Of a stretch of DNA of 64,000 nucleotides, positions 1-64,000 are shown piece after piece. The stretch is from Takakia lepidozioides (Eukaryota; Plantae; Bryophyta). Made by a program: the position numbers and the translations under genes. The notes beneath the pieces are model-generated. The model did no database searches and had not been told where the DNA came from. It saw only the letters and a list, made by a program, of their open reading frames with translations. Each line of letters starts with the position of its first letter. Positions within the stretch are counted from its first letter, which is position 1. The stretch spans positions 51,522,001 through 51,586,000 of the forward strand of contig CM060732.1 in assembly GCA_030704615.1 (NCBI GenBank), in the 5' to 3' direction.

Positions 1-557
1 AAATTCGTTCATGGTTTCAAGCGGCCTGCAACCATTTGTCAACACAGAAATTCGGCATTGATGACATTTTCTATAAGGGACATGTGGCATGGAAGTACTT
101 GCACGCTGCACCAGTAATTGGTACCCCACTCACCTGGACAGACAAGGAGCTCAGTGTCTACACCAATTTTGCTGTTCAGCGGTTACACCAAGTTGTAAAA
201 TACAAACTTCCAGACATGGTAGGACAGCATTGTATGCCCCAGATGATTCCACAAAAAGTTCGAAAATTAAAACACCTGAGAGGCGATGAGGATTCTGATA
301 CAACTGTTTCTTCACCGAATTCTTTTGACATGGGAGAAGACTATGCAATTCAGATGGAAGAGAAGAAGCGAAGGGGATCTCCTATGCCGGAAAGATTACC
401 TCGATATCAGCCTCCAGAGGGCCTCACTTATCCAGGTAGTGATCAACCATCTCCGTCAACCAGAGACAGACCTCGGGCTCGTACACACAGTCCGCCACGA
501 AACTCTCAACGTCAAGAAGGTGCTCACTCACAAAGGTTTGCTAGTCGAAATCAGTAA
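1..557 (+). CDS. C-terminal end of the 3' extra ORF of Gypsy family copy A (begins before the window)
   Basis: Peptide (KFGIDDIFYKGHVAWKYLH...DEDSDTTVSS) matches the C-termini at 6412-6921, 19803-20417 and 50156-50771; followed by PPT and LTR. Confidence 0.85.
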   Translation, partial: IRSWFQAACNHLSTQKFGIDDIFYKGHVAWKYLHAAPVIGTPLTWTDKELSVYTNFAVQRLHQVVKYKLPDMVGQHCMPQMIPQKVRKLKHLRGDEDSDTTVSSPNSFDMGEDYAIQMEEKKRRGSPMPERLPRYQPPEGLTYPGSDQPSPSTRDRPRARTHSPPRNSQRQEGAHSQRFASRNQ

Positions 558-578
558 ACCGTGAGGACACGGCTTTTT

Positions 579-591
579 GAGGGGGAAGGGG
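579..591 (+). other. Polypurine tract of copy A
   Basis: GAGGGGGAAGGGG, 3 nt before the TG start of the LTR; same arrangement at 20432-20445. Confidence 0.85.
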
Positions 592-594
592 TAA

Positions 595-1566
595 TGTTAG
601 AGGACTGTCGGGGACTTAGACACTTATACGGGATCTGTAGGGTACCCTTAATTTTTGCACAGACTGAGACCAACAGGAGCCTTAGGGGTGACAGCAGCGC
701 ACTGTAGAGGGGGGTTACACAGCCCGTCACAGTCGTCACAGCCAGCCACACACGTCACACCCGTCACAGCCTCACACAGCCAACACAGCCCGTCACAGTC
801 GTCACAGCAGACACAGCCGACACAGCCGACACAGCCCGCACAGCCACACAGCCAGTCACAGCCCGACACAGCCAAACACAGTCGCACAGCCAGTCACAGC
901 CCGTCACAGTTTCACACAGCCAGTCACAGCTTGACACAGCTGTCACGATCATAGGAACGAAGAGTAGGACAGGGAACGACTGTGGGGAACAACACCTGCG
1001 AAGGGAACATGTTAGTTCACAGACGACGGTTAGTGAGGGAAACGGTTAGAACCGCGGATAGGAAGATAAAGGGAGAAACGGGGAATTGAGGAACATCATT
1101 CAGAGGAGGACTTCTTGGTGATAGAGGAGAGGGGATCGGGCAGAGATGAAGAACGGAAGTGAAGATAGAGAGATGAGAGTAGATGCTTGATATATGCAAG
1201 CTGTAATGATATTGTAGAGGAGATTAGAGACACAATGGCTTCGGCCTGATACCTGATAAATCATAATCGGATACTTTTACGATACAATCACACTGTGTAG
1301 AGAGATCTGAGTGAAGCTGTGGAATGAATGGATGAGTTGATGGAATCCAATAGATTGATAAAGCAAACTGATACTTAATTATCAATGGTAAGATAGTTAA
1401 CATGAATACCAAAAGGGAAACAAATAGGAAACACCCCATGATACACTAGCTGTAGGTCATGACTGATTGTTCTGCGCGGGCTGAGTACTTAGAGATTTCC
1501 AACTCTTCAATCTTGGAGTTTCCGCCTCGAATAGCGAAGGGATGGGTGAGTAAAAGCCGCGCGACA
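595..1566 (+). mobile_element. 3' LTR of Gypsy copy A (subfamily 1)
   Basis: Ends TGTTAGAGG...GCCGCGCGACA; co-linear with LTRs at 11775-12719, 20449-21425, 49135-50107 and 61275-62201. Confidence 0.92.
715..945 (+). repeat. Variable 9-10-bp CACAGCC(C/A)(GT/GA) tandem array inside the LTR
   Basis: Directly visible; present with different length and unit order in every LTR copy. Confidence 0.9.
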
Positions 1567-1571
1567 CTTTC

Positions 1572-2161
1572 GTCTGGTGAACTTCAACATGTTCCCTCGC
1601 AGTGTTGTTCCCCACAGTCGTTCCCTGTCCTACTCTTCGTTCCCTATGTGTGACAAGCTGTTCAAGCTGTGACTGGCTGTGTAAAACTGTGACGGTCTGT
1701 GACTGGCAAGTGCGACTGTGTTTGGCTGTGTCCGGCTGTGACTGGCTGTGTGGCTGTGCCGGCTTGTCGCTGTGTGGCTGTGTTCTGCTTGACGACTGTG
1801 ACGGGCTGTGTTGGCTGTTTGGCTGTTATGACTGTGACGGCTGTGTTGGCTGTGTCGGCTGTGCGGCTTGTGTTGGCTGTGACGACTTTGACGGGCTGTG
1901 TTGGCTGTGTCGGCTGTGACGCTGTGACGGGCTGTGTTTGCTATGTCGGCTGTGACGGGCTGTGTTGGCTGTGTCGGCTGTGACCGACTGTGACGGGCTG
2001 TGTTGGCTGTGTTGGCTGTGACGACTGTGACGGGCTGTGTAACCCCCCCTTACAGTGCGCTGCTGTCACCCCTAAGGCTCCTGTTGGTCTCAGTCTGTTG
2101 CAAAATTAAGGTACCCTACAGATCCCGTATAAGTGTCTAAGTCCCCTACAGTCCTCTAACA
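1572..2161 (-). mobile_element. Partial LTR (its 5' portion) of the same family, interrupted by copy A
   Basis: Reverse complement of the LTR start (...GTCCTCTAACA at 2161) with an expanded CTGTG array; no PPT beyond it, it abuts internal sequence of another copy. Confidence 0.85.
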
Positions 2162-2968
2162 CAAACTCACACCAAGAACAGCTTTCCAGACTTGTTTGCC
2201 ATATGTGTTATATGGTATGGAGACTGCAGTATAGCCAAGGGTGCATTGAAGCTTGAAAGAACCCAGGGCATATACGAGATATTTACAGAAGAGAGTTTTG
2301 GTTATTCCATTAAAAGAAATGAAAGACATGGGACTGAGTGATTAAGAAAGCTAGACGCCAGAGATTTCAGCAAAAAGAAAAGCTATTTTACAGCTAATTA
2401 TCCATATCTTTGGGAGAGAGGATAGACATAGGGGAATCATCTGGACCTCTCACACCATTAAGATCAGAGAGTACATCACCCATATCGGAAGAACTAGAGT
2501 TGGATGCCACTACTTCTTTTTTCTTTGCAAGAAAGATTAAGGGAATTGGTACGGAAGAAGAACAATCACGAGGTGAAAGATCTGAGGTACATCCCTCGAT
2601 AAAGATTTGACAGAAATCTTTGATAGAGTTGGCATGGAACACCAAAAGCAGAACTCCAGTTTCTGAAGCGCCGAAGTGAGAAGGAGGAGAGATGGGCAGC
2701 CAAGGAGAGTTCAGACTCTCCAACACCATTGCAGTTGAGATACATGAGTGAAGAAGAACCCCAGGGCAGAACTTGGAGGATGAAAATAGAGAGAAGAAAT
2801 TGGAATAGAAGAGTATGCAGAAGTAGACCCAACAGCTGAGGTTGAGACTATACAAACCAGGACAATCCCAACCGTTGGACCTGGATCAAGTGGAGCACTT
2901 GGATCACAGGCCAACGAGGTGTCGGCTTCCGGGGGATCAGGCGGCCTGCTGGATCTGGCTCTGGGGTG
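2162..2968 (+). pseudogene. Degraded internal fragment (end of 5' extra ORF plus gag N-terminus)
   Basis: Homologous to 13150-13975 (KLTPRTAFQ...; ERIDIGESSGPLTPLRSES) with many indels. Confidence 0.8.
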
Positions 2969-3200
2969 GGGAATTTTCCTACAGCACTTGTCCGGATTTT
3001 GTACGATCGTGGGGCTCTCGCATGAGAGGGAAGTGGGTCCCTGAAGCATCAATATTACATATACCTTGTATTATGTTCTGCGATGGTAAGAGAGACCAAT
3101 TCCATTGCACCAAGCCACACTAGGCTACGAAGAAGTCATCACCCTTCTGGCGTGGACACCTCACGTAGGGCTCCGCCAAATTCTCCTTGAACCATAGTAC

Positions 3201-5392
3201 CGCCATCTGTGGCCCTACCTTCTGCCCACTGACAGGTGCTGGCACCCTTGCTGGTGCTGGTCCTTGAGGACCTGTTGTAGTTGTGGTGGATCTTCCACAT
3301 GTGGAGGTCCCTGAGCACTCCTGCTACTGGCCCCACGATATTCACAGTATGCCCCAGCTCCAGTTGCACTACTTTCCCACACTCCCTGCCCCCCTAGAGC
3401 CAGATCTAGGCAGCCCGCCTGATCCCCCCAAGCCGACACCTTCGTTGGCCTGTGATCCAAGTGTTCCACTTGATCCAGGTCCAACGGGTTGGGATGTCCT
3501 GGTTGTAATCTCAACCTCAGCTGTTGGGTCTACTTCTTCAACTCTTCCTCTTCCAATTTCTTCTTCTCTTTTTCATCCTCCAATTCTGCCCTGGGTTTTC
3601 TTCTTACTCATGTAACTCCGCATGGTGTTGGAGAGTTTGAACTCTCCGTGGCTCTGCCACATCTCTCCTCCTTCTTCACCTTCCGTTTCCAGAAAACCTG
3701 GAGTTCTGCTTTGGTGTTCCATGCCAACTCTTATCAAAGATTTCTGTCAAATCTTTTATCCAGGGATGTACCTCAGATCTTTCACCTCGTGGTTGATCTT
3801 CTTCCTGTACCAATTCCCTTAATCTTTCTTGCAAAGAAAAAGGAGTGGCATCCAACTCTAGTTCTTCCGGTATGGGTGATGTACTCTCTGATCTTAATGG
3901 TGTGAGAGGTCCAGATGATTCCCCTATGTCTATTCCTCTCTCCCAAAGATATGGATAATTAGCTTTCAGATAGCTTTCTTTTTTTGCTGAATATCTCTGG
4001 AGTCTAGCTTCTCTTTCATCACTCATGTCCCATGTCTTTCATTTCTTTTAATGTGGCAATAACCAAAACTCTCTTCTGTAATATCTCTCGTATATGCCTG
4101 GGTTTCTTTCAAGCTTCAATGCACCCTTGGCTATACTAGAAGTCTCCGTTACCATATAACCATATGGCAAACAAGTCTGGAAAGTTGTTCTTGGTGTGAG
4201 TTTGATCCACAAAATATCCTTTGGAATCCAATTCTTTACCAATACAAGCTCTTCATGCATATGAGTATAAACATTCACCTTGCTTTCCTCCCAGCCTTCA
4301 AACTCTGCTCGCTTAATGGATAGCAATGCTATCACATAAACCAGTGTTGGTAACCAACGTGCTCTTCCTCTACAGGCCACCTGATAAATCTTTATCACCC
4401 CTTTCTCCAGACCCCACTCCGGGTCAGCATCATGCACTCTCTTAAGAATGTTTTCTTTACAACCGTCTGGCAATTCCAAGAACCTCTGAAAGAATTGTTT
4501 GGACAATCTTTCCTTCTCCGTTTTACAGGGAATTTGATTCACATCAAATTCTTTAATTCTCCAACCACCATGATCCCACCAAATGCTTGTCACATCTGGT
4601 TGTTCAAGACTTAGTTCCCCAGTATGGTCGCCAAATGTCGAGCGGCTTTTACTCACCCATCCCTTTGCTATCCGAGGTGGAAACTCCAAGATAGAAGAGT
4701 TGGATATCTCTAAGCACTCAGCCCGCTCAGTACAATCAGTCATGACCTGCAGCTAGTGAATCATGGTTGTGCTTCCCATTTGTATTCCTTCTTGCCTTCA
4801 TGTTATCAATTTACCTTACCGTGTATACTGAAGCATCAGATTGCTTCAGTATCTTCTTAGTTCCAGTTAATCATGCATTCATTTCACAGCTTCACTCATG
4901 TCTCTCTACACAGTGTGCTTGTATCGAATAAGTATCAGTTTACGATTTATCAGGTACTAGGCCAATGTCAAGGTGACTCTAATCCGCCCTACAATATCAC
5001 TATAGCTCTGCATGAAATAAGCATCTACTGTTCATCTTTTCTCCTTCTATCTGCTCTCGTTCTCCTCTCCGCCTGATCTCCTCTCCTACATGACCAAGAA
5101 GCACTCCCCCGTGAAGTGTCTCCTCCGTTGCCGCTCCCCTTATCTGCCCACAAGCTGTTCTAACCACCTAACTAATTAACCGTCATCCCTGAAGTAACAC
5201 GTTCCTTCTGCAGATGTCGTTCCCTCACAGTCGTTCCCTTCAATGATAACTGTTCCCCATGTACTGTGACACGCTGTGTCAAGCTGTGCCGAGCTGTGAC
5301 TGGCTGTGTCGGGCTGTGTCGGCGGGGAGGCTGTGACTGGCTGTTGTCGGGCTGTGTCGGGCTGTGTTGGCTGTGACGGGTTGTGGCGGCTG
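3201..5392 (-). mobile_element. Truncated Gypsy copy E (subfamily 2): partial 5' LTR 4636-5392, PBS 4616-4633, 5' ORF, gag N-terminus
   Basis: LTR end GCCGCTCGACA followed by TGGCGACCATACTGGGGA; gag start MSDEREARLQRY at 4026; LTR is cut within its repeat array by the LTR at 5393. Confidence 0.85.
4048..4743 (-). CDS. 5' extra ORF (ORF0, 231 aa, unknown function), starting inside the LTR and reading through the PBS
   Basis: Intact ORF here; frameshifted homologues at 12612-13305, 38792-39486 and 60692-61382. Confidence 0.75.
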   Translation of the reverse strand: MTDCTERAECLEISNSSILEFPPRIAKGWVSKSRSTFGDHTGELSLEQPDVTSIWWDHGGWRIKEFDVNQIPCKTEKERLSKQFFQRFLELPDGCKENILKRVHDADPEWGLEKGVIKIYQVACRGRARWLPTLVYVIALLSIKRAEFEGWEESKVNVYTHMHEELVLVKNWIPKDILWIKLTPRTTFQTCLPYGYMVTETSSIAKGALKLERNPGIYERYYRREFWLLPH

Positions 5393-6372
5393 TGTCGAGC
5401 GGCTTTTACTCACCCATCCCTTCGCTATCCGAGGTGGGAACTCCAAGATAGAAGAGTTGGAAATCTCTAAGCACTCAGCCCGCTCAGAACAATCAGTCAT
5501 GACCTACAGCTAGTGTATCATGGGGGTGTTTCCTATTTGTACTCCTTCCCGCATTCATGAGAACGAGTTACCTTACTGTCTGCAATTAAGTACCAGTTTG
5601 CTTCAGAAATCTATCAAGTTCCATCCATTCATTCCACAACTTCACTCAGGTCTCTCTACACAGTGTGAGTATGAAGTATGTATCAGATTAATATCTATCA
5701 AGTATTAGGCTGAAACCATGGTGTCTCTAATCTACTCTACATTACAATTCTACAACTTGCATTCATCAGGTAACAATAGATCGTCACTTCTCCTACTCTG
5801 TGCTCTTCATCTTTCCACTCACTGATGTGCTCTCCCCTTTATTTCCAAGCCGTGATGCCAGAAGTTGCCCCCCCAGAAGTGATCTCCAGACGTCCCCGCT
5901 CTTCGCTTTTTCTACCTACAAGCTGTTCTAACCGCTTTCCTAACTAACCGTCATCCCTGTAGTACACGTTCTTTTTTCAGATGTCGTTCCCCCACAGTCG
6001 TTCCCTGTCAATGATAACTGTCCCCCAGCTGTGCCGAGCTGTGACTGGCTGTATCAGGCTGTGGCGGGTTGTGACTGGCTGTGTCGGGCTGTGTAGGGCT
6101 GTGCGAAGCTGTGGCGGCTGTGTCGGGCTGTGATTGGCTGTGTTGGGCTGTGGTCGGCTGTGTCGGCTGTGTCGGACTGTGACGGGCTGTGTTGGCTGTG
6201 CGAAGCTGTGATGGCTGTGTCGGACTGTGATGGACTGTGTCGGGCTGTGTATCTCCCCCCCCTAAAGCCTGTTGTTGTCACCCCTAAGGCTCCTCTTGGT
6301 CTCAGTCTGTGTAAAAATTAAGGGTACCCCACAGATCCCGTAAAAGCGTCCAAGTCCCAAGCAGCCCTAACA
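5393..6372 (-). mobile_element. 3' LTR of Gypsy copy D (subfamily 2 variant); PPT at ~6376-6390
   Basis: TG...CA ends, CTGTG array, PPT complement (CCCCTCCTCCTCTC) adjacent, then the 3' ORF end. Confidence 0.88.
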
Positions 6373-6411
6373 TTTACCCCTCCTCCTCTCAAAAAGCCGT
6401 GTCCTCACGGT

Positions 6412-8770
6412 TTACTGTTTGGGATTAGCAAACTTTTGTGAGCGAGCACCCTTCTGACGGTGAGAGTCTCGTGAAGGATTGCGTATACGAGCCCGAGTCC
6501 TGTCACTGGTTGACGGAGATGACTGAGCACTACCTGGAAATGTCAGTCCCTCCTTTGGCTGATATCGAGGTAACCTCTCAGGCATAGGAGATCCCCGTCG
6601 TTTCTTCTCTGCCATCTGAATTGCATAGTCCTCTGCCATGTCAAAAGAGTCCGCTGAAGAAACAGTAGTATCAGAATCCTCGTCCCCCCTGAGGTGTTTT
6701 AACGGTCGAACTCTAACTGGAATTCTCTGGGGCATACAATGTGGTCCCACCATGTCTGGAAGTTTAAACTGCAAAACTTGCTGTAATCACTGAATGGCAA
6801 AATTGGTGAAGACCCTGAACTCCTTGTCCGTAAAGGTGAGTGGTGTGCCAATGACTTGTGAATTGTGCAAGTATTTCCATGCCTCATGTCCCTTAAAGAA
6901 AATATCGTCAGGGCCAAATTTCTATGTTGACAAATTGTTCCAGGCCGAATGAAACCATGAACGAATTTGTGAATCCTTTTGCATCATAACTTTTGCCTCA
7001 TATAGGTACATATGAGGTGGTACTGAAGGTAAGACCCAATGATCCCCACTGAAATAACTCAGAAAGCGCGATTGCATCTTCTGCTGCTCAATGTGATAAC
7101 GTGCCAGAAAACAAGCAGCATAGTATAACCCGCAGCCCATGACAATACTTGCTACCTCCTTGGTCTTGGTATAAATGAATCCATGTACAACTTGGAAGGC
7201 AATTAATTCCTTCAACATGGTACTTGCATCATGCCAGTACCTCGCAAAGTGATGATCCTCAATGGGTCGATTGTTCGGAAGAACCTTAGTCCTAGTTGCC
7301 ACTGGCAGCCAAATGCACATGATCTGGTAGTAATGTGCCAACGACTGCGGAGGACTAAATTCCTTCCAAGCCAAATCCAACACAATGGAAATTTGGTTGA
7401 AGGGCATAATCATAGCCCGACTGTACTCGCGTGAGCAGGAGTTTTAGGTGGGTTAAAAACAGCATCCCAGGCTGTGGCGGCTGTGGTGTGGCTGTAGTAA
7501 CAACAGGGTCAGCTACTGTCACAGTCACTTGTTGTGGTATTGGTAGCACTGGCTCTTGTACCACTGGCATCTCCTGCAACCCCTGCGAAGAAGACTGAAA
7601 AGCTAAAGTTCTGGCTTGTAAATAAGAAGCCATCAGCTGCTCCTCAGGTACAAAGACTCTCTTGTCAATATTTGATGTCAAGTCCTCCACCTGAGTCTGC
7701 AGGCCGTCTACATCCTCTTGTAGCTCCGCTATCCTACTATAGATATTGTCTATAGTAGTTGTGGCAATGTTCTGCACCTGCAGTCTGAGCTCATTAATCT
7801 CGCTTTGGGTGAGCTTCCGTGGTGCTTTGCCTTCCACCGGTCCGTGTGCTAACCAGACCTGCAGAAGGTGGTTATCCACCAAGTTGGTTGTGGCACCTCT
7901 GAGAGTTTGCTCCTCTCTGAGTTTGTATATATCTAACTGCTGCTGTAAAGCCTCCATGCGCTTCGAAAGAGGTTCAACCAAACTCGCATAGGCAGCAACC
8001 AGATTATTGGCTTCCTTCCAAGTCTTGTTAGCGACAGAGAGTTCATTTCTATTGGTCATGACCGTTTGTTGCAATTCCAGGATGTACCTCTCTTGGTCAG
8101 CTTCAACCTGCCTGTATTGCTTGAAAGTATTCTCATTGCGACAGATTGTATTCTTCATATCAACAATGAGTTTTGACTGCTCGACATTATCTGCCTGTGC
8201 CTTTATACATCTTTCCGCTTGGTTGTTAACTTCTTTTGTAGTTTGCTCAAGCGTAGTTGTGAGTGTAGCACATTGTATGGCCATCCTGTCATGCACTGTC
8301 TGCAACTCCGTATGTAGTGCATTTACTTCTTGCAACCTGCTTTCATGTTTCACCTGCATTTGGTATAGCTGTTGCTTATGTGCTTCGTGCAACTGGTCTT
8401 GCGCGAGGCCTACTTCAATCAAATGTTCTTTGGCCAACTGCAAAGCAGCTGTTGTATCCTCTAACTCTTGCTGTAACTTGAGAGTGACTTCCTCATCGAC
8501 CTTGTTTGCACACTCAGTGGCAAGTCGAGCCTCAAACTCCTTCCTGAGTTCCTCCCTCAAAGCTGCCAATTGGGTAGATGGAACATGGGATTTCACATAA
8601 GTGCCCAACAAATTAAGTGTCCTGCTTATGGAACTCATAAGCATGGCCTGCTGAGGGTCATCATGGTGAGTTTGCTGCTGTTCTCCCTGATCCTCAACAG
8701 TGTGATGCCTCACGAACCATTCAGGCCATTGCCCCACCAGATTTTCTTCCTGAACCACTTCATCCGTCAC
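6412..8770 (-). pseudogene. C-terminal half (coiled coil plus C-terminal domain) of the 3' extra ORF of copy D, split by the MULE
   Basis: ORFs 7355-8770, 6922-7413 and 6412-6774 match copies B and C; reading joins 30912+ as ...DTAAPVTDEVVQEE once the MULE is removed. Confidence 0.85.
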
Positions 8771-8875
8771 GAGGTTTACTATTTCATGAGCAGAAACCAT
8801 GAGCCATGAGCCATGAGCCGCATGAGCCGCATGAGCGGTGAGCCGAAGTCTAAGATACGCGGATTTCATGAGCGG
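8771..8875 (+). repeat. Left TIR plus subterminal CATGAGC repeats
   Basis: About 7 CATGAGC units; inverted counterparts at 30852-30902. Confidence 0.85.
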
Positions 8876-9620
8876 ACTCCTCCAAATTTGGAAATGCGGC
8901 AGATTAAACAAGTATTAAAATAATAGTTTTTTATTTGACCTTGCCGTTTTCGGACGTTCCAGATCATGTAATGCGGCGAAGATATGTCGTCAGTAACAAG
9001 TCCGCTCATGGTTTTTTAGATCCGCTCATGGAAATAAGTGACCGTGCAACGGGAAATCCAGTATACCACTGCAAAGGACGTCGCATACTGGCCTGTATAG
9101 AGTATTCCGCGGTTTTACATGCCTTAACATTGGAATGAAGCTGACCCTTTTGCCGCGATTGAACCAATGGAGTCTGCACCAATACAGTCTGCAGTACTTC
9201 ACAATTCTGTCTTCTTCGGGTATTCGGCGGGAAAGGTTTGCAACTGAACTGGGAAATAGGGTGCCGCATTAGGGTTCGCACGTGCGAAATTTCGGAGCGG
9301 TTTGGTGTTGGCGAAGGCCGCCTCTGGGGGTACCTACGACGATATTTGGAAATGCGGCGCCGCATTTCCTTGTCGGAGGTCGAATGAGGAAAGCAAGTTT
9401 TCGGAAGCAGAAAAACATGAACCCTCCAACATACAAAAATACATGCACGTGGAAACAAGTGAACGATATAGTAATATCTTAGTTCGAGCAAAACAGGTTA
9501 CTGGTAGGCAAGACATATGTCGGACCTTTCTGTGGCCAGAGTCTGAGGTACTGGGCAGCAGTACAGTTCTACTATCCGAAGAGGATGGGCGTACCATTGT
9601 ATGTGGACCGCAAGCCAAGC

Positions 9621-11774
9621 TCACTGGTCCCCTGGATCCATATTCAGAAGAGTGTGAACCTCCTGGGGGCTCAACCCTGGTGCATGTATGAAGTGATGAG
9701 TTGTGGAATTACAACGGAGTCTCTTTAGGTACACGTAGTACAAATGCTTGCAAGGGCAGTATGATGCCCCCTTTGTTCGCCATGATCTGGAAGTCGGTGC
9801 AATTGCAGGCGGGTAATTCTGAAATGGTGATGGTGTACACCTCATTGCGAACAGCTGAGAGCCCGCCGTGGCCATTTGATACACACGCCCGAATCCTGGT
9901 GGGGGCACTTCTGTCGAGCTGGATTGTACAGTTCATCCGAAGTGCATTCCCCATCCTTGTCTCGTTCACTTTTGAGGGAGGTCGCCGCCTCTTTGGTTTC
10001 CCCCAACGGTGTGTAGGATTCTTAGAGCTGTTGTGTCCCATTGTTCTTGCTCTCACAGGGGTCGGTGGTGGAGGCTGTGGAAGCGGAAATGGTTCTCTGG
10101 GGACGTCAGTGCGCTGCACCATCCGAAATCATGCGGCGGTAAGGGCATCGGCCTCAACCTGACTCAGATCGCAGCCTGGTTCCACCGGCCACACCGGGGG
10201 AGCCTCTGGCATTGTTTGTATGCCGTACTTGGGCTTTCCATACACGCAAGTCATAATGTCGTGCCTGCAGAACCAGAACTGAGTGGTTGTCGCCTCCGCA
10301 AACTTTGCATGGACAAATCTTCCTGTAAAAGTAGGAGCAGGGACAGCCCCATCTGGATTCCTCCTTATCATCTCTAAACAACGTTGCCGTGTATCCACAC
10401 GAATTGCGGAACACCTTCCTCGAAACGACGGCTTTGTGCGAGCAATTCTCCACTGTGAGGCAGACACAGTCGTCTCCACAATGGCTTGGCCATACTGCAT
10501 AACAGCGGGCAGAATGTGGGGCAAGGGAGCGGTGGGAATTTGTTGCACAAAATCCCCGGTTGAAGGCGACGGCGATCTGGAATTTCTTGGGCTTCCACTG
10601 CTGGAAGACACATTGTGCGGCAACATGACGGGACCTCGAGGTGCTGTCCGAATGTTCCTGTCGGATCTCCAGGAATCCTCTTCGCACCCGGGTTCCTCTT
10701 CAATCCTCCGCCTGACAAGGCGAGTCCGGACCCCCTCTAGGTGTTCACCTCTGCGGTGCAGAGGCGTCCCTTTGATCTTCTCTCGCAATGTTGTCGCCCA
10801 TTTCACTGGATTCTTGGACCTCGAAGCTGTTCGTACCAACAATTCCTCCCTGTCCGGCCCAAAGCCCATTGTTTGCCGCTCAGGAACTTGTAGTACGTGG
10901 CTTGCTGCATGATTGCTTTGTCGATGTCCTCCGTTGTGGCCGTCACTACGTCCACCAGATGTGCGGCAGAAGACGCTCGCCAGGAGGAGTGGACCGATTC
11001 TGCCATATTCGTGTTCGGCATGTCCATGTCGGAATCCAAGCACCGCTCCTAGAAGGACACAAACAATGGTGAGGGACCAATCGAAATGTCCGTAACAGAA
11101 AGACAAATGAACGAAATTGACAGCAGCCTACCTCCCGCATGTACTGTCCGAACTGTCGATACCAAAAATGCCACCACCCCAACCAGCTGTGCAATGCTCC
11201 CAGATTGGTTGTCTCCACTGCACCTGACGTGTTCCACCAAGCCTCGATGATAGCAAACTTAACCTCCGCGTCATCAAATGTGGGTGCATCCTTCCACGCC
11301 GTACAAAGGACACGGTGTTCAGCTGGAATGAGCTAGCAACAAATTTGGTAGTGTAGTGGGATAGACTCTGCATCTAATGGAATCCACAGGATCTCTCTTT
11401 CCCCTCCATTGGAACATTGGGGTCCTCACCGTACACACGCCGCACCGCTGCCCAGTTGGCCTGAGCGTTGTGCCATGAATCCCCTGAAATTGGGCTCTGG
11501 CAATCCCGCCCTTGCCATCTGCTCGTTATGCCCTCCCATAGATGCATCTCGGACTGTGTGTCCTCCCCTTTCATCTCGCAGATTGCAATCGTCATGAGCC
11601 TCTTGGAGTGATAGTCATAAACATGCGCACCCATAGTTACCCACTGATGGTTTGTAATTCGCTTGATGTGATCAAACATCACCCAAGCATTCGACAAGTT
11701 TCCAGTTGTCATGCGAGTGACCAAGTCGACTCCACTCCCAGGCCCACACGTCGACATTTTGAAAATGTAACAAC
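9621..11774 (-). pseudogene. MULE transposase, 3' part: DDE domain, Cys-rich insertion and SWIM zinc finger
   Basis: WVMFDH...NAQANW...CGFH (MULE D, CxxH), PNTNMAESVH (catalytic E), YTITISELPACNCTDF...CKHLYYV (SWIM CxC...CxH); several frameshifts. Confidence 0.85.
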
Positions 11775-12721
11775 TGTTATAGGACTGTAGGGGACTTAGA
11801 CACTTATACGGGATCTGTAGGGTACCCTTAATTTTTGCACAGACTGAGACCAACAGGAGCCTTAGGGGTGACAGCAGCGCACTGTAGAGGGGGGTTACAC
11901 AGCCAACACAGCCGTCACAGTCACAGTCACAGCCCACACAGCCAACACAGCCCGTCACAGTCGTCACAGCCCACACACACAACAGCCCACACAGCCCACA
12001 CAGCCGTCACAGTCGTCACAGCAGACACAGCCCACACAGCCAGTCACAGCCCGCACAGCCACACAGCCAGTCACAGCCCGACACAGCCAAACACAGCCAG
12101 TCACCGCTTGACAGCTGTCACGATAATAGGGAACGACTGTGGGGAACAACACCTGTGAAGGGAACATGTTAGTTCACAGACGACGGTTAGAGAGGGAAAC
12201 GGTTAGAACCGCGGATAGGAGGATAAAGGGAAGAACGGGGAATGAGAAGGGGGATCATTAGGGGGGGGACTTTGAGTGAGGCTGGAGCGGAGATCGGAGG
12301 CAAAAGATGGAGAGCACGGTGAAGGAGAAAGAGGATTAGTAGATGCTTGATATATGCAAAGCTGAATATAGAGCAGATTAGAGACATAATGGCTTCGGCC
12401 TGATACTGATAAATCATAATCTGATACTTATACGATACAATCACACTGTGTAGAGAGATCTGAGTGAAGCTGTGGATTGAATGGATGAGTGAAGGAAACC
12501 GATAGATTGATGAAGCAAACTGATACTTAATTATCAATGGTAAGGTAGCTAAGATGAATGCGGAAAAGGAAACAAATAGGAAACACCCCCATGATACACT
12601 AGCTGTAGGTCATGACTGATTGTTCTGCGCGGGCTGAGTACTTAGAGATTTCCAACTCTTCTATCTTGGAGTTTCCGCCTCGGATAGCGAAGGGATGGGT
12701 GAGTAAAAGCCGCGCGACATT

Positions 12722-12738
12722 TGGCGACCATACTGGGA
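12722..12738 (+). other. Primer-binding site, tRNA-Arg-like
   Basis: TGGCGACCATACTGGGA 2 nt after the LTR CA; resembles the complement of plant tRNA-Arg 3' ends (tRNA identity inferred). Confidence 0.7.
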
Positions 12739-13326
12739 CCTGGGACATGAACAACCAGATGTGACAGGCATCTGGTGGGATCATGGTGGTTGGACCATTA
12801 AAGAATTTGAAGTGAATCAAATTCCCTGTGGAACGAAGGAAGAAAGATTGTCCAAACAATTCTTTCAAAGGTTCTTGGAATTGCCAGACGGTTGTAAAGA
12901 AAATATTCTTAAACGAGTGCATGATGCTGATCCAGAATGGGGTCTGGAGAAAGGAGTGATAAAGATTTATCAGGTAGCCTGTAGAGGAAGAGCACGTTGG
13001 TTACCAACATTGGTTTATGTGATAGCGTTGCTATCCATTAAACGAGTAGAGTTTGAAGGCTGGGAAGAAAGAAAGGTGAATGTTTATACTCATATGCATG
13101 AAGAGCTTGTACTGGTAAAGAATTGGATTCAAAGGATATTTTGTGGATCAAACTCACACCAAGAACAGCTTTTCAGACTTGTTTGCCATATGGTTATATG
13201 GTAACGGAGACTTCAAGTATAGCCAAGGGTGCATTGAAGCTTGAAAGAAACCCAGGCATATACGAGAGATATTACAGAAGAGAGTTTTGGTTATTGCCAC
13301 ATTAAAAGAAATGAAAGACATGGGAC

Positions 13327-16300
13327 ATGAGTGATGAAAGAGAAGCTAGACGAGAGAGATATTCATCAAAAAGAGAAAGCTATCTGAAAGCTAATTATCC
13401 ATATCTTTGGGAGAGAGGAATAGACATAGGGGAATCATCTGGACCTCTCACACCATCAAGATCAAAAAGTGCATCACCTATACCGGAAGAACTAGAGTTG
13501 GATGCCACTCCTTCTGTTTCTTTGCAAGAAAGATTAAGGGAATTGGTACAGGAAGAAGATCAATCACGAGGTGAAAGATCTGAGGTACATCCTTGGATAA
13601 AAGACTTGACAGAAATCTTTGATAAGAGTTGGCATGGAACACCAAAAGCAGGAACTCCAGTTTCTGAAGCAGAAGATGAAGAAGGAGAAGAGGATGTGGC
13701 AGAGCCAACGGAGAGTTCAGACTCTCCAACACCATTACAGTTGAGTTACATGAGTGAAGAAGAAACCCAAGGGCAGAACTTGGAGGATGAAAACAGAGAG
13801 AAGAAATTAGAAGAGGAAGAATATGAAGAAGTAGACCCAACAGCTGAGGTTGAGACTACAACCAGGACATCCCAACCCGTTGGACCTGGATCAAGTGGAG
13901 CACTTGGATCACAGGCCAACGAAGGTGTCGGCTCAGGGGGATCAGGCGGGGGCCTGGATCTGGCTCTGGGGGGACAGGGAGTGTGGGAAGTAGTGCAACT
14001 GAAGCTGGGAATACTGTGAATATCGTGGGCCAGAAGCAAGGAGTGCTCAAGGGCCACCACTTGGTGGAAGATCCACCACAAAAACAACAGGTCCAGAAGG
14101 ACCAGCACCAGCAAGGGTGCCAGCACCTGTCAGTGGGCAGAAGGTAGGGCCACAGATGGCGTTACAACCAACACGGGCAAAACCACCCTTTCCAATATAT
14201 TCAGGAAAAGGGGATCCCGATGTACACATTAGCCAATTTGAGCACATGTGTATAGTGAACAATGAGAATGGCGATGATGCCAAGATGAGACTGTTTCCTT
14301 GTTCACTTATCAAGAAAGCAAGTGAATGGTATGCAAGATTCCCTGATAATCATTTCCTAACCTGGAATGGCTTGAATACAGCATTTCGAAATAGGTTCAG
14401 GACAAGTAAAACTGAGGATGAAGTGTATGGAAGTTTACAACAGCTGAAGCAGAAGAAGCATGAAACTGTTGAAGAGTATATGGAGAAGATGGAATTGATG
14501 ATGAAAAAGCTGGCTGCAGTACCAGCGCCCGGTTTACAGAAGACTTGGTTTGTGAGTGGACTAAGACCAGAGTTGCAAAAGAAAGTGGATATGTTACCCC
14601 ATAAATACAGTGGAGGAGGCATTTGAAACTGCGAACAGAATTGAGCAATTGGGAATGCTCAGGAGAGAGAAAAAAGAAGATGAGGACTCTGAGGATGAGT
14701 CAGATGAAGAAGAAGAGCAAGAACTAAAAAGAAAGAGTAAGAGAAAGGAAAGTTGAAGAGGGATAACTATGAAAAAAAATTGGAAGAAATCTTGAAGAAG
14801 TATGCCACAGAGGCTGCAACACATTGGAGGAAGGGTGTATGGTGTGCAAAGTGCCAGAATGAAGGCCATACCACCACAGAATGCCACATGAAGGAGAAAC
14901 ACTGTACTATCTGTAAAATGGATAACCATTCTACTGAGAATTGTTACTACAACAGAAGGACAGCTGCAAGAGAACCTAGGCAAGTAAGGGGTGCATCAGG
15001 TGCAGCCCCAGCCAAGAAGAAACAATGATCAGGACCACTATGGTAGGTCTGGTGGTTATAACAATGGCATGGAAGGGAGAGGTAATTCAAGGGGAATTAC
15101 CAAGGAAATTCCAGAGGCAACTATCAGGGTAATCCAAGGGGGAATTACCAGCCCGGGAATCAGGATTATAGAAATAATCCAAGAACAGACCAAGGGCGAG
15201 GACCCAATGGTGAAGAGCTATGTTACTATTGTAATCAGCCAGGACATCGCAAGGCAGCCTGTTCATTCTGGATAAGACACCAGAATGAGATGAGAGCTCC
15301 TGTGAATGAGGGCCCAGTGGTGGCAGCTCACATGGTTAGGCCATGTGTTGTACCAGAAGTAAGTACAATGATAGTAACAAGAAGTAAAGCCAAACTAATA
15401 CCTCCAGTAGAAGAGGAAGAAGATGAGACTGGAAGTGGCAATGATATGCCTGAAGATGAAGAGACTTGGAAGGATGAGAAGGAACTGCACAAGGAAGTGG
15501 CAGATACTATAAGGGAAATGCAAAAGAGTACTGATATTCCTGTGGCAGATTCCTCTGATTCGGATGGAGAAAAAGAAGGGAGTGAGGAAGAAAGGAAAAA
15601 AAAAGATGCAGACATGCAAAGTAATGAAGAGACTTTGGCTGCAGTAATATGTCAGACCAAAGCAGAAATTACCATTGGACAGCTATTAGCTGTGGCACCT
15701 TATTGTAGGCACAGGCTGTATCAGGCAATCAATCGAATTGCCCAAGAGACAGGAAACACAGACCTGAACAGCAAGGTGACCAGTTATAATGTGAAGCCGG
15801 AAGGGCGAGAACCAGTCATGGACTTTGATGATTCTATGCCAGTAATCCAATTGAGAATTGGAAGCACAGAACTAACTGATGTACTGATAGATGGTGGTTC
15901 TGGAGAGTAAATATCATGACAGACCAATTAAGGAAGAAGCTTGGTCTAAGTAACATGAAACCAGCCCCATTTACAGTAACAATGGCAGATCAAAGAAGTG
16001 TACAGCCATTGGGATTAATAAGAGGAGTTAAGATACAGATACAGAAAATGATCTTTATGATCACAGTAACTGTATTAAAAATGGATGAAGTCATGGAGGC
16101 TTACTCCTTATTATTGGGACGTCCGTGGCTGAAACAGGCCAGGGTATTCCATGACTGGAATTCTCAGTTACTAACTGTGCATAATGGGATGCACGAGATA
16201 CAAATTACCACAAAGAAATCTAGTAGATTACCTGCTACAAGAAGACCTCGAGGAGTCAGAGAGTATGACTGGAGAGGAGGACTGGATGAGGAGCAGGAAG

Positions 16301-17750
16301 CTACCCTATTTGCTGCACACCCAGAGTGGGAGCAGGTTGCAGAGATGCGGCTGGAAAGCCTAAGTTGTTTAAGAGGTATCTGCTGTGGTGTAGTGCAACA
16401 CCAATTGAAGAGGAAACCAGCAGTTACCCACCACATTTCTATGAAGAAAGGAGGAGAGATAGAAATCCTAGAAGAACCAGCCACTGTGAGCTTACAGGAT
16501 GAAGTGGTGACTGGTTGGACAATCACAGCTGATGAGCAGGTGAGAGAAGTAAATGTGGGAACTGATGGTGAAAGTAGGAGCTGATTTGGAGCCGGAATTC
16601 TTGAAGAAGCTAAAAAGCTTGTTCATCAAATACAGAGATGTATTTGCTTGGAGCTATGAGGATCTAAAAGGGATACCACCTGAAGTCTGTCAGCATAAGA
16701 TTGAACTGGAACCAGGGTCAGTACCAATCAAGCAGGCGAGGTATAGAATGAATCCCAACTACGCACAGAAGGTTGGAGAAGAGATAAAGAAGTTGGCTGA
16801 GGCTAAGTTTATATACCCAATAGAGTATAAACTTGGTTGTCACCCATTGTTATAGTTCCAAGAAGAATGGCAACTAAGAGTATGTGTGAACTATAAGAAG
16901 CTGAATGCTTGTACGAAGAAAGATCCTTTCCCTTTGCCATTCACAGAAGCAGTATTAGACACTGTGGCAGGCCATGAGATGTACTCATTCATGGATGGCT
17001 TCAGTGGTTATAATCAAGTGCAAGTGGCAGAAGAAGACCAAGGGAAAACAGCTTTCATCACAGACTGGGGGGCTTATGCATACAAAGTCATGCCCTTTGG
17101 ACTTTGTAATGCACCAGCGACCTTTCAGAGAGTGATAAGTGAATCTTTTCATGAGTATCTGGATGATTTCATGCAGGTATTCTTGGATGATTTCAGTGTG
17201 TACAGCTCTAAGATGAGCACTTGCATAAATTGGAGTTATGTTTGGCCAGATGCAGGATGAGAGGTCTGGGCTTGAACCAGAGAAGTGTACTTTCTGTGTG
17301 AACTCAGGGTGCTTCTGGGACACATTGTGTGTAAGAAGGGACTTCTTGTGGATCCCAGGAAGACAGAGTCCATTAAAGTCTCTCCACCACCAGTGAATGT
17401 TAAGAGTTTAAGGAGATTCCTTGGGCAAACCAGTTATTACAGAAGATTTGTCAAAAGGTATGCACAAATAGCAGCACCATTGAGCAAGCTTCTGAAGAAA
17501 GATGCAGTGTTTGCCTGGACAGCTGAATGTCAACAGGCGTTTGAGGAACTTACACTGTCAGTAACAACTACACCTGTGCTGATTAACCCCCACTGGCATG
17601 TAGTATTTCATGTTCACTGCGATGCATCAGGAGAAACGTTGGGTGCGGTGTTAGCCCAGAATGTTACAGGGAATATAGATTCACCTGTGTACTATGCTAG
17701 CCGGTTGATGAACAGTGCTGAGAGGAACTATAGTACAACGGAAAGAGAAG
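13327..17750 (+). pseudogene. gag-pol: gag-pol of copy B (gag with three CCHC knuckles, protease, RT, partial RNase H)
   Basis: Gag core (KMRLFPCSL...W), CAKCQNEGH / CTICKMDNH / CYYCNQPGH, protease [18 protein letters not shown] / [14 protein letters not shown] / FLDD, RNase H VHCDAS; frameshifted. Confidence 0.9.
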
Positions 17751-20417
17751 AGAGGGAGCAGGAAGTTACTTCTGCATCACAGCTTGAACGAATGTCACAA
17801 GGTCACAAGTTATCCATGCAGCTCAACCCGAAATAATTGATTTGGAAAGTGAAGGGATAGATATTCCAACTACAGAACAGATAGTGGCAGAAATAGAGAA
17901 AGGGGACCTTCTCTATGAATATTCTGGTCTGGTCAAGGAGACAGAAATCCCAGAGGTGCAACAGTTGCCCAAGGGAAATCCTGAGGTGCATATAATGCAC
18001 ACACCTGTGTCGGAGGTACCACAGGCGGAAGGTCATGACACTGTAACACCAGTCATAGATGAAGTAGTTCAGGAAGAAAATCCGGTGGGACAATGGCCTG
18101 AATGGTTAGTGAGACATCATACTGTTGAAGATCAGGAGGAACAGCAGCACCCTCACCATGATGACCCTCAACAGGCAATGCTGATGAGTTCCATAGGCAT
18201 GACACTTAATTTGTTGGGGACTTATGTCAAATCCCATGTTCCAATTACCCAATTGACAGCCTTGAAAGAGGAACTCAGGAAGGAGTTTGAGGCTCGACTT
18301 GCCACTGAGTGTGCAAACAAGGTCGATGAAGAGGTCACTCTCAAGATGAAGCAGGACTTGGGCAATACAGAAATGGCTTTGCAGTTGGCCAAGCAACAAT
18401 GATTGAGGCAGGCCTCGCGCAAGACCAGTTGCACGAAGCACATAAGCAACAGCTATACAAAATGTGCAGCATGAGAGCAAGTTGCAAGAATTGAATGCAC
18501 TACATACAGAGTTGCAGACAGTGCATAACAGGATGACGATACAATGTGCTACATTTACAACTATGCTTGACCAATCAACAAAAGAAATAAACAGTCAAGC
18601 GGAAAAATGTACGAAGGCAGAAGAAGAGAATGTTGAGCAAATGAAGCTCATTGTCGATATGAAGAATACAATCTGTCGCCATGAAGATACTTTCAAGCAA
18701 TACAGGCAGAGGGAAGCTGATCAAGAGCAACACATCGTGGAGTTGCAACAAACCATCGTGGCCAATAGAAATGAAATTGCGGTCAGTAACAAGGCTTCGA
18801 AGGAAGCCAATAATCTACTTGCTGCCTATGCGCAATTGGTTGAGCCACAGGCGAAGCGCATGGAGGCTTTACAACAGCAGTTGGAATTGTACAAGCTAAG
18901 AGAAGAGCAAACTCTCAGGGGAACCACAAGCAGCTTGGTGGATAACAGCCTTATAAAGGTCTGGTTAGCACAAGGGCCAGTAGAGGGCAAAAGCCCACGG
19001 AAGCTCACCCAAAGCGAGATGAATGAGCTCAGACTGCAGGTGCAAAACATTGCCACAAACTACTATAGACAATGTCTATAGTAGGATAGCAGAGTTACAA
19101 GAGGATGTAGACGGACTCCAGACTCAAGTGGAAGACCTCACTTCAAACATCGACCAAAGAGTCTATATCCCTCAGGAACAGATAATGGCTTCTTATTTGC
19201 AAGCCAGAACTCTGGCTTTTCAGTCTTCATAGGAGGTGCAGGAGATGCCAATGATACAGGAGCCAGTACCACCACCACCACAACAGTCAGTGTACCAGTA
19301 GCTGAACCTGTGGTTACTACAACCACACCACAGCCACCACAGCCGGAGGTATGGGGCAATGCCGCTTTTAACCCACCTAAAACTCCAGCTGCAAGGGAGT
19401 ACAACAGGGCTATGCTTATGCCCTTCAACCAAATTCCCATCATGTTGGATTTGGCTTGGAAAGAATTTAGTCCTCCGCAGTCATTCGCACATTACTACCA
19501 AATCATGCGTATTTGGCTGCCAGTGGCAACTAGGACTAAAGTTCTTCCAAACAATCGACATATTGAAGATCATCACTTTGCACAATACTGGCACGAGGCA
19601 GGTACCATGTTGAGGGAATTGGTTGCTTTCCAGGTTGTACATGGACTCATTTATACCAAGACCAAGGAGATAGCAAGTATTGTCATGGGGTGCGGGCTAT
19701 ACTACTACTTGCTTGTTTTCTGGTACGTTACCACATTGAGCAACAAAAGATGCAACACGCTTTCAAAGTTACTCCAGTGGAGATCATTGGGTATTACCTT
19801 CGGTGCCACCTCATATGTACCTATATGACCCAAAAGTTATGATGCAGAAGGATTCTCAAATTCGTTCATGGTTTCAAGCAGCCTGCAACCAATTGTCAAC
19901 ACAGAAATTCGGACTTGATGACATTTTCTATAAGGGACATGTGGCATGGAAGTACTTGCACGCTGCACCAGTAATTGGTACCCCACTCATCTGGACAGAC
20001 AAGGAGCTTAGTGCCTACACCAATTTTGCTGTTCAGCGGTTACACCAAGTTGTAAAATACAAACTTCCAGACATGGTAGGACAGCATTGTATGCCCCAGA
20101 TGATTCCACAAAAAGTTCGAAAATTAAAACACCTGAGAGGCGATGAGGATTCTGATACAACTGTTTCTTCACAGAATTCTTTTGACATGGGAGAAGACTA
20201 TGCAATTCAGAAGGAAGAGAAGAAACAAAGGGGATCTCCTATGCCGGAAAGATTACCTCGATATCAGCCTCCAGAAGGCCTCACTTATCCAGGTAGTGAT
20301 CAACCATCTCCATCAACCAGAGACAGAACCGGGCTACACACAGCCCACCACGAAACTCTCAACGTCAACAAGGTGCTCACTCACAAAGGTTTGCTACTCG
20401 GAAACAATAAACCGTGA
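17751..20417 (+). pseudogene. C-terminal two-thirds of the 3' extra ORF of copy B
   Basis: Coiled-coil and C-terminal segments near-identical to 50156-52820. Confidence 0.85.
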
Positions 20418-21425
20418 GGACACGGCTTTTTGAGGGGGGAAGGGGTAATGTTAGAGGACTGTAGGGGACTTAGACACTTATACGGGATCTGTAGGGTACC
20501 CTTAATTTTTGCACAGACTGAGACCAACATGAGCCTTAGGGGGTGACAGCAGCGCACTGTAGAGGGGGGTTACACAGCCAACACAGCCCGTCACAGTCGT
20601 CACAGCCCACACAGCCCCCACACAGCCGACACAGCCACACAGCAGTCACAGCCCACACAGCCACACACACAGCCCGTCACAGTCGTCACAGCCCACACAG
20701 CCCGTCACAGTCGTCACAGCAGACACAGCCCACACAGCCAGACACAGCCCGGCACAGCCACACAGCCAGTCACAGCCCGACACAGCCAAACACAGCCAGT
20801 CACCGCTTGACATAGCTGTCACGATAATAGGGAACGACTGTGGGGAACAACACCTGTGAAGGGAACATGTTAGTTCACAGACGACGGTTAGAGAGGGAAA
20901 CGGTTAGAACCGCGGATAGGAGGATAAAGGGATAACGGGGAATGAGAAGGGGGGGATCATTATTTGGGGGGGGGACTTCTGGAGCGGAGATCGGAGGCAA
21001 AAGATGGAGAGCACGGTGAAGGAGGAAAGAGGATTAGTAGATGCTTGATATATGCAAAGCGGTAGTGATATTGTAGAGCAGATTAGAGACATAATGGCTT
21101 CGGCCTGATACTTGATAAATCATAATCTGATACTTACACGATACAATCACACTGTGTAGAGAGATCTGAGTGAAGCTGTGGATTGAATGGAGGAGGGAAG
21201 AAAACCGATAGATTGATGAAGTAAACTAATACTTAATTATCAATGGTAAGGTAGCTAAGATGAATGCGGAAAGGGAAACAAATAGGAAACACCCCCATGA
21301 TACACTAGCTGTAGGTCATGACTGATTGTTCTGCGCGGGCTGAGTACTTAGAGATTTCCAACTCTTCTATCTTGGAGTTTCCGCCTCGGATAGCGAAGGG
21401 ATGGGTGAGTAAAAGCCGCGGGACA

Positions 21426-23250
21426 ACAACGATCGGATTCGCTGCCTTGCCCTGGAAACCTGCTACCTTGGATGTAGTCATATCCAGTCATTCGTTTCAC
21501 CTCCAGGATTGAGTACATGTCCGACCCCCTGCCGAACTCCTGCTTGCAAGATACGATGTGATTCCGCACATTCGGACTACAAACGTGCGAGACGGACTCC
21601 AAGAGGTCACGCATCTCGTCTTCGGTCAAGGGCTCTCGGTCGGAACCATCTTCAGACATGATTTTGCCAAGAGCAATCTTGTGGGCTGCCTTCAGCTGAA
21701 TCTGCTTTGGTCTGGCTCCGGGGCTCAATTTCACCTCCTCTTTTATGATGTCGTGTGCTTCCTGCACAGCCTCACGCATGTTGCCTCTCGCCAAGGGGTG
21801 GCAGTGGACCCCAAGGTAATGCAAGCTTAGTCAAGTCCGGGAGCAAATGGATTACGTAATATTGCTTGGCTCTGCACATGGACATGCACGTCGGTGGTTC
21901 TTTGCAATGTGCACACTTGAAAGAACCGCAGGAGCTTGGCTGGAGACAATGAATGGATGATGCGTTGTGCCAGTCCAATCCGTCTCGTTTCTCCGCCCTC
22001 CTTTGGAGAGAAAGTGGAAGCAGGTGGATTGAGGCACCTCAGCTTCCCCGCACAGAGGACATATCGTACACGAACACCATCAGCAATTTTCGTGCTACTG
22101 GTCTTCGTCACACACCAAGGGGTGTCCGTCATGCTTTCGATCCATGTCTGTTAACATCCCGGAGGCTTTCTTTGACAGAAACAGGTGGAAACTCGAAGAT
22201 GACATTGCCATCGACTTCGGGAGGGAAAAAGTTACCTTTCTGACTGGGAATTTGGCATAGTCGAGAGCAGCCAGCTCGGAGGAGAACATCGAGGTGATGT
22301 TGTCGTAGGAGCTGCACAATGGACCGGGTTGGAGTTATGCTCGAGGGCACATGCGTAGCACCTACAGAGACGTCCATGCCGGATTTGAACGACCGTGTGG
22401 AGGACATGGGTACCTCAATGCAATCATCTTCCTCGTCGAAATGTCGAATACGTCCACACGAGAAGCTATGGAGGGTCTTGACGGTCCAGGTCGGGAATGA
22501 TTATCGTTGCATACCTCTCTGTTGGCAGTGGCCGCCTCTCGGTTCCGGACTCCTTTGTGGATGGTGTGGGCAGCGACTGATTCGGAAAGGGAATGGGCAT
22601 TCCCACAGCTCGGTACAAGATGGTGTCTGACGGGGGGAACGTGCCATTCGATTCCGCAACCTCCGTCGTTACCTAGCACGACAATGGTCTCGTCAACCTG
22701 TCCAGGAACATCCTTCCTTTCTTCTTCCAAATAAATGTGCCCGGTTTGAGCTTGAATTTGGAACAAAGGTAAGTTTCAGTCACTCTGCAAAGTCCTCCCT
22801 CGTTTGGGATCCAGGCTCTCCCAAGTTGCGGAGGACAGCAAACTATAGCGTAGGAATTCGGAGCCATCGAACACCGCACGGAGTTGGCAAGTGCGAGGTT
22901 CAGTATAGCGACAGACCAAGGCTCACAGGCACCATCTAAGTGGATCTGCGGAGTCCATCGACGATTGGAAGTCGCACATTGAAGTGGAAAGTATTGTTTC
23001 AAGCTACATGCATGAAGGTGGGAGGTTTGATTCCATAGCCAGTGAGTATGACAATGATGGCCGATTCGGCGACGAAATAAAATCTCTGACAGTTTCTCCT
23101 GAGGGTGGATCCAGCAGTATTCTCGGTGCAGACAGGAACGTTCGCACTGACAAGTGCCAGGACTGTGGTTTAAAACGGTCAGACAACCAAGTTGTGCTCA
23201 TCAAGACTGGCCGCAATTGTGTTGTTTCGGAACAATGCAACCATTGAGGT
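21426..23250 (-). pseudogene. MULE transposase, 5' part (Cys/His-rich putative DNA-binding region); start uncertain
   Basis: ...DYIQGSRFPGQGSESDRC joins YIFKMSTCGPGSG at 11769 across the TSD; CAGKLRCLN, CAHCKEPP and LGVHCHP motifs. Confidence 0.75.
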
Positions 23251-23294
23251 TCCAGATTTCCCGTCCCGAGTGATTCTTTTGATTGCTGGTGGAC

Positions 23295-25030
23295 GGAAAT
23301 ACGGCGCCGCATTTCCGTATTGCATCTTGGTCATGCACCAGAGCGACGGAAATGCGGCACCGAGTTTCCGTCCGGGGGGGAAACCTTTATACTCTCCAGA
23401 ACGGAAATGCGGTAACCATTTCCATCCAGCAAGCACGGTATGTGAAGGTCGAACGGAAATGCGGTACCGCATTTCCGTTCTGATTGAGATTATGAACAAC
23501 GGGAACAGAAATGCGGCACCGCATTTCCGTCCGAGTCGCACTTTCCAACATTTCAGAACGGAAATGCGGCGCCGCATTTCCATTTTTATCTGATGCATGG
23601 AGCTGAGGGATAGAAATGCTGCAGCACATTTCCGTCCTTAAAAGACATTCATACTCTCCAGAACGGAAATGCGGTACCGCATTTCATTCAACAAGCACGG
23701 TATGTGAAGGTGGAACGGAAATGCGGTACCGCATTTCCGTTCTGATTGAGATTTATGAACAACGGGAACAGAAATGCGGCACCGCATTTCCGTCCGAGTC
23801 GCACTTTCCGACATTCCAGAACGGAAATGCGGCGCCGCATTTCCATTTTGTATCTGATGCATGGAGCCGAGTGCGATTCCGACAGCTTCTACAGCGCAAT
23901 TCCGACCGCTTGAGACATTCATACTATCCAGAACGGAAATGCGGCACCGCATTTCCGTTCTGATGAAAATCGTGACATCTGAACTGAAATGCGGCACCGT
24001 ATTTCCATCCGAGTCGCACCTACCACATTCCAGAACGGAAATGTACCGCATTTCCGTTATGATGAAAATCGTGAACCATCGGAACTGAAATGCAGCAGCG
24101 CATTTCCATCCGAGTCGCACCTCCCAACATTCAGAACAGAAGTATTAGATTCAAAAGGGAAATGCGGCACCGCATTTCCGTTCTGATGAAATATCTTGAA
24201 ACATTGGAAATGAATGCGGTACCGCATTTCGTCGGAGTCGCACCTTCCGACATTACAAAACGGAAATGCGGCGCCGCATTTCCGTTTTGTATGTGAGGCA
24301 TGGAGAGTGTGGAACGAAAAATGCGGCACAACATTCCGCCAGCGTCAGACGTTAATACTCTACAGAACGGAAATGCGGTACAACATTTCCATTCTGACTG
24401 AAAATCGTGCGCAACGGGAACCGAAATGCGGCACCGCATTTCCGTTCGAGTCGCACCTTCCGACATTCAAGAACGGAAATGCGGCGCCGCATTCCGTTTT
24501 GTATATGGGCCTGGAGATGTGCTACGGAAATGTGTTGCCGCATTTCCATCCATGTGAGACCTTCAAACTTTCCAGACCGGAAATGCGGCACCGCATTCTG
24601 TCCAGGTGATGAGACCTCTATACTTTCCCGAACGGAAATGTGGCACGGCAGTTCCATTCATCAACTAACGTATGTGAAGTGGAACGGAAATGCTACCGCA
24701 TTTCGTTCACATTGAAAATCAATGAACCACGGGAACTGAAATGTTGTGCCTCATTCCGTCCAATCGCACCTTCGACATTCCAGAACGGAATGCGGCGCCG
24801 CATTTCCTTTGAATCTCATACATGGAGCTGTGGGACGGAAATGCGGCACCGTATTTCGTTCAACAACTAAGGTATGTGAAGGTGGAACGGAAATGCGGTT
24901 GCCGCATTTCTTCCAACAAGTACGGATGTGTAGCTTCGTGATGGTACGGAAAAAATGCGGCGCCGCATTCGCATTTTCACTCCAACTCATCAAACGCTGG
25001 GACGGAAATGCCTTGAAATGTGAACACGTG
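23295..25030. repeat. Array of ~30 palindromes GGAAATGCGG-NN-CCGCATTTCC at ~52-53-bp spacing, with ~262-bp (5-unit) higher-order repeats
   Basis: Units start at 23295, 23348, 23403, 23455, 23507, 23560, 23612, 23665, 23717, 23770, 23823 and onward; spacer ACTCTCCAGAAC recurs at 23391 and 23653. Confidence 0.92.
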
Positions 25031-25381
25031 GAGCAACGGAATTGCTGCACATGTCGGCACTCTATCTGACTGAAGGGCATGAGGCGGCGCGGCTGACCGT
25101 TGGTATAATGATGTTTGTTTTTCGGACGGCAGGCGTACCCTGAACGATTCGAATTTCGTAATGACGCAAACTCCACGAGGAGACACTTTCGTCCAACCCT
25201 TTCGAACCCAAGTGGTGCATCACCGCCGTTTCATCTACTTTTGTCGTGTCTCCTCAGTCACCCCTCTCGCGCCCTTTCCATCTGCACTCTTTGCCCCTTT
25301 TCCCTCTCTCTGTTCTTCTTTGCTCGAACCTGAGAGGGGGGGAGTTCGTGCACCAGAAAATTATACTTCGGACGTAGGCCA

Positions 25382-28300
25382 ATGCCGAAGGGGAGGAAGC
25401 AGATGCGTCTACAGGAGGAGATTGCCATCTCCGAGCAGCAGGCCACTCAGGCAACCCAGCCACCAGTGAGAGCTCCATGCGATCGGGCTGCGCGCAGCTG
25501 ATCGAGCACCGAACCCCCCATTTTGCTTCTGTAATTCTTAGACTGAATGCTAGGAGACTTGAATGCAGAACATGTTTGCATGCCTAACAGGAAAGGTGGA
25601 CGTGCTGGAGGGATCGCAGGAATCCGAAGAGCCGCAGGAAGAGTCCGAGGAGCTAGCTGCAGCACGTACACCACCCGATCCCCGAGCGCGGGTATTCCTG
25701 CCGGGCCTAGCCCTGTGCGATTCAAAGACGCGTCTTCGAAGGGCAAGTTCAAAGCCCAGAGATCGACTCGCGTTCTTCGGTCATGGAGAATCGCCAGCAG
25801 GGGTCGGGCCCTTCTCCAGCAAAGTCGAAGAAGAAGCAGCCCGTCCCTCTACTGGCTTCTGAACCGGCTCAGGCCGATTCACCCCCCCCCCAACGCGAAT
25901 GAAGCAGCAGGGTAGAAAAGACAGATTCAATTGCAGCAGACACCTTCACCTGCAAGGATGAGGAAGCAGAAGGCAATCAGGGCGACGGGAACAATCTCCC
26001 GCAAAACCGCTTCCACGAGCTGAAGCTCAGTTCCTGGAGGATTTCCCGCCTGCAGATGTTGGGGCCGACTCTGCTGCAGCGAAGGCAATGGGATCGACCG
26101 TTGATCTCGATTTGGTACCGGAGGAGGGTGCTGCCGCTGAACGTTCGCAGCAGACCTCACCACCGATGAGCAAGCAGGCCCGGAGGAGGCCTCTGCAATG
26201 GCAGAATTGCCCGCAGACAGGCCCCAGAGTGCAGCTCCAGTTGAGGATGCTCCAGCTGCTCAGCCACTACCGGCACCTACAGACATGTCTCCGGAGGATT
26301 TCAAAAGTGCAGCGGATAAAATGTTGGAGGAGACACACAGTAGCATTGGCAGAGTTCTGGGCAGCAGGGTATTCCAGCGGACTCTTCGAATCCCACTCTG
26401 TCGCATGGTCTCCCTTCCCATCGTCAGGCAGGCCCTTCCCGGAGATGTGGATAAGCTCAAGTTCGCATTTCGAGAAGGGTACCGTCTGGGATCGGCAGCG
26501 TTTTACGTTTCCATTGAGAATGAGGACGGCGAAACTCGTGGACCCACTGCCGATGAATTGTCAACGTGGGATACCCACTGGCACACTCGCAACGACGAAT
26601 TCGAGGCGACGCTGAAGGGTGATCCAGACTTCGGCCATATGTCGGGTAAAATGTTCTTTGTGTGGGACGGGAATCACCGACTTCTCGCCTGGTGGGAGTA
26701 CATCAAGCAGAACCATGCCAAGCACATTGGCTGGCATTACATGGTGGAGTGTGTCATCCTCAAGGTGAAGGCGGCAGACTCCTCCCTGCTCAAGAATGCC
26801 ATGGCGGACCTCAACTCGTAAGATACTCATACCCTCCCTAGCACGTTCGAAATGCGGTGCCGCATTTCGGTTTCCATTCTGGTTTGTTTCCGTGCTTCCG
26901 TGTACTGAACTGGAGAGTGTGCCTTGCAGGGTCACTGAGAATGCGTACGTGCATACCCACATGGCACATATGCTGTACAGGGTGAGGAAAACTGGTCTCA
27001 CTGATCCGCAGATGTTTGCGGAAATGCTGGAGCCCGAGCTCATTCAGAAAGCCGTTGCAAAAACAGACCGGACATGGTATCGTCTCACTATGGATGGAAT
27101 GGTGGAGGTGATATACGAAGTAAGTCGTCTCCAATTTCCCTCTGCTCATCCTTCCCCAATTTTCAGTAATGTTTCCACATGAATCGAATGTAACGCTTCT
27201 GCATGTTTTTGTTGGCAGTCAAACATCAAGCTGGATTTGGCCCATGCCAAACGCTTCTTCATGGAAAGTGAGGGGCAGGTCAAAACGTTGCAGTCATTGA
27301 CTGAGCACTTGAAGGAAGCCGGTGTCAAGTCCAGAACCAAATACAAGTCAAAGCTTGTGAAGCTGGTGGCAATTGCAGATCCGGCACTTGGAAAGGACTT
27401 CATCCCCGAGATTGCAAAACACTATTCTCGGGCCATGCAGCCGACCATGCAATTGGAGAAACTGCATCACCTCTCAACGGCATGTGTGGAGGCGAAAGAG
27501 AAGGTGAGGTTTCAATGCACTGAAGTTCCTTCCTAGCAATAGCCACTCTCTTCCAGCTCCTGACATTGGATCGGAAATGGCAGACACGGTGGCTGTCGAT
27601 CTGGAATGCATCCGAGAGCATAAGGACAATGTGGTCTTTTCCACTCGAAGTTTCCGACCCTGCAGTGGATGTGTGGCTCAACCGTATGACTTGGTGGTTC
27701 CAGGTAATTCAAGGTACTTCCCCAGATTTGCTTTTCTGACATGAATTCCCTGAACTGCTACGTGACAATGCATTTGGGAATCGCAGGTAATGTCGAATGC
27801 GAAGGAGCAAGTCGTAATGCACACAAATTCGTTCGGCTTGTACGTCAAATGGGATGGAACACAGACATTGGAAGACTACGTGACACGTTTCAGATGTGCG
27901 TACAAGGACAACCTTTTCGCCAGAGAGCTACAGACAGCAAGAAGAGCGTGGAGTTTACACATCAGGAGGGAGCGGGAAAGCTGCAATGCGAATTGTTTAC
28001 AGGTGAAGCACAGCTGCCCTTGTATGCGAAGCCTGGTTACGAGGTTTGTCTCGGAAATGCGGCACCGCATTCGCATTTTATGTTTTCGGTGGCACTCTGC
28101 CAGTAGGTTGGTCTCAACTTTTGCTCACGCATGCTGACTGCCTTGCAGGTATATGAAATACGTGCTCCTTCAGACAGGGGCCCTGGCTCAAGAGCCCCCG
28201 TTCTTCATGGCTTGGACCGTGGCGGGCCCAAGCTGTGTCTACACACCCGAGATGCAGAAACAATGGCATCCCGCGCATCTCGTTGGATGCCCGTGGTACC

Positions 28301-28695
28301 TGGACATGTCTGGCGGTATTGTTGACGAGTCTGAGAAAGATCTGCACGCCTTGGCAGAAGAGAAGAGAAAGGAAAGATGTGTCCCTGCTGGGCCAAAGTC
28401 GGCAAAGGAATCTGCTGCTCTGGAAGAATCCAGAAAGGCAGCTGAGATGGCACAAAAGACGGTGGATGCAGCTGTGCAGGCCAAACAGAAGGGGTCGAAG
28501 AAGAGGACTCGCCAACAAGGAGCAGCTGTTGTGACACCCGCCAAAACGAAGAAGCAGAAACAGCTGTTCAGGAAGAGGGTGAGGAAGAGGACTCCGATGG
28601 AGACTTTGCAAATTGTAAACAGTGGGCCAATTCCGACAGTTATTCAACACAATGAAACACAATCATACAGAAGTGAGGTACGATGGGTTTATTGA
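25382..28695 (+). CDS. Multi-exon MULE cargo gene encoding a ParB/Srx-like (DGNHR) domain protein with a low-complexity N-terminus and basic C-terminus
   Basis: ORF 26198-26817 contains FVWDGNHRLLAW (DGNHR at 26666-26680); putative GT-AG introns 26818-26929, 27120-27218, ~27504-27556, 27704-27786 and 28044-28148; start codon and middle exons uncertain. Confidence 0.7.
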
Positions 28696-28762
28696 TCGGA
28701 CACGATGTCTCACATTTACCAACTGCAGACAAAACTAAGGCCTTCCTCCTTCTACATGGGCT

Positions 28763-29450
28763 TCACCAAGTCGACGGAACTTCGATTCCCCTTAAAACAA
28801 GCTCATCACTGCTACGGCACCTCGAGGTAAACTGCAATTCGGTCGTTCTGCTGCCCTTGCTGGAGCCGACGACAATGTCATGTCCATCAATGATACCACC
28901 ATCATACATTGACAAGGTCATTGTGGGCCTCATGTGCCCGTGCGATTCGTCTTCGCAACGCAGCCGAATGTCTCCATACACTGGAAGAGCGGAGTGATCT
29001 GCACGTATATAGTTTTCCCCGGTGCCGTCCTCCCTGGTCCACTGGCAGCAGTTCCAGCGCCAAAGCGAGGCCGTGCGTGATCTGTCCGGCATCCCTTTCC
29101 AGCTTGGTATATCGAGGTCAACAATTTTCAGGACCCACGGACCGCATTGACCCTCGCCCTCACCTCGCTCAAAGCGGTAATAGCCCTCCAGATACTCCAT
29201 TGCGCAAAGACTCTTGCTTGATTCCAGCAGCGTCTGTGAAAACAGAGAGCCAGACAATGATGTCTCCTGATTCTGGTTTGAACATAGCATAATCGTGGCC
29301 ATGATAAGGGCAGTCGGCTGGATTTCGGCGGCACGACATCCTTGAAAAAGAGTAGCGGAGTACGCTCAATGACAGCAGCTCCCGGATGGAGGAGGAGGAC
29401 TGGCTGGAAAAAGTTCAAGCTAACGCTGCAATTCCTCACAAACACTCCAG
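28763..29450 (-). CDS. Unknown MULE cargo ORF X1 (frameshifted)
   Basis: DCPYHGHDYAMF...YYRFERG...PWVLKI...RWNCCQWT...YGDIR...ELVLRGIEVP; paralogous to X2. Confidence 0.6.
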
Positions 29451-29692
29451 GGCACATTTAAATTTCCCCCTACAGGATCCTGGACCGATGAAGATTGGCT
29501 GCTGCATGAATGTAGCCGTTTCAGTTTCCTACCCTGCCATGCAAACTATGGGCAGTCACTGCCAGGTGGGCCGATAGCCACTGGACACGACGAAGTCCAT
29601 CCCCTCTTCGATGTAAATGCGGCGCGAATTTCCATCCGGGGGATGGACTTCGTGGCAGATCTCAAACTATAACTTGTTGATGAGAAAGATGT

Positions 29693-30440
29693 ATGGGTTC
29701 ATCCACCGCTGGCGTGATGAACACGTCCACCTCCGTCGGTGGGTACGTGGACCCAGATGCTCCATTATTGGAGGCCGGACTGCTCTTCCGCTTCGCATCA
29801 TTTCCAAAATCTAAGGGCTTCGTAGCTGTCCGCAAGGTCATCGGCATCCAAGTCGTCCTCAGGTCCTCCTTTGCAAGGATGCCGTGCTTCCGGAACCGGG
29901 ACGACTGCCCATTTGGAGGCATCGATTATGCAATGTATTCGGCCACATCGGGAGACATTGTTATCTGGTACACAGATTACAGAAGATACTGGTTCGATTG
30001 TGGAAACATTGGTGGCTTTTGAGTATATCGTAGGCCACTACGCCTTCGAGCGGGGTGACGATCTTGGTCTGAGGAGTCCGTGGCTCCTGCGCATCCTCGA
30101 TTCCGATTTTCCCAGCTACGACGGTCACCCATGCAGAAGAAGGCGCACTGCTATGCTGTTGCGGTGGAACTGCTGCCACTGGACGTGGGTGGACTCCATC
30201 GGAGAGACCTATTCTCCTGAAGGAGTGCGCTCCTCTTCTCCATTGTATGGGGACATTCGCATTGGTGTGGACGACGAAAACGTGAAGATTTCCATATTCG
30301 ATGGTGGTATGATTGAAGGGCAGGACATTGTGGTGAACATCACTAGGGGCGGTACAACGGCTGCAATCGACTTTACATGGAGGAGCCCCATGACTCATGA
30401 GCTAGTTCTGAGAGCAGTCGAAGTCCCATTGACAACGTGA
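29693..30440 (+). CDS. Unknown MULE cargo ORF X2 (frameshifted), head-to-head paralogue of X1
   Basis: DCPFGGIDYAMY...HYAFERG...PWLLRI...RWNCCHWT...YGDIR...ELVLRAVEVP. Confidence 0.6.
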
Positions 30441-30851
30441 CTTGTATTCAGTAGGCACAGGGCTAAGATTTGATGGCACAATCAGCACAGTAGACGTGCT
30501 TCAAATGCAATTCATGTGGATCAATAAAAACCTCATTGTGCCCTCTTTTTATTCTATTCTGTGTCCATCGTTCCCAAAATGCGTCATTGCTCATTTCGTT
30601 TGGGATTGGGAGTGTGGGTGGATTTTGCAAATGGCTGGTAGGCTGAAATGGGCCCCCATTGTACAGAGCAGTACCACCCTACCATTCGCGAAACATTGCC
30701 TTTCAATATATAATTCTAAATAACATTGCCGAACCTCCTTCATCGGGAGGTCCTTCTCCCCCTATGACCGTGGCACCCTAAACCCTATTCCCGCGGACAC
30801 TCATTTCCGGAAAATAGTGCTGCTCATGTTTTTTTCCACACTTACGACTCT

Positions 30852-30902
30852 GCTCATGGCTCATGCCGCCCATGGCTCATGGCTCATGAAATAGCAGCCC
30901 CC
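30852..30902 (-). repeat. Right TIR plus subterminal GCTCATG repeats
   Basis: Inverted match to 8771-8830; followed by the TSD. Confidence 0.85.
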
Positions 30903-30911
30903 ATCCGTCAC

Positions 30912-33112
30912 AGGTGCTGCAGTGTCTTGATATTCTCCCCCTGGTACCTCCGTCACAGGTGTGGTTATTACATGCACAACAGGGTTTCCCCTTGACAATC
31001 ACTGCACCTCTGGAATCACTGTTTCCTTTACCAAGCCAAAATTTTCATAGAGAAGGTCACCCTTCTCAATTTCGGCCACGACCTGCTCTGCAGTGGGAAT
31101 GTCTAATCTTTCTCTTCTGAGCAATTGGGGTTGATGTCACAACATATACTAACTGTGGAACCTCTAAAACAACAGAGTCAATTGGTTGTGGTGGCTGTGA
31201 CATCGAAGTGACTTCCTCCTCCCTCTCTGAAGGTCCTGCTTCCAATAATAGCAGCTCTCCGTGCTGTTGTGCCCCTTCCTGCACAAGAGCTTGGGAAACA
31301 TTATCATGCGGTTTTCGTGAAGCCAGTGGATCCGCCACTACAGTCTTTCCCCGCCTCTGTCTCTTAGACTAGGGTTGCACTGCCAGTCCACCCTCACTGT
31401 GTGAAGAGCCTTGCTCTTCCATTGCAGTGGTTTCTGCCTCAAACACTCCCATCTCCTTTATTTCCCGAGCATCAAGTATGCAAGAATCAAGAATTATTTG
31501 AGCAATGATTGGACCCGACACAATGATCGGAGACTTTGCAGCAATGCCTTGTAACCTCTTCATCTCGTCCACCAATCCGTTGTACATTAGCTCCGCCCAA
31601 GTGACATCCTCTCCCCTCAAGGCTTTCAGGATCTCCTCTGTGAAGGACCTGCTCAAATACTGTTGGTTCTGTTTCATGGCAAACAGAACGTTCAAGATTT
31701 GGCCAACCTCCCTAAGCCCTGGGTACTCGGCTTTGGTACAAGCAAAACCTTGAGTTTTAAAGAAACTCCCTTCTTGGAACAAATTCCCTATCTGCAATCT
31801 TGCCCTGTGCTCATCCACCTCCACATGTCCTGATGGCAAATCAAACAGTTGCTGCAGGTACTGGGGAGTAATTTCTATATCTACTCCCCTCACCTGAGTA
31901 ACTCCTGTCCGAGGCTCAAAGTTTTGAAGAAATTGTATCATGAACTGCCGATGATGCAAGGACCAGTCCTTGCGTAGCAATCCCTCCAATCGCAGCTCCT
32001 TCAGTAGCTGCACCTCCTGTGGTGCAGCGATCGTTTGCTTCTGTAAGATTGTGGTGCTTTTCACCCTGATATCTTCCATTTCTCTCGCTCTCTTCATTCT
32101 GGACAAACAGACAGGTTTTGGTTGCAACAACTGAAGAAACGCCTGCAGGGCACAAAGCATAAAAGTATGGTTGGCGCAGAATGAAGTGGGTAAGTGTTTG
32201 TAAGCCTGCGGGGCTTGCAAGTAGCGATTTAGAAAAAATGTACTCTCCGTTCGTCTGTCCTTGTGCCACTGCGTAAGTAGTAAGGCGAGCGTGTAATTTA
32301 TTATTTCCGCCATAGCTTCAAAGCTATAGCTTTGATTGTCTCTCCTGACGAGACGCCCGTTACTTGGAACGACGCCGACTGTTGCTCTCAGAATCCTTCC
32401 AATTTCTTGATTTCGCTTATTGGAAAATACCTTCTGCAGGTAATTCTGGCTCATGATTGGTTGTTGGCTGTGTGATTTTGTTTTGTGATTTAATTTCCTT
32501 CCATGGATTTTCCACTCTGGACTGTCCACTAGGATAGCACATGTGACATGGATTTCGCTTTTCGGTACTTTTAAAGGGTTCCGTTACCCTTTCCCTGTAT
32601 GCATTAATGGGCCCATAATAAGTTAATGTGCCGGGTAGGTACTTTGATGGCCAATTTTGTCTTCTTCCTTGATGACACTCGCTTTTGCAATCCATGTCCA
32701 GCTGTGTGTCTCGCCCTGGCGTCCACGTGTCTATTTTTAAACGTGCCTCCGTCCACTTTTCCGCCGGCCACTCTCCGGATGTTAACTCACATCCACCTGT
32801 CACTGATCCTATGGATTGTGTAACCCCAGTAGGCTGTGTTGAGCTGTGACAGGCTGTGTCATACTGTGGTACGTTGTGATAGGCTGTGTCGCACTGTGCT
32901 AAGCTGTGATTGGCTGTGACACGCTGTGGTAGGTTGTGATAGGCTGTGTGACACTGTGATGGGCTGTGATAGGCTGTGTCGCGCTGTGATGGGCTGTGAT
33001 AGGCTGTGCCGCGCCGTGTTGGGCTGTGATAGGCTGTGTCACGCTTGTACTGCCCGCCCTGGTCATATACGCTCGGCCTAGCGACAAGTGCTCCATACTC
33101 CGTTGGTATCAC
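30912..33112 (-). pseudogene. N-terminal half of the 3' extra coding region of copy D
   Basis: 386-aa ORF 31369-32529 with FLQNF...VRGVDIEITP...LFDLP segment; homologous to 52820-54460. Confidence 0.8.
32830..33045 (-). repeat. 30-bp (3 x 10-bp) CACAG-based tandem repeat downstream of integrase, encoding RDTAYHSPSQ-type repeats
   Basis: Visible CTGTGATAGGCTGTG units; counterpart at ~54378-54570. Confidence 0.85.
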
Positions 33113-36100
33113 TGGCGCAGCCGTGACTGCTTCTGCGTTTCAACATTCAAATCATGCTACAATGGTTTGTCATGGATACCACTGTACCCCTTCAACTTAT
33201 TGGCATTGACTCTTCCCAGCATCTCTTTGTTAATGGTTTGTAACATGGCGGTGTTGTTATCATACATTTCTGTATGACATAAAGGTCCTTCCATGGTGAT
33301 TTAAGCTTAGAAGCTTTAATCTTTCCCTTCTTCTACAACCAGAGAACCAAATCTCCCATCTTAAAAGTCTTTAACTTGCCTTCATCAAAACTGTTCCTTT
33401 CTTTCTTCATCTGATTCTGGTCATGTTATCAGCTGCATCAGCACGTACTTCTTCCACATGATATAATTCATGTTTCCTGACCTTAATTGAATCTTGCAAT
33501 TCCATTCTCTTTCCCATTCCGTTCTCTTGGTAGGTAACGGGAATTCCACTGGAGTAAAGCTTCCATACCATAAATCTAATTGGAATGGTGTATAACTTAG
33601 TGGTGACTTTATATGAAGTCTTGTATGACCACAAAGCTGTCAGCAGCTTTGTATCCCAATCCGTTCTGTTTGCATTGACTATCTTAGCCAAGATAGTACA
33701 TAGTATTTTGTTGGTAGCCTCTACCTGCCCATTACCTTGTGGGTAATACGTTGTACTCTTCTTATGCACAATCATGAACTCTTTTAGTCAATAGTTCAAT
33801 GGGTCTCATTAATGAAGTGACTTCCCTGATCACTGATAAATTCCAAGGGATAGCCAAATCGTGTAAGTATGTTCTCATACAGGAACCTTGCTATGGACTT
33901 GGCTGTGTTGTCCCTCAAAGCTTTAGCTTCCACCCACTTCGTAGTATAATCAGTTGCTGTAATTATGTACCTGTTTTGTGTATTCTTGGCTGGTGGGTTA
34001 ATCAGTCCAACAAAGTCTAGTCCCCATTTCTGGAATGGTTCAGTAGGCATTGTAGGATGCAAACCCATCTTCCCAGATCTCTGCAAAGGTCCTAGCCTCT
34101 GACATTCATCACAACTCTGACAATACTTGTGTACATCTTTGAACAAAGTAGGCCACCAGTAACCTGCAAGTAGTATCTTCCTACTGGTAGTCTCTTCTCC
34201 AAAATGACCTCCAGCCACTCCTTTATGAACATCCTCCAAAATTTTATTTACTTCATGGTGGTACAAGCATCGTTTAAGTACTCCATCAGGTCCTAGCTTA
34301 TACATTCTGCCTCCTACCATAGTATAAGGTAAAGCCTTGATAGCGATTCTCTTCCTCTGCTCCTTACCATAACTAGATGGGCACTGACCATGAGTAAGGT
34401 AGTATCTGATTGGCCACTGCCAATCTAACCATTCATCTGCACTTCCTTGCACCTCCATTACAAATAAACTCGCATCAGGTAACTGATCGTCTACTCCTGT
34501 GGCGGCCTCTCCTGTTGTTAGTCGTGACAAATGATAATGTAAGTTCCTCAAAAACCTCCTGAGATCTGTCAGCATAAGATTGAATTGCAACCAGGGTCAG
34601 TACCAATCAAACACGCAAGGTACAGAATGAATCCCAACTATGCACAGAAGGTTGGAGAAGAGATCAAGAAGTTGGCTGAGGCTAAGTTTATATACCCAAT
34701 AGAGTATACAACTTGGTTGTCACCCATTGTGATAGTTCCCAAAAAGAATGGTAAACTAAGAGTTTGTGTGAACTATAAGAAGTTGAATGCTTGCACGAAG
34801 AAAGATCCATTTCCCTTGCCATTCACAGAAGCAGTATTGGACACTGTGGCAGGCTATGAGATGTACTCATTCATGGATGGTTTCAGTGGTTATAATCAAG
34901 TGCAAGTGGCAGAAAAAGACCAGGGAAAGAAAGCTTTCATCACAGACTGGGGTGCTTATGCAAAGTCATGCCTTTTTGACTTTGTAATGCACCAGCAACC
35001 TTTCAGAGAGTGATAAAGTGAATCTTTCATGAGTATCTGGATGATTTCATGCAGGTGTTCTGGATGATTTCAGTGTGTACAGCTCTAAGAATGAGCACTT
35101 GCATAAATTGGAGTTATGTTTGGCCAGATGCAGAATGAGAGGTCTGGGCCTGAATCCAGAGAAGTGTACTTTCTGTGTGAACTCAGGGGTGCTTCTGGGA
35201 CACATTGTGTGTAAGAGGGGACTTCTTGTGGATCCCAGGAAGATAGAGGCCATTAAAGCCTCACCACCACCAGTAAATGTTAAGAATATAAGGAGATTCC
35301 TTGGACAAACCAGTTATTACAGAAGATTTGTCAAAAGGTATGCACAAATAGCAGCACCATTGAGCAAGCTTCTGAAGAAAGATGCAGTGTTTGCATGGAC
35401 AGCTGAATGTCGTATCCCTTTTAGATCCTCGTAGCTCCAAGCAAATACATCTCTGTATTTGATGAACAAACTCTTAGCTTCCTCAAAAAAATTTGGCTCC
35501 AAATCAGCTCCTACCTTCACCATCCTCGGTTCCTCTTCAGTTCCCACATTCACTTCTCTCACCTGCTCATCAGCTGTGATTGTCCAACCAGTCACCACTT
35601 CATCCTGTAAAACTCACAGTGGCTGGTTCCTCTAGGATTTCCATTCTCCTTCTCTTTTCTTCATAAAAATGTGGTGGGTAACTGCTTATTTCTCCTTCAA
35701 TTGGTGTTGCTGCCACTACACCACAGCAGATACCTTTTAAACAACTTAGGCCTTCCAGCTGCATCTCTGCAACCTGCTCCCACTCTGGGTGTGCAGCGAA
35801 CAGAGTAGCTTCCTGTTCCTCATCCAGTCCTCCCCTCCAGTCATACTCCCTGACCCCTCGAGGTTTTCTCGTAGCAGGTAATCTACTAAATTTCTTAGTG
35901 GTGATTTGTATCTTGTGCATCCCATCATGCACAATTAGTAACTGGGAATTCCAGTCATGGAATACCCTGGTCTGTTTCAGCCACGGTCGTCCCAACAATA
36001 AGGAGTAAGCTTCCATGACTTCATCCATTTTCAACACAGTTACTGTGATCATAAAGATCATCTTTTGAATCTGTATCTTAACTCCTCTTATCAATCCCAA

Positions 36101-38770
36101 TGGCTGTACACTTCTTTGATCTGCCATGTTACTGTAAATGGGGCTGGTTTCATGTTACTTAGACCAAGCTTCTGCCTTAATTGGTCTGTCATGATAATCA
36201 CTCCAGAGCCTCCATCAATCAGTACATCAGTTAGTTCTGTTCTTCCAATTCTCAATTGGATTTCTGGCATAGAATCATCAAAGTCCATGACTGTTTCTCG
36301 CCCTTCCGGCTTCACATTATAACTAGTCACCTTGCTGTTCAGGTCTGTGTTCCCTGTCACATGGGCAATTCGATTGATTGCTTGATACAGCCTGTGTCTA
36401 CAATAAGGTGCCATAGCCAATAGCTGTCCAATGGTAATCTCCGCTTTGGACTGGCATATTACTTCAGCCAAAGTCCCTTCATTACTCTGCATTTTTGCAG
36501 CTTCTTTCTTCCCTTCATCCTCACTCACTTCCTCTTCTCTTTCAGAATCAGAGGAATCTGCCATAGGAATATCAGTACTCTTCTGCATTTCCCTTATGGT
36601 ATCTGCCACTTCCTTGTGCAGTTCCTTCTCATCTCTCCAAGCCTCATATCTTCAGGCACATCACTGCCATCTTCATTATCATCACCTTCCTCATCTACTG
36701 GACGTATTATTTGGCTTTGCTTCTGGTTACTATCATTGTACTTACTTCTGGTACAACACATGGCCTAACCATGTGAGCTGCCACCACTGGCCCCTCATTC
36801 ACAGGAGCTCTCATCTCATTCTGGTGTCTGATCCAGAATGGACAGGCTGCCTTGCGATGTCACAATAGTAACACAGTTCTTCCCCATTAGGTCCTCGCCC
36901 TTGGTCTGTTCTGGGATTGTTTCTGTAATCCTGATTCCCTAGCTGGTAATTCCCCCTTGGATTACCCTGATAGTTGCCTCTGGAATTTCCTTGGTAATTC
37001 CCTCTTGGATTACCTCTCCCTTCCATGCCATTGTTATAACCACCAGGCCTACCATAGTGGTCTTGATCACTGTTTCTTCTTGGCTGGGGCTGCACTTGAT
37101 GCACCCTTACTTGCCTAGGTTCTCTTGCTGCTGTCCTTCTATTGTAGTAACAATTCTCAATAGAATGGTTATCCATTTTACAGATAGTATAGTGTTTCTC
37201 CTTCATGTGGCATTCAGTGGTGGTATGGCCTTCATTCTGGCATTTTGCACACCAAACACCCTTCCTCCAATGTGTTGCAGCCTTTGTGGCATACTTTTTC
37301 AAGATTTCTTCTAATCTTTTCTCATAGTTATCCCTCTTCAACTTTTCCTTCATCTTACTCTTCCTCTTAAGGTCTTGCTCTTCTTCCTCATTTGACTCAT
37401 CCTCAGAGTCCTCATCATCCATTCTCTCTCTCCTGAGCATTCCCAATTGCTCAATTCTGTTCGCTGTTTCAAATGCCTCCTCCACTGTATTATGGGGTAA
37501 CATATCCACTTTCTTTTGCAACTCCGGTCTTAGTCCACTCACAAACCAAGTCTTCTGTAAACCTGGTGCTGGTACAGCAGCCAGCTTTTTCATCATCAAT
37601 TCCATCTTTTCCATATACTCCTCAACAGTTTCATGCTTCTTTTGCTTTAACTGTTGTAAACTTCCATACACTTCATCCTCACTTTTACTTGTCCTGAACC
37701 TATTTCGGAATGTTGTATTCAAGCCATTCCAGGTTAGGAAATGATCATCAGGGAATCTTGCATACCATTCACTTGCTTTCTTGATAAGTGAACAAGGAAA
37801 CAATCTCATCTTGGCATCATCGCCATTCTTATTGTTCACTATACACATGTGCTCAAAATGGCTAATGTGTACATCGGGATCCCCTTTTTCCTGAATATAT
37901 TGGAAAATGTGGTTTTGCCCGTGTTGGTTGTAACGCCATCTGTGGCCCTACCTTCTGCCCACTAACAGGTGCTGACACCCTTGCTGGTGCTGGTCCTTGA
38001 GGACCTGTTGTAGTTTGTGGTGGATCTTCCACCATGTGGTGGCCCTGAGCACTCCCTGCTACTGGCCCCACGATATTCACAATATTCCCAGCTCCAGTTG
38101 CACTACTTCCCACACTCCCTGTCCCCCCAGAGCCAGATCCAGGCAGCCCGCCTGATCCCCCCGAGCCGACACCTTCGTTGGCATGTGATCCAAGTGTTCC
38201 ACTTGATCCAGGTCCAACGGGTTGGGATGTCCTGGTTGTAGTCTCAACCTCAGCTGTTGGATCTACTTCTTCATACTCTTCCTCTTCCAATTTCTTCTCT
38301 CTCTTTTCATCCTCCAAGTTCTGCCCTTCGGTTTCTTCTTCACTCATGTAACTCAACTGCAATGGTGTTGGAGAGTCTGAACTCTCCGTTGGCTCTGCCA
38401 CATCCTCTCCTCCTTCTTCACCTTCCGTTTCAGAAACTGGAGTTCCTGCTTTTGGTGTTCCATGCCAACTCTTATCAAAGATTTCTGTCAAATCTTTTAT
38501 CCAGGGATGTACCTCAGATCTTTCACCTCGTGGTTGATCTTCTTCCCGTACCAATTCCCTTAATCTTTCTTGCAAAGAAAAAGAAGGAGTGGCATCCAAC
38601 TCTAGTTCTTCCGGTATGGGTGATGTACTCTCTGATCTTAATGGTGTGAGAGGTCCAGATGATTCCCCTATATCTATTCCTCTCTCCCAAAGATATGGAT
38701 AATTAGCTTTCAGATAGCTTTCTCTTTTCGCTGAATATCTCTGGAGTCTAGCTTCTCTTTCATCACTCAT
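33110..38770 (-). pseudogene. gag-pol: gag-pol of copy D, with inverted RT core and deleted RNase H
   Basis: Gag and protease on minus 35410-38770; RT core on plus 34556-35410; integrase (HHCC, WGLDF, SDQG) on minus 33110-34530. Confidence 0.88.
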
Positions 38771-39378
38771 GTCTCATGTCTTTCATTTCTTTTAATGTGG
38801 CAATAACCAAAACTCTCTTCTGTAATATCTCTCGTATATGCCTGGGTTTCTTTCAAGCTTCAATGCACCCTTGGCTATACTAGAAGTCTCCGTTACCATA
38901 TAACCATATGGCAAACAAGTCTGGAAAGTTGTTCTTGGTGTGAGTTTGATCCACAAAATATCCTTTGGAATCCAATTCTTTACTAGTACAAGCTCCTCAT
39001 GCATATGAGTATAAACAATCACTTCCCTCTCCTCCCAGCCTTCAAACTCTACTCGCTTAATGGATAGCAATGCTATCACATAAACCAATGTTGGTAACCA
39101 ACGAGCTCTTCCTCTACAGGCCACCTGATAAATCTTTATCACTCCTTTCTCCAGACCCCACTCAGGGTCAGCATCATGCACTCTCTTAAGAATGTTTTCT
39201 TTACAACCGTCTGGCAATTCCAAGAACCTCTGAAAGAATTGTTTGGACAATCTTTCCTTCTCAGTTTCACAGGGAATTTGATTCACATCAAATTCTTTAA
39301 TTCTCCATCCACCATGATCCCACCAGATGCCTGTCACATCTGGGTTTCATGACCCAGTTCCCCGGTATGGTCGCCAAA

Positions 39379-40254
39379 TGTCGAGCGGCTTTTACTCACC
39401 CATCCCTTCGCTATCCGAGGTGGAAACTCCAAGATAGAAGAGTTGGATATCTCTAAGCACTCAGCCCGCTCAGTACAATCAGTCATGACCTGTAGCTTGT
39501 GAATCATGGTTGTGCTTCCTTTTTGTATTCTTTCCTGCCTTCATGTTATCAATTTACCTTACCGTGTATACTGAAGCATCAGATTGCTTCAGTATCTACT
39601 AAGTTCCAATTAATCATGCATTCATTCCACAGCTTCTCTCGTGTCTCTCTACACAGTATGTTTATATCGATTCAGTATCGGATTAAGATTAATCATGTAT
39701 CATGCCTAAGCCATGGTGTCTCTATTCTACCCTACTGTATAATTTTACAGCTTGCATGAACTAAGCCTCATTCAAGTCATCATCTCCTCTTCATTGTTTC
39801 CGCTCTCTGTTACGTTTCCTCCCCTCCTGAACAAGTCGCCCTCCTCAAGAAGTGATCCCCTTCCTGTTGCCGCTCTGCCTAATCTACCCGCAAGCTGTTT
39901 TGACCACCTAACTAACTAACCGTCACCCCTGAAGTAACACGTTCCCTCTGCAGATGTTGTTCCCACACAGTCGTTCCCTGTCAATGATAATTGTTCCCCA
40001 TAAATTGTGACAGGCTGCGTCAAGCTGTGCCGAGCTGTGACTGGCTGTGTAAAGCTGTGTCGGACTGTGACTGTGCGAAGCGAAGCTGTGTCGGGCGACT
40101 ATGACGGGCTGTGTAAAGTTGTGTCGGGCTGTGTAACCCCCCTAAAGCCTGCTCCTGCCACCCCTAAGGCTCCTGTTGGTCTCAGTCTGCGCAAAAATTA
40201 AGGGTATCCCACAGAACCCATAAAAGCATCTAAGTCCCAAGCAGCCCTCTAACA
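39379..40254 (-). mobile_element. 5' LTR (subfamily 2); PBS at ~39359-39376
   Basis: TG...CA ends; sequence closest to the LTR at 4636; directly abuts chromovirus pol sequence. Confidence 0.88.
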
Positions 40255-43228
40255 ATGATCTTTTTAACCAAATCCGGAGTGGTCATAGATGGCCGCAAGA
40301 GAGTAGTCACGCTACCGTGTGGGGATGGTGGCGAAGTTTTTCGAGTGTCGGAAACTCCCAACCCCGTGGGAGGGCGAATAAACATGTTGTCAGCCTTGGA
40401 GGAGCCACACGAGCTCCAGTTTTTGCTTTACGTAAGACAAGTGAAGGGAGAAGGCGATAGGGAGCCGAGCCCAGATTGGATCAAGGGGATTTTGGAGAAA
40501 TACCAGGATGTGATGCCGGAGGATTTACCAAGCGGCTTGCCACCACGAAGAGGAATTGACCACAAGATTGAGGTGATACCGGGATCGGAGCCGCCTGCCA
40601 AGGCGCCCTACCGGTTGAGCCACAGAGAGTTGGTTGAGCTGAAGGCTCAGCTCAAGGATCTAATATCAAAGGGGTACATCCGGCCGAGTAAGTCACCCTC
40701 CGGAGACCCGGTGCTATTCGCAGACAAGAAGGATGGGATGCTGCGGATGTGTGTCGATTATAGGGCTCTGAATAAGGTGACTATCAAGAACCGGTACCCT
40801 TTTCCAAGGATCGACGACCTCTTCGATCGGTTGGCAGGAGCGAAGTATTTCAGCCGGATCGATTTGCGCTCTGGCTACCATCAAATCCGAGTGGCGGAAG
40901 GAGATGAGGGAGAGACCGCATGTAGGACAAGATATGGTTCATATGAGTTCTTGGTGATGCCTTTTGGGCTCACCAACGCATCCGCGACCTTTAGCACACT
41001 AATGAACAGCCTTTTCCAGGAGTGGTTGGATGACTTTGTGATCGTGTACATCGACGACATTTTGGTGTACTCGAAAACAAATGAAGAGCACCTGGAGCAC
41101 CTCTTAAGGGTGTTCCAGAAATTGCGGGAAGGGAAGCTGTATGCCAAAGCCTCAAAGTGTGAATTCAGGGTCACAAAAGTGGAGTTCCTAGGGCATATGA
41201 CTACATAGGATGGGATCAAAATGGATGACAGAAAGGTGAGAGCTATCTTGGACTGGGAACCTCCGACTTCGGTCCCAAGAGTGCGATCCTTCCAAGGACT
41301 CGCCTCCTATTACCGAAAGTATGTGAGAAATTTCACCAAGATCGCAGGGCCGTTGTCGGACCTTCTGTGTAAATCCAAGGTATGGGTATGGAACACCTTT
41401 TGTGGCCAAGTTTTTGCCGAGTTGAAGCAGTGGATGGCGGAAGCTCCAGTCTTGAAAATTCCGGAGTTCGACCGTCCATTTGAGATTCATACAGATGTGT
41501 TGGACTTTGCAATTGGGGGTGTGCTCATGCAGGATGGACGTCCAGTGGCTTACGAAAGTAAGAAATGAATTGCCTCGAGCTTTGGCGCCACTATATTGGT
41601 TCCAACCCGGTGAAGGTGTTCACGGACAATGTCACGGTGAAGTATTTTGCCACGCAGCCTAAGTTGTCCCCAAAACAACTTAGGTGGCAAGACACTTTAG
41701 CGGTGTTCGACGTGGATATCCAGTACAAAGTGGTGGCCGATGCCTTAAGTAGAAAGCAGCAGCTCATGTTGGTGTACAGGGGCGAGACGGCGCTCCAAAG
41801 TCCGGAAGGCTTACCGGAAGGATGAGATGGCAAAGTCTGTGATGCAGGACTTGAGGATGGGGGTTAAATCGCAGTTCCACTTGCAAAATGGACTGCTCCG
41901 GTACAAGCAAAAGCGTCTCTATGTGCCGAAGGGAGGGATCAGAGATAGTCTCTTGAGAGAATGCCATGATGGCCCGCTTGCGGGCCATGGCGGAGCCAAG
42001 CGCACCACGACACTCTTGAAGAAAGAGTATTTCTGGCCCAAACTGAGGGAGGAGGCCGAGGAGTATGTCAAGACATGCACCACATGCCAACAAAACCAGA
42101 GCGAGTACAAAAAGCAAGCGACCCTTGCCGATTCCAGAGGGGTCTTGGGAAAGTGTCTCCATGGATTTCATGACTGCTATGCCGTTGTCAAAAGGATTTG
42201 ATGCAATCATGGTGGTGGTGGATAGGTTCAATAAAATGGGCCATTTCATCCCCACCAAGGAGATGGCAACGGCGCAGGAGACGGGGCGACTTTACTTTGC
42301 CCACGTCTTTAAGCATCATGGACTCCCGAAGGATATTGTCTCGGACCGCGATCCAAAGTTTACAAGTAAATTTTGGAGGGCACTTTGGAAGAAAATGGGG
42401 ACAAGACTCAAGATGAGCACTGCCTTCCGACCTACGACGGACGGCCAAACGGAAAGGGTGAATTCCGTGGTGAAGCAGATCTTGCGGAATTACGTGTCGG
42501 CAGACCAATCGGACTGGGTGGAGCACTTGGATGTGGCAGAGTTATGTTATAACAACACAAAACACTCTGCGACGGGAGTTTCCCCTTTCGTATTGGTCTA
42601 TGAAAAAACACCTCTGGTGCCGACAAGTTGGGCCGCCCAAGACGTTGAGGAACCGGCAGCAGCAGCGGTGCTGGAAGAACGCGAGCGTTTGTTGAAGCTC
42701 GCAAAGTACAACATTGCCAAAGCTAGGAAACGGTATGAACGCCAGGCGAATTGGAAGCGGAGGGAAGTTAAGTTTGAGGCAGGCACGGAGGTCTGGTTGA
42801 ACATCAAGAATTTTCGACTACCTCCGGAAATGAGTCCGAAGTTCGTACCTCCATATGCGGGACCCTTTCACATCCGGAAGGTTATGAAAGAGGATGTGTA
42901 TGAATTGGAACTGCCGGCAAACAGCAAGGTGCATCCGGTATTCCACGTCTCCCTTTTGAAGCCTTACTTCAAAGATGAAGCGCGTCCGAATCGGCATCAA
43001 GTGTTGCGTCCGCCACCTGTGCTGTTGGATCATGAAAATGAACCTGAGTACGAGGTAGAGGCAGTGCTTAAGTCGAGGAGGTTCAAGAATCAAGAAACGG
43101 AGTATCTCGTGAAATGGAAGGGCTATCATCATGTGGAGGCATCTTGGGTGCGTGCCTCAGAAATGGGAAACTCATCTAAGGCGGTTGCAGCTTTCGAAGA
43201 GCGACCTCAAAAGCGGAAGAAGCGTTGA
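40255..43228 (+). pseudogene. pol: Chromovirus (Tcn1-like) Ty3/Gypsy pol, 5'-truncated: RT, RNase H, integrase, chromodomain
   Basis: [47 protein letters not shown], and C-terminal YEVEAVL...YLVKWKGY...SW; in-frame stop at 41206 and RNase H deletions. Confidence 0.9.
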
Positions 43229-43262
43229 TGGCGACATCAACCTTGGATCGTGGGGGAGGAAA

Positions 43263-44870
43263 TGCATGCTTGCTTAGCCCGGCTTAGCTAGCTCAAGAAT
43301 CCGATTGCAAAAAACTTGTGTTGTACAAATTTTGTTATAAATGAAATGGTTTCCAAAAGTTGTGCGTCCTATTTTGTTTGGAATGGTGATGCATGGTATG
43401 GTTGGCTAGTGTGTAGAATGCATGCTAGCTTACAAAAGTGGGAGAGGTAAATTGGATTAATCGTGTGTTTGCGTAGTACCAAAATCGGGTGACTCCCATC
43501 CAAGGGGCAATGAAACTTGCGCCTTCTTTGGGAGTTCACGTGCTAGTGCGCACCTGGCGCGTGCGCGTACTATAACTGCGCTACCGAGGGGGTTGCCTTG
43601 TAGTGCGGGCTAACGCGGAAGCTAAGTACTTCCGTTCACGTACTATAATCGTGTAGCCTCGGGACAAAGTCGTAGTGTGGCTTCGGTGTGTTTCCCTACC
43701 TCAGGCCAGCATTCCAAGGCGGACCCAATTGTAGTGATTGGGGCGCACGGTTGGTTCAAGGTTATCTTCCTAGTAAAAAAGGGTTCAAGGTGAACCCTTG
43801 CTCAAGGTGATGCCAAAAGCGGCATCATGAGCGATCGCAAGCAATGTTGTTGCAGTAAAGCGATTCAATCCTCGGGGAGGATCATTCCTTGACCTTGAAG
43901 TAGGCCAAGAAGAGTGCACTGGGTAAAGCTTGAGAGGCTCCACCCTTGGCCGGGACTTGGTAGAAATTGGCCGAACTAGCTAGTGGAGAGTAGAGTCAAG
44001 TGGGGGTTTGGTTCTTGCCATGAGACGCCATGGTACGGAAACAAACTCCTTGATGTGGGACGCCACAACTTGGATGTTTGTTTCTACAAAATGGACAAGT
44101 CGATGAGGACATCGACTCCCTGTTAGTAGGGGTGTGTGTCGCGGCCCCTTTGCCTCGAGGGCAGGGGGTCGGGACACAAGAGGGGCTGCCCCTGTGGTGG
44201 GGGCAGTGGCAACAATAGATGCGGGGGCTAAAGCACCCTTGAGTGCCCAAGGCACTCAAGGAGGCGGCGGCGCTCACTAGGTGGAGCCCCGCACACCGGG
44301 TTGCGGTCGGGGTGGTCCCACGAGGGGTGGTGGTAGCTTAGTGGGACTTAGTGGGGGTGGCATAGGACTCACCATGGGGGCGGAGACCTTGTGGTGGGAG
44401 TCGTGGGGAGTCTTGGGACTCATCACGGTCCAATGGGGCCGTGGTGGGTAGGCCAAGACTCACCGCGACTCATCACCGGGAATCGAGGGTCTTCGTGGTG
44501 GTTCGCTATAAAATGGCATGGTTGTTTGTGAAACCCCCACGGACAGTCACAGAAGTATATATAGGGAGTAGTAACCCCGACAACGGTGCAAGCCCGTTGG
44601 CGACCAAAAACTAGTGAGTGAGCGAGCAAGCCGGAAAACGACCAAGAGTGGGGAGCTATTCCAGACTACCATCTACTAAAGGGAATTTCCACTAGGCCCA
44701 AATTGGTGGAGGGTCGAGTGGAAGAGTAAAAGGGGACCGTTATGTCCTGGTGAGCAGCCGAAGCTCCAAATTGGCCCGGCGGCCAGGTTGGGAGTTAGTC
44801 GCGCGCATCAAAGCAAGTAAGTATGACTTGAAGGGGAGCTTACCGAAGTGAGGTGCGCGACAAGACATGT
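43263..44870 (+). mobile_element. Probable 3' LTR of the chromovirus (PPT 43252-43262); right end uncertain
   Basis: GGGGGAGGAAA then TG; non-coding sequence until the CDC20 fragment; no second copy in the window to confirm. Confidence 0.5.
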
Positions 44871-44916
44871 TTTCCTTCAAAATATGACTTGCTAGAAAAT
44901 GTGTTTTGAATTGGTA

Positions 44917-45246
44917 GTACGGGTGAGAGATCATGTCACCTCCCGTCTGATAGGGCACAATCAGGAGGTGTGTGGCCTCAAGTGGTCACCGTCAGACCAA
45001 CAGCTAGCAAGTGGAGGCAATGACAACTTGCTCCACATTTGGGATGCAGCTGTCACATCATCATCACCTGAGTCAGCACTCTATCTACACAGGTTGGACA
45101 ACCACCAAGCAGCTGTGAAAGCACTTGCTTGGTGCCCCTTCCAGGCCAACTTACTCGCATCTGGAGGGGGTACTGCTGATCGCTATATTAAATTTTGGAA
45201 CACGCAGACAGGTGCTTGTATCAACAGTGTCGACACTCATTCCCAG
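44917..45246 (+). pseudogene. CDC20: Isolated exon-sized fragment of a CDC20/Fizzy WD40 gene
   Basis: [12 protein letters not shown]...LASGGNDN...[33 protein letters not shown]...DTHSQ; flanking exons not found in the window. Confidence 0.85.
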
Positions 45247-45257
45247 GTTGCTGGTTT

Positions 45258-46340
45258 GCAGATGTCATTCTGAAGGCTGCAGACACAAGCTGCACACACA
45301 AGAGGTTCTTTAGGATTGATGTTCGGTGAAATCCTCCATGGGTCATGACACAAGGTCAAGGACAATGTGGTGAGTGCTTCAACCTATTTCTGTCTGTTTT
45401 ACCCTCTCATATTGAACTCTGTAAGTTAGCTCGTTGGGTGGATCTGTGGTGGTTAGGAGTGACTTTGACAAGTTACTGCTGATGTGGCAACATGAAAGTA
45501 TCCAAAAACAGGTAAACAGAGATGAGGAGAAGTTGTGGTATGAATACTTTTCTGACCCCAGCCAATGGTGGGACAAACGAGGCAAAAAGGTGAATGCCTA
45601 CAGATTACCAGATGTTATTCTGAAGGCTTCAGGCACAAGCTGCACACACAAGGTATTTTAGGGTTGATGTTCGGTCACATCCTCCATGGGTCATGACAGA
45701 AGGTCTTAGTTATGCCACTTTTATTCCCTTACTTTAACAATCTTGCAGGAGTCTATCAATGGAAGACTGGTTTGTCTTCCATTGATCTGGTGAGGGCACC
45801 TTCTTCTTCAACCTATTTCTATCTGTTTTACCCTGTCATCAGATTCGGCCCTAAGATGCATATTGAACTCTGTAAGTTAGCTCGTTGGGTGGAGCTGTGG
45901 TGGTTAGGAGTGACTTTGACAAGTTACTGCCGATGTGGTAGCAGGAAAGTAACCAAAAACAGATAACATGGATGAGGAGAATGCACCTTCTTTACACATT
46001 TCACCCTGTTTTCCCCTCTTATGAGAATCTGCCCTAAATTTCCATGTTGAATTCTGCATGTTAGCTGGTTGAGTGAACCTTTGGTAGTTTGGAGTGACTT
46101 TGACATGATACAGCCTATGTGACAACAGGAAAGTATCCAAATTAAGCAGGTAATAGAGATGAGGAGAAGTTGTGGTATCAATACTTTTTTGACCCCAGTC
46201 AATGGTGGGACAAGGCAAAAAGGTGAATGCCTGTCAGATTACACAAGAAGTCCTTGTTTTACCCTCTCATCAGACTCGGCCCTGAGATGCATATTGAATT
46301 CTGTAAGTTAGCTCGTTGGGTGGATCTGTGGTGGTTATGA
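45258..46340 (+). repeat. Imperfect ~350-430-bp tandem duplications carrying a WWD(N/K)R (OSB PDF-like) motif
   Basis: Blocks repeated at 45258/45608 and 45377/45806/46255; EEKLWYEYFSDPSQWWDKRGKK at ~45523-45590, frameshifted copy at ~46160-46225. Confidence 0.65.
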
Positions 46341-46479
46341 TGCCTTGGACGTGGCAAACAAAATAGGTATCATCTAGAATGGTTCTTCTTGTTTGGAACT
46401 GGGTTGGTTTGAGAATGTCCGAACAACTGTTAGGCATAAAACCCTGAACTCATTTCTAGTTTGTGACATGGATGAGTGA

Positions 46480-48444
46480 AGGGCAGCCTTGCGTGTGCAA
46501 ACCTGGGAGCCCTGGAAAAGGAGAAAGAGGTCCATGATGAGATCGTCAGAGCTGGAATTGTAGCAAATGTCATTCTGAACACTGCCCTAGTGGACATGTA
46601 TGCAAAATGTCGGTGCATCTAGTATGCAAAGGGAGTGTTCGACACTATGACTGAACGAGATGTGGTGTCGTGGAGCGATGCTTGCAGGGTATGCACGGCA
46701 GGGACGTGGGATGGAGGCTTTGGAGACCTATGAGCAAATGATGGGGGAAGCACATCATGTTTGTGTGCATTTGCAATGCTTGTGCAAGCCTGGCAGCCCT
46801 GGAGAAGGGCAAAGAGGTGCATGGGGATATCATCAAAGCTGGAATTGTACCAAACGTCATTCTGAACATTGCCCTGGCAGCTCTGGAAAAGGGGAAAGAG
46901 GTCCATGGCGGCATCTTCAGAGCTGGAATGGTACCAAATTTCATTCTGAACAATACCCTGGTAGACATGTTTGCAAAATGTGGGTGCATCTAGGATGCAA
47001 TGGGAGTGTTCAACACTATGGCTGAACAAGATGTGGCGTCGTGCAAGCCTGGCAGCCCTAGAGAAGGGCAAAGAGGTGCATGGGGATATCGTCAAAGCTG
47101 GAATTGTACGAAATGTCATTCTAAACACTGCCTTGGCAGCTCTGGAAAAGGGGAAAGAGGTCCATGGCGACATCTTCAGAGCTGGAATTGTACCAGCTGT
47201 CATTCTGAACAATACCCTGGTGGACATGTTTGCAAAATGTGGGTGCATCTAGGATGCAAAGGGAGTGTTCGACACTATGGTTGAACGAGGTGTGGTGTCG
47301 TGGAGTGCGGTGCTTGCAGGGTATGCACAGCAGGGACGTGGGATGGAGGCTTTGGAGACCTATGAGCAAATGATGTGCGACGGGGTGAATCCCGACCACA
47401 TCACGTTTGTGTGCATTTGCAGTGCGTGTGCAAGCCTGGCAGCCCTGGAAAAGGGCGAAGAGGTGCATGGCGACATCGTCAGAGCTGGAATTGTACCAGA
47501 TGTGATCATGAACTCTACCCTGGTGGACATGTATGCCAAATGTGGGTGCATGGAGGATGCAAAGGGAGTGTTCGACAATATGGCTGAATGAGATGTGGTG
47601 TCGTGGAATGCAATGATCGCAGAATATGCACATTATGGTTGTCATAGGGAGGTCCTACAACTATTTGAAGGAATGCAAAAGAACGGCTTGAAGCAGTATG
47701 TGTTCTCTCTGCATGCAACCACAGTGGCTTTCTGAATGAAGGAAGACGCTACTTCGATTCCCTGATTCAAGATCATGGTGTCACTTCGACAGTATAGCAC
47801 TTTGGCTGCATGGTGGACCTTCTTGGACGTGCGGGACAACTGGATGAGGCAGTGGACCTGATTAATAAAATGCCAATCAATCCAGATGTTGTGGTGTGGA
47901 AGGCCTTGTTCAGTGCCTGCAGAATCCATGACAATGTAAAGATGGCTGAACCTGCCGCAACATCTATCCTCAAGTGGAATGAACAGGATGTCGCGACTTA
48001 TATTGCTATTCAAACATCTATGCTGCTGGCAGGTGGGTTGATACTATAAAGGTGAGAAGAATGATGAAGGTCAGAGGGGTTGAAAAGGAGCCAGGTCGCT
48101 GCTGCATTGAGGTTTGCAACAGGGTGCACACCTTCGTTGTAGATGACAAGTTGCATCCCAGAATTAAGGAAATCCATGCTGAGCTGAGAAGATTGTCTGG
48201 GAAGATGAAGGAGGCGGGGTATGTGCCTGACAGGCGCTTTGTATTGCATGATGCGGGGAGGAGGAAAAGGAATTTTCTCTTTGCCACCACAGTGAGAAGC
48301 TGGCCATTGGTTTTGGGTTGATCAGCATGACCCCTAGGACGCCTCTCCATCTCATCAAGAATCTTCAAGTGTGCGGTGACTGCCACACCTCCACCAAATT
48401 CATCTCAAAGATTGTTGGCCAAGCAATTGTTGTACGGGACGCCC
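46480..48444 (+). pseudogene. PLS-class PPR-E-DYW RNA-editing factor pseudogene, truncated within the DYW domain
   Basis: LVDMYAKCG, DVVSWNAMI, MVDLLGRAG, PG box (KEPGRCCIEV), HSEKLA, CGDCH, ending at IVVRDA; multiple stops, deletions and internal duplications. Confidence 0.92.
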
Positions 48445-48852
48445 ATCCGCCCGCGCTCTGACTTACCTGGCGGATGGAAATTCGGCGCCGGATTTCCATC
48501 CGGCCGCGCTCCGACTTACCTGGCGGATGGAAATTTTGCGCTGGATTTCCATCCGTCCACGCTCCGACTTACCTGCAGGATGGAAATTCGGCGCCGGATT
48601 TCCATCCGACTTACCTGGCGGATGGAAATTTTGCGCTGGATTTCCATCCGTCCGCGCTCCGAATTACCTGCAGGATGGAAATTCGGCACCATATTTCCAT
48701 CCGGCGCCCCTCTGACTTACCTGGTGGATGGAAATTTGGCGCTGGATTTCCATCCGGCCTCTCCTGGATGAGAATTGCTCGGGCGGAGGGAGGGCCTCGT
48801 TGCGTCATACTTCATCCGCTGGATAGAAATTCGGCGCCGATTTTTTCCATCC
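48445..48852. repeat. Second palindrome array GGATGGAAAT-N10-ATTTCCATCC, ~7 units at 53-bp spacing
   Basis: Units at 48472, 48525, 48578, 48620, 48673, 48726 and ~48820. Confidence 0.9.
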
Positions 48853-50155
48853 AGCGGGCGATTGACGAAGTCTCGGGGGGATATTCGGTGGGCACTTGTG
48901 ACCAACCTCCATACATTAATGGCGCAATTGGGCATTAAATGTCCTCCGCCGTTGGTTTTGAACCGGGCTGGCGACACAGGGATTCCGCGGTTGCTTCCCG
49001 GATACACCTTGGAAACTTGATGCTAAACTTGGATGAACTTCTATTCGAGGCATGTACGCACACATTTGGCGAGATCTTTTTTCTTTTGCTGGGACTTATG
49101 CCGCGTGGAGAAGGGCGTGGCTCTCCTGAGAGAGTGTCGCGCGGCTTTTACTCACCCATCCCTTCGCTATCCGAGGCGGAAACTCCAAGATAGAAGAGTT
49201 GGAAATCTCTAAGTACTCAGCCCGCGCAGAACAATCAGTCATGACCTACAGCTAGTGTATCATGGGGGTGTTTCCTATTTGTTTCCTTTTCCGCATTCAT
49301 CTTAGCTACCTTACCATTGATAATTAAGTATCAGTTTGCTTCATCAATTTATCGGTTTCCTTCACTCCTCCATTCAATCCACAGCTTCACTCAGATCTCT
49401 CTACACAGTGTGATTGTATCGTATAAGTATCAGATTATGATTTATCAGGTATCAGGCCGAAGCCATTGTGTCTCTATTCTCCTCTACAATATCCCTACAG
49501 CTTTGCATATAACAAGCATCTACTAATCCTCTTTCCTCCTTCATCGTGCTCACCGACTTCCGCTCCGTCTCACTCCGAAATCCTCCTCCCCGAATCATAA
49601 TCCCTTTTTCATTCCCCGTTTCTCCCTTTATCCTCCTATCCGCGGTTCTAACCGTTTCCCTCTCTAACCGTCGTATGTAAATTAACATGTTCCCTTCACA
49701 GGTGTTGTTCCCCACAGTCGTTCCCTGTCCTACTCTTCGTTCCCTATTATCGTGACAGCTGTGTCAAGCGGTGACTGGCGCTGTGTGGCTGTGACTGTGT
49801 GGCTGTGCCGGGCTGTGACTGGCTGTGTGGGCTGTGTCTGCTGTGACGACTGTGACCCTGTGACGGCTGTGTGGGCTGTGTGGCGGGCTGTGACGACTGT
49901 GACTGTGACCGGGCTGTGAGGCCGCTGTCTGTGACGGGCTGTGTTGGCTGTGTGGGCTGTGACTGCTGTGTCGGCTGTGGGCTATGTAACCCCCCTCTAC
50001 AGTGCGCTGGTCACCCCTAAGGTTCCTGTTTGTCTCAGTCTGTGCAAAAATTAAGGGTACCCTACAGATCCCGTATAAGTGTCTAAGTCCCCTACAGTCC
50101 TCTAACATTTACCCCTTCCTCCCTCAAAAAGCCGTGTCCTCACGGTTTACTGTTT

Positions 50156-53100
50156 CTAAGTAGCAACCCTTTGTGAGTGAGCACCTTGTTGACGTTGAGA
50201 GTTTCGTGGCGGGCTGTGTGTACGAGCCCAAGGTCTGTCTCTGGTTGACGGAGATGGTTGATCATTACCTGGATAAGTGAGGCCTTTTGGAGGCTGATAT
50301 CGAGGTAATCTTTCCGGCATAGGAGATCCCCTTTGTTTCTTCTCTTCCATCTGAATTGCATAGTCTTCTCCCATGTCAAAAGAATTCTGTGAAGAAACAG
50401 TTGTATCAGAATCCTCATCGCCTCTCAGGTGTTTTAATTTTCGAACTTTTTGTGGAATCATCTGGGGCATACAATGCTGTCCTACCATGTCTGGAAGTTT
50501 GCATTTTACAACCTGGTGTAACCGTTGAACAGCAAAATTGGTGTAGACACTGAGCTCCTTCTGTCCAGATGAGTGGGGTACCAATTACTGGTGCAGCGTG
50601 CAAGTATTTCCATGCGATATGTCCCTTATAGAAAATGTCATCAAGTCCGAATTTCTGTGTTGACAAATTGTTGCAGGCCGCTTGAAACCATGAACGAATT
50701 TGAGAATCCTTCTGTATCATAACTTTTGGGTCATATAGGTACATATGAGGTGGCACCGAAGGTAATACCAATGATCTCCACTGGAGTAACTTTGAAAGCG
50801 TGCTTGCATCTTTTGTTGCTCAATGTGGTAACGTATCAGAAAACAAGCAGCGTAGTATAGCCCGCACCCCATGACAATACTTGCTATCTCCTTGGTCTTG
50901 GTATAAATGAGTCCATGTACAACCTGGAAAGCAACCAATTCCCTCAACATGGTACCTGCCTCGTGCCAGTATTGTGCAAAGTGATGATCTTCAATATGTC
51001 GATTGTTTGGAAGAACTTTAGTCCTGGTTGCCACTGGCAGCCAAATACGCATGATTTGGTAGTAATGTGCGAATGACTGCGGAGGACTAAATTCTTTCCA
51101 AGCCAAATCCAACATGATGGGAATTTGGTTGAAGGGCATAATCATAGCCCTACTGTACTCCCTGGCAGCTGGAGTTTTAGGTGGGTTAAAAGCTGCATTG
51201 CCCCATACCTCCGGCTGTGGTGGCTGTGGTGTGGTGGTTGTAGTAACCACAGGTTCAGCTACTGGTACACTGCTGTTGTGGTGGTGGTGGTACTGGTTCC
51301 TGTACCATTGGCATCTCCTGCACCTCCTGTGAAGACTGAAAAGCCAGAGTTCTGGCTTGCAAATAAGAAGCCATTAGCTGTTCCTGAGGGATATAGACTC
51401 TTTGGTCGATGTTTGAAGTGAGGTCTTCCACTTGAGTCTGGAGTCCGTCTACATCCTCTTGTAACTCTGCTATCCTACTATAGACATTGTCTATAGTAGT
51501 TGTGGCAATGTTCTGCACCTGCAGTCTGAGCTCATTCATCTCGCTTTGGGTGAGCTTCCGTGGGCTTTTGCCCTCTACTGGCCCTTGTGCTAACCAGACC
51601 TGCATAAGGCTTATCCACCAAGCTGCTTGTGGTTCCCCTGAGAGTTTGCTCCTCTCTTAGCTTGTACAATTCCAAACTGCTGTTGTAAAGCCTCCATGCG
51701 CTTCGCCTGTGGCTCAACCAATTGCGCATAGGCAGCAAGTAGATTATTGGCTTCCTTCGAAGCCTTGTTACTGACCGCGATTTCATTTCTATTGGCCACG
51801 ATGGTTTGTTGCAACTCCACGATGTATTTCTCTTGCTCAGCTTCCATCTGCCTGTATTGCTTGAAAGTATCTTCATTGCGACAGATTGTATTCTTCATAT
51901 CGACAATGAGCTTCATGTGCTCCACATTCTCTTCTTCTGCCTTCGTACATTTTTCCGCTTGACTGTTTATTTCTTTTGTTGATTGGTCAAGCATAGTTGT
52001 AAATGTAGCGCATTGTATCGCCATCCTGTTATGCACTGTCTGCAACTCCGTATGTAGTGCATTCAGTTCTTGCAACTTGCTTTCATGCTGCACCTGCATT
52101 TGGTAGCTGTTGCTTATGTGCTTCGTGCAACTGGTCTTGCGCGAGGCCCTGCCTCAATCAATTGTTGCTTGGCCAATTGCAAAGCCATTTCTGTATTGGC
52201 CAAGTCCTGCTTCATCTTGAGAGTGACCTCTTCATCGACCTTGTTTGCACTCAGTGGCAAGTCGAGCCTCAAACTCCTTCCTGAGTTCTTCTTTCAAGGC
52301 TGTCAATTGGGTAATTGGAACATGGGTTTTGACATAAGTCCCCAACAAATTAAGTGTCCTGCCTATGGAACTCATCAGCATTGCCTGTTGAGGGTCATCA
52401 TGGTGAGGTTGCTGCTGTTCCTCCTGATCTTCAACAGTATGATGTCTCACTAACCATTCAGACCATTGTCCCACCGGATTTTCTTCCTGAACTACTTCAT
52501 TTATGACCGGTGCTACAGTGTCATGGCCTTCCGCCTGTGGTACCTCCGACACAGGTGTGTGCATTATATGTACCTCAGGATTTCTCTTGGGCAACTGTTG
52601 CACCTCTGGGATTTCTGTCTGCTTGACCAGACCAGAATATTCATAGAGAAGGTCCCCTTTCTCTATTTCTGCCACTATCTGTTCTGTAGTTGGAATATCT
52701 ATCCCTTCACTTTCCAAATCAATTATTTCGGGTTGAGCTGCATGGATAACTTGTGACCTTGTGACAAGTCGTTCAAGTGGCTGTGTTGGTTGTGATGCAG
52801 AAGTAACTTCTTCCTCCCTCTCTGAAGGTCCCTGCTTCCAGTAATAACATTCTTTTGTGCTGCTGTGCCCCTTCCTGGTCATGAGCTTGGGAAACATTAT
52901 CATGCGGAATCCGTGAAGCCAGTGGATCTGCCACTACAGTCTTTCCCCTTCTCTGCCTCTTAGTCTCGGGTTGTGCTGCTAGTCCACCCTCACTGTGTGA
53001 AGAGCCTTGCTCTTCCATTGCAGTTGTTTCTGGCTCAAAACACTCCCATTTCCTTCCTTTCTTGTGCATTAAGTATGCCAGAATTAAGGATTATTTGAGC

Positions 53101-54460
53101 AATGATTGGGCCAGACACTATGATAGGAGATTTTGCGGTAGTACCTTGTAATTTTCATCTCCTCTACCAGTGCGTTGTACATTATGTCCGCCCATTGTAC
53201 CTCTTGTCCCTTCAAGCCTTTGAGGATTTCCTCGTGAAGGATCTGCTCAAATATTGTTGGTTCTGTTTCAGGGCAATCAGAACGTTCAATACTTGGCCTA
53301 TGTCTTTTAACCCTGGGTACACAGCTTTGGTACAAGCATAACCCTGAGTTTTAAAGAAACTCCCTTCTTGGAATAAATCCCCTATTTGCAGTCTTTCCCT
53401 GTGTTCCTCCACATACACATGACCTGCTGGCAATCGAAACAATTGCTGGAGGTATAGGGGAGTAATCATTAATTCAACTCCCTTCACCGTTGTTGTTCCT
53501 GTCTTTGGCTCAAAGTTCTGCAAAAATTGTAACATGTACTGTCTATGGTGTAGTGTCCAATCCATGCTTTGCAATCCTTCCAATCTCAGCTCCTTCAGTA
53601 TCTTTATCGCCTGTGGGGTAGCCATCGTTTGTTTCTGCAGAATTGTGGTGCTCTTCACCCTGATTTCCTCCATTCCTCTCACTCTCTTCATCTTAGACTC
53701 ACAGAACTGCTTTGGCTGTAACAACTGCAGGAATGCCTGTAGTGCACAAAGCAAAAACGTATGGTTGCCGCAGAAAGCTATGGGTAATCTCTTGTAAGCC
53801 TGCGGGGCTTGCAAGCATTGTTCAAGAGAAAAGCTCTGCTCTTCGTTTCGTGTCTCTGCCATTGCGTAAGTAATATTGCGAGCGTATAGTCTGTTAGTTC
53901 CTCCATAGTTTCCAAGTTATAGCATTTATGGCCTGTCCTGTCGAGACGCCCGTTACTCAGAACGACGCCGCCTCTTGCGCTCAATTTCCCTCCATTTTCT
54001 TGATCATTTCTCTGGTTTTCTATTGGCTGTATCCGCTGTGACTGGATTTTAACTTTTATCTTCTTTAGTGGACTTTCCCTGTTGGATAGTCCACTAGGAT
54101 CACACATGCGACATGAATTCAGTTTTTCTGTACTTGCCGTTCGTTCTGTTTCCCTTTTTCCGTATTCATTAATGGGCCCGCCTTTCATCCCTTTTGACGG
54201 CCGTTCTTGTCCTCTTTCTTTTTGACACCTGTCCTTGCACTTCATTCTGCTGTGTGTCGCACCCTGACCTCCACGTGTCTATTTTTAAAGTAATTTCCGT
54301 TTCCTCTTCCGTCATCCATTTTCCTGAAGTTATTATGTGTCCACTTGTCACTGATTCTATGGATCGTGTAACTTTAGTAGGCTGTGTTGAGCTGTGACAG
54401 GCTGTGTCATACTGTGTTACGCTGTGATAGGCTGTGTTGCACTGTGGTAAGCGCTGTGAC
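50156..54460 (-). pseudogene. 3' extra coding region of copy C (~1400 codons, frameshifted)
   Basis: Consecutive ORF pieces co-linear with copies B and D; central coiled coil. Confidence 0.8.
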
Positions 54461-54589
54461 ACGCTGTGATAGGTGTGTTAGTTGGCTGTGTCACGTCGTG
54501 ACGGGCTGTGGTAGGCTGTGTCACGTCGTGATGGGCTGTGATAGGCTGTGTTGTGGGCCTGTGTCACGTTTGTTTTGCCCACCCCGGTC

Positions 54590-57500
54590 ATATATACTGG
54601 GGCCTAGCGACAAGTGTTCCATACTCCGTTCGTAACACTGGTGCAGCCCGTGACTGCTCTTGCGGTTCAACATGCAAATCATGCTGCAGGGGTTTGTCAT
54701 GGATACCACTGTACCCCTTCAACTTATTTGCATTGACTCTTCCCAGCATTTCTTTGTTAATGGTTTGTAACATGGCTGTGTTGTTATCATACATCTTTTG
54801 TATGACATAAGGTCCTTTCCATGGTGATTTAAGCTTAGAAGCTTGAATCTTTCCTTTCTTCTGCAACCATAGAACCAAATCCCCCGTCTTAAAAGTCTTT
54901 AATTTGCCTTCATCAAACTGTTCCTTTCGCTTCATCTGAATTCTGGTCATATTATCAGCTGCATCAGCACGTACTTCTTCCACATGGTATAATTCATGTT
55001 TCCTGACCTTGATGGAGTCTTGCAATTCCATTCTTTTTCCCCACTCCGTTCTCATGGTAGGTAACAGAATTCCACTGGAAGTAAGGCTTCCATACCATAA
55101 ACTAATTGGAATGGTGTATACTTAGTGGTGACTTTATATGAAGTCCTGTATGACACAAAAGCTGTCAGCAGCTTTGTATCCCAATCCGTTCTGTTTGCAT
55201 TGACTATCTTAGCCAAGATAGTACATAGTATTTTGTTGGTAGCCTCTGCCTGCCATTACCCTGTGGGTAATATGTTGTACTCTTTCTATGCACAATCATA
55301 AACTCTTTAGTCAATAACTCAATGGTCTCATTCATGAAGTGACTTCCTTGATCACTGATAAATTCTAAGGGACATCCAAATCGTGTAAGTATGTTCTCGT
55401 ACAGGAACCTTGCTGTGGACTTGGCTGTGTTGTCCCTCAAAGCTTTAGCTTCCACCCACTTTGTAGTATAATCAGTGGCTGTAATTATGTACCTGTTTCG
55501 TGTATTCTTGGATGGTGGATTAATTGGTCCAACAAAGTCTAGTCCCCATTCTGAAATGGTTCCGTAGGCATTGTAGGATGCAAGGCCATTCTTCCAGATC
55601 TCTGCAAGGTCCTAGCCTCTGACATTCATCACACTTCTGACAATACTCATGTACATCTTTGAACAAAGTAGGCCACCAGTATCCTGCGAAGTAGTATCTT
55701 TCTACTGGTAGTCTCTTCTCCAAAATGACCTCCAGCCACTCCTTTATGAACTTCCTCCAAGACTTTATTTACTTCATGGTGGTACAAGCATCGTTTTAGT
55801 ACTCCATCAGGTCCTAACTTATACATTCTGCTTCCTACCATAGTATAAGGTAAAGCTTGATAGCAATTCTCTTCCTCTGCTCCTTACCATAACTAGGTGG
55901 GCACTGACCATGAGCAAGGTAGTATCTGATTGGCCACTGCCAATCTAACCATTCATCTGCACTTCCTTGCACCTCCATTACAAATAAACTCGCATCAGGT
56001 AACTGATCGTCCACTCCTGTGGCGGCCTCTCCTGTTGTTAGTCGTGACAAATGATCTGCCACAAGATGCAAACGGCCAGGCTTGTAAATAACCTCGAACT
56101 CAAACTCATGCAAGATTATTAACCACCTCGCTATCCTTCCACTTATCAAAGGTTTGTTCACAGATATATCAGAGCCTGGTGATCCACATAAAACATAAAC
56201 TTTCTTCCCAATAGGTAATGCCTGAATTTCTTCACTGCATAGATCATTGCCAATGCTTCTCTTTCCGTTGTGCTATAGTTCCTCTCAGCACTGTTCATCA
56301 ACCGGCTAGCATAGTACACAGGTGAATCTATATTCCCTGTAACATTCTGGGCTAACACCGCTCCCAACGCTTCTCCTGATGCATGCATCGTGAACATGAA
56401 ATACTACATGCCAGTGAGGGTTAATCAGCACAGTTGTTTACTGACAGTGTAAGTTCCTCAAACGCCTGTTGACATTCAGCTGTCCATGCAAACACTGCAT
56501 CTTTCTTCAGAAGCTTGCTCAATGGTGCTGCTATTTGTGCATACCTTTTGACAAATCTTCTGTAATAACTGGTTTGCCCAAGGAATCTCCTTAAACTCTT
56601 AACATTCACTGGTGGTGGAGAGACTTTAATGGACTCTGTCTTCCTGGGATCCACAAGGAGTCCCTTCTTACACACAATGTGTCCCAGAAGCACCCCTGAG
56701 TTCACACAGAAAGTACACTTCTCTGGATTCAAGCCCAGACCTCTCATCCTGCATCTGGCCAGGCATAACTCCAATTTATGCAAGTGCTCATTCTTAGAGC
56801 TGTACACACTGAAATCATCCAAAACACCTGCATGAAATCATCCAGATACTCATGAAAAGATTCACTTATCACTCTCTGAAAGGTCGCTGGTGCATTACAA
56901 AGTCCAAAGGGCATGACTTTGTATGCATAAGCCCCCCAGTCTGTGATGAAAGCTGTTTTTCCCTTGGTCTTCTTCTGCCACTTGCACTTGATTATAACCA
57001 CTGAAGCCATCCATGAATGAGTACATCTCATGGCCTGCCACAGTGTCTAATACTGCTTCTGTGAATGGCAAAGGGAAAGGATCTTTCTTCGTACAAGCAT
57101 TCAGCTTTCTTATAGTTCACACATACTCTTAGTTTGCCATTCTTCTTGGGAACTATAACAATGGGTGACAACCAAGTTGTATACTCTATTGGGTATATAA
57201 ACTTAGCCTCAGCCAACTTCTTTATTCTCTCTCCAACCTTCTGTGCGTAGTTGGGATTCATTCTATACCTCTCGCCTGCTTGATTGGTACTGACCCTGGT
57301 TCCAGTTCAATTTTATGCTGACAGACTTCAGGTGGTATCCTTTTAGATCCTCATAGCTCCAAGCAAATACATCTCTGTATTTGATGAACAAGCTTTTTTG
57401 CTTCTTCGAAGATTCCGGCTCCAAATCAGCTCCTACTTTCACCATTCCTCGGTTCCTCCTGAGTTCCCACATTTACTTCTCTCACCTGCTCATCAGCTGT

Positions 57501-60500
57501 GATTGTCCAACCGGTCACCACTTCATCCTGTAAGCTCACAGTGGCTGGTTCTTCTAGGATTTCTATTTCTCCTTCTCTTTCTTCATAGAAATGTGATGGG
57601 GCTGGTTCCTCTTCAGTTGGTGTTGCTGTCACTACACCACAGCAGATACCTCTCAAACAACTTAGGCTTTCCAGCCGCATCTCTGCAACCTGCTCCCATT
57701 CTGGGTGTGCAGCAAATAGGGTAGCTTCCTGCTCCTCATCCAGTCCTCCCCTCCAGTCATACTCTCTGACTCCTCGAGGTCTTCTTGTAGCAGGTAATCT
57801 ACTAGATTTCTTTGTGGTAATTTGTATCTCGTGCATCCCATTATGCACAGTTAGTAACTGAGAATTCCAGTCATGGAATACCCTGGCCTGTTTCAGCCAC
57901 GGACGTCCCAATAATAAGGAGTAAGCCTCCATGACTTCATCCATTTTTAATACAGTTACTGTGATCATAAAGATCATTTTCTGTATCTGTATCTTAACTC
58001 CTCTTATTAATCCCAATGGCTGTACACTTCTTTGATCTGCCATTGTTACTGTAAATGGGGCTGGTTTCATGTTACTTAGACCAAGCTTCTTCCTTAATTG
58101 GTCTGTCATGATATTTACTCCAGAACCACCATCTATCAGTACATCAGTTAGTTCTGTGCTTCCAATTCTCAATTGGATTACTGGCATAGAATCATCAAAG
58201 TCCATGACTGGTTCTCGCCCTTCCGGCTTCACATTATAACTGGTCACCTTGCTGTTCAGGTCTGTGTTTCCTGTCTCTTGGGCAATTCGATTGATTGCTG
58301 ATACAGCCTGTGCCTACAATAAGGTGCCACAGCTAATAGCTGTCCAATGGTAATTTCTGCTTTGGTCTGACATATTACTTCAGCCAAAGTCTCTTCATTA
58401 CTTTGCATGTCTGCATCTTCTTTTTTCCTTTCTTCCTCACTCCCCTCTTTTTCTCCATCCGAATCAGAGGAATCTGCCACAGGAATATCAGTACTCTTTT
58501 GCATTTCCCTTATAGTATCTGCCACTTCCTTGTGCAGTTCCTTCTCATCTTTCAAGTCTCTTCATCTTCAGGCATATCATTGCCACTTCCAGTCTCATCT
58601 TCTTCCTCTTCTACTGGAGGTATTAGTTTGGCTTTACTTCTTGTTACTATCATTGTACTTACTTCTGGTACAACACATGGCCTAACCAGTGAGCTGCCAC
58701 CACTGGGCCCTCATTCACAGGAGCTCTCATCTCATTCTGGTGTCTTATCCAGAATGAACAGGCTGCCTTGCGATGTCCTGGCTGATTACAATAGTAACAT
58801 AGCTCTTCACCATTGGGTCCTCGCCCTGGTCTGTTCTTGGATTATTTCTATAATCCTGATTCCCGGGCTGGTAATTCCCCTTGGATTACCCTGATAGTTG
58901 CCTCTGGAATTTCCTTGGTAATTCCCTCTTGAATTACCTCTTCCATGCCATTGTTATAACCACCAGACCTACCATAGTGGTCCTGATCATTGCTTCTTCT
59001 TGGCTGGGGCTGCACCTGATGCACCCTCACTTGCCTAGGTCTCTTGCAGCTGTCCTTCTGTTGTAGTAACAATTCTCAGTAGAATGGTTATCCATTTTAC
59101 AGATAGTACAGTGTTTCTCCTTCATGTGGCATTCTGTGGTATGGCCTTCATTCTGGCACTTTGCACACCATACACCCTTCCTCCAATGTGTTGCAGCCTC
59201 TGTGGCATACTTCTTCAAGATTTCTTCCAATCTTTCTCATAGTTATCCCTCTTCAACTTTTCTTTCTCTCTTACTCTTTTTAGTTCTTGCTCTTTCTCTT
59301 CATTTCTGATCATCTTTCAGAGTCCTCATCTTCCTTTTTCTCTCTTCTGAGCATTCCCAATTGCTCAATTCTGTTTGGCAGTTTTCAAATGCCTCCTCCA
59401 CTGTATTATGGGGTAACATATCCACTTTCTTTTGCAACTCTGGTCTTAGTCCACTCACAAACCAAGTCTTCTGTAAACCGGGCTGGTACTGCAGCCAGCT
59501 TTTTCATCATCAATTCCATCTTCTCCATATACTCTTCAACAGTTTCATGCTTCTTCTGCTTCAGCTGTTGTAAACTTCCATACACTTCATCCTCAGTTTT
59601 ACTTGTCCTGAACCTATTTCGAAATGCTGTATTCAAGCCATTCCAGGTTAGGAAATGATTATCAGGGAATCTTGCACCATTCACTTGCTTTCTTGATAAG
59701 TGAACAAGGAAACAGTCTCATCTTGGCATCATCGCCATTCTCATTGTTCACTATACACATGTGCTCAAATTGGCTAATGTGTACATCGGGATCCCCTTTT
59801 CCTGAATATATTGGAAAGGGTGGTTTTGCCCGTGTTGGTTGTAACGCCATCTGTGGCCCTACCTTCTGCCCACTGACAGGTGCTGGCACCCTTGCTGGTG
59901 CTGGTCCTTCTGGACCTGTTGTTTTTGTGGTGGATCTTCCACCAAGTGGTGGCCCTTGAGCACTCCCTGCTTCTGGCCCCACGATATTCACAGTATTCCC
60001 AGCTTCAGTTGCACTACTTCCCACACTCCCTGTCCCCCCCCCAGAGCCAGATCCAGGCAGCCCGCCTGATCCCCCTGAGCCGACACCTTCGTTGGCCTGT
60101 GATCCAAGTGCTCCACTTGATCCAGGTCCAACGGGTTGGGATGTCCTGGTTGTAGTCTCAACCTCAGCTGTTGGGTCTACTTCTTCATATTCTTCCTCTT
60201 CCAATTTCTTCTCTCTGTTTCAAAGTTCTGCCCTTGGGTTCTTCACTCATGTAACTCAACTGTAATGGTGTTGGAGAGTCTGAACTCTCCGTTGGCTCTG
60301 CCATCCTCATCTCCTTCTTCATCTTCTGCTTCAGAAACTGGAGTTCCTGCTTTTGGTGTTCCATGCCAACTCTTATCAAAGATTTCTGTCAAGTCTTTTA
60401 TCCAAGGATGTACCTCAGATCTTTCACCTCGTGATTGATCTTCTTCCTGTACCAATTCCCTTAATCTTTCTTGCAAAGAAACAGAAGGAGTGGCATCCAA

Positions 60501-60670
60501 CTCTAGTTCTTCCGGTATAGGTGATGCACTTTTGATCTTGATGGTGTGAGAGGTCCAGATGATTCCCCTATGTCTATTCCTCTCTCCCAAAGATATGGAT
60601 AATTAGCTTTCAGATAGCTTTCTCTTTTTGATGAATATCTTTGTCGTCTAGCTTCTCTTTCATCACTCAT
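54590..60670 (-). pseudogene. gag-pol: gag-pol of copy C (gag, protease, RT, RNase H, integrase with GPY motif)
   Basis: All domains in Gypsy order; no chromodomain and no additional RNase H seen. Confidence 0.92.
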
Positions 60671-62469
60671 GTCCCATGTCTTTCATTTCTTTTAATGTGG
60701 CAATAACCAAAACTCTCTTCTGTAATATCTCTCGTATATGCCTGGATTTCTTTCAAGCTTCAATGCACCCTTGGCTATACTTGAAGTCTCCGTTACCATA
60801 TAACCATATGGCAAACAAGTCTGAAAAGCTGTTCTTGGTGTGAGTTTGATCCACAAAATATCCTTTGGAATCCAATTCTTTACCAGTACAAGCTCTTCAT
60901 GCATATGAGTATAAACATTCACCTTTCTTTCTTCCCAGCCTTCAAACTCTACTCGTTTAATGGATAGCAACGCTATCACATAAACTAATGTTGGTAACCA
61001 ACGTGCTCTTCCTCTACAGGCTACCTGATAAATCTTTATCACTCCTTTTCTCCAGACCCCATTCTGGATCAGCATCATGCACTCGTTTAAGAATATTTTC
61101 TTTACATCCGTCTGGCAATTCCAAGAACCTTTGAAAGAATTGTTTGGACAATCCTTCTTCGTTCCACAGGGAATTTGATTCACTTCAAATTCTTTAATGG
61201 TCCAACCACCATGATCCCACCAGATGCCTGTCACATCTGGTTGTTCATGTCCCAGGTCCCCAGTATGGTCCAAATGTCGCGCGGCTTTTACTCACCCATC
61301 CCTTCGCTATCCGAGGCGGAAACTCCAAGATAGAAGAGTTGGAAATCTCTAAGTACTCAGCCCGCGCAGAACAATCAGTCATGACCTACAGCTAGTGTAT
61401 CATGGGGGTGTTTCCTATTTGTTTCCTTTTCCGCATTCATCTTAGCTACCTTACCATTGATAATTAAGTATCAGTTTGCTTCATCAATTTATCGGTTTCC
61501 TTCACTCCTCCATTCAATCCACAGCTTCACTCAGATCTCTCTACACAGTGTGATTGTATCGTATAAGTATCAGATTATGATTTATCAGGTATCAGGCCGA
61601 AGCCATTGTGTCTCTATTCTCCTCTACAATATCCCTACAGCTTTGCATATAACAAGCATCTACTAATCCTCTTTCTCCTTCATCGTGCTCTTCCGCTCCC
61701 TACTCCGATCCTCCTCGAATAATCCCTTCTTCATTCCCCTTTCTCCCTTTATCCTCCTATCCGCGGTTCTAACCGTTTCCCTCTCTAACCGTCGTATGTG
61801 AACTAACATGTTCCCTTCACAGGTGTTGTTCCCCACAGTCGTTCCCTGTCCTACTCTTCGTTCCCTATTATCGTGACAGCTGTGTCAAGCGGTGACGGGC
61901 TGTGTCGGCTGTGTCGGCTGTGACGACTATGACGGGCTGTGTGGGCTGTGACGGCTGTGTGGGCTGTGTGGGCTGTGACGACTGTGACGGGCTGTGTGGG
62001 CTGTGTGGGCTGTGACGACTGTGACAGGCTGTGTTGGCTGTGTGGGCTGTGACTGCTGTGTCGGCTGTGTGAGCTATGTAACCCCCCTCTACAGTGCGCT
62101 GCTGTCACCCCTAAGGTTCCTGTTTGTCTCAGTCTGTGCAAAAATTAAGGGTACCCTACAGATCCCGTATAAGTGTCTAAGTCCCCTACAGTCCTCTAAC
62201 AGAGAGACCCCACATCCAGACCGCGGCGGAAGCTGAAGGCTTTGTACTACGGGCGACATCCAACCTCTCGCATGGGCCAAACTTAAGCTCCAGCAGGAGA
62301 TTCCATTGTCTTGCTCACAACCCGCGCCAACTGAAGCCGAGCACTCTTAGGCAAACCACTTCCTCTTTCGCTTTGTGTAACACGTGCGGTTTTCTTCGTT
62401 TTTTGGTTTGTTTTCGCATCTTCAGCCTGGCAGCCCTGGAAGCGCATGGTTGCGTCGCAAAAGCAGGAG

Positions 62470-62725
62470 TTGTTGAGAAGAATGATCAAGGTCAGAGTGG
62501 TTAGAAATGAGCCAGGTCGTTGCTGCATTCAGATTTGCAACAGGGTGCACACCTCGCTGTAGATAACAGGTTGCATCTCGGAATTAAGGAAATCCATGCT
62601 AAGCTGAGAAGATGGTCTGAGCAGATGAAGTGCCTTCAAAAACATTTCACCCTGTTTTCCGTCTTATGGAATTCGTGTTCATTTGTTCATCGTGTTTCAT
62701 GTTACTGGTTGAGTGAACCTTAGAT
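62470..62725 (+). pseudogene. Duplicated fragments of the PPR locus
   Basis: 62470-62630 matches 48052-48210 (PG-box region); 62630-62725 matches ~45985-46090. Confidence 0.75.
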
Positions 62726-62989
62726 AGTTTGCAATGCGATGGTGGTTTTCATTGCGATGTTGGTTCTCACGATTTTTGGGGATGACAGAGTGACGACGAG
62801 CCCGACACGCTAGTGGTATCATCGACAGCTCCAACTGCTCGAGTAGTCACTCCAAAAGCCGCTACTCATCGCATGTTTGGATCGCCCAACTTGGGGCGGG
62901 AGGGCAAACTAAAACCTTTTGTTGGTGGACGGGAGGACCTGCAGTGAGAGTACGACAGAATAGGCATTGGGGAGGTTGGTGCAGGCGGC

Positions 62990-64000
62990 ATGGCAGGTGA
63001 AGGGCATTGGATGAGGACAGCAGATCCGGCAATGGAGGATGTTGATGCACATGCAGTAGGGCCCGCCCTCGCAAAGAAGAAGAAGAAAGCCAAGCACATG
63101 CAATCCCCAGCGAGAGAGCCGTCACGGGCTGTGGAGGGGGGAGTGAGCAGGGCGCGCGAGGGTGTCAGTTCGCCTCAATCAAAAGTGGTCATCCTGGAGG
63201 GCTCCCCTGCTGTTACCCCTAGTAAGAAACAGAAAGCCCGTGAGAGGGCAAAAGAGAGGGCAAAAGAACAGGCGAGACAGAAGGCTAGCCAGGAGGAAAG
63301 AGAAAAGGCCACTAAAGAGGCTAGGGGTGTCGAAATGACATATGCCCATGTAAGCGAGGGACGCACAGAGACGGTGGATCCCTCCAAGACACCACAAAGA
63401 GGCAGTAACACACCGGTTACACCATTGCGGGCAGGAGCAGCCCCCACAATTACCCATACGGTGGAGACTGGAGGAGGGGAAAGAACACCACAAAGAGCAC
63501 GGATTGTGCAAGTTCGAGGTGAAGCCGGGGAGAGGGCAGTAGAGAGGGGGAGAGTGCTCGAGGTGGTTCCGGTGGTGGTTGACCATGTTGAGGACGACGA
63601 GAGGGAGCTTTCAGACCAGGATGACATCCTTCCGGACATCCCTAGGCCCCAAACCCGGAGCATACATGCTGGATTTGGCGGTCCGGGTGGGCTGCCGGAG
63701 AACCCCCCTGCAACAGACGTCATGTCAGAGGCGGATATGAAGTTGGCTGCTGCCAAGATGTTGGAGGCAACCCACAGCAACATTGGCAGGGTCCTAGGGG
63801 GCATGGTGTACCCGGCCAAGCTTCGGATTCCCCTTTGCCGCTTGGTTTCATTGCAGGTGGTCACACCTGCCCTCCCAGGCGATATCGACAAGTTGAAATT
63901 CTCTTTCCGGGAGGGATATCGAATGGGGTCTGCCGCGTTTTATGTTTCCATGGAGAACGACCACGGAGCTTCTCGTGCCCACACTTCCGATGAGGTGGAC
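62990..64000 (+). CDS. Second ParB/Srx-like gene (diverged paralogue), runs off the window end
   Basis: Frame open 62948-64000 (absent from the ORF track because it has no stop); KKKKKAK NLS-like run; KMLEATHSNIGRVLG...LRIPLCRLVSL...ALPGDIDKLKFSFREGYRMGSAAFYVS aligns with 26285-26560. Confidence 0.8.
   Translation, partial: MAGEGHWMRTADPAMEDVDAHAVGPALAKKKKKAKHMQSPAREPSRAVEGGVSRAREGVSSPQSKVVILEGSPAVTPSKKQKARERAKERAKEQARQKASQEEREKATKEARGVEMTYAHVSEGRTETVDPSKTPQRGSNTPVTPLRAGAAPTITHTVETGGGERTPQRARIVQVRGEAGERAVERGRVLEVVPVVVDHVEDDERELSDQDDILPDIPRPQTRSIHAGFGGPGGLPENPPATDVMSEADMKLAAAKMLEATHSNIGRVLGGMVYPAKLRIPLCRLVSLQVVTPALPGDIDKLKFSFREGYRMGSAAFYVSMENDHGASRAHTSDEVD

Follow-up and report, generated by a model that had tools for sequence, protein, structure and literature searches.

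ParB-like transposon genes with inverted-repeat arrays have already been reported from red algae, and co-evolution between a transposon protein and its target is already known from VANDAL/VANC. PAG3, from a Plavaka (EnSpm) element of the red alga Bostrychia moritziana, is described as carrying a ParB-like domain at its N-terminus and lying next to inverted repeats in tandem arrays, and its authors propose that the protein binds its own element (bioRxiv 10.1101/2025.02.11.637652). In Ectocarpus, Sola1-1_Ec32 carries a ParB-like–methyltransferase gene on the strand opposite the transposase, with a proposed role in binding and modifying the element itself (PMC12477816). The anti-silencing accessory protein VANC of Arabidopsis VANDAL elements and its tandem target motifs are reported to co-evolve between families (PMC5735166), and the AtMu1 transposase is reported to bind its own TIRs (bioRxiv 10.64898/2026.08.24.746577). 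A ParB-fold survey gives Srx as the chief representative in eukaryotes, and its main text contains neither "transpos" nor "plant" (PMC12704722). ParB is likewise not mentioned in the main text of the Marchantia 4mC preprint, and our literature search of open-access main texts returned no land-plant report of a ParB-like gene paired with a palindrome array.

Here we describe a 64,000-nucleotide stretch of Takakia lepidozioides DNA (the window) with two such pairs, array 1 with gene 1 in element 1, and array 2 with ORF2 in a second copy (copy 2). In the reading to which we give a probability of roughly 60%, the second copy comes from another subfamily of a likely Mutator-type plant DNA transposon, of which array 2 and ORF2 are a truncated and decayed remnant. 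On this reading the accessory protein of the transposon, predicted to adopt a ParB-type nucleotide-binding fold, likely attaches as a dimer to helically phased palindromes that surround the gene encoding it.

Compared by description, this family resembles PAG3 in being a DNA-transposon accessory gene with a ParB-like domain and adjoining inverted-repeat arrays. It differs in its land-plant hosts, its Mutator-like element, its clade-specific sites with measured phasing and in that no 2OG-oxygenase was seen. With Sola1-1_Ec32 it shares a ParB-like gene opposite the transposase and, in some Riccia homologues, fusion to an N6_N4_Mtase-like domain; in a search of the window and the 80 metagenome loci described below we detected no such methyltransferase domain, however, the transposon superfamily is another, and no array is described for Sola1-1_Ec32 in that account. 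Like VANDAL/VANC, it combines a Mutator-like element with repeated intronic and upstream target motifs that diverge with the accessory protein, but VANC is described with DUF1985/DUF287 and short non-palindromic motifs, whereas here the fold is predicted to be ParB and the sites are palindromes of 22–26 bp. The ParB-NTPase fold (here predicted), the GxxR motif and repeated palindromes near the gene are features in common with bacterial ParB/parS, Noc/NBS and KorB (PMC12704722); unlike bacterial ParB/parS, the gene is eukaryotic and contains introns, and neither a ParA among the scanned element-1 ORFs nor an HTH in the modelled homologue region was recognised.

Element 1 and its transposase-like gene

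Element 1, which served as the comparison copy, spans 8771–30901 and has imperfect TIRs and an exact 10-bp TSD (8761–8770 and 30902–30911). TSDs of 9–11 bp and TIRs are traits of the Mutator/MULE family. Its transposase-like gene, located by tblastn of homologues P0232–P0251, lies on the minus strand in two parts (9730–11772 and 21432–22313) with an LTR element between them. The full-length transposase homologue P0236 has a SWIM finger (E 6.8e-5), and a D...D...CxFH layout, which we take to be the MULE-type DDE transposase motif, is visible by eye. We read element 1 as likely Mutator-like, though neither PF10551, the MULE Pfam family, nor any PDB sequence was matched.

Array 1 (23293–24860) consists of at least 23 sites with a 52–53-bp period and mixed spacers, and sits between the minus-strand transposase gene and the divergent gene 1 (26141–28692, plus strand). 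Gene 1 contains introns, and its predicted ParB-fold exon, with the DGNHR motif, lies at 26285–26818; single palindromic sites at 26846 and 28051 fall in predicted introns. None of the scanned element-1 ORFs (a subset of frames, from broken genes) gave a ParA-like Pfam match, and the ORF at 29826–30437 had no usable match in ESM Atlas. A divergent transposase of the element-1 type was found upstream in 3 of the 80 loci (L040, L042 and L072), most loci being too short to show one.

The position of array 1 between the two genes would also suit an arrangement in which the arrays are binding sites of the element transposase, through its zinc-binding N-terminus, and the ParB-fold gene adjoins them by chance. 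A transposase of the Mutator type can be enough to bind its own copies and switch them on, as reported for AtMu1 (bioRxiv 10.64898/2026.08.24.746577), and our fold search detected no DNA-binding domain in the accessory protein. However, AtMu1 is described as binding TIRs, whereas the sites here cluster around and inside the ParB-fold gene, and the TIRs of element 1 carry another repeat than the palindrome. ParB-like genes moreover accompany other transposases, in Plavaka beside inverted-repeat arrays and also in Sola. Recognition by the transposase is improbable in our judgement, and we favour the accessory protein as the likely reader of the sites.

The accessory protein family

Among 50%-identity representatives, 502 sequences are related at E ≤ 0.001 to the 178-aa exon of gene 1; the named sources of homologues are Selaginella, Riccia and Adiantum, and no relatives were found in viral contigs. 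The AlphaFold model of the gene 1 domain has a pLDDT of 91.8. Its top eight matches in VIA are all of the ParB/Srx fold (Z 5.6–8.1), among them KorB (Z 8.1, rmsd 2.5, 90 aligned), PadC (Z 7.8) and Srx (Z 7.1). PadC and Noc gave the top Foldseek rows (E 0.011–0.02) with no Foldseek match at E ≤ 0.001, so that the fold scores are moderate, and an ESM Atlas search with the domain also gave ParB/Srx clusters. The gene 1 domain is thus predicted to have a ParB/Srx (ParB-NTPase) fold. The G-N-H-R of its DGNHR fits the GxxR P motif given for that fold (PMC12704722) and is at least 90% conserved in alignment A2. At the sequence level the best hint is the DGQHR domain (TIGR03187), matched by 4 of 59 members with a best E of 0.001. 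No Pfam family was hit by gene 1, ORF2 or the inverted paralogue pair, DUF1985 and DUF287 matched none of the gene 1 exons, ORF2 or the 59 aligned homologues, and a PDB sequence search with alignment A1 returned one weak ribosomal match only.

An intron follows the ParB-fold exon at a common position in 55 of 56 scorable loci. Beyond the ParB domain, the 347 aa of the Riccia homologue P0084 gave an all-helical model (best Z 6.4, to generic helices), in which the fold search found neither an HTH nor another known DNA-binding fold. Some Riccia homologues of gene 1 end in an N6_N4_Mtase-like domain (PF01555, E 5e-5, under the curated cut-off); tblastn of seven homologue C-termini, distant queries for short exons, gave 0 methyltransferase matches in the window and the 80 loci.

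ORF2 (62948–64000, plus strand) has 351 open codons with a first ATG at 62990 and runs off the window. Its low-complexity N-terminus is followed, from 63722, by the first ~93 aa of the ParB-fold domain, and the position of DGNHR falls past 64000, outside the window, as does the part of the protein that would determine specificity. For ORF2 the ParB/Srx fold is a prediction that follows only from its identity to gene 1, 67% over the first 92 residues of the domain. The two ParB-like proteins have diverged, as had been noticed from the sequence at the outset: pS is 0.74, with synonymous sites saturated, and dN is 0.22, values that point to a long divergence under purifying selection. In a quick tree without bootstrap, ORF2 is sister to gene 1 (SH-aLRT 99). 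The window copy of ORF2 has a Thr in place of an Arg that is invariant in alignment A2, and nearly all aligned public-run contigs have an Arg codon there, at 63864. ORF2 and the array-2 unit are each covered by thousands of contigs, which argues that both are multi-copy, although depth does not equal copy number.

Palindrome arrays near the genes

A metagenome scan gave 278 relatives, the best 80 of which were used as loci, and together with the two window copies these made 82 scored contexts. Arrays were called from a seed with at least 8 of 11 symmetric pairs and at least three copies within five mismatches. By this rule, arrays of ~22-bp palindromes are present in 26 of the 82 contexts, that is, in 24 of the 80 metagenome loci and both window copies, whereas the controls, namely 82 shuffles, 28 far flanks (134 kb) and 6 control chunks from the window, gave none. 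Longer contexts were called more often, none of 15 being positive under 1.5 kb and 12 of 21 above 5 kb; many of the 56 of 80 loci with no site call are short, yet 9 of the 21 contexts over 5 kb are also blank. All 24 called metagenome loci have sites upstream of the gene, 0.3–2 kb from the matched exon, and 14 have downstream sites too. Non-palindromic or AT-rich satellites (L059/L060/L079, L067/L070/L071, L075 and L042) were not counted as sites, and asymmetric arrays (e.g. L019, L029, L030, L053 and L055) failed the symmetry rule and lie outside the Mantel test below.

Half-site types ACCCTCTCGG and AAGGTCTCGG belong to one protein clade, while GAGGCCTCGG, GCTGTCTCGG, GAGCATTCGG, CCATATG, GTTTGGGTCG, CAACTTTCG and GTACTTT belong to other clades; the type of the window pair is GGAAAT. 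The inner positions T-C-G-G are common to 13–15 of 18 loci, and the outer arms vary. Modal periods of 32, 51, 52–53, 64, 74 and 127 bp equal ~3, 5, 5, 6, 7 and 12 helical turns. This whole-turn phasing has p 5e-5, or 3.5e-4 for eight distinct values (10 of 18 loci have a modal period), in a test picked after data inspection, and a broader test on all distinct spacings is weaker (p 0.023; p 0.14 with 12 loci).

Co-divergence of proteins and sites

Near-identical proteins were collapsed to give 18 independent loci for a Mantel test. Site distance rises with protein distance (rho 0.44, p 0.0036), from a mean of 0.20 to 0.64 across protein-distance bins, and the nearest neighbour by protein is also the nearest by site in 12 of the 18 loci. 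The congruence between array type and protein clade that the sequence-only reading had proposed to check is therefore present, dropping to rho 0.19 among distant pairs.

Congruence alone proves little, because kin share linked DNA inherited in cis, and linked DNA always follows the gene tree. The arrays might accordingly be read by no protein at all: tandem repeats homogenised by unequal exchange, with a symmetry maintained by hairpin-templated repair, would track the tree through cis inheritance. In keeping with this, one of the two diagnostic changes between the window arrays (C to T, in both arms) is an expected outcome of methyl-CpG decay, and some Sphagnum-type loci have CpG-decayed sites. 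Yet sites persist where flanks randomise. The flank z exceeds 3 in only 4 of 21 close pairs; in 17 of 21 the flanks are like shuffles, and the sites are alike in many. L016, L004 and L050 show site distances of 0.10–0.13 with flank z ≤ 0.6, and L068/L052 a site distance of 0.17 at a protein distance of 0.81. Isolated sites outside tandem arrays also carry the clade motif, periods lie near whole helical turns, and control DNA has no such arrays. Contrasts of core and flank within a locus are partly built in, because sites were chosen for core similarity. Together, sites that outlast their flanks, isolated sites with the clade motif and near-whole-turn periods point to selection acting on the sites, and a purely neutral origin appears quite improbable. 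The comparisons support co-divergence of protein and site at the level of the family, in which each lineage's protein likely recognises its own DNA.

Arrays 1 and 2 compared

Both window arrays keep GGAAAT-N10-ATTTCC and a period of ~53 bp, as stated in the sequence-only reading. We counted 17 occurrences of the pattern in the window, where 100 shuffles predict 0.00; six are in array 2, ten in array 1 and one at 9348. TRF gives array 2 a period of 53 bp. The same reading had the site bases differing between the arrays, and this is so at two diagnostic positions of the half-site, but in total only 3–6 of 26 bases differ. Five positions separate the two reference 26-mers, only three changes separate two of the array-1 sites from the array-2 site, and 20 sites around gene 1 match the array-2 seed with at most 5 of 22 mismatches. 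At the first diagnostic position, C versus T, array 1 has 31 C and 8 T in 46 half-sites, and 13 of 14 array-2 half-sites have T; this change could come from CpG decay. At the second, 42 of 46 half-sites in array 1 have G, and none of the 14 in array 2. Because T is the common family state at the G position, array 1 is probably the derived type there. G, the state diagnostic of array 1, is also present in each of the isolated element-1 sites (9346, 26846 and 28051), and the site at 29611 is a hybrid between the two types. The difference between the arrays is real and element-wide, yet small. Their spacers, which looked unrelated in the sequence-only reading, keep faint homology (flank score z = 4.4 versus shuffles; mean −4.3 versus −6.4 ± 0.5).

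Since synonymous sites are saturated between the two genes and the palindromes still differ at so few positions, the window pair shows conservation more than divergence, and cross-recognition between its two protein and site versions is likely on sequence grounds. The co-divergence originally suggested for each subfamily is supported across the 18 loci of the family, but the window copies do not show a matched, mutually exclusive pair.

Structure of copy 2

Array 2 (48444–48759), delimited by pattern search, TRF and contig depth, contains six full, imperfect 26-bp palindromic sites that start at 48474, 48527, 48580, 48622, 48675 and 48728. Site comparison adds a degenerate seventh at 48823–48850, and the site-to-site distances including it are 53, 53, 42, 53, 53 and 95 bp. 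Contig depth over array 2 is high in four public runs (X1, X2, X3 and X6, from at most two samples), and other copies of array 2 in contigs of the runs have extra units upstream; no array-2 site was found in viral contigs. The array begins exactly at a break in the DYW domain of a host gene (48443), a decayed PPR-E+-DYW gene on the plus strand (approximately 46400 to 48443) recognised by Pfam PPR, E and E+ motifs. Other PPR copies run on past 48443 in 60 contigs of X1. No TIR motif of the element-1 type was found near the 48443 junction, and on its left side copy 2 lacks both the TIR and the transposase arm present in element 1. The window in general is repeat-rich eukaryotic DNA, with several LTR retroelements and a CDC20 exon besides the PPR-E+-DYW pseudogene.

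Retroelement C (49135–62201; minus strand from PPT/PBS-like sequence, judged by eye) is a recent LTR insertion outside the array/gene system. Its LTRs (49135–50107 and 61275–62201) agree at 901 of 915 aligned positions (98.5%), and it lies between GAGAG TSDs at 49130–49134 and 62202–62206. Excised in silico, it leaves 383 + 741 bp between the last strict site and the open frame at 62948, which agrees with the ~1.1 kb upstream placement of array 2 first read from the sequence. The empty-site join is present in public-run contigs, where loose ends at 62201 match DNA left of retroelement C (among the matches listed, 9 contigs in X1, 18 in X3, 3 in X6 and none in X2). Self-comparison and a depth dip mark two captured copies of nearby host sequence in the linker (62474–62731, plus strand), one from the PPR E+ region (62474–62630, 89% identity to 48053–48210) and one from 45996–46091 (62642–62731, 76% identity). 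A contig joint from 62351 to 62777, seen in one contig each of X1 and X3, bypasses these pieces.

Array 2 and ORF2 therefore mirror array 1 and gene 1 in the upstream placement of the array, but the resemblance ends at the host pieces in the linker and the missing left transposase arm and TIR. Because of its start at the DYW junction, the absent TIR motif, the host pieces and the Thr-for-Arg change, copy 2 is a truncated, decayed member of the family, to which assembly error may contribute. Its Mutator identity rests on gene 1, since its own transposase arm is absent; its right end falls beyond the window. A very improbable origin of array 2 in a different (e.g. non-autonomous) element, placed next to ORF2 by rearrangement in this copy, would fit the host fragments that break up the linker, a linker depth (~1–25 thousand over 48720–49079 in X1) far under that of array 2 or ORF2 and the finding that no public-run contig reaches from array 2 to ORF2, but empty-site contigs join both linker halves, the contig joint bypasses the host fragments, gene 1 is the nearest protein to ORF2 and bears the nearest site type to array 2, and the conserved motif lies about as far from the sites in one copy as in the other (1.5 versus 2.0 kb).

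Proposed mechanism and significance

In the reading we prefer, the accessory protein would occupy the arrayed palindromes next to its gene along a single face of the helix, and its presence there would label the element as self. The most likely role of the protein would be to keep the divergent transposase and accessory promoters active against host silencing, in a VANC/VANDAL-like manner. Selection would keep the site steady within a lineage. Between lineages, protein and site would drift together, the outer arms changing while the central TCGG-NN-CCGA core mostly stays, and tandem amplification would spread a new site variant fast. The two subfamilies in the window may represent an early stage of this drift and probably still cross-react.

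A more far-reaching interpretation, which we consider possible but doubtful, is that in non-seed plants Mutator-like transposons use a ParB clamp of the bacterial kind, gated by nucleotide, on parS-like arrays of their own. The protein–site pair of each subfamily would then have become orthogonal through a DNA-reading domain of undescribed fold. Such pairs would amount to a naturally occurring collection of programmable readers of ~22 bp, some with a fused amino-methyltransferase, each protecting no element but its own, and arrays 1 and 2 would be a specificity switch in progress.

For ParB-like accessory genes of eukaryotic transposons, binding to the own element has so far been proposed from algal genomes, and the present family offers a direct test. 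About ten site types are available in it, every one associated with a protein clade; they share a core, vary in the arms and are helically phased, so that cross-binding experiments are well defined. Should binding be confirmed, land plants would have a second VANC-like system of self-recognition, independent of the first and based on a bacterial NTPase fold, and the family might also provide new long-site DNA-binding proteins.

A bacterial source of the family was considered from L081, the one match among eight candidates in prokaryotic genomes, and rejected. This locus is likely plant contamination of a MAG, because it shares 98% identity and the intron position with metagenome locus L036. 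Retrieved after the analysis, L081 contains four such palindromic sites 106–109 bp apart.

Structure of element 1 and its surroundings

Both terminal inverted repeats of the Mutator-like element 1 (8771–8830 and 30842–30901) consist of repeats of the heptamer CATGAGC, which differs from the palindromes and is a candidate binding motif for the transposase. The element also holds two diverged paralogous ORFs, arranged back to back at 28770–29364 (minus strand) and 29854–30433 (plus strand), which share 63% nucleotide identity. Neither ORF matched Pfam, the plus-strand ORF had no match in the ESM Atlas, and no homologue of either was found in the 80 metagenome loci (the best 80 of 278 relatives). 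A hybrid palindromic site, mixing the array 1 and array 2 types, lies between them at 29611.

Outside element 1, a chromodomain LTR retroelement (40234–44870; RVT_1, rve and Chromo domains) belongs to another family than retroelement C. It is followed at 44870–48443 by a CDC20 exon and then internally duplicated segments and PPR fragments, a stretch that may represent either captured cargo or the ruins of a host gene cluster.

Family members in other sequences

In four metagenome loci, L005 (1790–2706), L029, L016 and L061 (12482–12788), the exon coding the predicted ParB-fold domain has arrays both upstream and downstream; some of these arrays are asymmetric half-palindromes with a period of 74 or 85 bp. 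A further family member, with an intron and four palindromes, lies within positions 1–4178 of L081, a contig catalogued under a cyanobacterial MAG. L081 is 98% identical to metagenome locus L036, and its presence in that MAG is likely plant contamination.

Three Riccia sorocarpa family members (P0183, P0181 and P0227) carry a fused N6_N4_Mtase-like domain, and all 47 matches in one homologue search were Riccia proteins. The UniRef label of P0183 and P0181, "Trimethylguanosine synthase", is probably a mislabel.
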